Source of the DNA: an uncultured Rhodospirillaceae bacterium
Lineage (GTDB): Bacteria; Pseudomonadota; Alphaproteobacteria; UBA8366
Length of the DNA stretch: 64,000 nt
Direction: 5' to 3'
Assembly (NCBI GenBank): GCA_964585785.1
Contig: CAZPFL010000001.1
Span: forward strand, 70,097 to 134,096
In this document: positions 1-64,000 of the stretch, piece after piece
Layout of the letters: the number at the start of each line of letters is the position of its first letter
Position numbering within the stretch: the stretch's first letter is position 1
Notes under the pieces: model-generated
Databases searched by the model: none
What the model saw: only the letters and a program-made list of their open reading frames with translations
Told to the model about the DNA's origin: nothing
Position numbers and translations under genes: made by a program

Positions 1-201
1 AACAACGGTGATGGCGCTGCCGATCTGCCGGCTCGGCGTTTCGGTGCGCGTTGCGGTGACGACGGTTTCCGGCAGCAGCGTGGCGCTGCCGGGTGTCGTC
101 GCATCCTGGGCGAGCGCGGCGCCCGGCGCGAGCGCCAGCAGCACCGTCGTTGGCAGGATCGTCCGGAAGGGTCGTCCGGCTCGGCTGGGTCTGTCTTGCA
201 T
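1..201 (-). CDS. TonB-dependent outer-membrane receptor, N-terminal fragment (continues past the window start); probably cobalamin/BtuB-type
   Basis: Absent from the ORF track (67 codons, truncated by the window edge). The reverse complement from the ATG at 201..199 reads MQDRPSRAGRPFRTILPTTVLLALAPGAALAQDATTPGSATLLPETVVTATRTETPSRQIGSAITVV, which is a signal peptide followed by a TonB-box/plug start (ETVVTATR). It lies directly downstream of a cobalamin riboswitch. Confidence 0.7.
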   Translation of the reverse strand, partial: MQDRPSRAGRPFRTILPTTVLLALAPGAALAQDATTPGSATLLPETVVTATRTETPSRQIGSAITVV

Positions 202-394
202 CTCGATGGTCTCCGTCCGTTCTTGTTTTTGCCGAAGACGCAAGCGGACAGCCGGACGCACCACGGCCGTGACGCGGCCGAATGACCGATATCGAGAGAA
301 GGGGTCTCAGAAGGCGTATGACCCAACGACGACATCCCCGGCGGCCCTACCTGCGTTGACGCCACCACAACGGAGATCCGTCCCGCCGGTCTTC

Positions 395-605
395 CCGCCC
401 GCCGGTTGGGTGACGATGATCGATGGCAGGTCTCCTGGCTCGCGAGTCTTCGCCGGTCGTCCGGCCTTCCCGGGTTATCCCAGTGGCCGCGAAATGGACG
501 ACGGCTCGTCGCCTACAGTTGCGGGAGCAGCTACGGTTTTGACCTTCTGCGGAACGCCGCGTCGGGCCGCACCGTATTCCCTTTTCACCCCGTAAGGGGA
601 ACCAT
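395..605 (-). promoter_or_regulatory. Cobalamin (B12) riboswitch in the 5' leader of the TonB-dependent receptor gene
   Basis: The minus strand reads GGTTCCCCTTACGGGGTGAAAAGGGAATACGGTGCGG...GCCACTGGGATAACCCGGGAAGGCCGG...GAGCCAGGAGACCTGCC. The last block (plus-strand 425..441) matches the B12-box, and the other conserved core blocks are present. The boundaries are approximate. Confidence 0.85.
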
Positions 606-710
606 CAACGGCGGAAGCTTAGCGCTTTTCGGTGGGGACGCTCAACGGCGAAGATGCCGGAGCGCAGGGAAGCGGGAATTTCCGCTTCCCTGCGCGGTGC
701 ATGCGGCAGA

Positions 711-1265
711 TCAATAGGCCCAGGACGAGCAGACCGCGTCGCGTGCGGGCGCGGCGGATAGGCTCTCCGCCGCCGGATGCTGGCGGCGGAGCGCGGCGAT
801 CGGGCGCCGCCGGTCGGTCGATGGCTGATAGACGAGCGAGATTTCGGAAAGCGCGCGCGACCAGTCGGCCGCCTGCTTCTCGTCGGCCACCGCATAGGCG
901 TCGAAGCCGCAGCGATGCATGAACTGGAACTGATCGCGCAACACATTACCCACGGCGCGCAGCTCTTTCGTGAAGCCGTAACGCTCGCGCAGCAGTCGGG
1001 CATAAGAATAGGCGCGGCCGTCGCGGAAGGTCGGGAACGCGAGCGCGACGAGGTCGAGACGGTCGAGATCGTCGGCGATGAGCTGCGGCGGCTGGTCGGC
1101 GGCGAGCCGCACGCCGAGCTTGCCGTTGCGCTTCATCAAGGTCTCTCGCTGCTCCTTCCAGGTCTCATAGGGCACGAGCAGGAAATCCGCGTCCGGCACC
1201 GGCGCATCCGGCGCGGCTTCCGTCCAGGGGTCTTTGACGATCTGTCCGTTCTTAATGAGTGGCAT
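711..1265 (-). CDS. DUF934-family protein (sulfite-reductase-associated)
   Basis: The ORF 711..1325 was trimmed to the ATG at 1265 (MPLIKNGQIVKDPW...), which overlaps the cysI stop by 14 nt. The sequence and its position after cysI match the DUF934 pattern seen in proteobacterial cys operons. Confidence 0.75.
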   Translation of the reverse strand: MPLIKNGQIVKDPWTEAAPDAPVPDADFLLVPYETWKEQRETLMKRNGKLGVRLAADQPPQLIADDLDRLDLVALAFPTFRDGRAYSYARLLRERYGFTKELRAVGNVLRDQFQFMHRCGFDAYAVADEKQAADWSRALSEISLVYQPSTDRRRPIAALRRQHPAAESLSAAPARDAVCSSWAY

Positions 1266-2907
1266 AGAGGGTCTCCTTGAAGGGGGCGAGCCCGACGCGG
1301 CGATAGGTATCGATAAAGCTTTCACCGTTCTTCCGGATCTCCAGATAGGTCCCGACGATTGTCTCGACCGCGTCGACGATGTGATGCTCGTCGAAGGCGG
1401 GGCCGATGATGTCGCCGACCGCGGTGTTCTCGTCGGCGCTGCCGCCGAGCGTGACCTGGTAGAATTCGGTTCCTTTCTTGTCGACGCCGAGAATGCCGAT
1501 ATTGCCCACGTGGTGATGGCCGCAGGCGTTGATGCAGCCGGAGATGTTGAGCGTGATCCGGCCGATATCGTGCTGGCGGTCGAGATCGGCGAAGCGCCGG
1601 CTGATCTGCTGGGCGATCGGGATCGACCGGGCGTTGGCCAGGTTGCAGTAGTCGAGGCCGGGGCAGGCGATGATGTCGCCGATCAGCCCGACATTGGGCG
1701 TCGCCAACCCGTGCCGCCGCAGTTCCTGCCACAGCGCGTAGAGATCGCGCTGGCGCACGTCGGCCAGCACCAGGTTCTGCTCATGCGCGACGCGGAGCTC
1801 GCCGAAGCTGTAGCGGTCGGCGAGGTCGGCCACCGCCTCCATCTGCTCGGCCGAGGCGTCGCCCGGGATGCCGCCGTCCGGCTTGAGCGAGATCGTGACG
1901 ATGGCGTAACCCGGGACCTTGTGCGGGTGCATGCTGGTGCTGAGCCAGCGGGCGAAGGCGCGGTCGGCCAGACGCTTTTCGATGAAAACGGGATCGTTGT
2001 CGGCGAGATGTTCATAAGCCGGCGGCGCGAAATAGGCTTTGATACGCGCGACCTCGGCCTCGGGCAGGTCGAGCGCGCTGTCCTTGAGCGCCTGCCATTC
2101 CGCCTCGACCATATCCGTGAACGCGTCGATCCCGACGGTGTTGACCAGGATCTTGATGCGCGCCTTGTAGATGTTGTTGCGCTGGCCCAGCATGTTGTAG
2201 ACGCGCAGGATCGCCTCCAGATAGGACAGCAGATGCTGCTTCGGCAGGAAGCCGCGGATGCGCTTGGCGACCAAGGGTGTCCGCCCCTGGCCGCCGCCGA
2301 CGAAGATGTCAAAACCGGTCTCGCCGTCGTTATTCCGGACCAGCCCGATGCCGATGTCGTGCGTCTTGATCGCCGCGCGGTCGTGCGGCGCGCCGGTCAC
2401 CGCGATCTTGAACTTGCGCGGCAGGAAGCTGAATTCCGGATGCAGGGTCGACCACTGCCGGATGATCTCGGCGTAGAGACGCGGATCCTCGATCTCGTCG
2501 CCCGCGACGCCGGCGAATTGGTCGGCGGTGGTGTTGCGGATGCAGTTGCCGCTGGTCTGGATGGCGTGCATCTCGACCTCGGCCAGCTCGGCCAGCAGAT
2601 CCGGCACCTCGCTCAGCTTGGGCCAGTTGAACTGGATGTTTTGGCGCGTGGTGAAATGGCCGTAGCCCTTGTCGTAGCGTCGCGCGATATGCGCGAGCTT
2701 GCGCATCTGCCGCGAGGACAGCACGCCATAGGGAACGGCGACCCGCAGCATATAAGCGTGAAGCTGAAGATAGACGCCGTTCATCAGCCGCAGCGGCTTG
2801 AACTCGTCCTCCGTCAGCTCGCCGGCGAGACGGCGCCGCACCTGGTCGCGGAACTGCTCGACGCGCTCGGCGACAAGCCTGTGGTCGAATTCGTCATAAC
2901 GGTACAT
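1252..2907 (-). CDS. cysI: Sulfite reductase hemoprotein (nitrite/sulfite reductase family, siroheme/4Fe-4S)
   Basis: 551 aa. It begins MYRYDEFDHRLVAERVEQFRDQ..., contains the blocks RQNIQFNWP and RKFKIAVTG, and has the Cys cluster ACPGLDYC...SGCINACGHH typical of NirA/CysI. Confidence 0.9.
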   Translation of the reverse strand: MYRYDEFDHRLVAERVEQFRDQVRRRLAGELTEDEFKPLRLMNGVYLQLHAYMLRVAVPYGVLSSRQMRKLAHIARRYDKGYGHFTTRQNIQFNWPKLSEVPDLLAELAEVEMHAIQTSGNCIRNTTADQFAGVAGDEIEDPRLYAEIIRQWSTLHPEFSFLPRKFKIAVTGAPHDRAAIKTHDIGIGLVRNNDGETGFDIFVGGGQGRTPLVAKRIRGFLPKQHLLSYLEAILRVYNMLGQRNNIYKARIKILVNTVGIDAFTDMVEAEWQALKDSALDLPEAEVARIKAYFAPPAYEHLADNDPVFIEKRLADRAFARWLSTSMHPHKVPGYAIVTISLKPDGGIPGDASAEQMEAVADLADRYSFGELRVAHEQNLVLADVRQRDLYALWQELRRHGLATPNVGLIGDIIACPGLDYCNLANARSIPIAQQISRRFADLDRQHDIGRITLNISGCINACGHHHVGNIGILGVDKKGTEFYQVTLGGSADENTAVGDIIGPAFDEHHIVDAVETIVGTYLEIRKNGESFIDTYRRVGLAPFKETLYATH

Positions 2908-2912
2908 GGCGG

Positions 2913-3212
2913 TTACTCCGCGGCAGCCTGGTAGCCGAGGTCGGGGCGCACGCTGGGGCCGGCGGCGCGAATCGTCTCGCGCCGGCCAAGCGGCTGAATC
3001 CGTCCCTTCTCGATGCTGACGGCGAACAGGTAGGGATCGACGATGAGGCGGCGCTCAACGGCGCGCCGGGCGAGCTCCAGCAGCGTCTTGGCGAACTCGT
3101 CGGAGTCCGCGACGATTGCTTCCTGGATGCGCGGGCTCCATTGATCGTCCTCGCGCAGGTAGACGACCTGGCCGTCGACCAGGCGATTGGCGGTGATTGC
3201 CTGCAGGGTCAT
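2913..3212 (-). CDS. DUF2849-family protein
   Basis: 99 aa (MTLQAITANRLVDGQVVYL...). It lies between cobA and cysI, which is the usual DUF2849 position in alphaproteobacterial sulfite-reductase operons. Confidence 0.75.
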   Translation of the reverse strand: MTLQAITANRLVDGQVVYLREDDQWSPRIQEAIVADSDEFAKTLLELARRAVERRLIVDPYLFAVSIEKGRIQPLGRRETIRAAGPSVRPDLGYQAAAE

Positions 3213-3226
3213 GACAGATTTCCTCG

Positions 3227-4054
3227 TTACTCGGCGGCGGCCAGCGACCAGGCCGGCGCTATGTTGGCGGCCGCGGCGCGCACCACGTCGCCGATGATGA
3301 TCAGGGCGGGGCCGGTGATGCCGTTGGATTCGATCAGGCTCTCGAGCGTGATCAGCGTGCCGATGACGGTCTTCTGCGTCGGCAGCGTGCCGTTCTCGAC
3401 CACCGCGACCGGCGTCGTCGCTGCCATGCCGTTGCCGATGAGGCGGCGCGCGACCGTGCCGGCGGTCGACACGCCCATATAGACGACCAACGTCTGGCGG
3501 CCGGTCGCGAGGCCGGCCCAGTCGAGGTCGGGCTCACCATCCTTCGCGTGTCCGCTGACGAAGGTGACAGCGGTGGCGTGGTCGCGATGGGTTAGCGGGA
3601 TGCCGGCGAAGGCGGCGCAGCCCGTCGCTGCGGTGATGCCGGGAACGATCTCGACGGGGATGCCGCGGGCCAGCAGATAGTCCATCTCCTCGCCGCCGCG
3701 GCCGAACACGAAGGGATCGCCGCCCTTCAGTCGGACCACGCGGCGGCCCGCCGCGGCATGGGCGGCCATCAGCGCGTTGATTTCGCCTTGCGGCCGGCTG
3801 TGATTGGCTTTCGCCTTGCCGACATAGACCAGCTCGGCGCCGGGCCGCGCGAAATCGAGAATCTCAGGGCCGATCAGCCGGTCGTGGAAGACGACATCGG
3901 CCTGACGCAGCAGCTTGAGGGCACGAAGCGTCAGCAGGTCGGCGTCGCCGGGACCAGCGCCGACGATATGGACGATGCCCTGGCCGGGGCTGGCCGGCCG
4001 GTTGCTTGATAAGTTGCTCAACGCACCTGTCTCCTCGTGCCGCAAGCCGACCAT
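3227..4054 (-). CDS. cobA: Uroporphyrinogen-III C-methyltransferase (siroheme synthesis)
   Basis: It contains VGAGPGDADLLTLRALKLL, LKGGDPFVFGRGGEE and VPGITAA (SUMT motifs). The ORF 3227..4156 was trimmed to the internal ATG at 4054, and that start is uncertain. Confidence 0.85.
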   Translation of the reverse strand: MVGLRHEETGALSNLSSNRPASPGQGIVHIVGAGPGDADLLTLRALKLLRQADVVFHDRLIGPEILDFARPGAELVYVGKAKANHSRPQGEINALMAAHAAAGRRVVRLKGGDPFVFGRGGEEMDYLLARGIPVEIVPGITAATGCAAFAGIPLTHRDHATAVTFVSGHAKDGEPDLDWAGLATGRQTLVVYMGVSTAGTVARRLIGNGMAATTPVAVVENGTLPTQKTVIGTLITLESLIESNGITGPALIIIGDVVRAAAANIAPAWSLAAAE

Positions 4055-4306
4055 CCGGGACCGGCTGAAAAAAAAGCTCCGCCGCGGCCGAATGCCGGGC
4101 AGAGCCCCATTCGCTTTAGCCGCATTTCTAAAGCGCCCGCAATCTGAAGCGTTCAAATCGGCGCTAGAGCTTAATTAACATTTGTTTCTGGGGTGGTCAA
4201 TAAAAACACATTTTAATCACGGATTATTTATATTTCACACTATTTTACAGCTAAATCGTAAAACAATTACCGAATATGTTTAAGATGCAATGGGTTAATC
4301 TCTAAT

Positions 4307-5722
4307 TTAGGCGGCCGGCAAACTGAGCGGAAGCGCGGGAAAGCACATGCGGACCCGGAGGCCGGGCTCGTTATCTTCCAGGATAAGCGCCGCGTCGTGC
4401 AGCCGGGCCGTCGCCGCGACGACACTCAGGCCAAGCCCGCTGCCGCGCGTGCTGCGGCTCTGGTCGAGGCGGGCGAAGCGCTCGAGCACGCGGCCGCGGA
4501 ACTCGACCGGAATGCCGGGCCCGGTATCGCTCACCTGGATCTCCGGCCGACCGTCCCCGTCGATGCGCGCCGACAGCCGGATCGTTCCGCCGGCCGGCGT
4601 ATGTTTCAGGGCATTGTCCAGCAGGTTGGCGATCGCTTGGGACAGCAGGTTGCGGTCGCCCATCGTCGCCGGCGCGCCTTCGACTTCGACTTCGAGGCGC
4701 TGACCCAGCTCTTCGGCGGCGGCCTGGTAGAGATCCGCCGCATCGCGCACCAGGGCGGCGAGATCGAGATGCTCGAACTTTTCGCGTAGTGCGCCCGATT
4801 CGGCGAGCGCGATCGAAAGCAGCGCGTTGAAGGTCTCGAGGATGGTGTCCGCCTCCTCGATCGTCTTCTCCAGCGCGGCGCGGTATTTCACGGGGTCCGG
4901 CTTGTCCATCAGGGTGAGCTCGAGCCGGCTGCGGAGCCGCGAGATCGGGCTCCGCAGATCGTGCGCGATGTCGTCCGCTACGCCACGCATGCCGTCCATC
5001 AGCCGGCCGATCTGGTCGAGCATCTCGTTCAGGTTCTGTGCCAGCTGATCGTACTCGTCGCCGCTGCCCGTGACCGGCATACGCTGCTTGAGGTCGCCGT
5101 GCAGGATGGCGTGGCTGCTCTGGTTGATCGCGTCGAGCCGGCGAAGGAAATTGCGGCTCAGCAGCAGCCCGCCGCCGAGGCCGAGCGCAATGGTGATCAC
5201 GAGCGCCCAGAACAGGGCTTCGGTAATTGTCTCGCGGAACTCGGCGCGCTCGGTCAGGTCGCGGCCGACGAGGAGGTGGAAACCTCCCGGCAGGCGGAAG
5301 GTGCGGGCGCGGGCGATCTGCGGCACGCCCCCGGGCGATTTCGTATGCTGAATACGGAAGTCGACCCAGCGCGGATCGCCCTGCGCTTCCTGCGGCCAAC
5401 GGGTCAGGTTGCCCGCGAGCGGGGTCAGCAGCGGGTCCACCAGCAGGTAGAGGCCGCGCCGCCGCGTCTCGTCCTTGCTGCGCGCACGGATGATCTCGAC
5501 CAGCCCCAGCAGCCCGCGCTCGGCATATTGCTCCTCGAGCCCGGCGATCTCCGCCTGGATCGTGGCGTCGCTCTGGGAATCGATGACGCTGACGGTGCTC
5601 CAGTACACAAAGGCGAGCACGCCGCAGACCGAGACGCCGAACACTACCATGTAGAGAACGGCATAGCGGAAGGTCGAGGTACGGAGAAGCCTAGTCTGGG
5701 GCACGAAGGCAGTACCCCGCAC
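4307..5722 (-). CDS. Sensor histidine kinase (two TM segments, HAMP, HisKA, HATPase_c)
   Basis: It has the H-box HDLRSPISRL, the N-box LLDNALKHTP, G1 DTGPGIP and G2 GSGLGLSVV. It overlaps the upstream response-regulator stop. The start could be the ATG at 5722 or the GTG at 5704. Confidence 0.85.
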   Translation of the reverse strand: MRGTAFVPQTRLLRTSTFRYAVLYMVVFGVSVCGVLAFVYWSTVSVIDSQSDATIQAEIAGLEEQYAERGLLGLVEIIRARSKDETRRRGLYLLVDPLLTPLAGNLTRWPQEAQGDPRWVDFRIQHTKSPGGVPQIARARTFRLPGGFHLLVGRDLTERAEFRETITEALFWALVITIALGLGGGLLLSRNFLRRLDAINQSSHAILHGDLKQRMPVTGSGDEYDQLAQNLNEMLDQIGRLMDGMRGVADDIAHDLRSPISRLRSRLELTLMDKPDPVKYRAALEKTIEEADTILETFNALLSIALAESGALREKFEHLDLAALVRDAADLYQAAAEELGQRLEVEVEGAPATMGDRNLLSQAIANLLDNALKHTPAGGTIRLSARIDGDGRPEIQVSDTGPGIPVEFRGRVLERFARLDQSRSTRGSGLGLSVVAATARLHDAALILEDNEPGLRVRMCFPALPLSLPAA

Positions 5723-6368
5723 CCCGGACGGTCTGCAGCATCGGCCGGTCGAAACCTTTGTCCAGCTTTTGCCGCAGTCGGCTGATCTGCACGTCGATCA
5801 CGCCGGTCTTGGGATCGAAATGATAGTTCCACACCTGCTCGAGCAGCATGGTCCGGGTGACGACCTGGCCGGAATGGCGCATCAGGAATTCCAGGATCTG
5901 GAATTCGCGGGGCAGGAGGTCGATCGGCTGTCCGGCCCGCGCGACGGTGCGGGACAGGAGGTCCATCTCGAGGTCGCCGACCCTGATCCGGGTCTCGGTC
6001 GGCGCCGTCTGGCCCCGCCGCAGCAGCGATTCCAGGCGCGCGTGCAGCTCGGAAAACGCATAGGGCTTGGTGAGATAGTCGTCTCCACCGGCGCGCAGGC
6101 CCTTGACCCGGTCGTCGACGCGGTCCATGGCGCTCAGGATCAAGACCGGCGTGGCGTTGCCCTCCTTGCGCAGCAGCTCGACGATATGGAGGCCGTCCAT
6201 GCCCGGCAGCATGCGGTCGACGATCATCGCGCTGTAGGGCTCGGTCGTTGCCAGGTGGAGCCCGTCGGGTCCGTTGGCTGCATGGTCGACCACGAAGCCG
6301 CACTCCTTCAGCCCCTTGGCCAGGAAAGCCGCCGCCTCGGCATCGTCTTCGATGAGCAGAATCCTCAT
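5691..6368 (-). CDS. OmpR/PhoB-family response regulator
   Basis: 225 aa. The receiver domain is MRILLIEDD...DRMLPGMDG...TKP, and the C-terminal winged helix is LLPREFQILEFL...RGAGY. Confidence 0.9.
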   Translation of the reverse strand: MRILLIEDDAEAAAFLAKGLKECGFVVDHAANGPDGLHLATTEPYSAMIVDRMLPGMDGLHIVELLRKEGNATPVLILSAMDRVDDRVKGLRAGGDDYLTKPYAFSELHARLESLLRRGQTAPTETRIRVGDLEMDLLSRTVARAGQPIDLLPREFQILEFLMRHSGQVVTRTMLLEQVWNYHFDPKTGVIDVQISRLRQKLDKGFDRPMLQTVRGAGYCLRAPD

Positions 6369-6622
6369 AGTTCGGGGTCACATCCTTCCCGCCGGCCGCG
6401 CTCTCCCGATTCGCGCCGGCTTACGCGTAATAGATGCGCAGCCTGGTACGATTTCGCAAGAAGAAGCGGCATATGGGGCAAAAGGCATGTGTGACAGGGC
6501 GAAATCATCCGGCTATTGTGCGGGCATCTCCGCTCGGCCGGATGCAGCGGCGGTCTAGGCCGCGCAGGCGCCGGGCAACCCCAACCGACGTTCCGGAACC
6601 ATTAAGAAGCAAGGAGGAAGCG

Positions 6623-7645
6623 ATGGCTGACATGCAGTTCGGCCTGATGACGCGGGCCCAGTTCCCGGCGGAAGACGACATGCAGGTCCGGTTCCGCGAG
6701 CTGATGGAGCAGGCGCGGCTCGCCGATAAGCTCGGCTATGCCAGCATTACCAATGGCATGCACTACAGCTCGGCCCCCTTCCAGGATTTCCAGCAGCTTC
6801 CTTTCCTGTCCCGCGTCATGGCCGAGGCGCCCAACCTGCGGCTCAACTTCGGCATTATCCTGCTCTCGCTGCACAAGCCGCTCGACATCGCCGAATCGCT
6901 CGCCACCGTCGACGTGATGAGCGGCGGCCGGGTGATCTTCGGCGCGGCATTAGGCTACCGCGAGGTCGAGTTCCTCGCCTTCGGCACCACGGCGAAGGAG
7001 AAGGTCAAGCGCTTCGAGGAAAACCTGATCGCGATCAAGCGGCTGTGGACCGAGGACGTGGTCAACATGAAGGGCTCGCATTTCGAGCTGAAGGACGCCT
7101 CGGCGGCAACCAAGCCCATCCAGAAGCCGCATCCGCCAATCTGGATCGGCGCCAACGCGGATCCGGCGATCAAGCGGGCGGCGCGCATGGGCGATTGCTG
7201 GTACGTCAATCCGCACAACCGCACCGATACGATCATCCGCCAGACCGAGGTCTACAAGCGCGCGCTGGACGAAGCGGGCAAGCCCTTCCCGAAGGAATTT
7301 CCGGGACGGCGCGAGGTTTTCGTCGCCAGCTCGCGGGAAGAGGCGGTCCGGCTTTGCAAGCCCTTCCTCGCGAAGAAGTACAAGGCCTATCACGAGTGGG
7401 GCCAGGACAAGGTCATGCCGGAAGGCGACAACGATCTCGGCCAGGATTTCGACGAGCTGGTGCGCGACCGCTTCTTTGTCGGCTCGCCCGACGAAGTCGC
7501 CCAGCAGATCCTCGACTTCAACAAGGCGACCGGCATCAACCATCTGATCATGAGCATGCAATGGCCCGGCATGCCGCAGAGCCTGGTGCTGGACACCATT
7601 ACCATGATGGCCGAGGAGGTTTTCCCGCGCGTCCGCAAGGGATAG
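6623..7645 (+). CDS. Luciferase-like (LLM class) flavin/F420-dependent oxidoreductase, paralog 1
   Basis: The ORF 6434..7645 was trimmed to the ATG at 6623, preceded by AAGGAGGAAGCG. The start MADMQFGLMTRAQFPAEDDM aligns with the N-termini of the other paralogs. Confidence 0.85.
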   Translation: MADMQFGLMTRAQFPAEDDMQVRFRELMEQARLADKLGYASITNGMHYSSAPFQDFQQLPFLSRVMAEAPNLRLNFGIILLSLHKPLDIAESLATVDVMSGGRVIFGAALGYREVEFLAFGTTAKEKVKRFEENLIAIKRLWTEDVVNMKGSHFELKDASAATKPIQKPHPPIWIGANADPAIKRAARMGDCWYVNPHNRTDTIIRQTEVYKRALDEAGKPFPKEFPGRREVFVASSREEAVRLCKPFLAKKYKAYHEWGQDKVMPEGDNDLGQDFDELVRDRFFVGSPDEVAQQILDFNKATGINHLIMSMQWPGMPQSLVLDTITMMAEEVFPRVRKG

Positions 7646-7681
7646 CCTGACCGGCTAAAGAATGAAGAGGTACCCGACCGA

Positions 7682-8707
7682 ATGAAGAAAATGCAGTTTG
7701 GCGTGATGCTGCGCGGCGTGTTTCCGCAGGGCGACGACATGCGGATCCGCTTCGAGGAGCTCATGGAGCAGGCCCGGCTGATGGAGAAGCTGGGCTACGA
7801 CTCGCTGACCAAAGGCTCGCACTTCTCCACCTATCCGATGCAGGAGATGGTGCAGATCCCGTTCCTCAGCCGGGTCATGGCCGAATGCCCGAGCCTTCGG
7901 CTCAACGCCGGCATCGTCCTGCTCGCGCTGCACAAGCCGCTCGAGGTCGCGGAGAACTTCGCGACGATGGATTTGATGTCGAACGGCAAAATGATCTTCG
8001 GCTGCGCGCTCGGCTACCGCGACGTCGAGTTCAAGGGCTTCGGAATCGAGCGCAAGGGCGCGGTCCGCCGGTTCGAGGAGAATCTGGAGGCGATCAAGCG
8101 GCTGTGGACCGGCGGCCCGGTGACCATGAAAGGCTCGCATTTCGAGCTGGACGAAGCGCGCATCAGCGTCCCGCTGGTGCAGCAGCCGCATCCGCCGATC
8201 TGGATGGGCGCCAATGCCGATAAGGCGGTCGAGCGCGCGGCTCGGCTCGGCGACTGCTGGTATCTCAACCCGCATCAGCGGCTCGACACCTTCCAGCGCC
8301 AGATCGAGATCTACAAGCGGACGCTCGACGCCTGCGGCAAACCCTTTCCCAAGGAGCTGCCGATGCGGCGCGAGGTGTTCTGCGCGCCGACGCACGAGGA
8401 GGCGGTGCGCATCGCCGGTCCCTTCCTCAAGAGCATGTACGAGGCCTACGAGGAATGGGGCCAGGACAAGGTCATGGCCGAAGGCGACAACGACATCAGC
8501 ATGCGCTACGAGGAGCTTGCCAAGGACCGTTTCATCGTCGGCTCGCCCGACGAGGTGGCCGAGGAGATGCTGCGCTATCATAAGCTGCTCGGCGTGAACC
8601 ACATCATCATGAGCGTGCAGGGCACCGGGCTGCCGCAGAGCCAGGTGCTGGAGACCTTCGAGCTGATGGCAAAGGAGGTCTTCCCGAAAGTGCAACAGGG
8701 CATGTGA
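7682..8707 (+). CDS. Luciferase-like (LLM class) oxidoreductase, paralog 2
   Basis: 341 aa, MKKMQFGVMLRGVFPQGDDM..., with the same conserved blocks as paralog 1. Confidence 0.85.
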   Translation: MKKMQFGVMLRGVFPQGDDMRIRFEELMEQARLMEKLGYDSLTKGSHFSTYPMQEMVQIPFLSRVMAECPSLRLNAGIVLLALHKPLEVAENFATMDLMSNGKMIFGCALGYRDVEFKGFGIERKGAVRRFEENLEAIKRLWTGGPVTMKGSHFELDEARISVPLVQQPHPPIWMGANADKAVERAARLGDCWYLNPHQRLDTFQRQIEIYKRTLDACGKPFPKELPMRREVFCAPTHEEAVRIAGPFLKSMYEAYEEWGQDKVMAEGDNDISMRYEELAKDRFIVGSPDEVAEEMLRYHKLLGVNHIIMSVQGTGLPQSQVLETFELMAKEVFPKVQQGM

Positions 8708-8724
8708 CGGAAGGAACGGGACAG

Positions 8725-9756
8725 ATGAGCGGCAAGAAGATGCGCTACGGGATCGGCATGCGGACGCAATACCCGCAAGGCGACGACATGGTGCAGCGGA
8801 CCGAGGACCAGATGGCGCAGGCCCGGCTCGCGGACAAACTGGGCTTCGACAGCCTGATGAAAAGCCAGCATCTCGCCGGGTATCCCTTGCAGGAATTCCA
8901 ACAGGTGCCGTTCCTGGCGCGCGCCATGTCGGAAGCGCCGAACCTGCGGCTCATCACCGGTATCGTTCTTCTGTCGTTGCACAAGCCGCTCGACCTCGCC
9001 GAGCAGCTTGCCACCATCGACGTGATGTCCGGCGGGCGGCTCATCTTCGGTGCCGGCCTCGGCTATCGCGAAGTGGAGTTCAAGGCTTTCGGCACGACCG
9101 CGAAAGACCGCGTGCCCCGCTTTGTCGAGAATCTCGAGGCGATCAAGCGGCTGTGGACCGAGGACGAGGTGACCATGAAGGGCTCGCATTTCGAGCTCGA
9201 CCATGTCCGCGTCTCGCTCAAGCCGGCGCAGAAGCCGACGCCGCCGATCTGGATCGGCGCCAACGCCGACGGCGCGATCAAGCGCGCCGCGAAGCTCGGC
9301 GACGCCTGGTTCATCAATCCGCACCAGAAGATGGAGACGATCGCCCGCCAGCTCGACATCTACCGCCGCGCGCTCGACGATCTCGGCAAGCCGTTTCCGA
9401 AAGAGCTGCCGCTGGCGCGCGAGATCTTCATCGCGTCCAGCAAGGACGCGGCGATGCAGCGCTGCGGGCGCTATCTCGCCGAGAAGTACAAGATCTATCA
9501 CGAGTGGGGCCAGGACACCGCGATGCCCGAGGGCGACAACGATTTGTCGCTGGCATTGGAGGAATTGCAGGAGGACCGATTCCTGCTCGGCCCTGCGGAC
9601 CAGATCGCCGAAAGCCTGATCCAGTACAACAAGCAGCTCGGCGTCAACCACATGGTGCTGCAATTCCATTGGGTCGGTATGCCGCAGGACCTCGTGCTGG
9701 AGCAGATGCAGATGTTCGCCGAAGAGGTCATGCCGAAGGTGGCGCAGGGCCTCTGA
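8725..9756 (+). CDS. Luciferase-like (LLM class) oxidoreductase, paralog 3
   Basis: The track ORF starts at a GTG at 8704. I trimmed it to the ATG at 8725 (MSGKKMRYGIGMRTQYPQGDDM), based on alignment with the paralogs and the upstream GGAAGGA. Confidence 0.8.
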   Translation: MSGKKMRYGIGMRTQYPQGDDMVQRTEDQMAQARLADKLGFDSLMKSQHLAGYPLQEFQQVPFLARAMSEAPNLRLITGIVLLSLHKPLDLAEQLATIDVMSGGRLIFGAGLGYREVEFKAFGTTAKDRVPRFVENLEAIKRLWTEDEVTMKGSHFELDHVRVSLKPAQKPTPPIWIGANADGAIKRAAKLGDAWFINPHQKMETIARQLDIYRRALDDLGKPFPKELPLAREIFIASSKDAAMQRCGRYLAEKYKIYHEWGQDTAMPEGDNDLSLALEELQEDRFLLGPADQIAESLIQYNKQLGVNHMVLQFHWVGMPQDLVLEQMQMFAEEVMPKVAQGL

Positions 9757-9793
9757 CCGGCGCGCGAGAAAAATGGAACGGGAGTAACGCTCG

Positions 9794-10810
9794 ATGAAGT
9801 ACGGATTTTTCATTCGCGGGCAGTATCGCCAAGGCGACGACATGGTGGCCCGGTTCAAGGAGCTGATGGAACAGGCGCGGCTCGCCGACAAGCTGGGTTT
9901 CTCGGACCTGCTCACCGGCATGCATTACGCGAGCTATCCGCTGAGCCAGTTCCAACTCATCCCCTTCCTGTCGCGCGTGATGGTCGAGGCGCCGAATATG
10001 CGCATCGTGACCGGCATCATCCTGCTGTCGCTGCACAAGCCGCTCGATATCGCCGAGCAGCTCGCGACGATCGACGTGATGTCGGAAGGCCGCCTGGTGT
10101 TCGGCTCGGGGCTCGGCTACCGCGATGTTGAGTTCAAGGGCTTCGGCACGAACCAGAAAGAGCGCGTGCCGCGGCTAATCGAGAATCTCGAGGCGATCAA
10201 GAGGCTGTGGACCGAAGACCACGTCAACATGAAGGGCTCGCATTTCGAGCTTGCGGATTGCACGCTTGCGCTCAAGCCGTTGCAGAAGCCGACGCCGCCG
10301 ATCTGGCTCGGCGCGAACGCCGATGGCGCGGTGCGGCGTGCGGCGAAGCTGGCCGACACCTGGTTCATCAACCCGCACCAGCGCATGGACACGATCGAGC
10401 GCCAGCTCAGCATCTACAAGCAGGCGCTGGCCGAGTTCGATAAGCCCTTCCCGAAGGAGTTGCCGCTGATGCGCGAGATCTTCGTCGCCAAATCGCGCGA
10501 CGAAGCGGTGCGTCTCGCCCGGCCCTATCTCGAGGAGAAGTACAAGGTCTATCACGAGTGGGGCCAGGACAAGGCGATGCCCAAGGGCGACGATGACCTG
10601 TCGCTCGACTTCGACGAGCTGACGCGTGACCGCTTCCTGTTCGGCTCGCCCGACGAGGTCGCCGAGCAGATTATCGGCTACAACAAACGGCTCGGCATCA
10701 CCCATCTGATGCTCGGCCTACATTGGGTCGGCATGCCGCAGAGCCAGGTCACCGACAGCATGCATCTGTTCGCCGAGGAGGTCATGCCCAAGGTGAAGCA
10801 GGCGCTCTGA
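9794..10810 (+). CDS. Luciferase-like (LLM class) oxidoreductase, paralog 4
   Basis: 338 aa, MKYGFFIRGQYRQGDDM..., with the same conserved blocks. Confidence 0.85.
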   Translation: MKYGFFIRGQYRQGDDMVARFKELMEQARLADKLGFSDLLTGMHYASYPLSQFQLIPFLSRVMVEAPNMRIVTGIILLSLHKPLDIAEQLATIDVMSEGRLVFGSGLGYRDVEFKGFGTNQKERVPRLIENLEAIKRLWTEDHVNMKGSHFELADCTLALKPLQKPTPPIWLGANADGAVRRAAKLADTWFINPHQRMDTIERQLSIYKQALAEFDKPFPKELPLMREIFVAKSRDEAVRLARPYLEEKYKVYHEWGQDKAMPKGDDDLSLDFDELTRDRFLFGSPDEVAEQIIGYNKRLGITHLMLGLHWVGMPQSQVTDSMHLFAEEVMPKVKQAL

Positions 10811-10829
10811 CCGCGGCGGATCTGCCGCA

Positions 10830-11900
10830 TCAGAAGCGCAGCGAGAGCGCGAGCGACCCGAAGTCGTCGAAGCCCTTCTGGCCGTGGAACTCCGGCGAGC
10901 GGAAGTCCTGGGTGTAGGAGACGCGGAAGCGCTGGAAGGTGACGGCGACGCCCGCCTGAAAGTCTGCGACGACGGGAATCTTATCGACGCTGCGGCTGTC
11001 GGCGAAGGTGTTGCCGTCGAGGAAGATGTTGCGGCCAACCACGCGTCCCTCGACCCCGCCGAAGAAGTACCAGCCGAAGTTATCCTCGGGCAGGAAGAAA
11101 TCGGATCCGGGCAGGTTGGGACGGATCTTGGGCGGTCCGTAATCCGCCGGTAGGTCCTTGCCGAACCGGCCCATGAACCCGGCGGCGCCATATGTCATGA
11201 CATTGCCGAGCGCGACGCCGGCATGGGGCGTGAAATCGAACGCCAGATGCTGGATCGGAATGATCTTGGAAACCGGCAGCTCGAACAGGCTGCGGCGGCT
11301 GCGCTCGTAATAAAGCTCGAGACCGGGCTCGGTCTTCAGCTGATAGTCCCAGCCGCGCGGTTTCTTGAAGCCGAAGATCCGGTGCCATTCGGTCTGTGTC
11401 TGCCGGGCGAAGGAATAGGGCCCGACGATGCCGAGCTCGACGTCGAGCTTGTCGAGCCAGGTGCCGCTGTCGGAAACGAGGCCCAGCCCGCCATAGAGCC
11501 AGCCTGCATAGGGCCGGTCCTTGGTCGATGGAACGGCCAAAGTGGTATCCGCGGGCGTGTAGATGTTCTGCCCGATCGAGAAGCTGAACCGCATGTTGTA
11601 GGTCGTCTTGAACAGCGGCAGGATCTCGCCGAGCCGGCGCATGGGCGCCGGGACCGCGCCCTCCGGCGACAGGTAGGCCGCGCGCATGCCGTTGGTGAAA
11701 TGCTTGTCGCTGCCGCCGAAGAAATCGTTGTCGAATTGCAGCGTCACGAAGCTGGACGGATCGAGCGGCTTTTTCGCCTTTTCCGGCGGGTCGTCTGCTT
11801 TAGCCGCAGCGATGCTTGCCAGCGTGATCGCTGCGGACAGCAGAAGCGACAGCAGGCTCTGGGATGTTCGGTGTGGCAAGGGCGCCCTGTTGAACGGCAT
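10830..11900 (-). CDS. LpxR-family (DUF2219) outer-membrane beta-barrel protein, lipid A 3-O-deacylase-like
   Basis: It has a signal peptide (LLSLLLSAAITLASIAAAKA/DD). The block FVTLQFDNDFFGGSDKHFTNG resembles the LpxR family. The C-terminus ...ALSLRF is a terminal-Phe barrel signature. Its start is 5 nt after the fbiC stop. Confidence 0.65.
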   Translation of the reverse strand: MPFNRAPLPHRTSQSLLSLLLSAAITLASIAAAKADDPPEKAKKPLDPSSFVTLQFDNDFFGGSDKHFTNGMRAAYLSPEGAVPAPMRRLGEILPLFKTTYNMRFSFSIGQNIYTPADTTLAVPSTKDRPYAGWLYGGLGLVSDSGTWLDKLDVELGIVGPYSFARQTQTEWHRIFGFKKPRGWDYQLKTEPGLELYYERSRRSLFELPVSKIIPIQHLAFDFTPHAGVALGNVMTYGAAGFMGRFGKDLPADYGPPKIRPNLPGSDFFLPEDNFGWYFFGGVEGRVVGRNIFLDGNTFADSRSVDKIPVVADFQAGVAVTFQRFRVSYTQDFRSPEFHGQKGFDDFGSLALSLRF

Positions 11901-11905
11901 GCAGT

Positions 11906-14356
11906 TTATTCGGCGGCGTCTAGTCCTGGTCTGACCAGTGGGGTCTGGGCATCATCCGGTCGCTCGTAGCGCACGGCGCGCGGCAGGACGACCGGCGCGA
12001 GCGCATCGGCGCCGAAGGACGCGGACACGCGCTCTTCCGGCACGTCCTGATAGAGCGTCGTTCGCTGTTTCGGCGTTCGGCCGGCGGCGCGGATCAAGGC
12101 TTCCATCGCCTCGGGCGGCATCTCCTCGCCATGGGATGCGCCGGCCGCGCGGGTGATGGTTTCGTTCATCAGCGTGCCGCCGAGGTCGTTCGCGCCGGCG
12201 TTGAGGCAAGCCCGCACGCCGTCGGGTCCCATCTTCACCCAGGAGGCCTGCACATTGCGGAAATGCGGATGCAGCGCCAGCCGCGCGACCGCGTGCATCA
12301 GCACGCCTTCGCGGAAGGTCGGACCGTGCCGCGCCTTGCCTTTGAGGAAGATCGGCGCCTCCATGGCGACGAAGGGCAGCGGCACGAACTCGGTGAAGCC
12401 GCCGGTCCGCATCTGCAGCGCGCGCAGGCGCAGCAGATGACGGGCCCAGTTCTCCGGCCCGTCGACATGGCCGAACATGATCGTCGCCGTGCTGCGCAGG
12501 CCAACGCGATGCGCCGTCTCCATGACCGAGAGCCACTGCTCGGTGTTGACCTTGTCCGGGCAGATGATCGCGCGGATCTCATCGTCCAGGATCTCCGCCG
12601 CCGTGCCGGGTAAGGTGCCGAGCCCGGCGTCGTACAATTCCTGAAGAAAGGTCTCGACGCTCTTGCCCAGCGTCTTCGCGCCCTGCCAGATCTCAAGCGG
12701 CGTGAAGGCGTGCAAGTGCATGTCAGGCAGCACGGATTTGAGTCGCCGGCAGATGTCGAGATAGGTCTCGCCCGTGTAGTCGGGATGGATGCCGCCCTGC
12801 AGGCAGAGCTCGGTCGCGCCGCGCTGCCACGCCTCGCGGCCGCGCCGCTCGATCTCGTCGAGGCCCAGGTCGTAAGGCTTGCCGCGCAAATTCTCGCTCA
12901 GCTTCCCTTTGGAGAAGGCGCAGAACTGGCAGCGGAAATAGCAGACGTTGGTGTAGTTGATGTTGCGATTGACGACATAGGTGACCGTGTCGCCGTTGAC
13001 CGCGCGGCGCAGCCGGTCGGCCGCGGCGCAGACCTCGGCGAATTCGCGGCCGCGCGCGTGGAAGAGCCGGACGATCTCGGCCTCGTCCAGCGTCTCGCCG
13101 GCCGACGCCTTGTCGAGGATCGCGCGGAAGCCGGCATCCACCGCGCCAACGCCGGGCGCGAGGTCGGGCGGCGCGCCGGGCGTGCCCGTCGACCAGGTCT
13201 CGGCGCGGGCGAAGCCGTCCGTGTCGATCGCGCGCACGACCGGCGTGCGGAAACGCGCGTCGATCCAATCTTCGGCCTTTCGGGCATAGGCGGGATAAAG
13301 GGCGAGGCGCTCGGTCAGCAGCTTGCCTGCCCCCGCCGTCTCGCGGGCCAGCGCGTCGAGATGCGGCCAGGGCGCTTCCGGGTTGACGTGGTCGGGGGTC
13401 ACCGGCGAGACCCCGCCCCAGTCGTTGATGCCCGCGCCGACCAGCTTCGGCAGGACGCCCGGGCTCAGATTCGGCGGCGCCTGGATATTCATCTCCGGCC
13501 CGAAGACGAGGCGCGCCACGGCGATGGTCCACAAGAGCTCGTCGAGGTCGGGCTCGGGCGCATCGGCCATGCGGGTGCCCGACTTGGCGCGGAAGTTCTG
13601 GATGATGATTTCCTGCACGTGTCCGTAACGCTCGTGCAGGTCGCGGAGTTCCAGCAAGGATTCGATTCTTTCGCGCCGTGTCTCCCCGATGCCGATCAGG
13701 ATGCCCGAGGTGAACGGCACTCGAAGCTCGCCGGCAAGCCGGATCGTCTCGAGCCGCGCCGCGGGATGCTTGTCCGGCGAGCCGTAATGCGGGCCGCCTT
13801 TCGCGCAGAGCCGGGGCGCCGCGCTCTCCAGCATCAGTCCCTGTGAAATCGAGACCGCGCGCAGCCGCACGATGTCGTCTTTCGTCAGGACCCCGGGATT
13901 GACATGCGGGAACAGACCCGTTTCTTCGAACACGGCGCGCGCCATCTCTTCGAGGTAGGAAATCGTCGTGTCATGGCCGAGGGCCGCCAGCTCCTGGCGC
14001 GCGATCTCGTAGCGCAGCTCCGGCTTGTCGCCGAGGGTGAACAGCGCTTCCTTGCAGCCCGCGGCGGCGCCGGCGCGCGCGACGGCCAGCACCTCGTCCC
14101 GCGTCATGTAGGCGCGCTGTCCTTTGCGGGGCGGGTGCGCGAAGGTGCAGTAATGGCAGACGTCGCGGCAGAGCTGGGTCAGCGGAATGAAGACCTTGCG
14201 GGAATAGCTGAACGCAACCGGATGTCCCTTGTCGCGCAATCCGGCGGCCGCGGCGGTCAGCGTGGCGGTGTCGTTGACGTCGGCGAGCGCCAGCGCGGCT
14301 GCGCGGTCGAGCCGGCCGCTCGTCGTCACGGTCTTCTCCGCGAAATCGCCGCTCAT
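11906..14356 (-). CDS. fbiC: FO synthase, bifunctional CofG/CofH (7,8-didemethyl-8-hydroxy-5-deazariboflavin synthase)
   Basis: About 816 aa with two radical-SAM Cys motifs (CRDVCHYCTF and CYFRCQFCAF). The ORF was trimmed to the ATG at 14356, which forms an ATGA overlap with the cofC stop. Confidence 0.9.
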   Translation of the reverse strand: MSGDFAEKTVTTSGRLDRAAALALADVNDTATLTAAAAGLRDKGHPVAFSYSRKVFIPLTQLCRDVCHYCTFAHPPRKGQRAYMTRDEVLAVARAGAAAGCKEALFTLGDKPELRYEIARQELAALGHDTTISYLEEMARAVFEETGLFPHVNPGVLTKDDIVRLRAVSISQGLMLESAAPRLCAKGGPHYGSPDKHPAARLETIRLAGELRVPFTSGILIGIGETRRERIESLLELRDLHERYGHVQEIIIQNFRAKSGTRMADAPEPDLDELLWTIAVARLVFGPEMNIQAPPNLSPGVLPKLVGAGINDWGGVSPVTPDHVNPEAPWPHLDALARETAGAGKLLTERLALYPAYARKAEDWIDARFRTPVVRAIDTDGFARAETWSTGTPGAPPDLAPGVGAVDAGFRAILDKASAGETLDEAEIVRLFHARGREFAEVCAAADRLRRAVNGDTVTYVVNRNINYTNVCYFRCQFCAFSKGKLSENLRGKPYDLGLDEIERRGREAWQRGATELCLQGGIHPDYTGETYLDICRRLKSVLPDMHLHAFTPLEIWQGAKTLGKSVETFLQELYDAGLGTLPGTAAEILDDEIRAIICPDKVNTEQWLSVMETAHRVGLRSTATIMFGHVDGPENWARHLLRLRALQMRTGGFTEFVPLPFVAMEAPIFLKGKARHGPTFREGVLMHAVARLALHPHFRNVQASWVKMGPDGVRACLNAGANDLGGTLMNETITRAAGASHGEEMPPEAMEALIRAAGRTPKQRTTLYQDVPEERVSASFGADALAPVVLPRAVRYERPDDAQTPLVRPGLDAAE

Positions 14357-15033
14357 GAACCGGCGCCTCCGGCCCGCCGCGGTTCGTCGCAAAGTCGCGC
14401 CGCGATGCCGCTCGACTCGAGATAGGCATGCGTGCGCGTCGCGCCGCCCCGCTCGATCAGCATGCGGAGATCGTCCGGCATATCGATGTCGAGCGCGATG
14501 CCCGGCAGGTCGATGATCCGGGGCTCGATCCCGCGCTCGCGGGCGGCGGCGAGGTGCGGCTGGAAGCTGTCGTTGCCGAAGCTGAAGGGGATGAGCCCCG
14601 GAGGCGAGAGGGCGATGCAGTTCGAGCCGCGGCGGTCATGCGCCGGCACGATGGTCATGCCCGGCGCTGCGTCATGGGCGGCGAGCACGGCATCGATTTC
14701 GGCCGCGGTAATCAGCGGCGTGTCGCCGGGCACCGTGACCATGCCTTTGGCGCCCTCTGCCTTGAGTTCCGCTGCCGCGCGCTCGATCGCGGCGGTCTGG
14801 CCCTGGTTTTCCGGCTCCTCGATCAGGCGCGCGCCATAGGCGCGGGCGACGGCGGCCGCTTCCGGGTCGCGCGTCACCACGACGATGCCTTCCAGCGCCT
14901 CGGCCCGCGACACCGCCGTCAGCACGTCCTCATACATGGTCCGGAACAGCAAACGGCGCTCCGCGGGACTCAGCGCGCCGGCGAGCCGCTGCTTCGCGTC
15001 CACGAGATCTTTTGCCGGCAGCACCGCCCACAT
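14353..15033 (-). CDS. cofC: 2-phospho-L-lactate (or PEP/3-PG) guanylyltransferase CofC/FbiD
   Basis: 226 aa. MWAVLPAKDLVDAKQRL...VPGDTPL...DIDMPDDL is the typical CofC layout, and the gene sits inside the F420 cluster. Confidence 0.85.
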   Translation of the reverse strand: MWAVLPAKDLVDAKQRLAGALSPAERRLLFRTMYEDVLTAVSRAEALEGIVVVTRDPEAAAVARAYGARLIEEPENQGQTAAIERAAAELKAEGAKGMVTVPGDTPLITAAEIDAVLAAHDAAPGMTIVPAHDRRGSNCIALSPPGLIPFSFGNDSFQPHLAAARERGIEPRIIDLPGIALDIDMPDDLRMLIERGGATRTHAYLESSGIAARLCDEPRRAGGAGS

Positions 15034-15110
15034 GCCAGGATTCCTTGTTTGGTGCGGTCAATTGGCGAGGCCCGGACTATAGCAGGGAGAGCCGGAGGGG
15101 GGCCAGTGGG

Positions 15111-16082
15111 CTAACGGGTGACCGAGCGCGCGACGGTTTGCGCGAAGTCGAGCACCTCGCGGGCGAGCCGGATCTTGTCGTCGAGGGTCCGCATGATCGT
15201 GCCTGTTATGTGGACGGCGATGCCGCGCTCCCGAATGGCGTCCGCGCTATCGGCGTCGCAGGCGTCGAGAATCAAGCCGTCGATCAGCCCGCGGTAATGC
15301 TCGGCGACCTCGACGGTGCCGCTGGCCAGCCCGAGCTCGGTCATCATCTTGGCGGTCGGCCCTTTGATCGCCCGGCCGCCGACGATCGGCGAGACCGCGA
15401 CGACAGGCGCGCCGCAGCCTCGCAGCGCCTGGCGGACGCCCGGTATCGCCAGGATCGGATCGATGCTGATGAAGGGGTTGGACGGGCAGATCACGATGGC
15501 GTCGAGCGCGTTCTTCAACGCCGCGGCAAAGGCCGGCGCCGGCTTCGCCGTGTCCGCGCCCTCGAAGCGAAAGCCGGTGACGTGCGGCGCGCACTGTTCG
15601 CGCACGAAATAATGCTGGAAGGGCAGCGGGCCGTCCGGGGTCTCGACGACGGTGCGGACCGACTGGTCGCTCATCGGTGCGACGCTCGGCCGCACGCCGA
15701 GACGCCGGCCGATGTCTTGGGTGACGGCGCTAAGCGTCTCGCCGGCCGCGACCCGCCGCGTGCGCTCCATATGGAGGGCGAGGTCACGGTCGCCGAGGCG
15801 GAACCAGGTCTCGCCGCCGAGCGCGGCAAGCGTCTCCATGAAATGCCAGCTTTCGTCGGCGCGGCCCCATCCGGTTTCCGGATTGGCGATCCCGGCCAGG
15901 GTGTAGGTGACGGTGTCGATGTCGGGGCAGACCAGCAGGCCGAGATGCTCGAAGTCGTCGCCGGTGTTGGCGACGACCAGAAGGTCTTCCGGCGGCAGGA
16001 CATGCGCCAGCCCGAGCGCGAGCTTGGCGCCGCCCACCCCGCCGGACAGCGCGAGGCAGCGTTGTCCTGCCCCCGTCGTCAT
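15111..16082 (-). CDS. cofD: 2-phospho-L-lactate transferase CofD/FbiA
   Basis: 323 aa, with LSGGVGGAKL, NTGDDFEHLGL.VCPDIDT and ICPSNPF.SI.PIL. Confidence 0.9.
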   Translation of the reverse strand: MTTGAGQRCLALSGGVGGAKLALGLAHVLPPEDLLVVANTGDDFEHLGLLVCPDIDTVTYTLAGIANPETGWGRADESWHFMETLAALGGETWFRLGDRDLALHMERTRRVAAGETLSAVTQDIGRRLGVRPSVAPMSDQSVRTVVETPDGPLPFQHYFVREQCAPHVTGFRFEGADTAKPAPAFAAALKNALDAIVICPSNPFISIDPILAIPGVRQALRGCGAPVVAVSPIVGGRAIKGPTAKMMTELGLASGTVEVAEHYRGLIDGLILDACDADSADAIRERGIAVHITGTIMRTLDDKIRLAREVLDFAQTVARSVTR

Positions 16083-16852
16083 CGGAACAGGTCCTCGTCC
16101 TCGCTCCGGATCAGGTCGGCCGCCTGCTGGTCGGCGGCTTCCGGCGCCATGCCGCGGATCAGCGCCACCGGCGTGCCTTCCGCCGCCTCGCCCTGCACCA
16201 GGGCCGCGGCGGCGGCAAGCTCGTCGGCAAGGCCGACCTGGGAGACGCGCAGCGTCCGGCCGAACAGGTCGGTCGCACCGCGCAGGTCGAGCAGCGTGGT
16301 CAGGCCGGCCGCGCCCAGCGCCGTGCCGATCGTGCCGTGCCGCCAGGCGCGGCCCAGGCTGTCGTTGATGATCACGGTCGGCGCCACCCCCGTCACCCCC
16401 CGTAGCCGCCGCCGGAGATCGCGGCAGCTGCGGTCCGGGTCCTCCGGCAGCAACAGTACGCGCTCGCCGGCCGCCGGGTCGGGCTCGACATTCGAAGCGT
16501 CGATACCCGCATTGGCGAGCACGTAGCCGTGGCGGTGCTGGACGATCAGCAGGTTGGGGCGGTGCCGCACGACGCGGACGGATTCACGCAGAATCAGCTC
16601 GACGAGGCGCGCGTCCTTGCCCGTCTTCTCGGCGAGATCCTTCGCTTCCGCGCTCGGCTCGACGGCAGCCAGCGCCGCGTAACGGCCTTCGGCCTTGGAG
16701 ACAATCTTCTGCGCTACGACCAGCGTGTCGCCGGCGCGGAGAGCGATGTTGGTGCGGTCGAGTCCGGCCACGATGAGCGCGGCGAGATCGTCGCCCGGCT
16801 GCACCAGCGGCATGCCGGGGAGGGCGGTAATCTCCAGACGGCGGGGTGTCAC
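16079..16852 (-). CDS. cofE: F420-0:gamma-glutamyl ligase CofE (stand-alone, about 257 aa)
   Basis: The ORF 16079..17056 was trimmed to the GTG at 16852 (VTPRRLEITALPGMPLVQPGDDL...VVAQKIVSKAEGR...ANAGIDASN), giving a GTGA overlap with the fno stop. The Arg-rich N-terminal extension in the track overlaps fno and is not credible. Confidence 0.85.
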   Translation of the reverse strand: MTPRRLEITALPGMPLVQPGDDLAALIVAGLDRTNIALRAGDTLVVAQKIVSKAEGRYAALAAVEPSAEAKDLAEKTGKDARLVELILRESVRVVRHRPNLLIVQHRHGYVLANAGIDASNVEPDPAAGERVLLLPEDPDRSCRDLRRRLRGVTGVAPTVIINDSLGRAWRHGTIGTALGAAGLTTLLDLRGATDLFGRTLRVSQVGLADELAAAAALVQGEAAEGTPVALIRGMAPEAADQQAADLIRSEDEDLFR

Positions 16853-17520
16853 GCGTTGGGCTCGCCGGTAATGCGGATGCCGGCGTGGTGCACGCCGCCG
16901 TTGCGGTTGATGAAGATGAGCACCGAGGTCAGCGCCTCGGCGGCGGCCGAGTTGTCGATCGAGCCGGCGTGCCAGGCCTTGAGGCCCGCCGCTTGCGCCA
17001 GCGCGACGACGGCGTCGCGCGCCTCGCGCTTGTTGCCGCAGACCAGGACGTCGCACTCGATCTTGCTCTTCTCGTCCTGCAGCAGATCGGCGGCTACATT
17101 CTGGAAGGCGGAGACGACCTGCACGCCCTCGCCGAGGAAGTCCTGCGCTTCCTTTGCGGCCGAGCCTGCGTCCGGAAGCTGAACCCGGGCGACCCGGGGC
17201 GGGACGAGCGGGACGGTCGCGTCGACCAGGATCTTGCCCTGCGCACCCTCGCGCACCGCCTCCAGCATCGGCTTGTGGTTGGCGTAGGGCACGGTCAAGA
17301 CGACAATGTCCGCGGCGGCCGCGGCGGCGCCGTTCTCCAGCCCGGAAATCGCGGCGCCGGGGACCGCGACGGCCATCTCCGCCGCCTTCTTGGCCGCGCT
17401 CTCCGCCGCGCGCGAGCCGATGATGACGGGGTAACCCGCCCGCGCCCAGCGCTGCGCGAAGCCGGAGCCGAGGGCTCCGGTGCCGCCGATGACGGCGATT
17501 GTCGGTTTCTTGTCGGCCAT
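16849..17520 (-). CDS. npdG: NADPH-dependent F420 reductase (Fno/NpdG)
   Basis: 223 aa. It has the Rossmann motif IAVIGGTGALGSGFA, the overall Fno/NpdG layout, and the SD AAGGAAGGA upstream. Confidence 0.8.
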   Translation of the reverse strand: MADKKPTIAVIGGTGALGSGFAQRWARAGYPVIIGSRAAESAAKKAAEMAVAVPGAAISGLENGAAAAAADIVVLTVPYANHKPMLEAVREGAQGKILVDATVPLVPPRVARVQLPDAGSAAKEAQDFLGEGVQVVSAFQNVAADLLQDEKSKIECDVLVCGNKREARDAVVALAQAAGLKAWHAGSIDNSAAAEALTSVLIFINRNGGVHHAGIRITGEPNA

Positions 17521-17569
17521 GAATCGTCCTTCCTTGCCCGGTGCTTGACTGGTTGCGAAAGCGGCTCGA

Positions 17570-18358
17570 TCAGTGCTTGTCGAGGAACGCCCTGAGCGCG
17601 GCGTTGAAGTCGGCCGCCTGCTCGATGTTGGAGAGATGCGCGGCGTTCTTGAGCACGACCAGCTTGGAGCCGACGATCTCCCGGTGGATGATTTCCGAGT
17701 GCTCGACCGTCGTGCTCGGGTCGTCCGCGCCGACGATGATCAGCGTCGGCGTCTTGATGCCCGCCAACAGGTGGGTCTGGTCCATCGCCTGGATGGCCTT
17801 GCAGCAGCCGACGAAACCGTCAACCGGGGTGGACGCGATCATCGCGCCGACCCGCTCGACCTCGCGCTTCGCCTTGGCGCGGTAGGGCGCGGTGAACCAG
17901 CGCTCGAGCGTCGCGGGCGCGAGTGAGGCCATGCCGTCGCGGCGCGCCGCCTCGGCCCGGGCGTCGAAGGCCGACGGGTCCGGCATCCGGCTGGCGGTGT
18001 CACACAGGACGAGGCTGCGCAGCTCTTGAGGATATTTTGCGCCGAATAGCTGGCCCGTCATGCCGCCCATCGACAGGCCGCAGAAATGCACCTTGCCGAG
18101 CCCGAGCGCCGCGATCAGCGCCCGGGCGTCCTCCACGAGCATGTCGAAGCTGTAGGGCGGCTCGGTCGCCTGGCTGCCGCCATGGCCGCGCTGGTCGTAG
18201 CGCAGAACGCGGTATTTGCCGGCAAGGGCGGGGATCTGCGCGTCCCACATGGTGTAGTTGGACGCGAGGCTGTTGCTGAGCATGACCACCGGGGCGGATT
18301 CCGGTCCGTCCAAGCGGTAGGCGATCTCCACGCCATTGGCCTTGATCGTGTCTGCCAT
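17570..18358 (-). CDS. Alpha/beta hydrolase, 3-oxoadipate enol-lactonase-like
   Basis: Only the C-terminal 262 aa of the 642-aa track ORF are credible, starting at the ATG at 18358 (MADTIKANGVEIAYRLDG...). It has the nucleophile elbow GLSMGG and a C-terminal AAHLSN. Confidence 0.8.
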   Translation of the reverse strand: MADTIKANGVEIAYRLDGPESAPVVMLSNSLASNYTMWDAQIPALAGKYRVLRYDQRGHGGSQATEPPYSFDMLVEDARALIAALGLGKVHFCGLSMGGMTGQLFGAKYPQELRSLVLCDTASRMPDPSAFDARAEAARRDGMASLAPATLERWFTAPYRAKAKREVERVGAMIASTPVDGFVGCCKAIQAMDQTHLLAGIKTPTLIIVGADDPSTTVEHSEIIHREIVGSKLVVLKNAAHLSNIEQAADFNAALRAFLDKH

Positions 18359-18520
18359 CGGCTTTCTCCCTGTTGTCCCGGACCAGCGGGCTGATTGCTC
18401 TGTCGCGCCGCCGAAGCGGCATCGCGATGCAATTCGGTAGCGTATTAAGAGAATCTTGGCACGGGCTGGCAAGAGGAGGATAACAGGCGCGGCCAGGCTT
18501 TGCAGGGGGGCGAAGAGGTA

Positions 18521-19588
18521 ATGCTTCGAATTCGGGCGAAAATGGTCTTGGCGGCCCTGGTGGGCGTGTTGTGCCTCGGGGGCTTGGGTGGGCCGGGCTT
18601 GGCCCGTGCGAGCGACAAGGCGAGCGTTCTTGAGCTCTTGTTCGACGCGCCGCACCGCATGGCGGACAGCCTGATTTCGATGCCGCCGATTGATTCCGTG
18701 GAGAAGCCGTTCACCGCGGCACTCGACGGTGTCGTTTCGGGCGACCTCGCCGCGGCTCGCAGCAACGCCGCCGCGGCCGGTTACGACCTTATCGCGCGGA
18801 CGGAAGAAGGCCGACGCTACGTCATTCTGATGGAACACGGCCGGGCCGGCATCGGGCCGACCATCGCGATTGCTCGAAACCCCCAGCGGGACGTGGTGAT
18901 CGAGGCACCGCATCCGATCATCGACCGGTATTCCGACCGCGAGGCGGCGGTGCTGTTCCTGAAGCTCGGGGCACGCGCGCTCGTGCTCTCGGGCGCCAAT
19001 CGTTGCGCCGCCAAGGCGGAGTCCGCCTGCAGCGGCAAGACGCGCGTCTGCGGCGGCGGCAGCGAGCCCTACCGGACGTCCGATCCGGCGCATAACCCGG
19101 CGACTCTGTTCCACGCCGCGCATCTTTATTTTTCCCGGCGCTGGCCGAAATCGATCGTCTTCCAGCCGCATGGACTCAACAACAACGGCAGCACCGTGTG
19201 GTTCGTGATTTCCGACGGCACCAAGGAGAAGCGCCCGGGCGACCCGATGCTGACCGGCCGCATCCGCGACGGCCTGCGCCAGGCGCTGGGTCCGGACCGG
19301 GCCGTGAGCTGCCAGGACCCGGCCGACCGCAACATCAAGACACGCTGGCTGTGCGCCACGAACACGGTGCAGGGCCGTGACCTGAACGGCAGTTCCGATG
19401 CGTGTCATAGCAGCGCGCAGCACGCGTCGGGCCGCTTTCTCCATATCGAGCAGACCTATGAGGAAGTGCGGCGCGGCTACGGGCTCGATTGGCAGCACTT
19501 GGCGGCCTATCCGGGCAGCGATGCGATCCTGACGACGCTTGCCAAGACACTGCCCTGCATCCGGCCGGATTGCACCGCCGTCCCATAG
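18521..19588 (+). CDS. Secreted cysteine-rich hypothetical protein (possible metallo-hydrolase fold)
   Basis: It has a signal peptide (MLRIRAKMVLAALVGVLCLGG...ARA/SD), 9 further Cys beyond the signal-peptide Cys, and His-containing blocks IEAPHPIID and VFQPHGL. GC3 is high. The start is ambiguous (TTG 18500, ATG 18521 or ATG 18542). Confidence 0.55.
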   Translation: MLRIRAKMVLAALVGVLCLGGLGGPGLARASDKASVLELLFDAPHRMADSLISMPPIDSVEKPFTAALDGVVSGDLAAARSNAAAAGYDLIARTEEGRRYVILMEHGRAGIGPTIAIARNPQRDVVIEAPHPIIDRYSDREAAVLFLKLGARALVLSGANRCAAKAESACSGKTRVCGGGSEPYRTSDPAHNPATLFHAAHLYFSRRWPKSIVFQPHGLNNNGSTVWFVISDGTKEKRPGDPMLTGRIRDGLRQALGPDRAVSCQDPADRNIKTRWLCATNTVQGRDLNGSSDACHSSAQHASGRFLHIEQTYEEVRRGYGLDWQHLAAYPGSDAILTTLAKTLPCIRPDCTAVP

Positions 19589-19630
19589 ATGTATAAGGAA
19601 TGCTGACGTATTTCAGTCTGCGAGGGAGCG

Positions 19631-20776
19631 ATGGCCGGGCAACAGACGAATGCGCCGCGGGTCGACGGTGAAGAGATTCTAGACGGCATCCGGCAATGGG
19701 TCGAGATCGAGTCGCCAACTTATGATGGCGCGGCGGTCAACGAACTGGCCGATGTCGTCGAGAAAAGCATGCGGTCGCTCGGCGCCGCGATCGAGCGCAT
19801 CCCGGGCCGGGACGGGTTCGGCGACATTCTCAAGGCGCGCACGCCCTGGGGCGGCGACGGCCCCGGCATCCTAGTGCTGAGCCATCTCGACACGGTGCAT
19901 CCGAAGGGCAGCCTGGAGGATTACAATCCGTGGCGGCGCGAAGGTGATTCAGTCTTCGGGCCCGGCATCTACGACATGAAGGCGGGCGCCTACCTGGCCT
20001 ACTACGCCTATCAGCATCTCGTCCGCGCGGGGCGCGAGACGCCGCTGCCGGTGACTTTCCTTTACGTGCCGGAGGAGGAGATAGGCAGCCCGACTTCGCG
20101 CGCGGCGATCGAGGCGGAAGCGAAGAAGCACAAATACGTGCTGGTCACCGAGCCGGCGCGTGAGGGCGGCAAGATCGTCACCGGGCGCAAGGGCGTCGGC
20201 CGGTTCTTCGCCACCGCACGCGGCGTGGCGGCGCATTCGGGCTCGCGCCATGCCGACGGGCGCAGCGCGATCAAGGCGATGGCGCGGCTGGTCCTCGAGG
20301 TCGAGGCGATGACCGACTACGAGATCGGCGTCACCACCAATGTCGGGCTGATCAGTGGAGGCACCGGCGTCAACGTAGTGCCGCATGAGTGCACGGCGGA
20401 GATCGACCTTCGCGTCCCGACGCCGGCGCTTGCCGAGGAATACGAAAAGCGCATCCTTGGCCTGACCAGCCGGGAGTCTGGCGTCGAGCTGGTCGTCACC
20501 GGTGGCATCAACCGCCCGCCCTATCAGAAGGATGAAGGCATCCAGAAGCTGTTCGACCACGCCAAGGCGCTCTGCGCGGAGATTGGCTTCGAGCTCGAGG
20601 ACATGCATACCGGCGGCGGCAGCGACGGCTGCTTCACCGCGGCGCTCGGCATCCCCACGTTAGACGGTCTCGGTGCGGACGGCGTCGGTGCGCATGCCCA
20701 GCACGAGCAGATCTATTTCTCTTCGCTCGAGCCCCGCGCCAAGATGTGGATACGCCTGCTGGAGACGCTGCGGTAG
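19631..20776 (+). CDS. M20-family metallopeptidase, carboxypeptidase G2 / glutamate carboxypeptidase-like
   Basis: 381 aa, with SHLDTVHP, GPGIYDMKAG, PEEEIGSP and a GGGSDG region, matching the M20 metal-ligand pattern. Confidence 0.8.
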   Translation: MAGQQTNAPRVDGEEILDGIRQWVEIESPTYDGAAVNELADVVEKSMRSLGAAIERIPGRDGFGDILKARTPWGGDGPGILVLSHLDTVHPKGSLEDYNPWRREGDSVFGPGIYDMKAGAYLAYYAYQHLVRAGRETPLPVTFLYVPEEEIGSPTSRAAIEAEAKKHKYVLVTEPAREGGKIVTGRKGVGRFFATARGVAAHSGSRHADGRSAIKAMARLVLEVEAMTDYEIGVTTNVGLISGGTGVNVVPHECTAEIDLRVPTPALAEEYEKRILGLTSRESGVELVVTGGINRPPYQKDEGIQKLFDHAKALCAEIGFELEDMHTGGGSDGCFTAALGIPTLDGLGADGVGAHAQHEQIYFSSLEPRAKMWIRLLETLR

Positions 20777-20789
20777 AAGTGGTTGCTGG

Positions 20790-21960
20790 CCAATACACGG
20801 ATGCGCGGGTCAAGCCCGTGCATGAGGAATTTAATTTTAATTCGATGAGGAATCGGAAATAGTGCGACGCCATCGCCTTGCATCCAGGAACGCTTTTGTC
20901 CGTTGTAAGAACGCGAGGCTGTAACGGACGTCAAGGGAAAATTTGAACCAAAAAATATGCCGTGAAGAGGGTTCTCGCAGAACAATGTCGCTTAATTGTC
21001 TTATTACCGGCACAGGCCGAGACGGTACAACGACGGCTAGCGTGTTGGCGTGCAATTTGGCTATCGCTAACAACGACAAAGCTGATGCCGGTCACGAAAC
21101 AAACATCAGCGCGTTATATAATTCATGGTTCCGTTATCATGAAAGTGGCGATTCCTCTGAAATTGAGTCGGTGCTTCGAAGCTGGACCCATCGAGTAGAA
21201 AGTTCGAGCGGACATGCCTTCTGGTTGCCCATCGTGGCGAAGGTTTTTGGTCCCGATATTGGGTTGATTCATCTAAAACGAGATCGCGCCGCCTGTATCG
21301 AGTCGCTTTGCCTCAATCGTACGACGTGGCCAGAATTCCATGGAAATTATATAGATTGCACTGACCTCCCAATACGGACCTGGCTTCCGACAGCATTTCA
21401 TTTTGGTGAAATGACCAAAGCGGAATGGGAGGCCGCTCCTCTCCGTGAAAGGATCGGCTGGTACTACGACAAGACGCACGAGTTAATTAATCGGCATAAG
21501 GGGCTATTCTCCCGGTACCTGGAGGTCAAGACCGAAGACTTAAATAAGCAAACGGTTATTTCAAGCATTCGTGATTTCATAAATCCGAGATGGGAAAACG
21601 ATGTATTCCCCGTCCATAATAATTTTACAGGGCTTCACAAGATCTATGATTTGACCTTTGAAGAAAGTCGGCGGGCTGAGTTGCTATTTAACAGATTTAA
21701 CGTCGTTCGAGCCGTCAAGCATCCTGACGGACTCCTTTATGCAGCAAGTTATTTTATGAACAAAGTCTTGGAGTCATACCCCAGCAACAAGCTCCAAGTG
21801 GCGGACTTTCTCGCAAATTATGTGAAGCGGATCGCCGAGATTGCAAAAAAAGAATCCAAGGACTCGTGACGAGTGTTCGGAATTGAAGGGCTGGTGGACA
21901 AATCGAAGTAGCATGGGCGCCGCAACCTAAAAACAGTGAAACTTGCAATTCGAACGGAAC
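20790..21960. other. Low-GC islet (compositional anomaly) carrying one orphan gene
   Basis: Hand counts of two 60-nt lines inside gave 35% and 48% G+C, against roughly 60-70% in the flanks. No tRNA, integrase or flanking direct repeats were seen. Confidence 0.7.
20985..21869 (+). CDS. Sulfotransferase-fold-like P-loop protein (orphan, low-GC)
   Basis: The start is MSLNCLITGTGRDGTTTAS, which resembles the 5'-PSB loop G..RSGTT. GLIHLKRDRAACIESL resembles the 3'-PB motif .HL.R(D/R)....S. The start was trimmed from the TTG at 20943 to the ATG at 20985. Confidence 0.5.
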   Translation: MSLNCLITGTGRDGTTTASVLACNLAIANNDKADAGHETNISALYNSWFRYHESGDSSEIESVLRSWTHRVESSSGHAFWLPIVAKVFGPDIGLIHLKRDRAACIESLCLNRTTWPEFHGNYIDCTDLPIRTWLPTAFHFGEMTKAEWEAAPLRERIGWYYDKTHELINRHKGLFSRYLEVKTEDLNKQTVISSIRDFINPRWENDVFPVHNNFTGLHKIYDLTFEESRRAELLFNRFNVVRAVKHPDGLLYAASYFMNKVLESYPSNKLQVADFLANYVKRIAEIAKKESKDS

Positions 21961-22109
21961 CCGCCGGCGATGGACTCGTCGATACTGGCCGCTTAGCCTC
22001 CATCGACACGCCGTAACGTATGCGTCTTCGATCGCCTGAGATCGGGTCTGTCATGGAATGTGCATTCCGTCGTTCGCCGGTTTGCCCCGCGAGTCCATGA
22101 GGCATCGGC

Positions 22110-22835
22110 CTACGGACACGCCAGTTGGTCCGCCAGGTCGATGAAATCCTTGGCGATGTAATCGAAGTCGTGCTCGGCGCGGTTGTCCTTGTGCTGGTTC
22201 GGGCCGTATTCGACCGGGCGCAGGACGAAAGCGGTGCGGAAGCCCTGCCGGCTCGCGGCGACGAGGTCGTTGTTATGCGCCGCCGTCATCATGCAGGCTT
22301 CCGGCGGCAGGCCGAGCGCGTCCGCGCAGTTGATGTAGGCCTGTGGGCAAGGCTTGTAGTGGCGCACGACCTCGGAGCCGAGGATGACGTCCCAGGGCAG
22401 CCCGGCGTGCTTCGCCATGTTGACCATCAGCGCGATGTTGCCGTTCGACTGGGTCGCCAGGATGAACTTCTTCTTGAGGCGGGTCAGCCCTTCGACCGAA
22501 TCCGGCCAGGGGTCGAGCCGGTGCCAGGCCCGGTTCAGCCAGTCGATTTCCGCCTCCGGAAGGCCGCCGACGCCGTAGCGCTCGAGCAGGCTGTCGAGGC
22601 TCATCCGGTGCAGCACGTCGAGCTTGGTGAACGGAATTTCGCCTGCCCGCACCCGATCCATGGATGGCTGGTAGAGCTTGCGCCATTCCATGGCGAACTC
22701 GATGCCGTCGACGCCCGTTATGCCGTGTTTCTTGAAGAAGGCGTCCGCCTCGCGCGCGACGCTGGTGCGCCAGTCCACGACGGTGCCGAAGACGTCGAAT
22801 GTAAGCGCCTTGATTTCGTCCGGGGACACGGCCAT
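22110..22835 (-). CDS. Haloacid dehalogenase type II (HAD superfamily)
   Basis: 241 aa, with LTFDVFGTVVDW (nucleophile Asp motif), ATQSNGN, VRHYKP and AAHNNDL. Confidence 0.8.
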   Translation of the reverse strand: MAVSPDEIKALTFDVFGTVVDWRTSVAREADAFFKKHGITGVDGIEFAMEWRKLYQPSMDRVRAGEIPFTKLDVLHRMSLDSLLERYGVGGLPEAEIDWLNRAWHRLDPWPDSVEGLTRLKKKFILATQSNGNIALMVNMAKHAGLPWDVILGSEVVRHYKPCPQAYINCADALGLPPEACMMTAAHNNDLVAASRQGFRTAFVLRPVEYGPNQHKDNRAEHDFDYIAKDFIDLADQLACP

Positions 22836-22867
22836 GGGCAGGCACCTCCTGTGTAATCGATCAAGCG

Positions 22868-23179
22868 TCAGTCGGGAATCTCGATGTCGAGCAGTGGCGC
22901 ATGCTGCTGCGCGCCATAGACGTCGGTATCGCCCGGATCGCCGGACGGCACAAGCCGCGGGATCGTGATCTTGATCGCATAGGCGACGTCGTACGGAATG
23001 ATCGCCACCTCGTTGTCCGACACGCCGTAAAGCTTGGCGATGCGCTGCGGCGTAATCGCGCCGCTGTCGCGCACCCGGCGGTAGGTTTCCTCGTCCTCGA
23101 ACATCATGTCGAGGGTGCAGAGCAGCGCACCGGCATTTTTGGAGCGCAGCACCTGGGCCAGGTCGACCAGTCGCGTCAT
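22868..23179 (-). CDS. DUF4387-family protein
   Basis: 103 aa (MTRLVDLAQVLRSKNAGALLCTLDMMF...). It is the small partner found directly downstream of DUF1446/AtuA-like genes. Confidence 0.7.
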   Translation of the reverse strand: MTRLVDLAQVLRSKNAGALLCTLDMMFEDEETYRRVRDSGAITPQRIAKLYGVSDNEVAIIPYDVAYAIKITIPRLVPSGDPGDTDVYGAQQHAPLLDIEIPD

Positions 23180-23192
23180 GATAGGTCCTCCC

Positions 23193-24557
23193 TCAAACCT
23201 CGACCATCTCGATCGGGAACGGCTCCAGCGGATCGTCCAGCTCCATGGTGTGCCAGACGTTGAAGCCGTAGGTCATGCCGACCGGCATGTCGGAGGGCGA
23301 GAACGGAATGGCGAGGTTGCCCGAGATGCATTTCCGGCCGGGGAAATCCGTGTGCAGCAGGGCGTAGCGCGCCTTCGCCATGATCGCCTTGCTGGTGTCC
23401 TCGTCATCGGCCAGCGTGTCGACCAGCAGCCCGATCTCGTGCCCGACCGAGTCGCGCATCGGCTCGCGTGGGCCCATGGTCGCGTCCTTGCCGTAGACGC
23501 GAATATTGAGCCGGTAGGAGTCCTGTGAAATGCCCAGCGACCGCGCTTCGCCGGCGACGCGCTCATGGCAGGAGGCGACGAACTCGTCGATCACCGAGAT
23601 CAGCACCGGATCGCGCACGCCGGCGATGAAGACCGTGCGGAAGCCCGTCTTGCGCACGCCTTCGAGCTTCACGGTGTAGCTGTTCGCCGGCTCGAAGCGG
23701 CTGCCCGTCACCTTGACCACGCGCGGGTCGATCTGCTCGTACTCCGAGCCGGTGGTGACCAGCGTGCCGTCCGGCTCGACCAGGTGATAGGGGCTGGGGT
23801 TTTCATAGAGCGTGTGCGCGGCGATCCGCATGCGGGTGCAGCGCTTGTCCGGGTGGCCGGGCTCGACCAGGAAATAGCCGTCGCCCAGCGTGCCGAGCAC
23901 GCAGTCCTGCCCGAAGCGGGGCGTCGTGACCTGGCCCGCGCATTCGATGATCTTGGCAAGGTGCCAGACTAGGCCGGGCTCGTAGCCGCGCATGAGCGGG
24001 ATCGCGGAATAGATCGAGGCGTCGGTGGCGCGGCCCGCGATGACGACCTGGGCGCCGTCCTCCAGCGCCTTTTGGAAAGGCTCGACACCCATCATGCCGA
24101 CCACGCGGTGGGTCTCGTCGATGCCCTCGTCGGTCAGCTCCGCGATCGGCCCGAGCGGACGGATACGACCCTCGGCACGCTTTTTCTTGAGGTAATCCTT
24201 AGGCTGCTCGGCGTGGATCACGGCCATGCGGAATTTCAGTCCCTTCTCGTGGGCGATCTCCTCCGCCACTTCGCGCACGAAGGCGACCTGCGGGTCACTG
24301 CCGCCGCCACCCGCCGAGCCGATCAGCACCGGAATGTTGTGCTCGATGCCGGCTTCGAGCATCAGCCCGAGGTCGCGCTTGATCGCCTGGCGCGAGACGA
24401 AGGGGACGCCCTCGCCGAGATAATAGGGGCCCGGGTCCATCGAGCCGCCGTCGGCCGCAATGAAGTCGGGCTTCAGGGAGATGCCGCGGCGGAAGGCTTC
24501 CTCGGTATAGCCGTAACCGAGCATTCCGGTGGTCGCCATCATGCGCAACTCAGTCAT
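23193..24557 (-). CDS. AtuA-like (DUF1446) acyclic-terpene-utilisation family protein
   Basis: 454 aa. The N-terminus MLGYGYTEEAFRRGISLKPDFIAADGGSMDPGPYYLG and the block VLIGSAGGGG resemble the DUF1446 family. Confidence 0.75.
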   Translation of the reverse strand: MTELRMMATTGMLGYGYTEEAFRRGISLKPDFIAADGGSMDPGPYYLGEGVPFVSRQAIKRDLGLMLEAGIEHNIPVLIGSAGGGGSDPQVAFVREVAEEIAHEKGLKFRMAVIHAEQPKDYLKKKRAEGRIRPLGPIAELTDEGIDETHRVVGMMGVEPFQKALEDGAQVVIAGRATDASIYSAIPLMRGYEPGLVWHLAKIIECAGQVTTPRFGQDCVLGTLGDGYFLVEPGHPDKRCTRMRIAAHTLYENPSPYHLVEPDGTLVTTGSEYEQIDPRVVKVTGSRFEPANSYTVKLEGVRKTGFRTVFIAGVRDPVLISVIDEFVASCHERVAGEARSLGISQDSYRLNIRVYGKDATMGPREPMRDSVGHEIGLLVDTLADDEDTSKAIMAKARYALLHTDFPGRKCISGNLAIPFSPSDMPVGMTYGFNVWHTMELDDPLEPFPIEMVEV

Positions 24558-24782
24558 CGTCTTCCTCCGTTCGCCGGCGGGACCGTCTGCCGGGCCTGCC
24601 GCAAAGGTTAACCCCGCGCCCCGACCGAAGACAAATATCGTTAATTTTCAGGATCTTCCGAGGGCTGGGAGCCTTAATATCGCCCGATTCTTTCCCAATA
24701 ATCACCCCGAAACCACCCTGCTATGGCCTTTTCCCCGGCTCAAGATGCCACCATCGCAAATGCGATACCGGAGCACAGAGCC

Positions 24783-25043
24783 ATGAAGCAGTTGAACCTT
24801 GCCGCCACCTTCGCCGCCGCAACGGTGTTGACGATCTTCGGCTTGACCTGCTGGCTGTTCGAGGGTCGTCCCTTCGATCCGCCGATCAAGGCGGAACAGG
24901 CGGCCGCCCTCGCACGACAGGCCGAAACCTTTGGCGGCATGTTCAGCGTCCGCGGACCGAAATCCCTCCGCGCTTCCGTGGACGGGAAGCAGGTCCCGGT
25001 CGACTATGAATATGTGACGCCGGTCAACGCATACTCCCGTTAG
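24783..25043 (+). CDS. Small membrane-anchored hypothetical protein
   Basis: It starts MKQLNLAATFAAATVLTIFGLTCWLF (one TM segment). It has strong GC3 bias and is followed by a rho-independent terminator. An alternative start is the ATG at 24723. Confidence 0.4.
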   Translation: MKQLNLAATFAAATVLTIFGLTCWLFEGRPFDPPIKAEQAAALARQAETFGGMFSVRGPKSLRASVDGKQVPVDYEYVTPVNAYSR

Positions 25044-25148
25044 GTCCGCCGCAACCACTCATGTCTCGGAAAGGAATCGAACGCGCCAAACATGGTACTC
25101 CCCTCTGATAAAACTCCCTGAATAGTCGGCTACGCCACCGACCAAGAT

Positions 25149-25187
25149 GACCAGCGCCCGTCGCCAAACCGGGCGCTGGTCTTTTTG
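25149..25187 (+). terminator. Rho-independent terminator
   Basis: GACCAGCGCCCG / loop TCGCCAAAC / CGGGCGCTGGTC forms a 12-bp perfect stem, followed by TTTTT. Confidence 0.65.
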
Positions 25188-25271
25188 GTCCGGTTGAAGC
25201 GGAACCGCAAAAAGCCGATCCTATGGCCCGGCGGCGGGCCGCCTGCTCGTCGGGTTAGGAGAAGCTGGCAG

Positions 25272-25694
25272 ATGTCGCGGGTCTCGATCTTCAACAACCC
25301 TCTGCTACTCGGATTCGATCAATTCGAGCGCACCCTCGACCGGATCTCGAAGAAAGCCGCGGATGGTTATCCGCCGTACAATATCGAGCAGCTCGGCGAG
25401 GACCGGCTCCGCATCACGCTGGCCGTTGCCGGCTTCGGCGAAAGCGACCTGACGATCGAGACCGTCGACAACCAGCTGCTTATCCAGGGCAAGCAACACG
25501 AGGACGACGGCGGCCGCGTTTACCTTCATCGCGGTATCGCCGCACGGCAATTTCAGCGCGCGTTCATTCTCGCGGACGGTATCGAGGTAGCGGGCGCGCG
25601 GCTGGATAACGGCTTGTTGCACATCGATATTGTGCGTCCGAAGCCGCCGAGCCTTGTCCGGAGGATTAAGATTACCACGCCGAACGACCGGTAA
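25272..25694 (+). CDS. Hsp20/alpha-crystallin small heat-shock protein (IbpA-like)
   Basis: The ORF was trimmed to the ATG at 25272, after TTAGGAGAAGC. The sequence is MSRVSIFNNPLLLGFDQFERTLDR...YPPYNIE...GIAARQF.R.F.LAD. Confidence 0.9.
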   Translation: MSRVSIFNNPLLLGFDQFERTLDRISKKAADGYPPYNIEQLGEDRLRITLAVAGFGESDLTIETVDNQLLIQGKQHEDDGGRVYLHRGIAARQFQRAFILADGIEVAGARLDNGLLHIDIVRPKPPSLVRRIKITTPNDR

Positions 25695-25758
25695 ATTAAG
25701 GAATCGGCAACAAAATTGGACCTAGATTCCCGTTAGCGGCAAGTCAGGAGAAACGGGA

Positions 25759-25974
25759 ATGATCGATATCCAGAAGCTCCGGGAGATATCGCAAGCCGAC
25801 CTCGCGCTGCTCGGCGCCGACGATCTCGCCTATGTCCGGCGGATAAATCTGGCCGAGGAGACGGTCTTCGCCGTCAACACCGCGGACGGTCGCCAGATTG
25901 CCGTTGCCGATGATTTCGAGACCGCCATCCTCGCGGCGCAGGAATACAGCTACTACACCGTCAGCGTGCACTGA
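25759..25974 (+). CDS. DUF1150-family protein
   Basis: 71 aa (...LAYVRRINLAEETVFAVNTADGRQIAVADDFETAILAAQEY...VSVH). It is a common hsp20 neighbour in Alphaproteobacteria. Confidence 0.7.
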   Translation: MIDIQKLREISQADLALLGADDLAYVRRINLAEETVFAVNTADGRQIAVADDFETAILAAQEYSYYTVSVH

Positions 25975-25987
25975 CCGCCGCGCCGCG

Positions 25988-26452
25988 TCAGGCGGCGTGA
26001 CTCGTCGCCGTTTCCGTAAGCAGGGCGAATAAGGCGTCCGCCCGGTCCGACCCCCGCAGCTTTTCGCAGGTGGCCTTGTCGCGGAGCAGGCGTGACACGC
26101 GGGCCAAGGCTTTCAGGTGATCCGCGCCGGCATTCTCCGGCGCCAGCAGCATGAAAATCAGGTCGACGGGCTGCTCGTCGATGGCATCGAAGTCGATCGC
26201 CGTCTCGAGCCGCGCAAAGAGGCCGTAAAGCCGGTCGATCCCCGCCAGCTTGCCATGCGGAATGGCGATGCCGTTCCCGACGCCGGTCGTGCCAAGGCGC
26301 TCGCGCTCCAGCAGCACGTCGAAGATCGTGCGTTCATGGAGACCGGTCAGCGCCGCGGCATGCTTGGCGAGCTCCTGCAACGCCTGTTTCTTGGACGTCG
26401 CATGCAGCTTCGGAATAACCGCCTCGGGCGACAGCAGATTAACAATATCCAT
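25988..26452 (-). CDS. ptsN: PTS IIA-like nitrogen regulatory protein EIIA-Ntr
   Basis: The ORF was trimmed to the ATG at 26452 (MDIVNLLSPEAVIPKL...). The phospho-His block is GNGIAIPHGK. It lies in the conserved rpoN-hpf-ptsN order. Confidence 0.85.
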   Translation of the reverse strand: MDIVNLLSPEAVIPKLHATSKKQALQELAKHAAALTGLHERTIFDVLLERERLGTTGVGNGIAIPHGKLAGIDRLYGLFARLETAIDFDAIDEQPVDLIFMLLAPENAGADHLKALARVSRLLRDKATCEKLRGSDRADALFALLTETATSHAA

Positions 26453-26490
26453 CGGTACTCCTTCTGAGTCCGTGCCGTTTCCGGCCGGGC

Positions 26491-27078
26491 CTAGGAACCC
26501 TCTTCCCGAGGGTCGACCCATCCGATGTTTCCATCATTTCGCATATAGATCATGTTGAGGCCGCCATGCGTGCTGTTGCGGAACATCATCGCCGGCAAGC
26601 TGGCGAGATCCATCCGCATGACCGCCTCGCCGACCGACAGCGTCTCGATATGCGTCTGCATCTCCGCAATGATCACCGGCTGATCGGGTTCGGCGTAATT
26701 CTCGTCATCCGCCTCTGTATGCTCTTCCGCAGCGAGAACGTATTGCGCGGCCCTCAGGACGTCTTCTTTCTGGTTGCGCTCCCGGTGATGGTCACGCAGG
26801 CGGCGCTTGTAGCGCCGCAGCCGCTTGGCCATGTGGTCTGCCGCCTCGTCGAACGATGCATAGGGATCGGCGGACCGCGCATGCCCCTGCACGATGATGC
26901 CTTTCCCGACGTGAACGGCGATGTCGGTCCGGAATGTCGAGCCTTCTTTTGAAACCGTCACGTCCGCCCCGGTCGGATTGGCAAAGTACTTCTCGACGAT
27001 CGCGGGAACCTCGCGCTCGATATAGCTTCTCAACGAATCCCCGATATCGAGCTGTTTGCCGTTAACGGATAGCTGCAT
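26491..27078 (-). CDS. hpf: Ribosome hibernation promoting factor (long HPF)
   Basis: 195 aa. It starts MQLSVNGKQLDIGDSLRSYIE and continues through the C-terminal dimerisation domain. Confidence 0.9.
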   Translation of the reverse strand: MQLSVNGKQLDIGDSLRSYIEREVPAIVEKYFANPTGADVTVSKEGSTFRTDIAVHVGKGIIVQGHARSADPYASFDEAADHMAKRLRRYKRRLRDHHRERNQKEDVLRAAQYVLAAEEHTEADDENYAEPDQPVIIAEMQTHIETLSVGEAVMRMDLASLPAMMFRNSTHGGLNMIYMRNDGNIGWVDPREEGS

Positions 27079-27159
27079 CGTTTCCTGCGCCGGATTTCAC
27101 CGGCACCGTAGGTTTGTACGACGTCGACCGTAGCCAGATGCCCCCGATTAAGGGGCCGG

Positions 27160-27189
27160 ACCATAGTGAGGACACCCCTATGGTGTCAA
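27160..27189 (-). promoter_or_regulatory. Putative sigma-70-type promoter for hpf-ptsN
   Basis: The minus strand reads TTGACA-(18 nt)-TATGGT. It lies about 80 nt upstream of the hpf ATG. Confidence 0.3.
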
Positions 27190-27258
27190 TAGCCGCTCCC
27201 GCCCGTCGCGGGTATCCTGAAACTTCTGTCTCGCTCCTTCAACCCTGAACCTAAGCTC

Positions 27259-28809
27259 TTAAAAACTAAGGTTTTTCAGGCGCCGCCTCTGCACAGAAGA
27301 GGGAATTTTCATTGCCTCGCGGTACTTTGCGACCGTCCGGCGGGCGATGTCGATCCCTTCGGCGTTAAGGATCTCCACGATCCGGTCGTCGGAGAGAATC
27401 TTGCCGGACGGCTCGTCGTCGATCAGCGCCTTGATCCGGAAGCGCACCGCTTCCGCCGAGTGGGCGGCGCCGCCGCCGAGATTGGCGATCGCCGCCGAAA
27501 AGAAGTATTTGAGCTCGAACAAGCCGCGCGGCGTGTGAATGAACTTGTTCGTCGTGACGCGGCTCACGGTGCTTTCGTGCATCTCGATCGCCTCGGCGAT
27601 GTCGCGCAGGACGAGCGGCTTCATATGCTCGATGCCCTTGCGGAAAAAGGCGTCCTGCTGCCGCGCGATTTCGGCCGATACCTTGAGGATGGTGGTCGCG
27701 CGCTGGTGCAGCGACTTGACCAGCCAGTTCGCCGACTGGAAGCAGTCGTTGACGTAGTCGCGTTCCTTCTTGTCGCGCACCTCGGCGCGGACGCGCGCGA
27801 AGTAATCGACATTGACGAGAACCCGCGGCAGCGTCTCGGGATTGAGCTCGACCGTCCAGCCGCCGTCGGGATGCGGGCGCATGATGATGTCAGGCGTTAC
27901 GGTCTGCGCGACTTCGTGATCGAACGCCTGCGCGGGCTTCGGATTGAGCGAGCGCAGCTCCGCCACCATGTCGGTAAGGTCTTCCTCATCGACGCCGCAG
28001 AGCTTGAGCAATGCGGCCTTGTCGTGCTTCGCGACCAGCTCGAGGTGATCCAGCATCGCCTGCATCGCCGGATCGAGCCGATCGCGATCGCGGAGCTGCA
28101 GCGCCAGACATTCCTTGAGGTTGCGCGCGAACAGGCCGGCCGGCTCGAAACGCTGCAGGATATCGAGCACGCTCTCGACGCGCTCGACCGGGCAGTTGAG
28201 CCGGTCGCTGATCTGCTCGACGGGTTCGGAAAGCCAGCCGGCCGCGTCCAGGGATTCGATCAGCTGAATGCCGATTATGCGGTCGGCAGGATCGGCGATA
28301 TCGACGACGAGCTGTTCCATCAGGTGATCGCGCAGCGTGGGCTCGTCGCTGACCGTGGCCTCGAGATTTCCGGTCCGCTCGACGAAATCGCTGCGCCCGC
28401 CGGCGTTGCTGCTGAAGCGGTCCAGCCCGGCCGCGTCAAAACTCTCGGTACTGTCCTCACGCACCGCGTCGCTTGGACCGTCTTCGCTCCACACCGTCTC
28501 GTGATCGATGTCGAGCGGCGCATCGCTTTCCGAACGCATCGTATCGGTCGCCGTCAGCTCGCGCGCGTCGCGGGTGACGGCGTCGGCGGGGCTGTCGGGC
28601 GCGCCGCCTTCGCCTACGCCGCGTCCGGCGTCATCCGGCCCCGCGACGTTCTCTTCGCGCTCCAGCATCGGATTGCGCAGAAGCTCGTCCTCGACATAGG
28701 CGGACAATTCGACGTTGGACAACTGCAGCAGCTTGATGGCTTGCTGCAACTGCGGCGTCATCACAAGTGATTGCGATTGCCGTAGGTCCAGTCGCGGGGT
28801 GATTGCCAT
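27259..28809 (-). CDS. rpoN: RNA polymerase sigma-54 factor
   Basis: 516 aa. The N-terminus is LRQSQSLVMTPQLQQAIKLLQLSN and the C-terminal RpoN box is ARRTVAKYRE. Confidence 0.95.
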   Translation of the reverse strand: MAITPRLDLRQSQSLVMTPQLQQAIKLLQLSNVELSAYVEDELLRNPMLEREENVAGPDDAGRGVGEGGAPDSPADAVTRDARELTATDTMRSESDAPLDIDHETVWSEDGPSDAVREDSTESFDAAGLDRFSSNAGGRSDFVERTGNLEATVSDEPTLRDHLMEQLVVDIADPADRIIGIQLIESLDAAGWLSEPVEQISDRLNCPVERVESVLDILQRFEPAGLFARNLKECLALQLRDRDRLDPAMQAMLDHLELVAKHDKAALLKLCGVDEEDLTDMVAELRSLNPKPAQAFDHEVAQTVTPDIIMRPHPDGGWTVELNPETLPRVLVNVDYFARVRAEVRDKKERDYVNDCFQSANWLVKSLHQRATTILKVSAEIARQQDAFFRKGIEHMKPLVLRDIAEAIEMHESTVSRVTTNKFIHTPRGLFELKYFFSAAIANLGGGAAHSAEAVRFRIKALIDDEPSGKILSDDRIVEILNAEGIDIARRTVAKYREAMKIPSSVQRRRLKNLSF

Positions 28810-28827
28810 CCGGAGTCGCTCGGTCGC

Positions 28828-29613
28828 CTATAGGCTGAAACGCTCGCCCAGATAGACGCGCCGCACATCGGAATTCGAAACGATCTCTTCCGGTCGCCCC
28901 TCCATCAGCACCTGGCCGTCGTGCAGGATGTAAGCGCGGTCGACGACGTCAAGCGTTTCGCGGACATTGTGGTCGGTGATCAGGACGCCGATGCCGCGAT
29001 CCTTCAGGTGGACCACCAGGTCGCGGATGTCGCGCACGGCGATCGGATCGATGCCGGCAAGCGGCTCGTCGAGCAGGATGAAGTGCGGATGCGATGCGAG
29101 CGCCCGGGCGATCTCCACGCGCCGCCGCTCGCCGCCCGACAGCGCCAGCGACGGCGTGCGCCGGAGATGGGTGATCGAGAATTCGGCAAGCAACGCTTCC
29201 AGGATCGCTTCGCGGCGCTCGACCTGCGGCTCGACGCATTCCAGAACGGCGCGAATATTCTGTTCGACACTGAGGCCGCGGAAGATCGAGGGCTCCTGAG
29301 GCAGGTATCCGATGCCAATCCGCGCACGCCGATACATCGGCAGTGTGGTGATGTCATTGCCGTCGAGGAAAATGGCGCCGTAATCGGCGGAAATCAGCCC
29401 GGTGATAATATAGAAGCAGGTCGTCTTGCCGGCGCCGTTCGGGCCGAGCAGGCCCACGGCTTCGCCGCGCTGGACATGCAGGCTGACATCGCGCAGCACC
29501 GGCCGCTTCTTGAACTGCTTGCCGAGGTTCAGGGCGCGCAGCCCGCTATTCGCCGTAACAAGCCGCGGACCATTCGTATCGGCCATGTCTGCCGTGCTTT
29601 CCGGTTTCTTCAT
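28828..29613 (-). CDS. lptB: LPS export ABC transporter ATP-binding protein
   Basis: It has Walker [10 protein letters not shown], signature LSGGERRR and Walker B ILLDEP, and sits in the lptCAB-rpoN context. Confidence 0.9.
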
Positions 29614-29668
29614 GCGATGCGCCTGTCCTTGCTCTGTGCCGTGGCGGGCCGCGCCTTGACGCGCCCCG

Positions 29669-30562
29669 CTACCGATCCTTCTTCTTCGGCTCGAGCAGAC
29701 CCTTTGCCCGCCCAGTCAGCCTGTAGATCCCGGTTTTCAGATTTACCTCAGCGCATTTTCCATTCAATTGATTGTTTCCACTCGTAATTCGCACATTGCC
29801 GCATATCGTTGCAATACCATTCGCCGGCAGGTACACGCCGGTATCGCCGCGAACGATGGCGTTCTGCAGCGAGATGTGGACATTGCCGAAGGCGTCGACC
29901 TGGCGGATCTGGCCGCTTTCCTCGGGCAGTCCCTTCCCGTCGGCGGTCTTGGGCTTGTTCTTCGTCTTCTTGCGGCCGGCCGGGGCTTCCGCGGGTTTGG
30001 GCGCCGCGGCGCCCGGATCGGCGACGTGGGCGGTCAGGACATCCGCGCGAATCCGCTGATCATTCTGTACAACGGTCGCGTCGCCCCGGGCAACGGCCAG
30101 CCGGCGATCTTCCCAGTACTCCAGGCTATCGCGCGCGGTCAATGTTCCTTGTTTGGAAAGCAGCCGCAGATGCTTGCCGACCAGGACGAAGACTGACTTG
30201 TCGACGTAATAAACGGCCTTGTCGCCCTGCGCTTCCTGATCGTTCGCGGTAATGCGCACGTTGCCGTCGGCATCGACGCGAAATATCTCCTGGCCGCTTT
30301 CTCCGGCCTTGTCGCGGTAATAGGCGGTCAGGCGGTCAGCCTTGATCGTCGCGTTGTTGCGGGTGGCGGTGGCGTTGCCGCGGGCGATGTATTTCTTTTG
30401 CTCGCGCAGCCACTCGATGCCCTGATCGGCGTTGATGGTGACCGGCAGGTTTCCGCCCTTCGTGATCAGGCCCTGAGCGTTGGCGGGAAAAACCGCGAGC
30501 AACGCCGTCAAGCCTGCGCCGAGCATGGCCGGAAGGAAGCGCGCCGCCCGGCCGCCGGTCAT
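29669..30562 (-). CDS. lptA: LptA/OstA-family periplasmic LPS transport protein (extended, 297 aa)
   Basis: It has a signal peptide, OstA-like repeats ([19 protein letters not shown]..., [19 protein letters not shown]...) and a K/P-rich linker. It overlaps the lptC stop. Confidence 0.7.
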
Positions 30563-31251
30563 TTGGCGGGCGCCTGGTCGGGATACAGAACGAGGGTGGC
30601 CTTGCCGGTGAACTCGACGCGTTCGCCCCGATTATGGACGACGAAGCCTTGTGATTTGATATTGCCGAAGGGCCCCTGCCCCTCGACCGGATCGGTGCCA
30701 TAAGCGTCGCCCGCCATCATGTCGACGACCGCCGCGTCCGTCCTGAACTCGTAGCCGCTGTCATGGAAAAGGTTCACCGCGCCGCGCAGCTTGAGGATCT
30801 TATTGTCTCGGTCATACGTGCCGTTGCGCGCGGTGAGGGCGACCCAACTGCCGTTCTCGGTCAGGAGGTCGGCCTTCGGTGATTTGAGGTTGACCAGCGA
30901 CAGGTCGCCGTTCGACAGGCTCACGGTGTCGGCGGTCAGCGTATAAGGCCGGCGCTTGTCGTCGATGCCGGTGTACACGCCGTTGGTCATGGTCAAGGTC
31001 TTCGCCGCGTCCGAGGCGATTTTCGCTGGCGTTATCGAATAGCGCCGTTGCTGGTCGGTAAGCTGCGGCCACAGCGCGACGAGAATGATCAGCGCCGTCG
31101 CGATGGTCGGCAGAAGAATACGCATGATGCCGACAAAGCGGCCGTAAGCGCGCGAGACCTTCGGCGTGCGCCGGGTGGAGAAGGGAAGGCTCTGCCGCCG
31201 TACCTTCGCCTTGCTGTCTTTGTCCCGGCTGAGGTCTGCGTTTACCGTCAT
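30559..31251 (-). CDS. lptC: LPS export system protein LptC
   Basis: 230 aa with an N-terminal TM anchor (ILLPTIATALIILVALW), followed by a beta-jellyroll-like region. Its position is upstream of lptA. Confidence 0.7.
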   Translation of the reverse strand: MTVNADLSRDKDSKAKVRRQSLPFSTRRTPKVSRAYGRFVGIMRILLPTIATALIILVALWPQLTDQQRRYSITPAKIASDAAKTLTMTNGVYTGIDDKRRPYTLTADTVSLSNGDLSLVNLKSPKADLLTENGSWVALTARNGTYDRDNKILKLRGAVNLFHDSGYEFRTDAAVVDMMAGDAYGTDPVEGQGPFGNIKSQGFVVHNRGERVEFTGKATLVLYPDQAPAK

Positions 31252-31463
31252 GGTCAGGCGCTCTCTCCGCTACACGGGTAGCGCCGGCGGCGTATCCGCG
31301 CCATGCAGGGTGACCGTCGGGGGCTGGCGCCCCACGCTGCGGCATCTAAAGCTGAGTCCAAACCCCACCACACAAAGGGAAAGGAAGCATCGCTCCGAAG
31401 GCGTGGAAGTATGCAGCGGTGGTGTCCTAAGGTCAACGAATCCAGGCTATTCACGGCCGTAGC

Positions 31464-32078
31464 CTAGGCGTGGGCGAAGATGTCGACTTGCCCGAAACCG
31501 TCGAGATCCAGCGCCGCGCGGGTCGGCAGGAATGCGAAGGCGGATTCAGCGAATGCCGTCCGGTTTTCGCGCCGGAGCATGTCGTTCAGAATGTCCCTGA
31601 TCCGGTGCAAGTACAGCACGTCGGAGGCTGCGTAGTCGAGCTGCTCCTGGCTCAAAGTGTCGCGCCCCCAGTCCGACGACTGCTGCTGCTTCGACAGGTC
31701 GACGCCCAACAACTCCTTGCACAGGTCCTTCAGGCCGTGCCGGTCGGTATAGGTCCGGACCAGGCGCGAGGCGATTTTTGTGCAGTAAACCGGCCGGCAG
31801 TCGACGCCGAGATACTGGCGCAACATCGCAAGGTCGAACCGGGCAAAGTGGAACAGCTTCGTCACCGCCGGGTCGGTCAGGAGGCGCTTCAGATTCGGCG
31901 CGTCGTACTGGCCTTGCGGAAACTGCACGAGATGGCAATTCCCGTCGCCGGCAGAGAGCTGCACCAGGCACAGCCGGTCGCGGTGCGGATCGAGGCCCAT
32001 CGTTTCGGTGTCGATTGCGACGCAGTCGCCGAATGTAAGGCCGTCGGGAAGGTCACCGCGATGCAGATCGACGTTCAC
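31464..32078 (-). CDS. Ribonuclease D-like 3'-5' exonuclease (short form)
   Basis: 204 aa, with the DEDD motifs AIDTETMGL, HFARFDL and YAASDVLYL. Confidence 0.8.
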   Translation of the reverse strand: MNVDLHRGDLPDGLTFGDCVAIDTETMGLDPHRDRLCLVQLSAGDGNCHLVQFPQGQYDAPNLKRLLTDPAVTKLFHFARFDLAMLRQYLGVDCRPVYCTKIASRLVRTYTDRHGLKDLCKELLGVDLSKQQQSSDWGRDTLSQEQLDYAASDVLYLHRIRDILNDMLRRENRTAFAESAFAFLPTRAALDLDGFGQVDIFAHA

Positions 32079-32159
32079 CTCGTCTCCCAGCTTGTCATGC
32101 CTGCGCCCGGGGCGGGCCCTTCGCCATTGCCGCCGCGGCCGCCATCATCCGCCGTACAA

Positions 32160-32246
32160 TGGTGCCCAGGAGAAGACTCGAACTTCCACGAGGTTGCCCC
32201 CACAGGTACCTGAAACCTGCGCGTCTACCAATTCCGCCACCTGGGC
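32160..32246 (-). tRNA. tRNA-Leu (anticodon CAG)
   Basis: The reverse complement is GCCCAGGTGGCGGAATTGGTAGACGCGCAGGTTTCAGGTACCTGTGGGGGCAACCTCGTGGAAGTTCGAGTCTTCTCCTGGGCACCA (87 nt). It has a 7-bp acceptor stem, anticodon loop TTCAGGT, a long variable arm, GTTCGAGTC in the T arm, and an encoded CCA. Confidence 0.92.
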
Positions 32247-32400
32247 TCAGTGACGGCAAATTGGTCATTGGCGAGACGCTTGTCAACCGCGATTACTTTG
32301 GTTTTCCGTCCCTTCGGCGTCATGTATATGTTTACCCGTTCGGCCCCGGGGGTGGCACTGTGGCGCCGGGCGGAACGGTATTATGGAACCGGGGGATCCA

Positions 32401-33396
32401 ATGGCGACAAGGCTGGTAACGGTTTTCGGGGCTTCGGGATTTGTCGGCCGCCATGTCGTCCAGCGGCTCGCGGCGAAAGGGGTCCAGGTGCGCGCCGCGG
32501 TGCGCAACCCGAACGAGGCGCTGTTCCTCAAGCCGATGGGGGATGTCGGCCAGATCACGCCGGTTCAGGCCAACATCCGCGATGCGGCCCAGGTGCGCGC
32601 CGCGGTGACCGGCGCCGACGCGGTGGTCAATCTCGTCGGCATTCTGTACGAGTCCGGGAAGCAGCGCTTCGATGCGGTGCAGACGACCGGGGCCGACACG
32701 ATCGCCAAGGCGGCGCGAGCGGCGGGCTGCGGGCGGCTCGTGCATCTGTCCGCGCTGGGCGCGGCGCCCCTGTCGCCGTCCCGGTACGCGCGGTCCAAGG
32801 CGGCCGGTGAAGAAGCGGTGCGCGCCGCCTTTCCGGATGCGGTGATCCTTCGGCCCAGCGTGCTGTTCGGGCCGCAGGACGGCTTCTTCAACCGGTTTGC
32901 GGCGATGGCCCAGTTCTCGCCTTTTCTGCCGGTTTTCGGCTGTCCGTTCCCGAGGCTCAACCACGGCAAGCTGAACCTCTATGGCTCGGGCGGGACGAAA
33001 TTCCAGCCCGTCTATGTCGGCGACGTCGCCGATGCGGTCCTCAAGGGACTGGAGGACGAGGCGACCAAGGGCAAGACCTACGAGCTCGGTGGCCCCCGGG
33101 TTTACAGCTTCCTTGAGATCATGCGCATGGTGATGGCGGAGACCGACCGCTGCCGATTGATCGTGCCGGTTCCGTTCTGGGTCGGCTCGATCCTGGCGTT
33201 GTTCAGCGAATTGTGGCCGGTGCCGCCGATCACGCGCGACCAGATAAGGCTGCTCAAGGCCGACAACGTGGTCAGCGGCAAGCTGCCGACGCTCCGCGAT
33301 CTCGGCATCGAGCCGACCGCGGCCGAAGTGATTGTCCCGACCTATCTCGACGTTTTCCGTAAGGGCGGGCGCTACCGGCAGCCGCGGCTCGTGTAA
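32401..33396 (+). CDS. NAD(P)H-binding, complex I NDUFA9-like / NAD-dependent epimerase family protein
   Basis: It starts MATRLVTVFGASGFVGRHVV (Rossmann motif). The start is the ATG at 32401 rather than 32383. Confidence 0.8.
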   Translation: MATRLVTVFGASGFVGRHVVQRLAAKGVQVRAAVRNPNEALFLKPMGDVGQITPVQANIRDAAQVRAAVTGADAVVNLVGILYESGKQRFDAVQTTGADTIAKAARAAGCGRLVHLSALGAAPLSPSRYARSKAAGEEAVRAAFPDAVILRPSVLFGPQDGFFNRFAAMAQFSPFLPVFGCPFPRLNHGKLNLYGSGGTKFQPVYVGDVADAVLKGLEDEATKGKTYELGGPRVYSFLEIMRMVMAETDRCRLIVPVPFWVGSILALFSELWPVPPITRDQIRLLKADNVVSGKLPTLRDLGIEPTAAEVIVPTYLDVFRKGGRYRQPRLV

Positions 33397-33406
33397 CCGG
33401 CCCGTC

Positions 33407-34249
33407 TCAGGAATAGACCCAGTAGAGCAGGCCCGCGCCGAGGACGACGCGGTAAAGGACGAAGGGGGCGAAGCTCCCATGCACGAGCCAGCGCATCATC
33501 AGCGCGATCGCGGCCAGGGCGACGAAAAAGGCCAGCGCCGCGGCAAGCAGGGCGTCCGGCCGCAGTGCAATGCCGCCGGCCGGATGGATCTGTAACCCGA
33601 TCAGCGCCGCTGAGCCGAGGATCGCTGGAATCGCGAGAAGCATGGAGAATCGGGCCGAATCGCGGCGCTCCATGCCAAGGAAGCGGCACGCCGTCATCGT
33701 AATGCCCGCCCGGCTCGTACCCGAGACAAGGGCCAGGACCTGCGCCAGGCCGATGAACAGAGCGCCGGCGTAGTTCATGTGCTCGATGCGGCGGACGGTC
33801 ATGCAAAGCCGGTCGGTCAGTCCCAGCACCAAGCCGAATATCAGTGTCGTCCAGGCGATCACTTCGACGTGGCGAAAGACCGTGTTGATGTAGCGGAGCC
33901 CGAAATAACCGACGATGACGACGGGGACCGTCGCCACGAGAAGGTAAATCAGCAGCCGCAGCCCGGGTCCTTTGCGGCGCGCGAACAACCCGGTCAAGCC
34001 GGCCAGCATCTCCCAGATGTCCTGCCAGAAGTAAACGATCACGGCCAGCAGTGTGCCGAGATGAATGGCGATGACGATGATGAGGTCTTGCTCCGGCTGC
34101 CCGACGATCTTCGACAGGAGCACCAAGTGACTTGACGAACTGACGGGCAGGAATTCGGTAAGGCCCTGCACGATTGCCAGGACCACGATCGGGAAGAGTG
34201 TCACAAATGCGTCTCCGCGCGAGTGCGGTATTCGTCCGGCTTCCGGCAA
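33407..34249 (-). CDS. uppP: Undecaprenyl-diphosphate phosphatase
   Basis: It contains GLTEFLPVSSSSHL and SGTSRAG and is polytopic and hydrophobic. The start is uncertain. Confidence 0.85.
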   Translation of the reverse strand: MPEAGRIPHSRGDAFVTLFPIVVLAIVQGLTEFLPVSSSSHLVLLSKIVGQPEQDLIIVIAIHLGTLLAVIVYFWQDIWEMLAGLTGLFARRKGPGLRLLIYLLVATVPVVIVGYFGLRYINTVFRHVEVIAWTTLIFGLVLGLTDRLCMTVRRIEHMNYAGALFIGLAQVLALVSGTSRAGITMTACRFLGMERRDSARFSMLLAIPAILGSAALIGLQIHPAGGIALRPDALLAAALAFFVALAAIALMMRWLVHGSFAPFVLYRVVLGAGLLYWVYS

Positions 34250-34673
34250 GTCCGCCGAGTGAGCGGCACCCTATCACCTTCACCGGGCCATTGCAGCCGT
34301 TTAGGTAGTATCGAAATGGGACTAAATTGTTTGGCCTAAGCGCAGCTGCGCATGATTTAGGCGACAAACGGTTTGATCGATTTATATAAGGTCAATGAAT
34401 CTGACCTTGTAGCGCTAAATTCACTGGCCATACCGGCGTTTTCGGTGTAACCTATTAAATGATCACCGTTGCCAGTGTCGCCACGGCGACCGGCGCGGGA
34501 GGGATGGGGCGGACATGCCGTGCCCGATCGGACGGGGTTCGCGGCTCGACATCCGAAAATGAGCGTTCGGCGCGATTTCGTCTTGGCGGTGGCCTGTTGG
34601 CTGCCGAACCCACGTCGCGCCGGTGCGTGCCCCGGCGATGGGGCGCGACCAAATGGAAAGGCCGCTTGGAAGC

Positions 34674-36116
34674 ATGCCGGAGCAGATGCTGAAATTCGTC
34701 GACACGCCGCAGCGGATGCCCGAAAAGCGGGATTCGCAGCAGCGGCGCACCGACTTCCTGGAAATCTACAAGCGGTTCGACCCGACCCGAGCCGCCGAAC
34801 AGGCTGCGCGCTGCTCGCAATGCGGCATTCCCTTCTGCCAGCAGCATTGCCCGCTGCACAACAACATCCCCGACTGGCTGATGCTCACCGCCGAAGGCCG
34901 CCTGGAAGAGGCCTACGAGATGTCGTCGTCGACCAACACCTTTCCCGAGGTCTGCGGCCGCATCTGCCCGCAGGACCGTCTGTGCGAAGGGAACTGCGTC
35001 ATCGAGCAGGCGGGCCACGGCACGGTCACGATCGGGACGGTGGAGAGCTACATCACCGAGACGGCCTGGGAGAAGGGCTGGATCAAGCCGGTCGTCCCGG
35101 TTGCCGAGCGCAAGCAGTCGGTCGGCATCATCGGCGCCGGTCCGGCCGGGCTGGCGGCTGCCGAGCGGCTGCGCCGGCTCGGCTATCGGGTGGTGGTCTA
35201 CGACCGCTACGATCGCGTCGGCGGCCTGCTGATTTACGGCATTCCGAATTTCAAGCTGGACAAGGCGATCGTCGACCGTCGGGCCAAATGGCTGATCGAG
35301 AGCGGCGTGACGTTCGAGCTCAATTTCGAGGTCGGCCGCGACGCGACCCTCGCCGAGCTCAAGCAACGGCATGACGCGGTGCTGATCGCCACCGGCGTGT
35401 ACAAGGCGCGCGATATCGCGGCGCCCGGTGTCGGGCTCGGCAACATCGTGCAGGCGATGGATTTTCTGACGGTGAGCAACCGCGAAGGGCTCGGCGACCA
35501 AGTGCCGGCCTTCGATGACGGCTCGCTCAACGCGAAGGGAAAGAATGTCGTCGTCATCGGCGGCGGCGACACTGCGATGGATTGCGTGCGCACCGCCGTT
35601 CGCCAGGGCGCGCTGTCGGTCAAGTGCCTGTATCGGCGCGACCGCGAGAACATGCCGGGATCGGCGCGCGAGGTGAAGCATGCCGAGGAAGAGGGCGTCG
35701 AATTCGTCTGGCTCTCCGCGCCGGAAGCGTTCCTTGGCGACGGTGTGGTGAGCGGCGTGCGGGCCCAGCTCATGCGGCTCGGCCTGCCGGACGCCAGCGG
35801 CCGCCAGACGCCGCAGCCGATCGAGGGCTCGTCCGCCGTGCATGACGCGGAGCTGGTGATAAAGGCGCTCGGCTTCGATCCGGAGGATCTGCCCGTCCTG
35901 TTCGCGGAGCCCGCGCTTCCCGTCACGCGCTGGGGCACGGTGCGGGTCGACTGGCGGTCGATGATGACCGAGATGGACGGCGTCTTCGCGGCCGGCGACA
36001 TCGTGCGCGGCGCCTCGCTCGTGGTGTGGGCGATCCGCGACGGCCGCGACGCCGCGGCGGCGATTCACGATTTCATCGAAAAGCGGCAGAGCGAAACGCT
36101 CGCGCTCGCCTCCTAG
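34674..36116 (+). CDS. gltD: Glutamate synthase (NADPH) small subunit
   Basis: The ORF was trimmed to the ATG at 34674 (MPEQMLKFVDTPQRMP...). It has the Fe-S Cys motifs CSQCGIPFCQQHCP and ICPQDRLCEGNC, plus GAGPAGL. Confidence 0.9.
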   Translation: MPEQMLKFVDTPQRMPEKRDSQQRRTDFLEIYKRFDPTRAAEQAARCSQCGIPFCQQHCPLHNNIPDWLMLTAEGRLEEAYEMSSSTNTFPEVCGRICPQDRLCEGNCVIEQAGHGTVTIGTVESYITETAWEKGWIKPVVPVAERKQSVGIIGAGPAGLAAAERLRRLGYRVVVYDRYDRVGGLLIYGIPNFKLDKAIVDRRAKWLIESGVTFELNFEVGRDATLAELKQRHDAVLIATGVYKARDIAAPGVGLGNIVQAMDFLTVSNREGLGDQVPAFDDGSLNAKGKNVVVIGGGDTAMDCVRTAVRQGALSVKCLYRRDRENMPGSAREVKHAEEEGVEFVWLSAPEAFLGDGVVSGVRAQLMRLGLPDASGRQTPQPIEGSSAVHDAELVIKALGFDPEDLPVLFAEPALPVTRWGTVRVDWRSMMTEMDGVFAAGDIVRGASLVVWAIRDGRDAAAAIHDFIEKRQSETLALAS

Positions 36117-36135
36117 GAATTTGGAGGGTCATGGA

Positions 36136-39100
36136 ATGAACGACTTCGTCGAACGTTGGCGCCGGAACGCAGCGCTGCTGCAGGCGAGCCATGCCTATGA
36201 TCCAGCACAGGAACACGATGCCTGCGGCGTCGGCATGATCGTGGCCATCGACGGCCAGCCGCGGCGCGAGGTCGTGCTCAAGGGCATCGAGGCGCTCAAG
36301 TCGCTGTGGCATCGCGGCGCGGTGGATGCGGACGGCAAGACCGGCGACGGCGCGGGCATCCACGTGCAGATTCCGCAAGACTTCTTCAAGGAGCATATCC
36401 GCCGCACCGGGCACGAGCCGGGCAGCGGGCACCTCGCCGTCGGCATGATTTTCCTGCCGCGCACGGATCTGAGCGCGCAGGAGCGCTGCCGCCAGATCGT
36501 CGAGACCGAGATCCTGCGGTTCGGGCATCGCATCTATGGCTGGCGCCAGGTGCCGGTCAGCGTCGATGTGATCGGCGAGAAGGCGAATGCCACGCGGCCC
36601 GAGATCGAGCAGGTGATGGTGGAGAATGCGCTCGGGGTCGGCGACAGCCAGTTCCAGGTAGACCTCTACATCATCCGCCGGCGCATCGAGAAGGTCGTCC
36701 AGGCAGAAAGCATTGCCGACTTCTATATCTGCTCGCTGAGCTGCCGGTCGGTCATCTACAAGGGGCTGTTCCTGGCCGAACAGCTGACGGCCTTCTATCC
36801 CGACCTGCTGGACGACCGCTTCGTCTCCAACTTCGCGATTTACCACCAGCGCTATTCGACCAACACCTTCCCGACCTGGCGGCTGGCGCAGCCCTTCCGC
36901 GTGCTCGCGCATAACGGCGAGATCAACACGCTGCTCGGCAACGTGAACTGGATGCGGAGCCACGAGACGCGCCTCGCCGACCGCCGATTCGGCGCCTACA
37001 TCAACGACATCAAGCCGGTGATCCAGGCCGGCAGCTCGGATTCGGCGGCGCTCGATGCGGTCTTCGAGCTCCTGGTGCGCACCGCCCGCGAGCTGCCCGA
37101 GGTCAAGTCCCTGCTGATCCCCGAATCCTGGGAGCGCTCGGAGACGCTGCCGCGGTCGCACCGCGACTTCTATGCCTACGGCAACTCCGTCATGGAGCCC
37201 TGGGATGGGCCGGCGGCGATCTGCGCCTATGGCGGCCGATGGGTGCTCGCCGGCATGGACCGCAACGGGCTTCGGCCGATGCGCTATGTCGTCACCAACG
37301 ACGGCCTGCTCATCGTCGGGTCCGAGGCCGGCATGGTGAAGGTCGACGAAGCGACGGTCGTCGAAAAAGGCCGGGTCGGTCCGGGCCAGATGATTGGCGT
37401 GCAGCTCGCCGAAGGCCGTTTCTATCACGACCGCGAGCTGAAGGACGTGGTCGCCGGGCTCCGGCCTTTCGGCAAGTGGCTGAAGAAGCTGACCAAGCTC
37501 AGCAACGCCGCCATCGCGAACGCGCGCAAGGCCGCGCCCATGTCGCGCGACGACCTGCGCCGCTGGGAAGTCACGGTCGGATGGAGCATGGAAGATCTCG
37601 AGATGATCCTCCATCCCATGGCCGAAACCGGTAAGGAAGCGACAGGCTCGATGGGCGACGACGCGCCGATCGCCGTGCTGTCCGAAAAGTACCGCGGCCT
37701 GCACCATTTCTTCCGGCAGAATTTCAGCCAGGTCACCAATCCGCCGATCGACAGCCTGCGCGAGCGGCGCGTGATGAGCCTGACGACGCGGCTCGGCAAT
37801 CTCGGCAACATCCTGGACGAGGACGAGAGCCAGCTCGAATTCCTGCAGCTCGACTCGCCGATCCTGCTGACCGAAGAATATGTCGCGCTGCGCAACAAGC
37901 TCGGCGACGCGGCCGCGGTGATCGACTGCACCTTCCCGCTCGACGGCGGGCCGCATGCGCTCGGCGACGCCGTGAAGCGGATCCAGTCCGAGGCTGAAGA
38001 CGCGGTGCGCGGCGGCCACACCAATCTCATCCTTACCGACGAGCACGTCACCCGTGACCGGGCGGCGTTGCCGATGATTCTCGCGACCGGCGCGGTGCAT
38101 ACGCATCTGGTGCGGACGCAGCTTCGCACCTTCACCTCGATCAACGTGCGCAGCGCGGAATGTCTCGACGTGCATTATTTCGCGGTGCTGGTCGGGGTCG
38201 GCGCGACGACCGTGAATGCCTGGCTCGCGCAGGAGGCGATCGCCGACCGCCATCGCCGCGGCCTGTTCGGCAAGCAGCCGCTCGAGCGCATCGTCGGGCG
38301 CTACAAGCGGTCGGTCGAGGACGGCCTGCTCAAGATCATTTCCAAGATGGGCATCGCGATCATCAGCTCCTATCGCGGCGGCTACAATTTCGAGGCCGTC
38401 GGGTTGTCGCGTTCGCTCGTGGCGGAATTTTTCCCCGGGCTGGCGAGCCGGATCTCCGGTATCGGCCTGACCGGCATTCAGAAGAAGGTCTCGGAAATTC
38501 ACCGCCGCGGCTTCGCCGAGGACGTGATCGCGCTGCCGGTCGGCGGCTTCTACCGCTATCGCCGCAGCGGCGAGGCGCATTACTGGGACGGCAACCTGAT
38601 CCACCAGTTGCAGAACGCGGTGGAGACCGACTCCTACGGCGCCTACAAGCGCTACAGCGATCGGGTCGTCACGCTGCCGCCGATCAACCTGCGCGACCTG
38701 CTCGATTTCGCGCCCAAGAATCCGTCGATCAACGTCGATGAGGTCGAGTCGATCACGCGGATCCGCAAGGCGCTGGTGGCGCCGGGTATTTCGCTCGGCG
38801 CGCTGTCGCCGGAGGCGCATGAGACGCTGTCGATCGCGATGAACCGGATCGGCGCGAAGTCGGATTCCGGCGAAGGCGGCGAGGACCCGGCGCGCTACCG
38901 TCCGAAGCTCAACGGCGACAACGCGTCGAGCGCGATCAAGCAGATCGCGTCGGGCCGTTTCGGCGTGACGGCCGAATATCTCAACAACTGCCGCGAGATC
39001 GAGATCAAGGTGGCGCAGGGCGCCAAGCCGGGCGAGGGCGGCCAGCTGCCCGGGCTCAAGGTGACCGAGCTGATCGCGCGGCTGCGCCATTCGACGCCCG

Positions 39101-40677
39101 GCGTGACGTTGATCTCGCCGCCGCCGCACCACGACATCTATTCGATCGAGGACCTCGCCCAGCTGATCTATGACCTGAAGCAGATCAATCCCGACGCGTC
39201 GGTCTGCGTGAAGCTGGTCGCGCGCACCGGCATCGGCACGATCGCCGCGGGCGTGGCCAAGGCGAAGGCGGATGTCATCCTCATCTCCGGCCACTCCGGC
39301 GGCACCGGCGCCTCGCCGCAGAGCTCGATCAAATATGCCGGCATCCCCTGGGAGATGGGCCTGTCCGAGGTGCATCAGGTGCTGACGCTCAACGGCCTGC
39401 GCCATCTCGTCAAGTTGCGGACAGACGGCGGAATCAAGACGGGCCGGGACGTCGTCATGGCGGCGATGCTGGGCGCCGAGGAGTACGGCATCGGCACCGC
39501 GTCGCTGGTGGCGATGGGCTGCATCCTTGTGCGCCAGTGCCATTCCAACACCTGCCCGGTCGGCGTCTGCTCGCAGAACCCGGCGCTGCGCGAAAAATTC
39601 ACCGGCACGCCGGAGAAGGTCGTCAACCTGTTCAGCTTCATCGCCGAGGAAGTGCGCGAGATCCTGGCCTCCCTGGGCGCGCGCACGCTGGACGAGGTGG
39701 TCGGGCGAACCGATCTCCTGCGGCAGGTCAGCCGTGGCGCCGAGCATCTCGACGACCTGGACCTCAATCCCATTCTGGCGCGCGCGGACTCCGGCGACCA
39801 TCCCGTGCGCTGCACGATCGAAGGCCCGAACAAGGTGCCGGAGTCGCTCGATGCGCTGATGATCAAGGACGCCGCGCCGCTGTTCAGCCACGGCGAGAAG
39901 ATGCAGCTGCAATACAACGTGCAGAACACGTTGCGCGCGATCGGGACCAAGCTGTCGTCGCGGATCACGCGCCAGTTCGGCATGACCGGGCTCCGGCCGG
40001 ATCACGTCACGGTGCGGCTGCGCGGCACAGCGGGGCAGTCACTCGGCGCCTTCGCGGTGCAGGGGCTGCGGCTCGAGGTGTTCGGTGAGGCCAACGACTA
40101 TGTCGGCAAGGGGCTGTCGGGCGGCACGATCGTCGTGCGGACGCTGACGTCCTCTCCGCTCGCCTCGAACGAGAACACGATCGTCGGCAACACGGTTCTC
40201 TACGGCGCCACGGCCGGCAAGCTGTTCGCGGCCGGCCAGGCGGGTGAGCGCTTCGCCGTGCGCAATTCCGGCGCCGAGACCGTGGTCGAAGGCTGCGGCT
40301 CGAACGGCTGCGAATATATGACCGGCGGGACGGCGGTCATTCTTGGCTCGGTCGGCGACAATTTCGCCGCGGGCATGACCGGCGGCATGGCCTTCGTCTA
40401 TGACGCCGATGGGGATTTCGAGCATCGGATCAACACCGAGTCGGTCGTCTACCAGCGTATCGAGACGGCGTTCTGGGAAGACGTCTGCCGCAGCCTCATT
40501 GCCGAGCACCGGGAGGCGACGCAGTCCGGCTGGGCGGCGAGCATTCTCGCCAATTGGGAGGTCGAGCGGCCGCGGTTCTGGCAGATCGTTCCGAAGGAAA
40601 TGATCGGCCGGCTCGAGCATCCGGCGACGGTGGCGCAGATCGAGGCCGCCCGGGCGATCGAGGGCAACGCGGACTGA
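36136..40677 (+). CDS. gltB: Glutamate synthase (NADPH) large subunit
   Basis: About 1513 aa. GGAGGG precedes the ATG at 36136 by 6 nt. The amidotransferase N-terminus is EHDACGVG, and the FMN/3Fe-4S and GXGXG C-terminal domains are recognisable. Confidence 0.95.
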   Translation: MNDFVERWRRNAALLQASHAYDPAQEHDACGVGMIVAIDGQPRREVVLKGIEALKSLWHRGAVDADGKTGDGAGIHVQIPQDFFKEHIRRTGHEPGSGHLAVGMIFLPRTDLSAQERCRQIVETEILRFGHRIYGWRQVPVSVDVIGEKANATRPEIEQVMVENALGVGDSQFQVDLYIIRRRIEKVVQAESIADFYICSLSCRSVIYKGLFLAEQLTAFYPDLLDDRFVSNFAIYHQRYSTNTFPTWRLAQPFRVLAHNGEINTLLGNVNWMRSHETRLADRRFGAYINDIKPVIQAGSSDSAALDAVFELLVRTARELPEVKSLLIPESWERSETLPRSHRDFYAYGNSVMEPWDGPAAICAYGGRWVLAGMDRNGLRPMRYVVTNDGLLIVGSEAGMVKVDEATVVEKGRVGPGQMIGVQLAEGRFYHDRELKDVVAGLRPFGKWLKKLTKLSNAAIANARKAAPMSRDDLRRWEVTVGWSMEDLEMILHPMAETGKEATGSMGDDAPIAVLSEKYRGLHHFFRQNFSQVTNPPIDSLRERRVMSLTTRLGNLGNILDEDESQLEFLQLDSPILLTEEYVALRNKLGDAAAVIDCTFPLDGGPHALGDAVKRIQSEAEDAVRGGHTNLILTDEHVTRDRAALPMILATGAVHTHLVRTQLRTFTSINVRSAECLDVHYFAVLVGVGATTVNAWLAQEAIADRHRRGLFGKQPLERIVGRYKRSVEDGLLKIISKMGIAIISSYRGGYNFEAVGLSRSLVAEFFPGLASRISGIGLTGIQKKVSEIHRRGFAEDVIALPVGGFYRYRRSGEAHYWDGNLIHQLQNAVETDSYGAYKRYSDRVVTLPPINLRDLLDFAPKNPSINVDEVESITRIRKALVAPGISLGALSPEAHETLSIAMNRIGAKSDSGEGGEDPARYRPKLNGDNASSAIKQIASGRFGVTAEYLNNCREIEIKVAQGAKPGEGGQLPGLKVTELIARLRHSTPGVTLISPPPHHDIYSIEDLAQLIYDLKQINPDASVCVKLVARTGIGTIAAGVAKAKADVILISGHSGGTGASPQSSIKYAGIPWEMGLSEVHQVLTLNGLRHLVKLRTDGGIKTGRDVVMAAMLGAEEYGIGTASLVAMGCILVRQCHSNTCPVGVCSQNPALREKFTGTPEKVVNLFSFIAEEVREILASLGARTLDEVVGRTDLLRQVSRGAEHLDDLDLNPILARADSGDHPVRCTIEGPNKVPESLDALMIKDAAPLFSHGEKMQLQYNVQNTLRAIGTKLSSRITRQFGMTGLRPDHVTVRLRGTAGQSLGAFAVQGLRLEVFGEANDYVGKGLSGGTIVVRTLTSSPLASNENTIVGNTVLYGATAGKLFAAGQAGERFAVRNSGAETVVEGCGSNGCEYMTGGTAVILGSVGDNFAAGMTGGMAFVYDADGDFEHRINTESVVYQRIETAFWEDVCRSLIAEHREATQSGWAASILANWEVERPRFWQIVPKEMIGRLEHPATVAQIEAARAIEGNAD

Positions 40678-41119
40678 CCGGGGCAACTTGGCGCCATTGC
40701 CAAGCTGCCCGCCGCGCACGCGCTTTCGGTCGGACACGACAGCAGGCGTCATAGTCCGCCGCCAACGCGGTTGCGGCTTTGGCTACCCGGAGAAATCGGC
40801 GCCCATGGACACCCCGGTCAAGCCTACTGCTGTCCGGTTAGGTTCGGTTTACGGTTCAGAACGAAGAATCGTGGATGCGCGTATCAAGTGCGCACATGGT
40901 GTTTTTATTTAAATTCAATACCTTGCCGCCGTGCCTGGGCTTGACTCGGGCACCCACGAATAGCCAACTGCCTTGGAAAAGGTGGCGGCGTCTCAGCTGT
41001 ATTCTTTCCAGTGCCGCGCCCGCGATTCCAAGACCATCTTGGCGCCATGGGGAAATCCATCACGGATATTATGTTGCGAATGATTTTTATTTGCAGAAAA
41101 GCTAGCGCCATGCGATAGT

Positions 41120-41252
41120 CCCGGTCGACGAGCGTTTGTTCGTCGCGCTGTCTGCATCGACGTCGCGTTCCATCCTAAACGCGTCCCTTTCCTTAGCGTT
41201 CGATGCGGGAAACTTCCCCAACCCCCGCCGTTTCGCCGGCGGGGGTTTCTTT
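41120..41252 (+). ncRNA. Candidate small RNA (promoter-like element, three hairpins, intrinsic terminator)
   Basis: TTGCAG (41091-41096)-17 nt-GATAGT (41114-41119) is promoter-like. Hairpins include CGACGA/TCGTCG and AACGC/GCGTT, the latter with the C/U-rich loop GTCCCTTTCCTTA. The terminator is at 41222-41252. There is no credible ORF. Confidence 0.3.
41222..41252 (+). terminator. Rho-independent terminator
   Basis: CCCCCGCCG / loop TTTCGC / CGGCGGGGG forms a 9-bp GC stem, followed by TTTCTTT. Confidence 0.6.
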
Positions 41253-41315
41253 CGCCGAGCCCGGCAGTGACTCAAGGGAGTTTCCCGGTAAACGGGCGGA
41301 GACTATAGTCCCGCC

Positions 41316-41984
41316 ATGCACAGGCTCTATCACCTTTGGCTGTCGCCCTTCTGCCGCAAGATTCGGGTGGCGCTCGCCGAAAAGAAGCTGGATTTCGAGC
41401 TCCGGATCGAAAAGGTCTGGGAGCGGCGCGAGGCCTTTCTCGCGATGAACCCGTCCGGCCAGGTGCCGGTGCTGGAGATTTCAGGCGGCCCCGTGCTCGC
41501 CGATTCGGTTGCGATTTCGGAATATCTCGAAGAGGTCTATCCGGAGCCGAACCTTCTCGGCCGCAACCCCGAGGCGCGCGCGGAGACGCGGCGGCTCGTC
41601 GCCTGGTTCGATCAGAAGTTCAATTCGGAAGTGACGGCAATGCTGGTGCATCAGAAGATCACCAAGCGCCTGCTGTCGCTCGGCGAGCCGGATTCGATGG
41701 CGATCCGGGCGGGAAACACCAATATTCACATGCACATGGAGTATGTCGCCTGGCTCACCGAGGACCGGCGCTGGCTGGCCGGGGACGAGTTCTCGCTCGC
41801 CGACATCGCCGCCGCTGCGCATTTTTCCTGCGTGGACTATCTCGGCGACGTGCCGTGGGATGACCACCCGCGGGCCAAGGACTGGTATGCCCGTATCAAG
41901 TCGCGCCCGAGCTTCCGCGGCATTCTGGGCGATCACATTCCCGGCTATCCGCCGCCGAAAGACTACGCGGATCTCGATTTTTAG
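41316..41984 (+). CDS. Glutathione S-transferase family protein
   Basis: 222 aa. The thioredoxin-like N-domain is LWLSPFCRKIR...QVPVLE...DSVAISEYL, followed by a helical C-domain. Confidence 0.85.
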   Translation: MHRLYHLWLSPFCRKIRVALAEKKLDFELRIEKVWERREAFLAMNPSGQVPVLEISGGPVLADSVAISEYLEEVYPEPNLLGRNPEARAETRRLVAWFDQKFNSEVTAMLVHQKITKRLLSLGEPDSMAIRAGNTNIHMHMEYVAWLTEDRRWLAGDEFSLADIAAAAHFSCVDYLGDVPWDDHPRAKDWYARIKSRPSFRGILGDHIPGYPPPKDYADLDF

Positions 41985-42763
41985 TGCTTTGCCGCTGCTT
42001 TCGCGGGTTCGCGGAGGTAACGTCTGGCCGCCTCCGCGGCGACGCTGTCGGGGTGGCGCTCGACCAGCGTCTCCCAGTCGGTGCGGGCGCCTTTTTCGTC
42101 GCCGGCCTGCTTGCGCAGAAGCCCGCGCTCGAGCAGGGCGTCCGGATGGTCGGGCGTCATCGCCAGGGCGCGCTTGAGGTCGTCGGCCGCCTCGGCCGCC
42201 TGGCCGGTGTGGCGATAGGCGCTGGCGCGCAAGACGAAGGCCTCGGTCGATTTGGGATTGAGCAGGATGCTCGCGCTGAGATCCATGATGGCGTCCTGAT
42301 AGCGCCCGGCGGCCGCGTAGGCCATGGCGCGGTCGATGCGCATTTCCGGGTCCCGCGGCTGGAGCTCGATGGCGGCGGACAGCAGCGCGTCGGCCTTTGT
42401 CGGCTGCTGCGCGTCGAGCCAGAGCTGACCGGCCTGGGCCAGGACCTGGGCGCGTGCCGAGTCGGGGGTCGCCTCGGGCAGGTCCCAGGCGAGCGACTCG
42501 AGCTGATCGGCCGCGTCGGGAAAATTGCCCATCGCCGCCAGCGCCATCGCCGCGCAATGACGCGCGCCGTTGCCGCCGCCCGCCTGCTCCCAGCCCAGCG
42601 CGGCTTCGAGCGCGTCTTCCGGCCGCTCATGGACCAGCTTCATGCAGCTGTCGTAGTCGTGGACGGCGACCGGGTTGCCGCGGGTCTCTGCCGCGAAGGA
42701 CGCGGGGGCTGCGATCAGGGCTGCGGCCAGGGCGCCGGCGAACAAGCGTGGGGCAAGGGTCAT
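41981..42763 (-). CDS. Secreted tetratricopeptide-repeat (TPR) protein
   Basis: The ORF was trimmed to the ATG at 42763 (MTLAPRLFAGALAAALIAAPASFA/AE signal peptide). Repeated A..Y...G...A/D motifs are present. Its stop codon overlaps the GST stop on the opposite strand (TTAG). Confidence 0.7.
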   Translation of the reverse strand: MTLAPRLFAGALAAALIAAPASFAAETRGNPVAVHDYDSCMKLVHERPEDALEAALGWEQAGGGNGARHCAAMALAAMGNFPDAADQLESLAWDLPEATPDSARAQVLAQAGQLWLDAQQPTKADALLSAAIELQPRDPEMRIDRAMAYAAAGRYQDAIMDLSASILLNPKSTEAFVLRASAYRHTGQAAEAADDLKRALAMTPDHPDALLERGLLRKQAGDEKGARTDWETLVERHPDSVAAEAARRYLREPAKAAAKH

Positions 42764-42843
42764 GGGGTTGTCTCGCGGGTGCACCACCCCTAGAGTCCGC
42801 CCTTCGCGCTGATCGTTCAAGCCCGGAATCGCATATTCAGACC

Positions 42844-43725
42844 ATGACCGCCGCGGCGTCGCGCCTCTTCTGCTTTGGCTTGGGCTACTCGGCCCTTGCG
42901 CTTGCCGAGGCATTGGCCGGGCGGGGATGGCGGGTCGCCGGCACCTGCCGTAGCGCCGAGAAGCGGCAGGCGATGATGTCGCGCGGCATCGAGGCGTATC
43001 TCTTCGACCGGGACCGGCCGCTCGAGGATGCGACAGCGGTCTTGGCTGGAACGACCCACCTACTCAGTTCCGTGCCGCCGGATGCGGCGGGCGACCCCGT
43101 GCTCGACCGGCATGCGGACGCGATCGGCGGGCTCCAAGGGCTTTCCTGGGCCGGCTATCTGTCGACGACCGGCGTTTATGGCGATCACGGAGGCGGCTGG
43201 GTCGACGAGGACACGCCCCGCAGGCCGAGCGGCGAGCGCGGGCGGCGGCGGGTCGCGGCGGAAGACGCCTGGCTTGGCCTCCGGCGCCGCTATCGGACGC
43301 CGGTGCACCTGTTCCGTCTCGCCGGGATCTACGGACCCGGGCGCAACGCGCTGGAAAATATCAAAGCCGGGACGGCGCGGCGGATCGTCAAGCCGGGCCA
43401 GGTGTTCAGCCGCATCCATCGCGACGATATCGTCCAGGCCTTGATGGCTTCGATGCAGGCGCCCAACCCCGGTGCTGCCTACAATATCTGCGACGACGAG
43501 GCGGCGCCGCCGCAGGACGTGATCACCTATGCCTGTGGCTTGCTCGGCCGCGCCCCGCCGCCCGAGATCCCGTTTTCCGAGGCGACGCTGTCGCCGATGG
43601 CGCGCAGCTTCTATGACGACAACAAGCGCGTCCGCAATGACCGTATGAAACAGGAACTCGGCGTGCGGCTGAAGTGGCCGACCTATCGTGAGGGACTCGC
43701 AGGGCTGATTGCGGCCGGCGGATAG
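42844..43725 (+). CDS. SDR-family NAD(P)-dependent oxidoreductase/epimerase
   Basis: Only the last 293 aa of the track ORF 42397..43725 are credible, starting at the ATG at 42844 (MTAAASRLFCFGLGYSALALA...). It also has STTGVYGD and RLAGIYGPGR. Confidence 0.75.
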   Translation: MTAAASRLFCFGLGYSALALAEALAGRGWRVAGTCRSAEKRQAMMSRGIEAYLFDRDRPLEDATAVLAGTTHLLSSVPPDAAGDPVLDRHADAIGGLQGLSWAGYLSTTGVYGDHGGGWVDEDTPRRPSGERGRRRVAAEDAWLGLRRRYRTPVHLFRLAGIYGPGRNALENIKAGTARRIVKPGQVFSRIHRDDIVQALMASMQAPNPGAAYNICDDEAAPPQDVITYACGLLGRAPPPEIPFSEATLSPMARSFYDDNKRVRNDRMKQELGVRLKWPTYREGLAGLIAAGG

Positions 43726-43742
43726 ATGCCCGGTCGGCGCCC

Positions 43743-44537
43743 TTAGCCTTGCCGCAGCCGGTCGCTGAGTTCGTCCACGGTCCGCGTGAGCCGGGCAAGA
43801 TCCTCGGGACGCGACAGGCGGTGGTCGCCGTCCTTCACGAGCGTGACCTCGACGGAATCGCTCGCCAGCGCCGCCGCGGTATCGAGCGACAGTTGCCAGG
43901 GAACCGCATCGTCGCGCTGGCCGTGCAACAGCCGCACCGGGCCCGTGAACGGGATGGGCCCCGGCAGCAGCAGGTGATTCCGGCCCTCCTCGATCAGCGT
44001 CATCGTGATCGGATAGCCGGCCGGCTCGTATTCCGACGGCCGCATCCAGAGACCCTCGGTCTGCAACAGCCGGCGGGTCGCGTCGTCGACCCGGTTCCAC
44101 ATCCGTTGCGTGAGGTCGACCGCGGCGGCGATGCCGACGATCCCGGCGATCCGCTCGGGCCGCGCCCGCGCCGCCAGCAGGGCGATCCAGCCGCCCAACG
44201 ACGAACCAACGATGACCTGCGGCCCCGCGGTGACCGAATCGATGACGGCGAGCGTGTCCGCAAGCCAGTCGCCGATGGTACATTCGGTGAATTCACCGGA
44301 TGACTGACCGTGCCCTTGATAGTCGAATCGGGTGAATTGCTGGCCCTTGGATTGGCAGCTCGCCTCCAGCGCGAGCGCCTTTCCGCCCTCCATATTGGAG
44401 CGGAAGCCCGTGCAGAAAATGACGCCGGGTCCCGCCCCGGGCGTGTGATGGTAGGCGATGGCCGCGCCGTTATCGCGGTGCAGTGTTGCCGCTTTCGTTG
44501 CCACGGGATATGTCCTTGCCATGGAACCCTCCGCCAC
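43743..44537 (-). CDS. Alpha/beta hydrolase
   Basis: 264 aa, with HGQSSG, the nucleophile elbow GSSLGG and a C-terminal DGDHRL. Confidence 0.75.
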   Translation of the reverse strand: MAEGSMARTYPVATKAATLHRDNGAAIAYHHTPGAGPGVIFCTGFRSNMEGGKALALEASCQSKGQQFTRFDYQGHGQSSGEFTECTIGDWLADTLAVIDSVTAGPQVIVGSSLGGWIALLAARARPERIAGIVGIAAAVDLTQRMWNRVDDATRRLLQTEGLWMRPSEYEPAGYPITMTLIEEGRNHLLLPGPIPFTGPVRLLHGQRDDAVPWQLSLDTAAALASDSVEVTLVKDGDHRLSRPEDLARLTRTVDELSDRLRQG

Positions 44538-44569
44538 GCCGTACGAACGGAAGCCGCCGCAAACCTATC

Positions 44570-45763
44570 ATGGCCGTTGACGCAGAAACCAGCGCTCCCG
44601 AGATGCACGCGCCCGTCGTGCTTCAGGTCCTGCCCGCTTTGAATACCGGCGGCGTCGAGCGCGGCACGGTCGACATCGCCGAGGCGATCGTGGAGGCGGG
44701 CGGGACGGCCTTGGTGGCGTCTGAAGGCGGCCGCCTCGTGCATGAGCTGCAGCGCGTCGGCGCGGAGCACATCACCCTGCCGCTCGCCTCGAAAAATCCC
44801 TTGGTCATGCTGCGGAATGTCGGGCGGCTTCGGCGCCTCATTCGGTCGCGCGCGGTCGACATCGTGCACGCCCGCAGCCGCGCGCCCGCCTGGTCCGCGC
44901 TGCGCGCCTGCCGCGGCACGGATGCCCGGTTCGTCACGACCTTCCACGGCACCTATAACCGCGCCGCGCCGTTCAAGAGCTACTACAACTCGGTGATGAC
45001 GCGGGGCGTGCGGGTCATCGCGATTTCCCATTTCATCGCCAATCACATGGTCGAAGCCTACAAGGTCGAGCGCCGCCGCATCCGGGTGGTGCACCGCGGC
45101 GTCGATCTCCAGCTCTTCGATCCGCGCCAGGTGCCGGCCGCCCGCGTCATCAGCCTGGCGCAGCAGTGGCGCCTGCCGGAAGACGTCCGCGTGATCATGC
45201 TGCCGGGGCGGCTGACGCGCTGGAAGGGCCAGGCTCTGTTGATCGAGGCGCTCGCCAAGATCGACACCGACCGGCTGCGCTGCCTCATCGTCGGCGGCGA
45301 GCAGGGCAGCGGCTACCGCCGCGAGCTCGAGGGCCTGGTTTCCCGGGAAGGGCTCGAGAGCGTCGTGCAGTTCGTCGGCGACTGCACGGACATGCCCGCC
45401 GCCTTCATGCTGGCCGATGTGGTCGTCTCCGCCTCGACCGACCCGGAGGCATTCGGCCGCGTGATGGTGGAGGCGCAGGCCATGGGCAAGCCCGTCGTGG
45501 CGGCGGGGCACGGCGCCAGCGCCGAGCTCGTGCTGCCGGGCGAGACCGGCTGGCTGTTCGAGCCGGACGACGCCGACTCGCTGGCGGACGCGCTTGGCCG
45601 GGCGATGCGCCTCGGCGCGGCGGAGCGCGAGGTCTTGGCGCAGCGCGCGATGGCCAATGTGCGCGCCAATTTCTCCAAGGAAATGATGTGCGCCAAGACG
45701 CTCGAGGTTTACGGGGAGATACTGCGGGACGCCGCCGCGGCCCGTGCGCGCGCCGGGACGTGA
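44570..45763 (+). CDS. Glycosyltransferase family 4 (GT-B; LPS/EPS-type)
   Basis: The ORF was trimmed to the ATG at 44570. It has LNTGGVERGT and the C-terminal E...E motif region EAFGRVMVEAQAMGKPVVA. Confidence 0.8.
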   Translation: MAVDAETSAPEMHAPVVLQVLPALNTGGVERGTVDIAEAIVEAGGTALVASEGGRLVHELQRVGAEHITLPLASKNPLVMLRNVGRLRRLIRSRAVDIVHARSRAPAWSALRACRGTDARFVTTFHGTYNRAAPFKSYYNSVMTRGVRVIAISHFIANHMVEAYKVERRRIRVVHRGVDLQLFDPRQVPAARVISLAQQWRLPEDVRVIMLPGRLTRWKGQALLIEALAKIDTDRLRCLIVGGEQGSGYRRELEGLVSREGLESVVQFVGDCTDMPAAFMLADVVVSASTDPEAFGRVMVEAQAMGKPVVAAGHGASAELVLPGETGWLFEPDDADSLADALGRAMRLGAAEREVLAQRAMANVRANFSKEMMCAKTLEVYGEILRDAAAARARAGT

Positions 45764-45767
45764 GGCG

Positions 45768-46688
45768 GTGAGCGAGCGGATTCTGGTCATAAAACTCGGC
45801 GCGCTGGGCGACTTCATCCTGGCTTTCGCGCCCTTCCAGGCGATCCGGCGGCATCATCCGAAGGCGACAATCACCCTCCTGACCACGGCCCCGTTCGAGC
45901 CGCTGGCGCGCGTCAGCGGCTGGTTCGACGAGGTCTGGGTCGACGACCGCCCGCGCCCCTGGCGGCTCGGCGCCTGGCGGGCGCTGGGGCGCCGTTTGCG
46001 CGACGCCCGATTCGCCCGGGTCTACGATCTCCAGACCTCGGACCGCAGCGGCTGGTATTTCCGCCTCTTCGGCAGCGACAAGCCGGAATGGTCGGGCATT
46101 GTGCGGGGCTGTTCGCATCCGCATCGCAACCCGCGGCGCGACCATCTCCACACCATCGAGCGCCAGGCCGAGCAGCTCGCCGCGGCGGGGATCATGGACG
46201 TGCCGCCGCCGGACCTCGGCTGGCTGGACGGTGATGTCGGCCGGCTGCGGCTGCCTGAGCGGTTTCTGCTCCTGGTTCCGGGCGGCGCTGAGCACCGGCC
46301 GGCCAAGCGCTGGCCGGCGGAGCGCTATGGCGCGCTCGCGCAGCGCCTCGCGGCGCGCGGCCTTCCCGCGGTCATCATCGGCGGGCCGGCGGAGGAAGCG
46401 GCCGCGGCGGCCATCCTCGCCGCTTGTCCCGGTGCGATCAGCCTGGTCGGCGGCACCTCGCTGCTTGACGTCGCCGGCATCGCCCGGCGTGCCGCCGCCG
46501 CGGTCGGCAACGATACCGGCCCGATGCATATCGCAGCCGCAATCGGGTGCCCGTCGCTCGTGCTGTTCTCGGCGGAGTCCGATCCCATGCTGTGCGGCCA
46601 GCGCGGCCCCGTCGTCACGTTCCTGCGCCGGCCCGACCTGCGGCGGCTCACCGTCGATGAGGTTGAAGCCGCTTTACGCTTGCGTTAA
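45768..46688 (+). CDS. Glycosyltransferase family 9 (heptosyltransferase-like)
   Basis: The GTG at 45768 gives VSERILVIKLGALGDFI. NDTGPMHIAAA lies near the C-terminus. Confidence 0.8.
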   Translation: MSERILVIKLGALGDFILAFAPFQAIRRHHPKATITLLTTAPFEPLARVSGWFDEVWVDDRPRPWRLGAWRALGRRLRDARFARVYDLQTSDRSGWYFRLFGSDKPEWSGIVRGCSHPHRNPRRDHLHTIERQAEQLAAAGIMDVPPPDLGWLDGDVGRLRLPERFLLLVPGGAEHRPAKRWPAERYGALAQRLAARGLPAVIIGGPAEEAAAAAILAACPGAISLVGGTSLLDVAGIARRAAAAVGNDTGPMHIAAAIGCPSLVLFSAESDPMLCGQRGPVVTFLRRPDLRRLTVDEVEAALRLR

Positions 46689-46715
46689 ACGAAGGCGCCT
46701 ATCCACAGGCGGCGC

Positions 46716-48692
46716 ATGGCGCCGGGAATGGACTACAGAATGTCTGAAATGGCCAAATCAGCATCCGCAGGCGGCGGCGTTGCCATAACGCTGCCCGATG
46801 GCAGCGTGCGCCGGTACCCTGGGCCGGTCACCGGCCAGAAGGTCGCCGCCGATATCGGTCCCGGCCTCGCCAAGGCGGCGCTCGCGGTCAAGGTCAATGG
46901 CGCGTTGCGCGACCTCGAGCGCGACATCGAACAGGACGCCAAGGTCGAGATCGTCACGCGCGATAGCCCGGACGCGCTCGAGCTGCTGCGCCACGACTGC
47001 GCCCATGTCATGGCCGAGGCGGTTCAGGAACTCTATCCGGGCACGCAGATTACATTCGGCCCCGCAATCGAAGACGGCTTCTATTACGATTTCCACCGTG
47101 ACGAGCCGTTCACGCCGGACGACTTCGCGAAGATCGAGGCGAAGATGCGGGAGATCGTGGACCGCGACGAGACGATCACGCGCGAGGTCTGGGACCGCGC
47201 CGACGCCGTCGCGCATTTCGAGAAGATCGGCGAGGGCTTCAAGGCGGAGCATGTCGCCACGCTCCCGGCAGGCGAGGACATCTCGATCTACCGGCAGGGC
47301 GACTGGCTCGATCTCTGTATCGGCCCGCACCTGCCGTCGACCGGCAAGCTCGGCAAGGCCTTCAAGCTCATGAAGCTGTCCGGCGCCTACTGGCGCGGCG
47401 ACCCGAAAAACCCGCAGCTTCAGCGCATTTACGGCACCTGCTGGCGCAACGAGAAAGAGCTCAAGGCCTATCTCGAGCGGCTGGAGGAGGCGGAGCGCCG
47501 CGATCACCGGCGCCTCGGCCGCGAGATGGACCTCTTCCACATCCAGGAAGAGGCGGTCGGCAGCATCTTCTGGCACCCGAAGGGCTGGACCCTCTACCGC
47601 ACGGCGGAAACCTATATGCGCCGGCGGCTGGAGGCGGCCGGCTATGTCGAGGTGAAGACGCCGCAGCTTGTCGATCGCTCGCTGTGGGAGCGCTCCGGAC
47701 ACTGGGAGAAGTTCCGCGAGCACATGTTCACGGCGGAAGACGAGCACGACCGGACGCTGGCGCTGAAGCCGATGAACTGCCCCGGCCATGTGCAGATCTT
47801 CCGCCACGGCCTCAAGAGCTACCGCGACCTGCCGCTGCGCATGGCGGAGTTCGGCTCCTGCCATCGGAACGAGCCGTCGGGCGCGCTGCACGGGCTGATG
47901 CGGGTGCGCGCCTTCACCCAGGACGACGCGCATATCTTCTGCACCGAGGACCAGATCGTCAGCGAGACGGAGCAATTCTGCGCCCTGCTGACCTCGGTCT
48001 ATCGCGATTTCGGCTTCGACGAAGTGAGCGTGAAATTCTCCGACCGGCCGGCCGTGCGCGCGGGCAGCGACGAGACCTGGGACCGGGCCGAGGCGTCGCT
48101 CAAGGAAGCGACGGAGGCGGCCGGCCTGTCCTATGTGCTCAACCCCGGGGAAGGCGCCTTCTACGGCCCGAAGCTCGAATTCGTGCTGCGCGACGCCATC
48201 GGGCGCGACTGGCAGTGCGGCACCTTGCAGGTCGACTTCGTGCTGCCGGAACGGCTGGATGCCAGCTATGTCGGCGAGGACGGCCAGAAACACCGGCCGG
48301 TCATGCTGCACCGCGCCATCCTCGGCTCCTTCGAGCGCTTCCTTGGCGTGCTGATCGAGCATTACGCCGGGCGGTTGCCGCTGTGGCTCGCGCCGGTGCA
48401 GGTCATGGTGGCGACGATCACCAGCGACGCGGACGACTACGCCCGCCAGATCCTGAAGGACTGCGCGGCGGCCGGATTGCGGGCGGAACTGGATATCCGT
48501 AACGAAAAAATTAACTATAAGGTGCGAGAACACTCGCTCGGCAAGATTCCCGCCATCTTCGTCGTGGGCAAACGCGAAGCCGCCGAGGGGACGGTCGCAA
48601 TCCGCCGTCTCGGGGGTAAGGATCAAGAAGTACTTGCGCTCGACGACGCTATTCATAGACTTAAAGCCGAAGCGGCGATGCCGGGTGGATAA
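46716..48692 (+). CDS. thrS: Threonine--tRNA ligase
   Basis: It has a TGS domain ([11 protein letters not shown]) and class II motifs ([34 protein letters not shown]). The start is ambiguous (ATG at 46716, 46728, 46740 or 46749). Confidence 0.95.
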
Positions 48693-48751
48693 GGGCGCGC
48701 CACGTTCGGGGGAAAGCCCCGAATTCGTCTTTAACAACGAGGATAAATTCT

Positions 48752-49288
48752 ATAGCCAAGAGACCCTTTGCACCGACGCCGGTCCGTGATGGCCCGCGCG
48801 TCAACGAGGATATCCAGGCGGCGCAGGTACGCCTAATCGATCAGGACGGGAATCAGCTCGGCGTCGTGTCCACTCGGGACGCGATCAGCCGTGCCGTGGA
48901 AGCGGGGCTAGACCTTGTCGAAGTCGCCGCAAACGTCGATCCGCCCGTCTGCAAGATCCTCGACTACGGCAAGCTGAAATACGAAACGCAAAAAAAGAAG
49001 AGCGAAGCGCGCAAGAAGCAGAAAACGATCGACGTCAAGGAGATCAAGTTCCGCCCCAATATCGAGCAGCATGACTACGACGTGAAAATGAAAGCCATGC
49101 GCCGGTTCCTGGAGGAAGGGGACAAGGTCAAGGTGACGTTGCGGTTTCGGGGCCGTGAGATGATGCACCAGCATCTCGGCATGAAAGTGCTCGACCGCGT
49201 CCGGCAGGAAACGGACGAGGTGGCGAAGGTCGAGCAGATGCCGCAGATGGAAGGCCGCCAGATGATCATGGTCTTGGCGCCCCGCTAG
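48752..49288 (+). CDS. infC: Translation initiation factor IF-3, with a non-canonical ATA start
   Basis: The track ORF (48866..49288, 140 aa) lacks the IF-3 N-domain. In-frame upstream sequence reads (ATA)[37 protein letters not shown], which is the typical IF-3 N-terminus. AGGA lies 8 nt before the ATA at 48752. Confidence 0.8.
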
Positions 49289-49373
49289 CCGGGGCGATGA
49301 TGCGCGCCCGCGGGATGACGGCCGCGGGCGGCGGCGCAGCGAGCTTCTTAACTGTTCGACGTGAGCGCGGCGG

Positions 49374-50144
49374 CTAACGCAAGTGGCCGCCGCCGTCGAC
49401 CTGCACGACAACACCGTTGATCCAGGATGCCTTTGCGCTGGCGAGGAAGGCCACCGCATTGGCGCATTCGAGCGGCGTGCCGGCCCGGCCCGCCGGGAGC
49501 GCCTTCATCAGCTCGCGCCAGCGCTCGGGGTCGCCGAATTTCTTCTCGGCGCGATGGCGCTGCAGCGTGACCAGCCGATCGGTCTCGATCGGTCCCGGGT
49601 TGATGCCGACGACGCGCACGCCGTAATCCAGGCTCTCCCCGCCGAGCGCCCGGGTCAGCCCCATCAGCCCGGCATTGCCCACGCTGCCCGCGACGTAGCC
49701 GGCGGTCGAGCGGACGCCCGCCGTGCCGATCACGTTGACGATCACGCCGCTCCGCCGCCGGCACATGGCGGGGTAATGCGTGCGGCACAGGCTGATGAAG
49801 CCGAAGACCTTGAGGTCCCACGCCTCGCGCCAGCGGGCGTCATCGACCTCCTCGATCGTGCCGGCCGGAATGGCGCCCGCGTTGTTGACCAGGATGTCGA
49901 TGCCTTCGGTCGCCGTGCCAAGCGCGTCCTGGACCTCCTTCTTCGAAAGATCGCCTGGGTGCAGCGTGATGGCGACATTGTGCGACCGGCGGATCGCGTC
50001 CCGCGCCCGCTCCAGGTCCGCCGCCGTGCGGGAAGCGAGATGAAGATTGACGCCCTCGGCGGCGAGGACATCCGCGATCGCCCGGCCGATGCCGCGCGAA
50101 GCCCCTGTTATCAAAGCGGTCTTTCCGGCAAGCTCCAGATCCAT
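49374..50144 (-). CDS. SDR-family oxidoreductase (3-oxoacyl-ACP reductase-like)
   Basis: GGAGGAA precedes the ATG at 50144 by 6 nt. It has TGASRGIG, NNAG and a Y...K region. Confidence 0.85.
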   Translation of the reverse strand: MDLELAGKTALITGASRGIGRAIADVLAAEGVNLHLASRTAADLERARDAIRRSHNVAITLHPGDLSKKEVQDALGTATEGIDILVNNAGAIPAGTIEEVDDARWREAWDLKVFGFISLCRTHYPAMCRRRSGVIVNVIGTAGVRSTAGYVAGSVGNAGLMGLTRALGGESLDYGVRVVGINPGPIETDRLVTLQRHRAEKKFGDPERWRELMKALPAGRAGTPLECANAVAFLASAKASWINGVVVQVDGGGHLR

Positions 50145-50232
50145 CCCTGTTTCCTCCACGGTCTTTCGAGTGGTTGTATTTGTTGGCGTTCATTCGGGCG
50201 GCAAAAATCCTTGGCGGTCAAGCCCGGCGGCC

Positions 50233-50261
50233 TTGCATCGGCGTAGCCGCTTCGCTATAAG
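50233..50261 (+). promoter_or_regulatory. Putative sigma-70-type promoter of rpmI-rplT
   Basis: TTGCAT (50233-50238)-17 nt-TATAAG (50256-50261). Confidence 0.4.
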
Positions 50262-50369
50262 GCCGCGTCCTGGGTCCTGAACCCAGCGTGGCGCGCCAGG
50301 CCTATTGGGTATGCCTGGCCGCTATCGTACCCGGCCGTATCGGCCAACCACGAAAAATGAGGCCCCCAA
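50262..50369 (+). promoter_or_regulatory. Structured rpmI leader (candidate L20-responsive ribosomal-protein leader)
   Basis: There are three hairpins: CTGGGT/ACCCAG (50270-50286), GCCAGGC/GCCTGGC (50295-50319) and GGCCG/CGGCC (50333-50345), located before the SD GAGG. Confidence 0.35.
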
Positions 50370-50570
50370 ATGCCCAAGTTGAAGAATAAAGCCAGCGCGA
50401 AAAAGCGCTTCCGGATCACCGCCAAGGGCAAGGTCCGGTTCAACAGCGCCTATCTCCGCCATATGTTGCGACGCCGCCCGAAGAAGATGAAGCGGACCAA
50501 TCGCGGGACGCAGATTCTCAGCGCGCCTGACGCTAAGTCGATCAAGCGTCACTACCTCAGAAACGTATAG
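50370..50570 (+). CDS. rpmI: 50S ribosomal protein L35
   Basis: 66 aa, [22 protein letters not shown]... Confidence 0.95.
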
Positions 50571-50584
50571 AGGAGGGCCAAGGC

Positions 50585-50941
50585 ATGGCACGCGTAAAGC
50601 GCGGCGTAACCGGGCACGCCCGGCACAAGAAAGTACTCGACAAGGCGAAGGGCTCGCGCGGCAGGGCCAAGAACACGATCCGCGTCGCGATTCAGCGCGT
50701 CCACAAGGATCAGCAATACGCCTACCGCGACCGCCGCGTCCGCAAGCGCAGTTTCCGCGCCTTGTGGATCCAGCGGATCAACGCGGCGGCGCGGGAGCAT
50801 GGACTGACCTATTCGCAGTTCATCAGCGGCATGAAGAAGGCCGGCATCGAGCTGGACCGCAAGGTCCTGGCCGACATCGCCGTCCGTGAGCCTGCCGCCT
50901 TTAAGACCCTCGCGCAGCAGGCGCAGTCGGCGCTGAAATAG
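50585..50941 (+). CDS. rplT: 50S ribosomal protein L20
   Basis: 118 aa, [18 protein letters not shown]... Confidence 0.95.
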
Positions 50942-51019
50942 CACGCGGCCCGGTCCCGGTCTCACGACGATGCCGCCGACCGGCCGCGCGAGCCTTACGC
51001 GGACAGTCAGGCGGACGCG

Positions 51020-52096
51020 ATGGAAGACCTGAATCAGCTACGGGACGAATTGCTGGCGGCGGTTGCGGCCGCCGGGGACCCGGATGCGCTCGACGTGGTG
51101 CGGGTCAACGCGCTCGGCCGCAAAGGACGCATCACTGAGCTGATGAAAGGGCTGGGCGCGCTCGATCCCGACGCGCGCCGCGCCGCCGGCCAGGCGCTGA
51201 ACGGCGTCAAGACGGTTGTTACCGATGCCATCGAGCAGCGCAAGCAGGCGCTTGATTCCGTCGCACTCGAGTCCCGGCTGGGGGCCGAGTCGGTCGACGT
51301 GTCGCTGCCTGTGCGCCCGGAGCGGCAAGGCCTTCTGCACCCGATCAGCCAGACGATCGACGAAGTCATCGCCATCTTGGGCGAGATGGGCTTCGCGGTC
51401 GCCGAAGGGCCGGAGATCGAGGACGACTTCCATAACTTCAGCGCGCTCAACATCCCGCCCGAGCATCCGGCGCGCCAGATGCACGACACCTTCTATCTGA
51501 CCGAGAAACCGGACGGCAGCCGCCTCGTGCTGCGGACGCATACCTCGCCGGTGCAGATCCGGACGATGGAGACGACCGAGCCGCCGATCCGCATCATCGT
51601 GCCGGGCCGCACCTATCGCAGCGATTCCGACATGACGCACACGCCCATGTTCCACCAGGTGGAAGGGCTGGTGATCGACAAGTCGTCCCATTTCGGTCAT
51701 CTCAAGGGCTGCCTGATCGAGTTCTGCAGCGCCTTCTTCGAGGTGGCCAACGTGCCGCTGCGCTTCCGGCCGAGCTACTTCCCCTTCACCGAGCCTTCGG
51801 CCGAGGTCGACATCAACTGCTCGCGCCAGGGCAACACGCTGAAATTCGGCGAAGGCGACGGCTGGCTCGAGATCGCCGGCTGCGGCATGGTCCATCCGAA
51901 CGTGCTCAAGGCCTGCAAGATCGACCCGAATGTCTACCAGGGCTTCGCCTTCGGCATCGGGGTCGAACGCCTGGCCATGCTGAAATACGGCATCCCCGAC
52001 CTCCGCACCTTCTTCGAGGCGGACGTCCGCTGGCTCAAGCATTACGGCTTCCTGCCGCTCGAGGTGCCGACCCTCCTCCGGGGGCTGGAGCCATGA
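51020..52096 (+). CDS. pheS: Phenylalanine--tRNA ligase alpha subunit
   Basis: 358 aa, with [28 protein letters not shown] and FPFTEPS. Confidence 0.95.
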
Positions 52097-54495
52097 AGTT
52101 CACGCTCGGCTGGCTCAAGGATCATCTCGCGACGGATGCGCCGCTGGACGACATCGTCGAGCGCCTCACCATGCTCGGGCTCGAGGTCGAAGGGGTGGAG
52201 AACCCCGCCACGGATTTCGCCGACTTCCGCGCCGCACGCGTCGTCGAGGCGAAGCAGCATCCGGACGCGGACCGGCTTCGCGTGTGCGTGGTCGACACGG
52301 GCAGCGGGACGGTCCAGGTCGTCTGCGGCGCGCCGAACGCGCGCACCGGCCTGAAGGGCGTGTTCGCGCCCGCGGGGAGCTACGTCCCCGGCACGGCGCT
52401 GCTCCTGAAGAAGAGCAAGATTCGCGGCGTCGAATCGAACGGCATGCTGCTGTCGGAGCGCGAGCTCGGGCTGTCGGACGAGCATGCCGGGATTATCGAG
52501 CTGCCCGAGGATACGCCGGTCGGCGCGCCCATCGCAGCGGTGCTCGGCCTCGACGAGCCGGTGATCGAGCTTGCGGTGACGCCGAACCGGGGCGACTGCC
52601 TCGGCGTGCGCGGCGTCGCGCGCGATCTCGCCGCCGCGGGCGTCGGCACGCTGAAGCCGTTCAAGGATGAAGCCGTTCCCGGCCGCTTCAAGAGTCCGGT
52701 GCAGTGGCGCCGCGACTTTCCCGCGGGCGCTGGCGATGCCTGTCCGATGGTCGTGGGCCGCGCCTTCCGCGGCGTCAAGAACGGGCCGAGCCCGAAATGG
52801 CTGCAGGATCGTTTGAAGGCGATCGGGTTGCGTCCGATCTCGGCGCTGGTCGACATCACCAACTACATCACCTTCGACCTTTGCCGGCCGCTGCACGTGT
52901 TCGACCTCGCCCGCGTGTCGGGCGATCTCACCATGCGCTTCGCGCGCGACGGCGAGACGCTGCAGGCGCTCGACGGGCGCACCTACATGCTCGAAGACGG
53001 CATGACCGTCATCGCCGACCCGACCGGCGTGAAGGCGATCGCGGGCATCATGGGCGGCGAGGCGTCCGGCTGCACCGAGGACACCACCGAGTTGTTCCTC
53101 GAAGTCGCCCTGTTCGACCCGATCCGCACGGCGATGACCGGGCGCAAGCTTGGCATCAATTCCGACGCACGCTACCGCTTCGAGCGCGGCCTCGATCCGC
53201 AATCGGCGCTCTGGGGCGCCGAGGTCGCTGCCCGTATGATCCTGGACCTTTGCGGCGGCGAGGCGAGCGAATTGACCGTGGCGGGCGAGATGCCGAGCTG
53301 GCACCGGAGCGCCACGCTGCGGCCGGAGCGCCTGAAGACATTCGGCGGCGCGGACGTGCCGCAGGACGCAGCAGTGGCGATCCTCGATCGGCTCGGCTTC
53401 GAGACCGAGGTCGAGAAAGGCCGAATCGTCGCCGGCATTCCGTCATGGCGGCCTGATGTCGAGGGCGAACACTGCCTGGTGGAGGAGGTCCTCCGCGTGC
53501 ACGGCTTCGACAATATCCCCGCGGTGTCGCTGTCGCGCGTGACGGCGTTGCCCGAGCCGGCGCTGACGCCGGCGCAGCGCCGCGTCGCCCTGGCGCGCCG
53601 CCAGCTTGCCGGCCGCGGCATGATGGAGGCGGTGACCTGGTCCTTCATGGCCGCCGCGCAGGCGCGGCTGTTTGCCGACATTCCCGAGACGCTGCGCCTG
53701 GCGAATCCGATCAGCGCCGAGCTCGACGTGATGCGCCCGTCGATCCTGGCGAATCTCGCGACCGCCGCGAAGCGCAACGCGGATCGCGGCTTCGCCGACG
53801 TGGCGTTGTTCGAGATCGGCCCGGCGTGGCGCGACGATACGCCCGCAGGACAGGACACGGTCGCCGCGGGGCTACGGCATGGCGGGGTGGCGCCGCGCCA
53901 TTGGGACGTGAGGGCCCGTCCGGTCGACGCCTTCGATGCGAAGGCGGATGCGCTGGCGGTGCTTGCGGCGGTCGGCGCGCCGGTGGAGAACCTGCAGACC
54001 GATCGCACCGCGCCAGGCTATTACCATCCGGGCCGCTCGGGCGTGCTGCGCCTTGGCCCGAACGTGCTCGCGCAGTTCGGCGAGCTGCACCCGTCGGTGC
54101 TGCGCGGCCTCGACGTCGACGGCCCGGCCGTCGGGTTCGAAGTCTTCCTCGGCCGCGTGCCGCTGCCGAAAGCCAAGACCGGCCGCGCGCGTCCGCCGCT
54201 CGACGCGTCGCCCTTCCAACCGGTCAGCCGCGACTTCGCCTTCGTCGTCGCCGCCGACGTGCCGGCGGAGTCGGTGGTGCGTGCCGCGCAGTCGGCCGAG
54301 AAGGGGCTGATCACCGACGTCACGGTCTTCGACGTGTTCGAAGGCGAAGCCCTGGGCGTGGGGCGCAAGTCGGTCGCGATCTCGGTGACGCTGCAACCGC
54401 GCCAGGCGACGATGACCGACGCGGAGATCGACGCGGTCGCCGCCAAGATCGTCGCCAATGTCGAGAAGCGCGCGGGCGGCGTGCTGCGCGGCTGA
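52093..54495 (+). CDS. pheT: Phenylalanine--tRNA ligase beta subunit
   Basis: 800 aa. It has an ATGA overlap with pheS and starts [12 protein letters not shown]. The tRNA-binding, B3/4, B5 and FDX-ACB regions are recognisable. Confidence 0.95.
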
Positions 54496-54562
54496 GCGCG
54501 TCGACGGCGGCGCGCACCTGCCCGTAAATCACTGAAAATTCACCCCTCATTAAGGCAAAATT

Positions 54563-54605
54563 AACTGCTAAAGCAGTTGACTGGCGGCGGCATCGATTGT
54601 ATTTG
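54563..54605 (+). promoter_or_regulatory. Putative promoter with an overlapping palindromic operator
   Basis: The perfect 16-bp palindrome AACTGCTAAAGCAGTT (54563-54578) overlaps the -35 TTGACT (54577-54582), followed by 17 nt and TATTTG (54600-54605). Confidence 0.35.
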
Positions 54606-54675
54606 CGCCGTCACGAAGACCCGGCGAAGTGCGGTCGGATGTTGAACCGCGGTTCGAGCGACGGATGGCCGGGCA

Positions 54676-55323
54676 ATGGCGACTAAAGTGCGCAAGCATT
54701 CCTATGTAATTCCCTGTTCCAGCGATTTTCGCGATGCCGTGCAGGCGCTGGCCGACCGCCGCGAGGTCAATGTCGGCGACATCGCGCGCTCGGTCATGCT
54801 GATCATCTCGCATGACACGATCGTCGCCTGCCCCGATCCCGGCGAGCCGGGCGCGAACGACCGCGAGACGGTGATCCTCAAATCAGGTCCGAACAAGGGC
54901 AAGCCCTGGCGCCGCAAGCCGCGCCTGCAGGCGCGCCTGCCCGGCGGCTACAAGGTCGGCGATATCCGCCGCGCGCTCGGCGTGGCGCTGGCGCTCAACA
55001 TGGGGGAGATCACGGTCAGCCTGGAAGACGGCCGCGCGCCGAAGGCAAAGGAACGCATCCGCGCCCTCAATGACGAGATCGCGCGCCTTCGGGCGGCCAT
55101 GTCGGTCGTCGCGATGGATCCGCTGCCCCACGGCGTGCGCAATGCCGACGAGGCGCTTTTCGTGCTCGGCTTCCCGCCGGGCAGCAAGCCGAACCAGACC
55201 GAGGTCAAGGCGCGCTTCCGCATGCTGGCGACGATCCATCACCCGGACGCGCCCTTTGGCGACACGCGGCGCATGTCGCAGCTCAATCAGGCGATGTCCT
55301 GGTTGCGCGCGGGCGCGGCGTAA
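54676..55323 (+). CDS. J-domain (DnaJ-like) protein with a possible ribbon-helix-helix-like N-terminus
   Basis: The C-terminal EALFVLGFPPGSKPNQTEVKARFRMLATIHHPDAPFGD carries the HPD motif. The N-terminal HSYVIPCSSDFRDAVQALADRREVNVGDIARSVMLII has a strand-helix-turn-helix pattern. Confidence 0.65.
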   Translation: MATKVRKHSYVIPCSSDFRDAVQALADRREVNVGDIARSVMLIISHDTIVACPDPGEPGANDRETVILKSGPNKGKPWRRKPRLQARLPGGYKVGDIRRALGVALALNMGEITVSLEDGRAPKAKERIRALNDEIARLRAAMSVVAMDPLPHGVRNADEALFVLGFPPGSKPNQTEVKARFRMLATIHHPDAPFGDTRRMSQLNQAMSWLRAGAA

Positions 55324-55366
55324 CGGTTCTTCGCCGGCGCAACGGCAATCGCGCGCCGGTTTTTCT

Positions 55367-56257
55367 TCAGCGGGTTTTCGGGATTGTCGTGCCGGCCCAT
55401 TTGGCGACCCAGGCGGCGATCTGGGTGATGTCCTGCGCGCCGCCGCCCATCGCCTTCACGATGCGGATGAGCTGGCGGACCGACTGGCAGACCGGCATCG
55501 GCACGCCAAGCGCCTCGCCTTCCGAAAGCGCGAGGTCCACGTCCTTGATCATGATGTCGAGCGCCGCGCCGAAGTCGAAGGCGCCGGTGAGCACATGCTC
55601 CGGGATCTTCTGCAGGGTCGCGCTGTTGCGGCCGCTGCCGATGTTGATCGCCTGCAGCATCGTCTCGGGGTCGAGACCGGCCTTGATGCCCATGACCAGC
55701 GCCTCCGACGTCGCGGCCAGCGCGGTCGCCGACAGGATGTTGTTGGCGAGCTTGAGACTCTGCGCCATGCCGGGCTTTTCGCCGACATAGGTGACCTTGC
55801 CCAGCACCGCGAGCGCCGGCTCGAGCTTAGCAAAGGCGTCCTTCGGGCCCGACGCCATGATCGACAGCGTGCCCGCGGCCGCGCCCGACGGGCCGCCGCT
55901 GATCGGGCAGTCGATGGTGACAATGTTCGCTGCCGCCAGCTCCTTCTCCATGTCTGCGACGAAGCGGGTGCCGACGGTGCCCATGTTGACGAAGATGCGC
56001 ACCGCCTTGCCGCCGCGGACGCCATCGTCGCCCAACGCCACCGCGCGGTAGGCGGCGAGCGACGGGAGCGAGGCGCAGACGAGCTCTGTTTCGTCGGCGA
56101 CCGCGCGGGCCGAGCCGACGATGCGGGCCTGGCGCTCGGCCAGCGGGCGCACGGCCGCGTCGCGCGTGTCATGCACGACCAGCTGGTGCCCCGCCTCCAG
56201 CAGGCGGTCGCACATCGGCCGCCCCATGTTGCCGACTCCGATGAAGCCGATTTTCAT
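55367..56257 (-). CDS. NAD(P)-dependent beta-hydroxyacid dehydrogenase (3-hydroxyisobutyrate dehydrogenase family)
   Basis: 296 aa, with MKIGFIGVGNMGRPM, DCPISGG and LKLANN. Confidence 0.85.
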   Translation of the reverse strand: MKIGFIGVGNMGRPMCDRLLEAGHQLVVHDTRDAAVRPLAERQARIVGSARAVADETELVCASLPSLAAYRAVALGDDGVRGGKAVRIFVNMGTVGTRFVADMEKELAAANIVTIDCPISGGPSGAAAGTLSIMASGPKDAFAKLEPALAVLGKVTYVGEKPGMAQSLKLANNILSATALAATSEALVMGIKAGLDPETMLQAINIGSGRNSATLQKIPEHVLTGAFDFGAALDIMIKDVDLALSEGEALGVPMPVCQSVRQLIRIVKAMGGGAQDITQIAAWVAKWAGTTIPKTR

Positions 56258-56333
56258 ATCCGTATTCCTCTCTCAAGCTGCGGCGTTGGCCAAGGATAGG
56301 CGGAGGGTACGCATCACGCCAAACGCCGCCCGA

Positions 56334-57548
56334 TTACAGCCCGCGCTCGCGGAATCCGAAGGCCAGCACCACGACGCCGATGGCGACCAGGCCGGCGCAG
56401 AGATACCAGCCGCTGTCGAACAACCCCGTCACGTCCACGACCCAGCCGAACAGCGGCGGCCCCGCGATGCTGCCGACATAGGTGCCGACCAGCGTGTAGC
56501 CGGTGGCCGAGCCGGCAAGACGCGGCGCGACCGCCTCGACCGCCATGGTCTGCATCAGCGGCGCGTAAGACGCGATGGTGATGCCGAGCAGCCCTGAAAG
56601 CGCAACGGCCATGATCATGCCGGCGCGCGGCTCGATCGCCGCCATGCTGGCCAGCAGGACGGTGGCGCTCGCGCCAATCGCGACCGTCAGCGCCTTGCGC
56701 CGGCCCTTGAACAGGAAGTCGCTGATCGTGCCCCAGCCGAGCCGTCCGATGACGCTCGCCGTCTGGGCGATGCCGTAGCAGAGGCCGGCGAACTCCTGGC
56801 TCACCTGCGCCGCTTCGCGCACGAACAGCGTGAGATAGGAGAAGAAGTTCTGCTGGCCGACATTGTGCAGCATGTTCGACAGCACGAAGCGCCCGAAGTT
56901 GAAGTCCTTCGCCACTTCGCCGAGCGTGCCGAAGCGGCTGCTGCTCGCGGTCGCCGGGCGGGGGCGCGGCTTCTCGACGAACAGCAGGCAGACCATGCCG
57001 CCGAGCACGGTGACCGCCGCGACGGTGAAAGTGATCCAATGCCACGCGCCAGGCCGGGCGAAGGCGCCGAGCGAGGCCGAGATCACGCCGCCCAACGGGA
57101 CCCCGGTCTGCTTGATCCCCATCGCGGTGCCGCGGCGCGCCGGCGGAAATGACTCGAACACGCCCTTGGCCGTCGCCGGGTTGACGATGGAATAGCCCCA
57201 CCCGGTCACGACCATGGCGGCGAAGCCGAGCCAGAGGCCGGTCGCCTGGGTCAGCATGACGGCGCCAATAACGAGAAACGCATGGGCGAGAACCAGCGCC
57301 CAGCCGACGCCGACGCGGTCCGCGAGATGGCCGGCCGGTAGCGAGCCGGTGATCTGTCCGATGCTGTAGGCGGTCACCAGCAGGCCGAACTGCGCGAAGC
57401 TGAGCGACAGATCGGCCTTGATCACCGGCGCCATTACCACGAGCGTGGTGATGTGCAGCGTGCCGACAACATGCGCCAGCGTCAGGATGGGAAGCCACAT
57501 CCGCCACGGGTTCGCCGTTGGAGTCAGCGGCTCGTCGGTCTCGCTCAC
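56334..57548 (-). CDS. MFS transporter
   Basis: About 404 aa and about 12 hydrophobic segments. It has the loop motif LADRVG. The start is probably the GTG at 57548. Confidence 0.8.
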   Translation of the reverse strand: MSETDEPLTPTANPWRMWLPILTLAHVVGTLHITTLVVMAPVIKADLSLSFAQFGLLVTAYSIGQITGSLPAGHLADRVGVGWALVLAHAFLVIGAVMLTQATGLWLGFAAMVVTGWGYSIVNPATAKGVFESFPPARRGTAMGIKQTGVPLGGVISASLGAFARPGAWHWITFTVAAVTVLGGMVCLLFVEKPRPRPATASSSRFGTLGEVAKDFNFGRFVLSNMLHNVGQQNFFSYLTLFVREAAQVSQEFAGLCYGIAQTASVIGRLGWGTISDFLFKGRRKALTVAIGASATVLLASMAAIEPRAGMIMAVALSGLLGITIASYAPLMQTMAVEAVAPRLAGSATGYTLVGTYVGSIAGPPLFGWVVDVTGLFDSGWYLCAGLVAIGVVVLAFGFRERGL

Positions 57549-57566
57549 GGTGGTTCTTCGATGCGC

Positions 57567-58406
57567 TTAGTGCGGTTTGTCGCCCGCCAGGATGATGCGA
57601 TAGAGCAGGCGGAGCTCTTGGAAATCGTAGTCGGCGGTGGCTTTGTGGATGCAGCACCGGTTGTCCCAGATCACCATGTCGCCGGGACGCCAGTGATGCG
57701 TATAGGTGAATTCCGGCCTAGTCGAATGCGTGACCAGGCGATCGATGAGGTCGGCGGAGCTTTCGGGCGTCATGCCGCGGAACCGGCGCACCCGCAACGG
57801 ATTGAGATAGATTGCCCGGCGGCCGTTCTCGGGATGGGTGCGGATCAGCGGATGCACGACGCCGTCTGATACATCATCGTCGCCGGCGGCAATGCGCTCG
57901 GCGAGGCTCGGTGGCATGCGGCTTTCCGTGTAGGCGTGCACGGCTTCGAGGTCGTCGACCTCGGCGCGCAGCGTTTCGGGCAGCGCGTCGTAGGCGGCAC
58001 CCATATGCGCCCAGCGCGTGTCGCCGCCCTTGCTCGGCAGCGCGACCGCGAACAGGACTGTCGCCTTCGGCGGCTCCGGCTGGAAGGAATGGTCGGTGTG
58101 CCAGCTCACGCCGCGCACGTTGATCTTGCCGTCCTTGGTCTTTTCCTGGTTCGAGATGGTCGCCACGTCCGGGCAGTCCGGCAGGTTGAATCGCTCCAGA
58201 TGCTGGCGGACGGGTTCGCCGAACAGCCGGGCGGCGGCGAGGAATTGCGGCGCGTCGAGCGTCTGGTCGCGGATAACCAGCAGGGCGCGATCGACGAAGG
58301 CGCGCCGCAGCCGGTCCGCGGTCTCGGCGTCGAGGTGGCGGGAAAGGTCGGCGCCGGTAATCTCCGCGCCGAGCGGGTCGGAGAGATTTCGGATCGAGAC
58401 CGCCAT
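57567..58406 (-). CDS. TauD/TfdA-family Fe(II)/2-oxoglutarate dioxygenase, copy 1
   Basis: 279 aa. It has WHTDHSF (H.D facial triad), a distal HHW region, and the C-terminal WDNRCCIHKA. Confidence 0.85.
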   Translation of the reverse strand: MAVSIRNLSDPLGAEITGADLSRHLDAETADRLRRAFVDRALLVIRDQTLDAPQFLAAARLFGEPVRQHLERFNLPDCPDVATISNQEKTKDGKINVRGVSWHTDHSFQPEPPKATVLFAVALPSKGGDTRWAHMGAAYDALPETLRAEVDDLEAVHAYTESRMPPSLAERIAAGDDDVSDGVVHPLIRTHPENGRRAIYLNPLRVRRFRGMTPESSADLIDRLVTHSTRPEFTYTHHWRPGDMVIWDNRCCIHKATADYDFQELRLLYRIILAGDKPH

Positions 58407-58431
58407 TCCCTTTCCCCTCGGCGGCCGTCGG

Positions 58432-60024
58432 TCAGGAGGTCACGACGCGGAAGGCGGCGTCGCCGTCGGCTTCGATCTGTGCCGGGAGCTGCTCTTCCCA
58501 GCTCAGATATTCGCGCATCGAGACTTCGTTGCCCTGGTGCCGGTCGTGCACGAAGAACAGGTAGTCGATGCGCTCGGAATCGGGCGGCACGCCGGGCGAA
58601 GCCTCGGTCGGCAGGCCCGCCTTGGTCCAGGCCTCGCGCCCGCCCTTGAGGATGGCGACCGGCGCGTCGGTCAGCGCCTGCAGGTCCGGAACCGCGAGCC
58701 GGGCGCGCATCTCGTGCTCGGAATAGAGCACGATGCGCTTGCCCTTCGGCAGCTTTGGCGCCAGCCGGCCGAGTCGCGGCCGAATGCCCCAAAGCGCGCC
58801 CGGCAGATGCGCCTTGCTGTAATCGCCGGAGAGGTCCACGTCGACGGCGACGGCCGTGCCGTCCTTCAACGCCTTGGCCAGATCCTGCGGCGTGATCTCC
58901 TCGGCGGCGATCTTGTCGACCCCGAGCACACGCCGTGCCGGCATTCCTGTCTCGGTGCCGGCCGCGCCGATGCCGCCTTCCAGGACATGCACGTCCCAGC
59001 CCATCTGCACCAGCCAGTGCGCCGCGGTGATGGCGCGCACTTCCGTGTCGTCGGTCAGCACGACGCGGGCGCCCCGCGTGCCGACCCAGCTATCCGTGCG
59101 CTGAACGAGCTGGCCGCCCGGCGCATGCGCCGCGCCCGGCAAATGGCCGGCCTCGTACTCCTCCTTGCTGCGCACGTCGAGGACGTAGAGCGTGCGGGTC
59201 GTGTCGCCGCGCCACTTGTCCACGGTCGCGCGGTCCACTTTGCGCACGCCGAATTTTTTCGCCATCGCGTCGGCGCGCGCCTTCGCTTCCTTGAGGCCCG
59301 CCGCGGAGACGTCCGGGTATTTCCGTGCCGCGCCGTGGTCCAGCTCGAAGCCGGCGAGCCGCCAGCCCATCGTGCCGGCGCGCAGCGCGACAACCTTGTT
59401 GGGGATGCCGGCGTTGCGCAGCGTCTGCGCGCCGATAATGCTGCGTGTCCGGCCGGCGCAGTTGACGACGACGGTGGTCTTCGGCGACGGCGCGATGTCG
59501 TGGATGCGGTAAACCAGCTCGGCGTTCGGCACGCTGATGCCGTTCGGGATGCTCATCCGTTTGTATTCTTCCGGCGTGCGCCCGTCGACGACGACCAGAT
59601 CCTCGCCCTTGTCGAACATCGCGTGCAGCTCGGCTGCCGTGATCGACGGCGTGTGCGCCGCATGCTCGACCACTTCGCCGAAGGCCTTCGACGGCACGTT
59701 CTCGCCCTTGAAGATCACATAGCCGGCCTTCTTCCAGGCATCGACGCCGCCGTCGAGGACCGCGACGTCGGTGAAGCCGACCGCCGCCATGCGCTCCGCG
59801 GCGCGCTCCGCCACGCCATCGCCGCCGTCGACCAGCACGGTCCGCACCGTTCGCCGCGGCAGCAGTGTGTCCAGGCGCGATTCGAGCACGCTGTAGGGCA
59901 CCGGCACCGTCAGCAGAAGATGGCCTTCGCCGAACTGGCCGTCCTCGCGGACGTCGAGGAGGGCCAGCTCCTTGCCGTCCTTGATCATCGTTTTCAGCGT
60001 CGCGGCGTCGATGCGTCTCGTCAT
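58432..60024 (-). CDS. Multi-rhodanese-domain sulfurtransferase-like protein
   Basis: 530 aa, with about four rhodanese-like modules (recurrent L.DVR...E...GH.PGA patterns). The single Cys of the whole protein sits in the active-site-like loop VNCAGRTRS. Confidence 0.8.
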   Translation of the reverse strand: MTRRIDAATLKTMIKDGKELALLDVREDGQFGEGHLLLTVPVPYSVLESRLDTLLPRRTVRTVLVDGGDGVAERAAERMAAVGFTDVAVLDGGVDAWKKAGYVIFKGENVPSKAFGEVVEHAAHTPSITAAELHAMFDKGEDLVVVDGRTPEEYKRMSIPNGISVPNAELVYRIHDIAPSPKTTVVVNCAGRTRSIIGAQTLRNAGIPNKVVALRAGTMGWRLAGFELDHGAARKYPDVSAAGLKEAKARADAMAKKFGVRKVDRATVDKWRGDTTRTLYVLDVRSKEEYEAGHLPGAAHAPGGQLVQRTDSWVGTRGARVVLTDDTEVRAITAAHWLVQMGWDVHVLEGGIGAAGTETGMPARRVLGVDKIAAEEITPQDLAKALKDGTAVAVDVDLSGDYSKAHLPGALWGIRPRLGRLAPKLPKGKRIVLYSEHEMRARLAVPDLQALTDAPVAILKGGREAWTKAGLPTEASPGVPPDSERIDYLFFVHDRHQGNEVSMREYLSWEEQLPAQIEADGDAAFRVVTS

Positions 60025-60052
60025 AGTCTTGCGTTCTCCAGATTCGTTCGAG

Positions 60053-60898
60053 TCAGACCGGGCGGGTGCCCTTGAGCAGGATGCGTTGGTGCAGGCGCGT
60101 CTGGCCGACCGGGAAATCCATGTTGACCGCGTGCATCAGGCAGCGGTTGTCCCACAGCAGGATATCGCCGACGCGCCATTTGTGGTGGTACTGGTATTTC
60201 GGCTGGGTCACGTGTTCGTAGATCATGTCGAGCAGGGCGTCGCTCTCTTCCCGTCCCATGCCGACGATCTGATCCGTCCGGTTGGAGTTGAAATAGATCG
60301 TCTTCTCCCCCGTGTCCTCATGGGTGCGGACCAGCGGGTGGTCGACGTCCGGAGTCTCGTCTGCTTCCTCCTGCGTCAGCTTGATCGCGCGGGCGGGCGC
60401 GCGCTTGGTGTCGTAGCCGTGCACCGCGCGCAGGCCTTCGAGGCGCCGCCGCTGCGCTTCCGGCAGGTCGAGATAGGCCTTCCGCATGTTGCAGAACTTC
60501 GTCTCGCCGCCGCTTTCCGGGATCTGGATCGACTGCAGCATGGTCGCCTTGGCGGGCACGGCGAAGTAGGAATCGTCGGTGTGCCAACCCGAAAGGCGCA
60601 CCAGGCGCATGTCGTCCGGTTTGTCCTCCGGGCGCTTGTAGGTGCTTTCGAGGATGCTGACCTCCGGCGTCTCGCCGTGCCGCCGCTTGCGCAGAAGCTG
60701 CAGCTGCGGGCTGCCGAAATAGCCGGCCACCCGGGCGAACTCGCTCGGCTCGAGCGGGGCGCTGCGGAAACAGAGAAGATGGTGCTTGAGGAAGGCCTCC
60801 CGGATCGCCGAGATCGTGTCATCGTCCTGGGGTTCGGTCAGGTCGAGGCCCGTGATTTCCGCGCCGAGGGCATCGCTGAGCGGTCTGATTTGCAGCAT
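60053..60898 (-). CDS. TauD/TfdA-family Fe(II)/2-oxoglutarate dioxygenase, copy 2
   Basis: The ORF was trimmed to the ATG at 60898, where AGGAGG lies 8 nt upstream. It starts MLQIRPLSDALGAEITG and has WHTDDSY and WDNRCLMHAV. Confidence 0.8.
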   Translation of the reverse strand: MLQIRPLSDALGAEITGLDLTEPQDDDTISAIREAFLKHHLLCFRSAPLEPSEFARVAGYFGSPQLQLLRKRRHGETPEVSILESTYKRPEDKPDDMRLVRLSGWHTDDSYFAVPAKATMLQSIQIPESGGETKFCNMRKAYLDLPEAQRRRLEGLRAVHGYDTKRAPARAIKLTQEEADETPDVDHPLVRTHEDTGEKTIYFNSNRTDQIVGMGREESDALLDMIYEHVTQPKYQYHHKWRVGDILLWDNRCLMHAVNMDFPVGQTRLHQRILLKGTRPV

Positions 60899-61058
60899 CG
60901 GGACTGCCTCCTGCGAATGGCCGAGGGAAAGAAGCGTCGCCAAGGACGGAAAACGGGCTTGCCATCGACGGCAAGCGGGCGAACAGGGCCGTTTCCTCGT
61001 TCTTGAGCGTTTATCGCGAGACTATAAAGCGGCGGCGGCCCCGGGCGCAAACCGCCGC

Positions 61059-61850
61059 TCAATGATTCAACGCGGCGACGCCCTTCCAGATCAGCGCCAC
61101 CGAGGCGACCAGCAGCAGGAGGCGGAAGGCGCCGAAATAGCGCTGCGCCGAGAGCTTCATGGCGAACCGCCGGCCGGCCCAGCCGCCCGCATAGACCGCC
61201 GGCATCACCAGGGCGGATTCGATCACGAGCTTGAGCGTGATCAGCCCGGCGACGAGCGTCACGACGGCGCGCCACAGCACCATGAAGCCGGAGAGCACGA
61301 TATTCGTGGCGCGGAACGCGCGCGGGTGTGGCGTCGTCCAGCGCAGATAGAAAGACAGGAAATAGTTCGATCCGGCGCCGGCGATCCCGGCGACCAGCCC
61401 GGCGATCGCGGCGAGCCCGAAGGCGACGGACAGCCGGTCGAGCCGCATGTGCCGGGCCGCGCGCTCCGCCAGCCCCGCCACGTCGATCAGCACCGCCACG
61501 GAAAGGCAGCCGCCCAGCACGATGGTCAGCCACGCCGCCTTGAGGACGGCGAAGATCCAGACGCCGACCACCACGGATATGACCGTGCCGGCCATCATCG
61601 GTTTCGTGATGCGCCAGTTCGCCTCCTTCATCCCCTGTGGCAAGAGCTGCACCTGGGCGAAGACCGAGGTCAGCAGCGCGATCAGCACGGCGTCATGCGG
61701 CGGCAGCATCCAGGCGCTGCCCAGGACGGCGGGCATGGCGGAGCCGAAGCCGAGGATTCCACGAATGAAAAACGACAGGAAATAGATGATGAAGAGGCCC
61801 GTGACGGCCAGGCCCGAGATGTTGGTAAAGGGAACGATCGTATCGGGCAT
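61059..61850 (-). CDS. TauE/SafE (TSUP) family sulfite/anion exporter
   Basis: 263 aa and polytopic. It contains the G-rich blocks GFGSAMP and IAGAGSNYF, typical of the TSUP family. Confidence 0.75.
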   Translation of the reverse strand: MPDTIVPFTNISGLAVTGLFIIYFLSFFIRGILGFGSAMPAVLGSAWMLPPHDAVLIALLTSVFAQVQLLPQGMKEANWRITKPMMAGTVISVVVGVWIFAVLKAAWLTIVLGGCLSVAVLIDVAGLAERAARHMRLDRLSVAFGLAAIAGLVAGIAGAGSNYFLSFYLRWTTPHPRAFRATNIVLSGFMVLWRAVVTLVAGLITLKLVIESALVMPAVYAGGWAGRRFAMKLSAQRYFGAFRLLLLVASVALIWKGVAALNH

Positions 61851-62089
61851 ACGCGGCGAGATTGTTTGGCAGGGCAGGCGGGCAGGCGGACTTCATGAGA
61901 GTACAAATTCATTATAATCCGGAAATCCACTTTCGCAAAAATCCGGGGCCACGCATGCATTTGCGGCGGCTGGCCAGTCACCGTCCGCCCGGCTATAAGG
62001 GGACCAGCTTTCATCGCCCCAGGGTGCAGCCGGCCGTCATGGCCGAGACCAAATAGGCCCCCCGGGCCAATGCCGGAAGGAACAAGCGC

Positions 62090-62485
62090 ATGTCCAACAA
62101 GATCTATCATATCGCCGTGAAAGTGCCCGATATCGACAAGGCCAAGGCCTTCTACAAGAACTTGTTCGGGTTCGAGGAGCTGAAGCAGTCGAAGGTGCGC
62201 GACCACACTTCCTGCCATCTGACAGACGGCGTCATCGATCTCGCGATCATCCAGTATGAGAGCGAGGACTCGCCCGAGGCCGGGCTGTCCGGCGACGGCC
62301 CCTGCATCCATCACTTCGGCGTGGAGGTCGAGGATCTCGAGACCTCGCACGGTCAGCTGAAGGAGATGGGCTGCGAGATATTGTCGAAGCCTGGGGTTCT
62401 ACCGATCAAGTTCCGCTCACCTTTCGGCGTGGTCGCGGAGATCTCGCCGTCCGGCTACTTCGAAACCAAGCACAAGAACGGCTAG
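62090..62485 (+). CDS. VOC (glyoxalase/bleomycin-resistance/dioxygenase) family protein
   Basis: 131 aa, with IYHIAVKVPDIDKAKAFY and IHHFGVEVEDLE (paired beta-alpha-beta-beta-beta modules with metal ligands). Confidence 0.8.
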   Translation: MSNKIYHIAVKVPDIDKAKAFYKNLFGFEELKQSKVRDHTSCHLTDGVIDLAIIQYESEDSPEAGLSGDGPCIHHFGVEVEDLETSHGQLKEMGCEILSKPGVLPIKFRSPFGVVAEISPSGYFETKHKNG

Positions 62486-62539
62486 GAGCGGCGGGCACGC
62501 GCCCGTTCGTCACGGGACGGGCGCGGGCCGCCATCGGCC

Positions 62540-62920
62540 ATGCTTGAGCTTTGCCGCCTCGCGGACATCCCCGACGGCGGGGCGTGCGGCTTTGCCGTGG
62601 AGGGGCCCGGCTTCGCCCAGCGCCTCGTCGTGGTTCGCTGCGGCGACGCCGTTCACGGCTACGTCAATTCCTGTCCGCACGTGCCTTCGCGGCTCGACTT
62701 CACCCCCGGCGACTTCCTCGACGAGACCGGATGCCTGCTCCAATGTCAGGGGCACGGCGCGCTCTTCCGTTTCGAGGACGGATTCTGCATCGACGGCCCT
62801 TGTGAAGGGCAATCGCTTCATCCCGCGCCGGTACGCGTCGCGGACGGCTGCGTCTGGCTCGACCGTACGGGCGCCGCCCTCGTCGACGAGATCAGCAAGG
62901 TCCTTTCCGACCTTCAATAG
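62540..62920 (+). CDS. Rieske [2Fe-2S] domain protein
   Basis: 126 aa with the Rieske ligands CPH (NSCPHVPSRL) and C..H (LQCQGHGALF). Confidence 0.8.
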   Translation: MLELCRLADIPDGGACGFAVEGPGFAQRLVVVRCGDAVHGYVNSCPHVPSRLDFTPGDFLDETGCLLQCQGHGALFRFEDGFCIDGPCEGQSLHPAPVRVADGCVWLDRTGAALVDEISKVLSDLQ

Positions 62921-62961
62921 CCGCAAGAAACGTCACGCAAGGAAGAATTGGACGACGGGCC

Positions 62962-63870
62962 ATGGTTGAGTTGTGGATACCGATTACGATCGGCGCGGTG
63001 ATTTTTCAGACCATCCGTACCGGAATGCAGAAGCATCTCAAGGGGGCGCTGACGACGAGCGCCGTCACGTATGTGCGGTTTCTGTTCGGCTTTCCGGTCG
63101 CTGTGCTGTATCTCGTCATTTTGCTGGGGACGACCGGCCAGGCGATGCCGCGCGTCTCGGCCGCCTTCGTTTTCTACGTCTTCCTCGGCGGCGCCGGGCA
63201 GATCCTGGGCACCTTTCTGCTCGTCCACCTGTTCTCCTTCCGCAACTTCGCGGTCGGCACGACCTACACCAAGACGGAGGCGATCCAAACCGCGCTGATC
63301 GGCCTTGTCTTCTTCGGCCAAACGATGAGCTGGCCCGGCTTCCTTGCGATCGTCGTCAGCGTTACCGGGGTGATGATCATCTCGATCGTGCATGGGCACG
63401 CGACGCTGCGCGGCTTCCTCACCAGCTGGACGAACCGGATCGCGGCCTACGGCGTGCTGTCCGGCGCGGGTTTCGCGGTGGCGGCGGTCGGCGTGCGGGC
63501 GGCAAGCCTGTCGCTCCACCTGGATGGTTTTCTCGTGCCGGCTGCGGTCACGCTGGTCTGGGTCACGGGCATGCAGGTCGTGGCGATGAGCGTCTACATG
63601 CTGTGGCGCGAGCGCACGCAGATCGCGGCGATCTTTCGCATCTTCCGGTTCTCGTCCCTCGTCGGGCTCACCGGCGTGCTCGGCTCGATCTGCTGGTTCA
63701 ACGCCATGACTCTGCAGAACGCGGCCTATGTGCGGACCTTGGGACAGGTCGAGCTGATCCTGTCGCTGCTCACCTCCTACATCGTGTTCAAGGAGCGGTC
63801 GACCCGTTTTGAGATCATCGGCATGGTGATGATCGTCGTCGGCATTGTCATTCTGCTGCTCTTTCGCTGA
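62962..63870 (+). CDS. DMT-superfamily (EamA-like) transporter
   Basis: 302 aa with 10 predicted TM segments in a two-fold repeat architecture. Confidence 0.75.
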   Translation: MVELWIPITIGAVIFQTIRTGMQKHLKGALTTSAVTYVRFLFGFPVAVLYLVILLGTTGQAMPRVSAAFVFYVFLGGAGQILGTFLLVHLFSFRNFAVGTTYTKTEAIQTALIGLVFFGQTMSWPGFLAIVVSVTGVMIISIVHGHATLRGFLTSWTNRIAAYGVLSGAGFAVAAVGVRAASLSLHLDGFLVPAAVTLVWVTGMQVVAMSVYMLWRERTQIAAIFRIFRFSSLVGLTGVLGSICWFNAMTLQNAAYVRTLGQVELILSLLTSYIVFKERSTRFEIIGMVMIVVGIVILLLFR

Positions 63871-64000
63871 GCCGCGGCGGGTCACGGTAGAGCTCGGGCC
63901 AGATAACGGCGACGATGGCGAGCAGCACGAGGCCTTCGCCTGTCATCACGATGATCGCCCCGTTGGCGCCGAGCCAGGCGGCGAGCAGGCCGAGATTGAG
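63848..64000 (-). CDS. C-terminal fragment of a hydrophobic membrane protein (gene continues past the window end)
   Basis: It is not in the ORF track. The reverse complement from 64000 reads LNLGLLAAWLGANGAIIVMTGEGLVLLAIVAVIWPELYRDPPRLSERAAE*, with strong GC3 bias. Its 3' end overlaps the EamA gene end. Confidence 0.3.
   Translation of the reverse strand, partial: LNLGLLAAWLGANGAIIVMTGEGLVLLAIVAVIWPELYRDPPRLSERAAE

Follow-up and report, generated by a model that had tools for sequence, protein, structure and literature searches.

The five genes on the minus strand between positions 11906 and 17520 of the 64-kb stretch of DNA analysed here (the window) very likely form a chromosomal, vertically maintained cluster of the standard proteobacterial kind for the redox cofactor F420, probably organised as two linked sub-units and predicted to yield the classical cofactor, with neighbouring luciferase-like (LLM) oxidoreductases as candidate users. 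The gene set is an ordinary proteobacterial F420 arrangement and its annotation is correct: the order fno, cofE, cofD, cofC, fbiC proposed in the initial annotation is borne out by coordinates and family scores alike, all five proteins score above the curated NCBIfam cut-offs, and the Pfam assignments agree. In the proposed pathway, the two radical-SAM domains of FbiC (CofG and CofH) would convert tyrosine and 5-amino-6-ribitylamino-uracil into the deazaflavin FO, CofC would activate a three-carbon phospho-acid at the expense of GTP, CofD would transfer the activated C3 acid to FO, and CofE would add the gamma-glutamyl tail to give lactyl-linked F420-n, which Fno would hold reduced with NADPH and the LLM paralogs might use. 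Both the production of F420 and the C3 substrate chosen in vivo are predicted here from gene content.

The fused CofG+CofH FO synthase FbiC (11906..14356, minus strand; 816 aa, a length also found in one metagenome gene call) matches NF006687 over its full length (1162.3 bits; cut-off 1018), and its CofG and CofH domains score 492.5 on TIGR03550 (cut-off 213.35) and 555.8 on TIGR03551 (cut-off 374.1), each carrying one radical-SAM CxxxCxxC motif (CRDVCHYC at residue 63 and CYFRCQFC at residue 472). The guanylyltransferase that activates the C3 acid is encoded by cofC (fbiD; 14353..15033, minus; 226 aa), which reaches 145.6 bits on TIGR03552 (cut-off 105). The phospho-C3-acid transferase CofD (FbiA; 15111..16082, minus; 323 aa) scores 299.1 bits on TIGR01819 (cut-off 257.45), matches Methanosarcina mazei CofD (3C3D, E 3.6e-51) and mycobacterial FbiA (6UVX, E 6.3e-51), and retains intact GGVGGAK, NTGDD, PDIDT and PSNP motifs, with GGxGGxK, N(T/I)GDD and PSNP at residues 14, 39 and 200. 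The F420-0:gamma-glutamyl ligase CofE (16079..16852, minus; 257 aa, single domain) scores 274.7 bits on TIGR01916 (cut-off 180.65), aligns with Archaeoglobus fulgidus CofE (2PHN, E 7.8e-50) and keeps its NAGIDASN (residue 114), DSLGRAWRHG and DELA motifs. Its GTG start is supported by alignment, which begins at residue 5 for 2PHN and at residue 7 for TIGR01916; on metagenome contigs with an identical Fno, two of three independent calls give 257 aa and one gives 244 aa. Finally, the NADPH-dependent F420 reductase encoded by fno (npdG; 16849..17520, minus; 223 aa) scores 204.4 bits on TIGR01915 (cut-off 149.8), has Thermobifida fusca Fno as its best solved relative (5N2I, E 1.9e-39) and retains the dinucleotide-binding GGTGALG (residue 12) and GSR motifs.

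The description of this operon as translationally coupled holds for three of its four junctions, where 4-nt overlaps can be read directly from the sequence (GTGA at 16852-16849 for fno/cofE, ATGA at 16082-16079 for cofE/cofD and ATGA at 14356-14353 for cofC/fbiC), but not for cofD/cofC, which are separated by a 77-nt spacer (15034..15110, minus). This spacer carries TGCTATAGT at 15076-15084 and an AAGGAA ribosome-binding site. A sigma-70 consensus scan returned no promoter, and TGCTATAGT, picked out post hoc, is the sole match to the extended -10 pattern (TGNTATANT) on either strand of the window. In the closest genome, an alphaproteobacterial metagenome-assembled genome (MAG) referred to here as L001, the entire spacer is conserved before cofC, and about 0.9 kb containing two antisense ORFs is inserted directly after the cofD stop codon. 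The spacer is thus probably an internal promoter and leader of cofC, and, because of the -10 element and the insertion after cofD in L001, the operon probably consists of two sub-units: (pcaD-like)-fno-cofE-cofD, and cofC-fbiC-lpxR, the latter beginning behind the 77-nt spacer and being expressed, as we propose, from its extended -10-like element.

Genes adjoin the cluster on the same strand at both ends, so that transcription probably extends further than first stated. Downstream, lpxR (10830..11900, minus; lipid A 3'-O-deacylase family, Pfam LpxR E 2.4e-105) has its ATG 5 nt past the fbiC TAA, with no terminator-like site in the fbiC-lpxR interval, and in L001 the two genes overlap, the GTG start of lpxR and the fbiC TGA sharing a GTGA. 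It is therefore probably co-transcribed with the operon as its final gene, and fbiC may not be the last gene of the unit. Upstream, a gene for a pcaD-like alpha/beta hydrolase (17570..18358, minus; TIGR02427, 269.1 bits against a cut-off of 255.85) ends 49 nt before fno. L001 and the metagenome contigs have it in the identical position, and in L001 the spacer between it and fno is equally long, with about 85% conservation. This gene is possibly the first of the unit, so that fno, to which the initial annotation had given the leading place, may not be first.

Of 80 related loci, 31 share the order fno-cofE-cofD-cofC-fbiC; they span Alpha-, Beta- and Gammaproteobacteria and include Kaistia granuli, Mesorhizobium marinum, Cupriavidus numazuensis and many MAGs, and tight gene spacing is common among them. 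The alphaproteobacterial assignment proposed for the source organism, which is seen only in metagenome contigs, agrees with L001, whose FbiC is 91% identical and which is fully syntenic. Biochemical evidence for F420 in Alphaproteobacteria has been in print since 2017 (Ney 2017, as summarised in PMC8498797).

We considered whether the operon might be a genomic island acquired recently and not part of the resident chromosome, a reading we hold to be very improbable. Its GC content had been described as native-like, which is not so overall (0.698 for the operon, a value that no other 5.6-kb window reaches, against 0.652 outside it) and does hold at third codon positions (GC3 of 0.86-0.92, against 0.83-0.91 in the neighbouring genes), the excess being confined to codon positions 1 and 2. 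Similarly in favor of an island, FbiC groups in an unbootstrapped neighbor-joining tree with a Nannocystaceae MAG and a Chloroflexota MAG, apart from most Alphaproteobacteria. Against it, the flanks contain no integrase, IS element or tRNA (the only tRNA in the window is at 32160), the region is core chromosome that includes rpoN/lptABC and thrS-infC-rplT-pheST, and L001 carries the operon in the same place within a neighbourhood that is syntenic throughout, its flanking proteins (76-89% identical) having diverged as much as those of the operon (77-91%). Together with the shared GC3, this synteny indicates that the operon is most likely a chromosomal, vertically maintained copy. The same comparison bears on the reading of a silent or decaying cluster from which no cofactor is made. 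Such a state would be compatible with the missing consensus promoter and with the detection of F420 in trace amounts only in the two Alphaproteobacteria tested (PMC8498797), but it is improbable: the check for frameshifts and inactivating substitutions found five intact frames, zero internal stops and every examined motif conserved; contigs from four separate metagenome samples agree in gene order, in having an identical Fno and, save for the shorter cofE call, in product lengths; and 77-91% identity to L001 without frame disruption implies purifying selection.

For the three-carbon linker, the closest structure to the present CofC is the 3-phosphoglycerate (3-PG)-activating CofC of Mycetohabitans (7P97, E 7.6e-29; M. 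tuberculosis FbiD gives 1.9e-11), and alignment with 6BWG and 7P97 shows that the Mg2+ and substrate ligands (K17, D116, S166, D188 and D190 in the M. tuberculosis protein) are all conserved. This resemblance, along with a single-domain CofE and the lack of a linked dehydro-F420 reductase, both as in Mycetohabitans, might suggest that the product is the glyceryl-linked 3PG-F420 of that betaproteobacterium instead of classical F420. However, activation of 3-PG requires Ser or Thr where the M. rhizoxinica enzyme (Mrhiz-CofC) has S162, an S162G substitution in that enzyme abolishes the preference for 3-PG, and the CofCs of two Alphaproteobacteria, Paracoccus denitrificans and Oligotropha carboxidovorans, do not accept this substrate (PMC8764529). 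At the corresponding site, the window (FSFGNDSF), L001 and 45 of 49 related loci all have Gly, none of the 49 has Ser or Thr, and the sites matching Mrhiz M91, C95 and H145 also differ (Gln, Ile and Arg). A 3PG-F420 product is accordingly most improbable, and, because the diagnostic site is Gly, a classical lactyl-linked F420-n is predicted.

The lactyl linker can be supplied through 2-phospholactate, or through phosphoenolpyruvate (PEP) followed by a dehydro-F420 reductase (PMC8498797). The claim that the operon is complete is thus correct only by the conventional four-enzyme definition, and the locus encodes no step for supplying or reducing the C3 linker. A mycobacterial-style route, in which PEP would give dehydro-F420-0 and a nitroreductase-type FbiE encoded elsewhere in the genome would then reduce it, is a sub-variant of the favored reading that differs from it in the C3 route alone. 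In vitro, CofCs of the same type show 3.5-30% turnover with PEP, and such assays cannot reveal which substrate the cell uses (PMC8764529); several predicted producers have stand-alone FbiE homologues, and a 2-phospholactate kinase has so far been identified in no organism (PMC8498797). Nevertheless, this route appears less likely than not, since CofE lacks the FbiB reductase domain (it matches the FbiB-type model NF009810 only at positions 10-243 of 449, with 226.9 bits against a cut-off of 304), a search of the 64-kb window revealed no nitroreductase gene, and no nitroreductase family with at least two members occurs among the 134 ORFs flanking 39 related operons. With neither the 3-PG switch, the FbiB reductase domain nor a recurring FbiE beside the operon, it is also conceivable, if improbable, that this clade uses an undescribed linker-forming step, either a 2-phospholactate-forming enzyme or a dehydro-F420 reductase of new fold, possibly encoded by a conserved neighbour such as an LLM paralog or the pcaD-like hydrolase; no such step is specifically indicated, and the missing gene may lie elsewhere in the genome.

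The preferred reading, a resident cluster making classical F420, leads to the question of where the cofactor would be used. Four tandem LLM oxidoreductase paralogs (6434..10810, plus strand; Pfam Bac_luciferase in 4/4) converge on the operon, with stop-to-stop spans of 6434-7645 (start likely near 6623), 7682-8707, 8704-9756 and 9794-10810. All four have TIGR03619 (F420-dependent LLM, Rv2161c family) as their best NCBIfam model, on which they score 156.4, 133.0, 132.6 and 119.9 bits, all below the cut-off of 166.9, and the solved structure closest to them, 7BIP, carries no more specific name than luciferase-like monooxygenase. They are not Fgd, which is not present: the Fgd model has a cut-off of 420 bits and scores them at about 30-45. 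Among neighbours of the operon, only the LLM family recurs widely (44 of 81 sources, i.e., the 80 loci and the window). These paralogs are the best candidates for F420-dependent enzymes, and would be reasonable first ones to consider. As a compact cluster of five genes, of the classical (non-3PG) type, the locus adds a further uncultured lineage of Alphaproteobacteria to the Gram-negative bacteria known to carry F420 genes, and it touches on two clade-wide questions still posed in reviews, i.e., how the C3 linker is supplied or reduced and how F420 is used (PMC8498797).

Among known systems, the operons of O. carboxidovorans and P. denitrificans (Ney et al., 2017), as far as they are summarised in PMC8498797 and PMC8764529, share with the present one a fused FbiC, a single-domain CofE, Fno as the reducing enzyme, a CofC of the 2-phospholactate/PEP type and luciferase-like genes nearby. 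Unlike them, the present lineage has lpxR appended to fbiC, a pcaD-like gene upstream, four tandem LLM genes and no Fgd. The 3PG-F420 cluster of Mycetohabitans (Paraburkholderia) rhizoxinica likewise contains fbiC, cofC, cofD and a single-domain cofE (bioRxiv 10.1101/670455; PMC8764529), but has the diagnostic Ser162 where the present locus has Gly, and according to its paper lacks the fno and candidate F420-dependent enzymes found here. With the mycobacterial fbiC, fbiD and fbiA-fbiB genes, the locus shares a fused FbiC, and its closest solved Fno is actinobacterial; in contrast to that system, it lacks the C-terminal nitroreductase domain of FbiB, and its genes are clustered whereas the mycobacterial ones are dispersed. 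CofD is equally similar to mycobacterial FbiA (6UVX) and to archaeal CofD. Lastly, compared with the archaeal CofC, CofD, CofE, CofG and CofH, the present CofE is of the stand-alone archaeal type, its only solved matches being to A. fulgidus CofE, whereas the genes here are gathered in a single operon, with CofG and CofH encoded as one fusion protein.

The minus-strand coenzyme F420 cluster (11906-17520) is real and was correctly interpreted in its essentials by the initial annotation. Its genes, fno (16849-17520), cofE (16079-16852), cofD (15111-16082), cofC (14353-15033) and fbiC (11906-14356), are uninterrupted reading frames, and all five products exceed the thresholds of the curated NCBI families: 204.4 bits for Fno (TIGR01915, cut-off 149.8), 274.7 for CofE (TIGR01916, 180.65), 299.1 for CofD (TIGR01819, 257.45), 145.6 for CofC (TIGR03552, 105) and 1162.3 for FbiC (NF006687, 1018), the last also passing the models for its CofG and CofH domains. 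Their Pfam assignments agree with these families. Solved relatives were found for CofC (7P97, E 7.6e-29), CofD (3C3D and FbiA 6UVX, E about 1e-51), CofE (2PHN, E 7.8e-50), Fno (5N2I, E 1.9e-39) and the CofH half of FbiC (MqnE 6XI9). Every catalytic motif examined, the loss of which would count against function, is present: two CxxxCxxC radical-SAM motifs in FbiC; GGVGGAK, NTGDD and PSNP in CofD; NAGIDASN and DSLGRAWRHG in CofE; GGTGALG and GSR in Fno; and the ligand residues Lys, three Asp and Ser in CofC. Direct reading also confirmed the three start/stop overlaps reported initially (GTGA at 16852-16849, ATGA at 16082-16079 and ATGA at 14356-14353), and a 77-nt spacer with an AAGGAA ribosome-binding site (15034-15110) lies between cofD and cofC. 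We infer with good reason that cofE starts at its GTG, since an archaeal CofE structure and the TIGR01916 profile align to its product from residues 5 and 7, respectively, and two of three independent metagenome gene calls, on contigs with an identical Fno, give a product of 257 aa (the third, 244 aa).

The proposal that the operon encodes all enzymes needed for F420 synthesis is correct when the customary set of four enzymes is counted, but not in the strict sense, as a linker-reducing function was not found among the scanned genes. The linker can derive from 2-phospholactate, by a kinase not identified in any organism, or from phosphoenolpyruvate, in which case dehydro-F420-0 is reduced by the domain at the C terminus of FbiB, a CofE fused to a nitroreductase-type reductase, or by the stand-alone reductase FbiE (PMC8498797). 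The window CofE is single-domain, matching NF009810 only at positions 10-243 of 449. A linked dehydro-F420 reductase was rejected on three scans: no nitroreductase-family gene was found by Pfam in about 50 window ORFs, no nitroreductase cluster recurs when all ORFs of 80 related loci (from an FbiC search with one genome per species) are clustered, and no nitroreductase family has two members among 134 Pfam-scanned ORFs flanking 39 related operons. The Pyridox_ox_2/PNPOx fold, which is that of the F420H2-dependent FDOR reductases, occurs in three of the ORFs flanking related operons and in none of the window. To our knowledge, the choice of linker route is not settled in the field for Gram-negative producers. 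The function for this step may well be encoded elsewhere in the genome; it is quite improbable that the clade forms or reduces the linker with an enzyme not yet described, possibly one of the conserved neighbours.

The closest solved relative of the window CofC is that of Mycetohabitans, whose Ser162 is replaced by Gly in the window (FSFGNDSF). Hasan et al. showed that Ser or Thr at position 162 of Mrhiz-CofC marks the use of 3-phosphoglycerate, which yields the glyceryl-linked variant 3PG-F420, and that the S162G substitution removes this preference (PMC8764529). The equivalent site is Gly in the window, in the locus of its closest relative (L001) and in 45 of 49 related loci, Asp in the other four and Ser or Thr in none. 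Hence, 3PG-F420 was rejected as the product on this diagnostic residue, and classical, lactyl-linked F420 is predicted. The window CofC also carries Gln, Ile and Arg at the M91, C95 and H145 sites.

The transcript is probably longer than first stated and split in two. The fno-fbiC cluster stands as described, but fno may not be the first gene of the unit, because a pcaD-like hydrolase gene (17570-18358; TIGR02427, 269 bits against a cut-off of 255.85) ends 49 nt upstream on the same strand, an arrangement also present in L001 and in metagenome contigs, and the nearest divergent intergenic region lies at 18359-18499. Divergent from the pcaD-like gene is a plus-strand ORF of about 350-360 aa (18500-19588) with an N-terminal signal-peptide-like stretch, conserved in L001 (76% identity) and metagenome contigs and without a Pfam or NCBIfam match. 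At the other end, the transcript probably finishes with lpxR (10830-11900, minus strand; Pfam LpxR, E 2.4e-105), given that only 5 nt (11901-11905) separate this gene from the fbiC stop, that in L001 its GTG start and the fbiC TGA share a GTGA (L001:12406-12409) and that no terminator-like hairpin lies between the two genes. lpxR encodes an outer-membrane lipid A deacylase, and lipid A remodelling has no obvious functional tie to F420.

An internal promoter likely precedes cofC-fbiC-lpxR. The cofD stop in L001 is followed at once by an insertion of some 0.9 kb of lower-GC DNA (L001:8314-9207), and the whole spacer remains joined to cofC, so that cofC-fbiC-lpxR there would need its own promoter; the same is likely in the window. 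The insert looks like a small two-gene cassette splitting the operon, possibly toxin-antitoxin-like; its two antisense ORFs (192 and 94 aa) have no Pfam match. The retained spacer includes TGCTATAGT (15076-15084 in the window), a motif found post hoc. The extended -10 pattern TGNTATANT has no other match on either strand of the 64-kb window, for which 0.45 matches are expected. Across 10500-19000, a scan for sigma-70 promoters found none, and one for intrinsic terminators gave three terminator-like sites, fewer than expected by chance. An Rfam scan found no RNA elements near the operon, only one tRNA and a minus-strand cobalamin riboswitch (408-621; RF00174, 120 bits), whose target gene lies at or beyond the left edge of the window.

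Candidate users of the cofactor converge on the operon: four tandem luciferase-like (LLM) genes (stop-to-stop 6434-7645, with a likely start near 6623; 7682-8707; 8704-9756; 9794-10810). Their best NCBIfam model is TIGR03619, the F420-dependent LLM family, on which they reach 120-156 bits, short of the 166.9 cut-off, and their closest structure is 7BIP, a generic luciferase-like monooxygenase. Fgd was ruled out (about 30-45 bits against a cut-off of 420). The LLM family is the sole widely recurrent operon neighbour (44 of 81 sources, the window included), and in several Alphaproteobacteria an LLM gene lies within the operon, replacing fno. F420 dependence is plausible, with the chances about evenly balanced.

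The window is core chromosome, carrying sulfite/nitrite reductase, tetrapyrrole methylase and two-component system genes (1-6 kb), lptC-lptA-lptB-rpoN-hpf-ptsN (26-31 kb), tRNA-Leu (32160), a glutamate synthase-like region (34.5-40.7 kb) with small-subunit-type domains, scanned without its 4.7-kb ORF (35968-40677), and thrS-infC-rplT-pheS-pheT (46-54 kb). A minus-strand sulfur-related group (57567-61892) comprises two TauD/TfdA-family dioxygenases, a four-domain rhodanese protein and a TauE/SafE sulfite exporter, adjoined by an MFS transporter. The whole neighbourhood is syntenic with L001, an Alphaproteobacteria MAG (WHUA01000001) and the closest genome. Identities are 87% for Fno, 86% for CofE, 77% for CofD, 84% for CofC and 91% for FbiC, and, in the flanks, 88% for an M20 peptidase, 76% for a secreted protein of no assigned family, 85% for the pcaD-like hydrolase, 76% for LpxR and 89% for the LLM paralogs; thus, since the two lineages split, the operon and its flanks have diverged to a similar degree. 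The GC content, described initially as native-like, is so only in part: GC3 is at the neighbours' level (0.86-0.92 versus 0.83-0.91), but total GC (0.698) is the highest of all 5.6-kb windows (rest 0.652), so that amino-acid composition, not synonymous sites, accounts for the excess. A recent genomic island was rejected on GC3, on synteny with L001 and on the absence of mobility genes flanking the operon. Elsewhere, GC falls to about 0.55 at 20800-22100 (window mean 0.656); this patch, possibly a small insertion of foreign origin, holds a 308-aa ORF (20943-21869) that matches no family.

In an FbiC NJ tree with short deep nodes, built without outgroup or bootstrap, the window and L001 fall beside a Nannocystaceae MAG and a Chloroflexota MAG, outside the main alphaproteobacterial groups, a hint of cross-phylum mixing that carries little weight and agrees with the patchy transfer described in the literature. 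The gene arrangement is not special. The order fno-cofE-cofD-cofC-fbiC occurs in 31 of the 80 loci, across Alpha-, Beta- and Gammaproteobacteria (Kaistia granuli, Mesorhizobium marinum, Cupriavidus numazuensis and Halioglobus, among others), and fbiC is solitary in the Chloroflexota and Acidobacteriota loci of the set. Junctions in related loci are commonly tight or overlapping; the survey takes the start codon nearest a 4-nt overlap, which over-counts overlaps and supports only the commonness of tight spacing. Five gammaproteobacterial (Pseudomonadales-type) loci carry one conserved neighbour gene directly upstream of fno within the operon (L027:6157-6792, L038:5157-5834, L042:6056-6688, L048:6084-6692 and L057:5901-6710, a five-member ORF cluster), which we infer to be the five scanned flanking ORFs that match PF04013, a putative SAM-dependent RNA methyltransferase. 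The DarT ADP-ribosyltransferase family has one match among flanking ORFs and none in the window.

The published record already documents both the cofactor F420 and the genes for it in Alphaproteobacteria (Ney 2017 via PMC8498797; PMC8764529; bioRxiv 10.1101/670455) and describes how these genes have spread horizontally between bacteria. None of the refinements made here, namely a longer, probably split transcript, a CofC of predicted classical type, no linked dehydro-F420 reductase among the scanned ORFs and adjacent LLM genes as candidate F420 users, is surprising to a specialist, and the window operon adds a further member to a well-described type of F420 cluster.

Follow-up and report, generated by a model that had tools for sequence, protein, structure and literature searches.

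A rare TauD–rhodanese–TauD gene cluster with a probable role in organosulfur oxidation

Gene content of the locus

The stretch of DNA analysed here (hereafter, the window) spans 64,000 nt and carries six genes between positions 55367 and 61850, all of them on the minus strand. This arrangement was first described in a sequence-only reading and we confirm it: the gaps recomputed from the coordinates are 160, 28, 25, 18 and 76 nt as noted there, and a Pfam search returned the same domains for all six proteins. The conserved divergent unit on the plus strand had been missed. The features are, in the direction of transcription of the six genes and then of the divergent unit:

61911..61938, minus strand: candidate sigma-70-like promoter ahead of g1, TTGCGA-16-TATAAT, matching by consensus only
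61059..61850, minus strand: g1, TauE/SafE (TSUP-family) permease, 263 aa (Pfam TauE, 80 bits); accessory member
60899..61058, minus strand: conserved 160-nt g1–g2 intergenic region
60053..60898, minus strand: g2, TauD/TfdA-family Fe(II)/2-oxoglutarate dioxygenase, type a, 281 aa (Pfam TauD, 234 bits)
58432..60024, minus strand: g3, four-domain rhodanese of the PA2603/1YT8 family, 530 aa (Pfam Rhodanese, four stretches, 178 bits)
57567..58406, minus strand: g4, TauD/TfdA-family dioxygenase, type b, 279 aa (Pfam TauD, 217 bits)
56334..57548, minus strand: g5, MFS_1 transporter, 404 aa, GTG start (Pfam MFS_1, 183 bits)
55367..56257, minus strand: g6, beta-hydroxyacid dehydrogenase, 296 aa (Pfam NAD_binding_2 and NAD_binding_11); accessory member
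62090..62485, plus strand: VOC/glyoxalase-I-like protein, 131 aa, divergent from g1 (Pfam Glyoxalase, E 1.2e-13)
62540..62920, plus strand: small Rieske-type [2Fe-2S] protein, 126 aa, with CPH...CQGH ligand motifs in its sequence
62962..63870, plus strand: membrane protein of the EamA family (drug/metabolite transporter superfamily), third in the divergent unit (Pfam EamA, E 4.9e-13)

We placed the start of g2 at the ATG at 60898, since it is preceded by GGAGG and agrees with the homologs; the list of open reading frames also holds an upstream TTG at 60943. The TauE match of g1 spans the full PF01925 profile (cutoff 32.6 bits). The dehydrogenase g6 belongs to the HIBADH/tartronate-semialdehyde-reductase family (NAD_binding_2 and NAD_binding_11 at 127 bits each; PDB matches 3CKY and 1VPD), and its top NCBIfam match is 2-hydroxy-3-oxopropionate reductase at 196 bits, below the cutoff of 397. 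For g5, the closest NCBIfam subfamily models are of organic-anion (D-galactonate/phosphoglycerate) types, all matched below cutoff, and none of the six proteins reached an NCBIfam equivalog cutoff. The closest solved structures to the VOC protein are methylmalonyl-CoA epimerase and glyoxalase I, and the Rieske-type protein weakly matches dioxygenase ferredoxin subunits in NCBIfam and the PDB. As pointed out before, the layout is unlike that of tauABCD or ssuEADCB: neither an ABC transporter with its periplasmic binding protein nor an FMNH2 monooxygenase with its reductase is present in the six genes or their flanks, and no regulator was found there, including one of the Cbl/CysB type.

A conserved core and its transcription

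Six co-directional genes by themselves lie within chance, but the same order recurring in other genomes lies beyond it. Gene-neighbourhood comparison showed that the triad is conserved elsewhere, with the order TauDa–rhodanese–TauDb/c–MFS and the divergent VOC–Rieske genes found in loci L001, L050, L086, L005, L103, L088 and L015/L116. The TauD–rhodanese–TauD arrangement occurs in eight further loci from about five lineages, three of which are related by synteny; in one remote locus the rhodanese has a TauD on a single side. The arrangement is carried by 3 of the 58 rhodanese loci with adequate flanks and by 3 of 17 g2-type TauD loci; a TauD-family partner of the rhodanese family was seen in 3-4 of 58 sampled loci. 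A literature search returned no paper on this cluster or on the pairing of TauD-family enzymes with a PA2603-type rhodanese. The cluster is a real but rare arrangement.

Its conserved core is not the six genes, but TauDa–rhodanese–TauDb/c–MFS together with the divergent VOC–Rieske–EamA unit (62090-63870). Orthologs of g5 are present in all full clusters, and so are VOC orthologs (206-280 bits; L001, L005, L015, L050, L088, L103, L116). Rieske orthologs were detected by Pfam in L001 and L015 and lie beside the VOC gene in L088, L103 and L116, and EamA orthologs adjoin the Rieske–VOC pair in L001, L005, L050, L088 and L103. TauE and the dehydrogenase are accessory and stand outside this core. 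TauE is found in L001, L005, L050, L086 and L103, is absent from L088 and occurs in L015, whose cluster genes are nearly contiguous, as four tandem, diverged copies (33-52% identity) beside ten TauD genes; for these four copies, uptake of substrate would fit as well as export. The dehydrogenase is restricted to the window group and L005/L103, being absent from L088 and L015. These distributions weaken the earlier proposal that TauE exports sulfite and the dehydrogenase processes the carbon skeleton. In L005, L103 and L015, an SsuA/NMT1-like protein is inserted, which leaves no space for a signal peptide and lacks ABC partners.

The six genes had also been taken for one operon, but a single transcript across all of them is doubtful. 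The g1–g2 intergenic region holds a promoter-like site, i.e. TTGCGC (61050-61045) and TATAGT (61026-61021) with an 18-nt spacer, and a palindrome or hairpin, CTTGCCATCGACGGCAAG (60958-60975), followed by CCCGTTTTCC. Both hexamers are invariant, L103 included, and in L086 a change in the hairpin stem is compensatory (alignment A4). The palindrome occurs once in the window; the RNA fold is not significant (z -0.71). The candidate promoter upstream of g1 has 10 of 12 consensus matches and was the sole promoter-like site returned by a scan of 55000-62600; a comparable TTGCGA...TATAGT is present in L001. Because the g1–g2 gap carries a promoter-like site and a hairpin and g1 has a site of its own, two transcription units or an internal promoter appear likely.

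The two dioxygenases and the rhodanese

The two TauD paralogs are indeed diverged, sharing 38% identity, and both match PF02668 over its full length (profile positions 1-266 of 267, cutoff 27 bits). In E. coli TauD (EcTauD) numbering, the Fe triad H99/D101/H255 and the 2-oxoglutarate ligands T126/R266 are invariant in 15 of 15 aligned sequences. Arg270 is retained in g2 and g4 and in nearly all of the 13 cluster paralogs that were aligned. Together with H70, R270 binds the sulfonate in EcTauD (PMC12951627), although Arg270 could equally bind a carboxylate. g2 and g4 share fold, Fe triad, 2-oxoglutarate ligands and Arg270 anion clamp with EcTauD and with the alkylsulfatases AtsK and Rv3406. These enzymes release a sulfur oxyanion and an aldehyde by alpha-hydroxylation, and the same chemistry would be expected of g2 and g4. 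Identity to EcTauD is 30-32%. Neither qualifies as a taurine dioxygenase sensu stricto (NF007104): they score 175 and 182 bits where the cutoff is 313, and of the taurine-specific residues His70 is replaced by Gln, while conservation is lacking at Tyr73 and Asn95.

Type-a orthologs of g2 were found at 48-84% identity, and type-b orthologs of g4 in L088 (68%) and L015 (copy D7, 54%). Across lineages the number of TauD copies is 2, 2, 5 and 10, and at least three paralog types, which are old, are exchanged. The idea that two dioxygenases reflect two sulfur-bearing positions on one substrate is unsupported by this variation and exchange, which several substrates fit better.

The protein encoded between them belongs to the PA2603/1YT8 family, with four rhodanese domains, ~530 residues and full-length similarity to PDB 1YT8 (residues 16-528, E 6.5e-134). 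The family name 'thiosulfate sulfurtransferase' stems from a structural-genomics deposit. C189 in domain 2 is the sole cysteine of g3, the equivalent positions of the other domains being D66, D325 and S435, and the C-terminal tail is conserved (alignment A1). The NCAGRTRS loop with this single cysteine is invariant in 87 of 87 family members, whichever gene lies next to them. Since the loop stays the same whatever oxygenase adjoins, it points to a common small sulfur species as substrate, e.g. sulfite or thiosulfate, rather than to a varying organic one.

The operonic neighbor seen most often with the family is a cupin, a homolog of mercaptosuccinate dioxygenase (PDB 8VNI, E 2e-82; 20 of 58 loci with adequate flanks). 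In three loci (L032, L069, L074) cupin and rhodanese are fused in frame, mirroring persulfide dioxygenase–rhodanese fusions, and a Ralstonia member faces a gene annotated 'cysteine dioxygenase'. A Pseudomonas homolog is co-transcribed with 3-mercaptopropionate dioxygenase (PMC12947264), and the action of mercaptosuccinate dioxygenase ends in the release of sulfite (PMC5373536). In the sole genetic test that we found, deletion of the Pseudomonas protegens homolog did not significantly change 3-mercaptopropionate levels. As the usual partners of the family are thiol dioxygenases, the link to organosulfur oxidation is strengthened. Like the rhodaneses of the 3mdo-tst and msdo-rhodanese clusters, g3 is paired with O2-dependent Fe enzymes; there, however, the partner is a cupin thiol dioxygenase, whereas here a TauD-family 2-oxoglutarate dioxygenase lies on both sides.

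Two further systems invite comparison. The S. aureus tauE-cstA-cstB-sqr operon, which makes thiosulfate (PMC5480029), is a precedent for a locus that joins a TauE-type permease to a multidomain sulfurtransferase and a non-haem Fe dioxygenase. Yet a metallo-beta-lactamase persulfide dioxygenase, SQR and CstR are missing from 51000-64000 of the window, and the dioxygenases here depend on 2-oxoglutarate and would act on carbon rather than on persulfide sulfur. In the Sulfo-ASDO pathway, the TauD-family sulfoquinovose dioxygenase SqoD cleaves the C–S bond, a reductase acts on the aldehyde, sulfite is released and the carbon is assimilated (PMC12951627). C–S cleavage, aldehyde reduction and sulfite release are likewise proposed here. 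SqoD binds its sulfonate without an Arg clamp (PMC12951627), whereas g2 and g4 retain Arg270; SqoD is not among their PDB matches, and the cluster has no glycosidase or sugar-handling gene.

Proposed function and alternatives

With TauD enzymes on both sides of a sulfurtransferase that elsewhere is partnered by thiol dioxygenases, the cluster probably strips sulfur from organosulfur compounds and handles the released sulfite. Of the sequence-only reading, the domains, the layout, the triad and the organosulfur link stand; the single operon, the two sulfur positions and the roles of TauE and the dehydrogenase are unsupported or weakened. We counted the SsuA/NMT1-like insertions for an organosulfur role. 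Counted against it were the replacement of His70 and the poor conservation of the residues that bind the taurine amine, the null result of the Pseudomonas protegens deletion, the many non-sulfur members of the TauD family, the rarity of the arrangement, the synteny of three lineages, the place of TauE and the dehydrogenase outside the core, and the lack of equivalog hits, a regulator and Cys/Met depletion. In the specific form that we put forward, the module would act on several related organosulfur anions, removing their sulfur oxyanions oxygenolytically, and sulfite or thiosulfate would be dealt with by the rhodanese; we give this an even chance.

An alternative, raised before, is that the substrates contain reduced or sulfane sulfur, i.e. 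thiosulfonates, S-sulfo compounds (Bunte salts) or thiols. The rhodanese might take or add sulfane sulfur on the organic substrate directly, or the TauDs might free thiosulfate from R-CH2-S-SO3-, which the rhodanese would split into sulfite and persulfide. Its position between the dioxygenases, at gaps of 25-28 nt, fits this, as do the MetC-type C–S lyases or class-V aminotransferases beside family members in Ralstonia and L014. The thiol dioxygenases that accompany the family yield sulfinates; these are classical sulfur acceptors of rhodaneses, and thiosulfonates are classical donors. However, the invariant loop spans contexts with very different organic substrates, 2 to 10 TauD paralogs surround a single rhodanese, and neither thiosulfate esters nor thiosulfonates are known to us as substrates of a TauD-family enzyme. 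Although possible, a sulfane-sulfur intermediate is not indicated, and we consider this alternative unlikely.

Somewhat less probable still is that the substrates of the dioxygenases contain no sulfur (for instance phenoxyalkanoates, betaines or amino-acid derivatives) and that the enzymes lie beside the rhodanese through synteny inherited within one alphaproteobacterial lineage rather than through chemistry in common. (R)-Phenoxypropionate and 2,4-D dioxygenases are among the PDB neighbors of g2 and g4 at E-values close to those of taurine dioxygenases, and most g2-type orthologs occur without a rhodanese in varied contexts. Flanking genes are common to the window group, L005/L103 and L088, and asparaginase, Lyase_1 and MR/MLE genes adjoin the L015 array. 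RdpA and SdpA, the phenoxypropionate dioxygenases among the best matches, are TauD-family paralogs kept together for related substrates (two enantiomers), but no rhodanese, TauE or SsuA-like gene is linked to them. Against such inheritance, the order is kept in the remote L015, whose rhodanese is 58% identical, despite a different remaining context, and L014 shows MFS–rhodanese–TauD in yet another. The array is accompanied by TauE and SsuA-like genes, and all partners known for this rhodanese family are oxygenases of organosulfur compounds.

That the same chemistry serves sulfur scavenging under sulfate limitation, like tauD, atsK and ssu, rather than carbon catabolism is equally improbable. 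In its favor, sulfur acquisition is the role of most known Fe/2-oxoglutarate enzymes acting on sulfonates (PMC12951627), and some lineages do without the dehydrogenase and TauE. Against it, Cys and Met are not depleted in the cluster proteins (2.3-5.4% versus 3.0-3.9% in pheS, pheT and thrS), the cluster here includes a putative exporter of sulfite/thiosulfate and a dehydrogenase for carbon processing, and neither an ABC importer nor a Cbl/CysB-type regulator was seen.

If sulfur oxyanions are removed oxygenolytically, the substrates, which are most likely to be aliphatic sulfonates but may include sulfate esters, would be taken up by the MFS permease and perhaps also by the TSUP/TauE permease. 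Each TauD paralog, type a (g2) and type b (g4), would then use Fe(II), 2-oxoglutarate and O2 to hydroxylate the carbon adjoining the sulfur group of its own substrate, and the product would collapse into an aldehyde and sulfite. Cys189 of the PA2603-type rhodanese would process the common inorganic sulfur product, most likely by converting persulfide and sulfite to thiosulfate. Where present, TauE may export sulfite or thiosulfate and the HIBADH-type enzyme may reduce or oxidise the carbon product, with the divergent VOC–Rieske–EamA unit as a conserved accessory.

Gene order and transcription signals

The six minus-strand open reading frames (g1 to g6) lie where the sequence-only reading had placed them, and the gaps of 160, 28, 25, 18 and 76 nt between them were confirmed. 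Upstream, three divergent genes follow.

Genes of the cluster and its upstream flank (window positions)
g1; 61850-61059; minus; 263 aa; Pfam TauE
g2; 60898-60053; minus; 281 aa; Pfam TauD
g3; 60024-58432; minus; 530 aa; Pfam Rhodanese, four stretches
g4; 58406-57567; minus; 279 aa; Pfam TauD
g5; 57548-56334; minus; 404 aa; Pfam MFS_1
g6; 56257-55367; minus; 296 aa; Pfam NAD_binding_2 and NAD_binding_11
VOC gene; 62090-62485; divergent, upstream of the cluster
Small Rieske protein; 62540-62920; divergent, upstream; CPH...CQGH motifs
EamA gene; 62962-63870; divergent, upstream of the cluster

Translation of g2 starts at an ATG at 60898 with GGAGG just before it, and its product shares 38% identity with that of g4. 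None of the six proteins reached an NCBIfam equivalog cutoff (0/6). An assignment of the VOC protein as an ArsI-like C-As lyase was dropped as too weak (28.7 bits against a cutoff of 116). Downstream, the cluster is followed by a convergent gene and then pheST. The convergent reading frame (215 aa, 54676-55323, between the cluster and pheT) has a weak DnaJ-domain match in its C-terminal part only, and keeps its position in L001, a close relative of the window, and in the more distant locus L103.

All six genes had been proposed to form one operon. A promoter scan by consensus match found a single sigma-70-like site in 55000-62600, TTGCGA-16-TATAAT at 61938-61911, which precedes g1. The 160-nt gap between g1 and g2 (60899-61058) is kept in length and sequence in the close relatives L001, L050 and L086. 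It contains a promoter-like TTGCGC (61050-61045) separated by an 18-nt spacer from TATAGT (61026-61021), and both hexamers are invariant even in L103. The same gap holds a palindrome, CTTGCCATCGACGGCAAG, at 60958-60975, followed by CCCGTTTTCC; the palindrome occurs only once in the window, and a base change in its stem is compensated in L086. Its role could be that of an operator, an attenuator or a weak terminator. The fold of this 5' UTR hairpin was not significant (z -0.71). A terminator scan found none between the cluster genes, leaving g2 to g6 unbroken, and Rfam gave no match in 54500-64000. We infer that g2 to g6 form a single unit with its own promoter or regulatory element. The promoter-like site in the gap speaks against including g1, which may be transcribed separately. 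In contrast, the run of TauE genes in L015, a locus of a marine Rhodospirillaceae metagenome-assembled genome (MAG), ends only 2 nt before the first TauD gene.

Recurrence and variable composition of the cluster

The rhodanese family of g3 comprises at least 8000 database proteins and at least 595 species representatives. In these high-GC loci we called neighbouring genes by all-ORF clustering and GC3-weighted calling. The TauD-rhodanese-TauD triad recurs elsewhere, but it is rare: of the 58 genome loci in which the rhodanese is flanked by 1 kb or more both upstream and downstream, 3 have TauD genes on both sides of it and 1 on one side.

Loci in which the arrangement was found
L001, L050, L086; TauD adjoins rhodanese; close relatives of the window
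L005/L103; TauD adjoins rhodanese; L005 rhodanese 76% identical
L088; TauD adjoins rhodanese; without TauE
L015 (same array in metagenome contig L116); TauD adjoins rhodanese; rhodanese 58% identical; marine Rhodospirillaceae MAG
L014; partial arrangement, MFS-rhodanese-TauD; rhodanese 55% identical

The window group, L005/L103 and L088 have flanking genes in common, namely a DnaJ-like gene and pheT downstream and CoA-transferase III, Amidohydro_2 and MFS_3 upstream, and we therefore regard them as three lineages related by vertical inheritance. Remote support for the triad comes from L015 and L014. Neighbour joining places the TauD-linked rhodaneses in one broad clade, with unlinked members interspersed and L014 outside it. 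The best matches in a plasmid collection were below 60% identity for the rhodanese and at most 37% for g2, so this collection contains no cultured plasmid-borne copy of the cluster. To date the cluster is known from MAGs only. Seen from the dioxygenase, a rhodanese follows a g2-type TauD in 3 of the 17 orthologue loci that extend 1.8 kb or more downstream, and the remaining contexts vary. Around the solitary g2-type genes no partner is consistent: an SDR, a small membrane protein, a MalY/PatB-like lyase (an identity read from its sequence) and an enoyl-CoA-hydratase-like protein occur in 3-5 loci each, and these neighbours consequently offer no clue to the substrate.

Several of these loci have features of their own. 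The closest genome relative, L050 (10001-11594), has its rhodanese broken into two overlapping reading frames (10001-11314 and 10851-11594), through either a frameshift or a long-read assembly error. L001 (1-650) and L050 (2-631) carry one more TauD-family gene, a distant one, ~9 kb upstream of the cluster and beyond CoA-transferase III, Amidohydro_2 and MFS_3; the equivalent region falls past the window end. L014 (2038-8122), from a Lake Baikal alphaproteobacterial MAG, carries genes for a class-V aminotransferase, an AstE/AspA-type hydrolase, an MFS protein, the rhodanese and a TauD-family protein.

The core differs from the six genes first taken to define the cluster. Every full cluster contains a g2-like TauD (type a), the rhodanese, at least one more TauD, the MFS gene and the divergent VOC-Rieske pair, which EamA accompanies in four lineages. 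L088 lacks TauE, L015 has four diverged copies of it, and the dehydrogenase is restricted to the window group and L005/L103. TauD copies number two in the window, two in L005/L103, five in L088 and ten in L015. At least three old TauD types can be told apart (a, g2; b, g4; c, the downstream gene of L005/L103), all of which are present in both L088 and L015. Between the last TauD and the MFS gene, L005 (12490-13377), L103 (11511-12398) and L015 (17824-18711) carry an inserted gene for an SsuA/NMT1-like protein of 295 aa that is missing from the window. Since its 29-40 nt gap to the upstream gene leaves no room for a signal peptide and ABC partners are absent, it is a cytoplasmic binding-protein-like component.

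The array of L015 (3935-21092) is a much-expanded version. It runs from an MR/MLE gene through four tandem TauE/TSUP genes (33-52% identical mutually), two TauD genes and the rhodanese to seven further TauD genes, the NMT1-like and MFS genes and a tenth TauD on the opposite strand. Upstream lie Rieske, VOC, asparaginase and Lyase_1 genes.

The rhodanese, its partners and the dioxygenases

g3 belongs to the 1YT8/PA2603 family, matching PDB 1YT8 (539 aa, named 'thiosulfate sulfurtransferase') over its full length (E 6.5e-134); PA2603 is a probable thiosulfate sulfurtransferase (PMC12947264). Its single cysteine, C189, lies in a loop, NCAGRTRS, that is invariant in 87/87 family members whatever their neighbours. 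The equivalent positions of the other three domains carry Asp, Asp and Ser/Ala, and a C-terminal tail, YLxWE...DGD, is also kept.

The commonest neighbour in our sample is a cupin directly upstream (22 loci, median offset -5 nt; 20/58 loci with good flanks), a homologue of mercaptosuccinate dioxygenase (8VNI, E 2e-82). In L032 (9368-11569), L069 (8509-10606) and L074 (7725-9905) both form one continuous reading frame of ~726-733 aa, a gene fusion that ties the two functions together. Both V. paradoxus B4 and A. mimigardefordensis are reported to have the same clustering; sulfinosuccinate decays to succinate and sulfite (PMC5373536). On a Ralstonia solanacearum megaplasmid (L166, CP023017.1, 4222-7843), a sulfurtransferase-metC pair and a gene annotated 'cysteine dioxygenase' point away from each other, the same trio as reported for the Advenella mercaptosuccinate cluster.

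We argue for a common small sulfur species as the rhodanese substrate mainly from the loop, which stays invariant across partners with different organic substrates. Sulfane, thiosulfonate or S-sulfo substrates, on which or just after which the rhodanese would act, are the best of the alternatives and nevertheless unlikely.

g2 and g4 belong to PF02668 but are not taurine dioxygenases sensu stricto. Aligned to E. coli TauD, all cluster paralogs keep H99/D101/H255 and T126/R266, and nearly always R270. His70, which together with Arg270 forms the sulfonate clamp of the E. coli enzyme (PMC12951627), is replaced by Gln in both proteins, and the residues that contact the taurine amine are not kept. 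By these residues, both are predicted to be active 2OG oxygenases with an anion-binding Arg. Their PDB neighbours are, at equal distance, taurine dioxygenases, alkylsulfatases and phenoxypropionate dioxygenases, and sequence cannot reveal their substrate class. That the substrates contain no sulfur, and that inherited synteny explains why the rhodanese lies next to the dioxygenases, seems improbable to us.

A proposed route for organic sulfur

Gene content, residues and conservation are what we observed, and every step of the following mechanism, on which we are evenly divided, is inferred. The MFS permease, and possibly TSUP permeases, would bring in anionic organosulfur substrates. Each TauD paralog would hydroxylate the sulfur-bearing carbon of its own substrate, giving an aldehyde and sulfite (or sulfate). 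The rhodanese would take the shared inorganic product, most plausibly combining persulfide and sulfite into thiosulfate, a step for which the S. aureus cst system is a precedent. TauE would export the sulfur product and the dehydrogenase would process the aldehyde, each in the lineages that have it. A single substrate with two sulfur-bearing positions had also been considered; the variable number of TauD paralogs instead favours several substrates. Sulfur scavenging in place of catabolism is just as improbable as non-sulfur substrates, given that the g1 to g6 proteins show no Cys/Met depletion, the sulfur-starvation signature sought, and that exporter and dehydrogenase genes are present.

The cluster is not tau, ssu, cst or sulfo-ASDO, as the defining genes of each are missing. 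Literature searches for TauD with rhodanese and TauE, and for new 2OG sulfonate dioxygenases, returned no description of a TauD-rhodanese cluster. Taken together, it is a real, conserved and uncharacterised module, valuable mainly for what recurs around the rhodanese across families and for the large arrays of TauD and TSUP genes that some marine relatives carry.

A wider and rather doubtful generalisation is that PA2603-type rhodaneses are dedicated general partners of Fe(II) oxygenases that release sulfite or form sulfinate, namely mercaptosuccinate dioxygenase, 3-mercaptopropionate dioxygenase and the TauD-type enzymes of this cluster. They would turn sulfite or sulfinate, as soon as it is formed, into thiosulfate or thiosulfonate. 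The TauD arrays (2-10 paralogs, up to four TSUP permeases) would then be a previously unrecognised catabolic system with which Alphaproteobacteria of soils and the sea degrade a whole family of natural sulfonates or sulfate esters. These two compound classes account for a large part of the organic sulfur in both environments, and to our knowledge few TauD-family substrates have been described (taurine, alkyl sulfates, sulfoquinovose). Old TauD paralogs that are conserved as an array, together with transporters of their own, would indicate new substrates for desulfonation, and the cluster would give the first functional handle on a widespread four-domain rhodanese that has a crystal structure and no assigned reaction. 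If three unrelated classes of oxygenase do share this rhodanese as the partner that handles their sulfite, the recurrent gene pairing would be explained.
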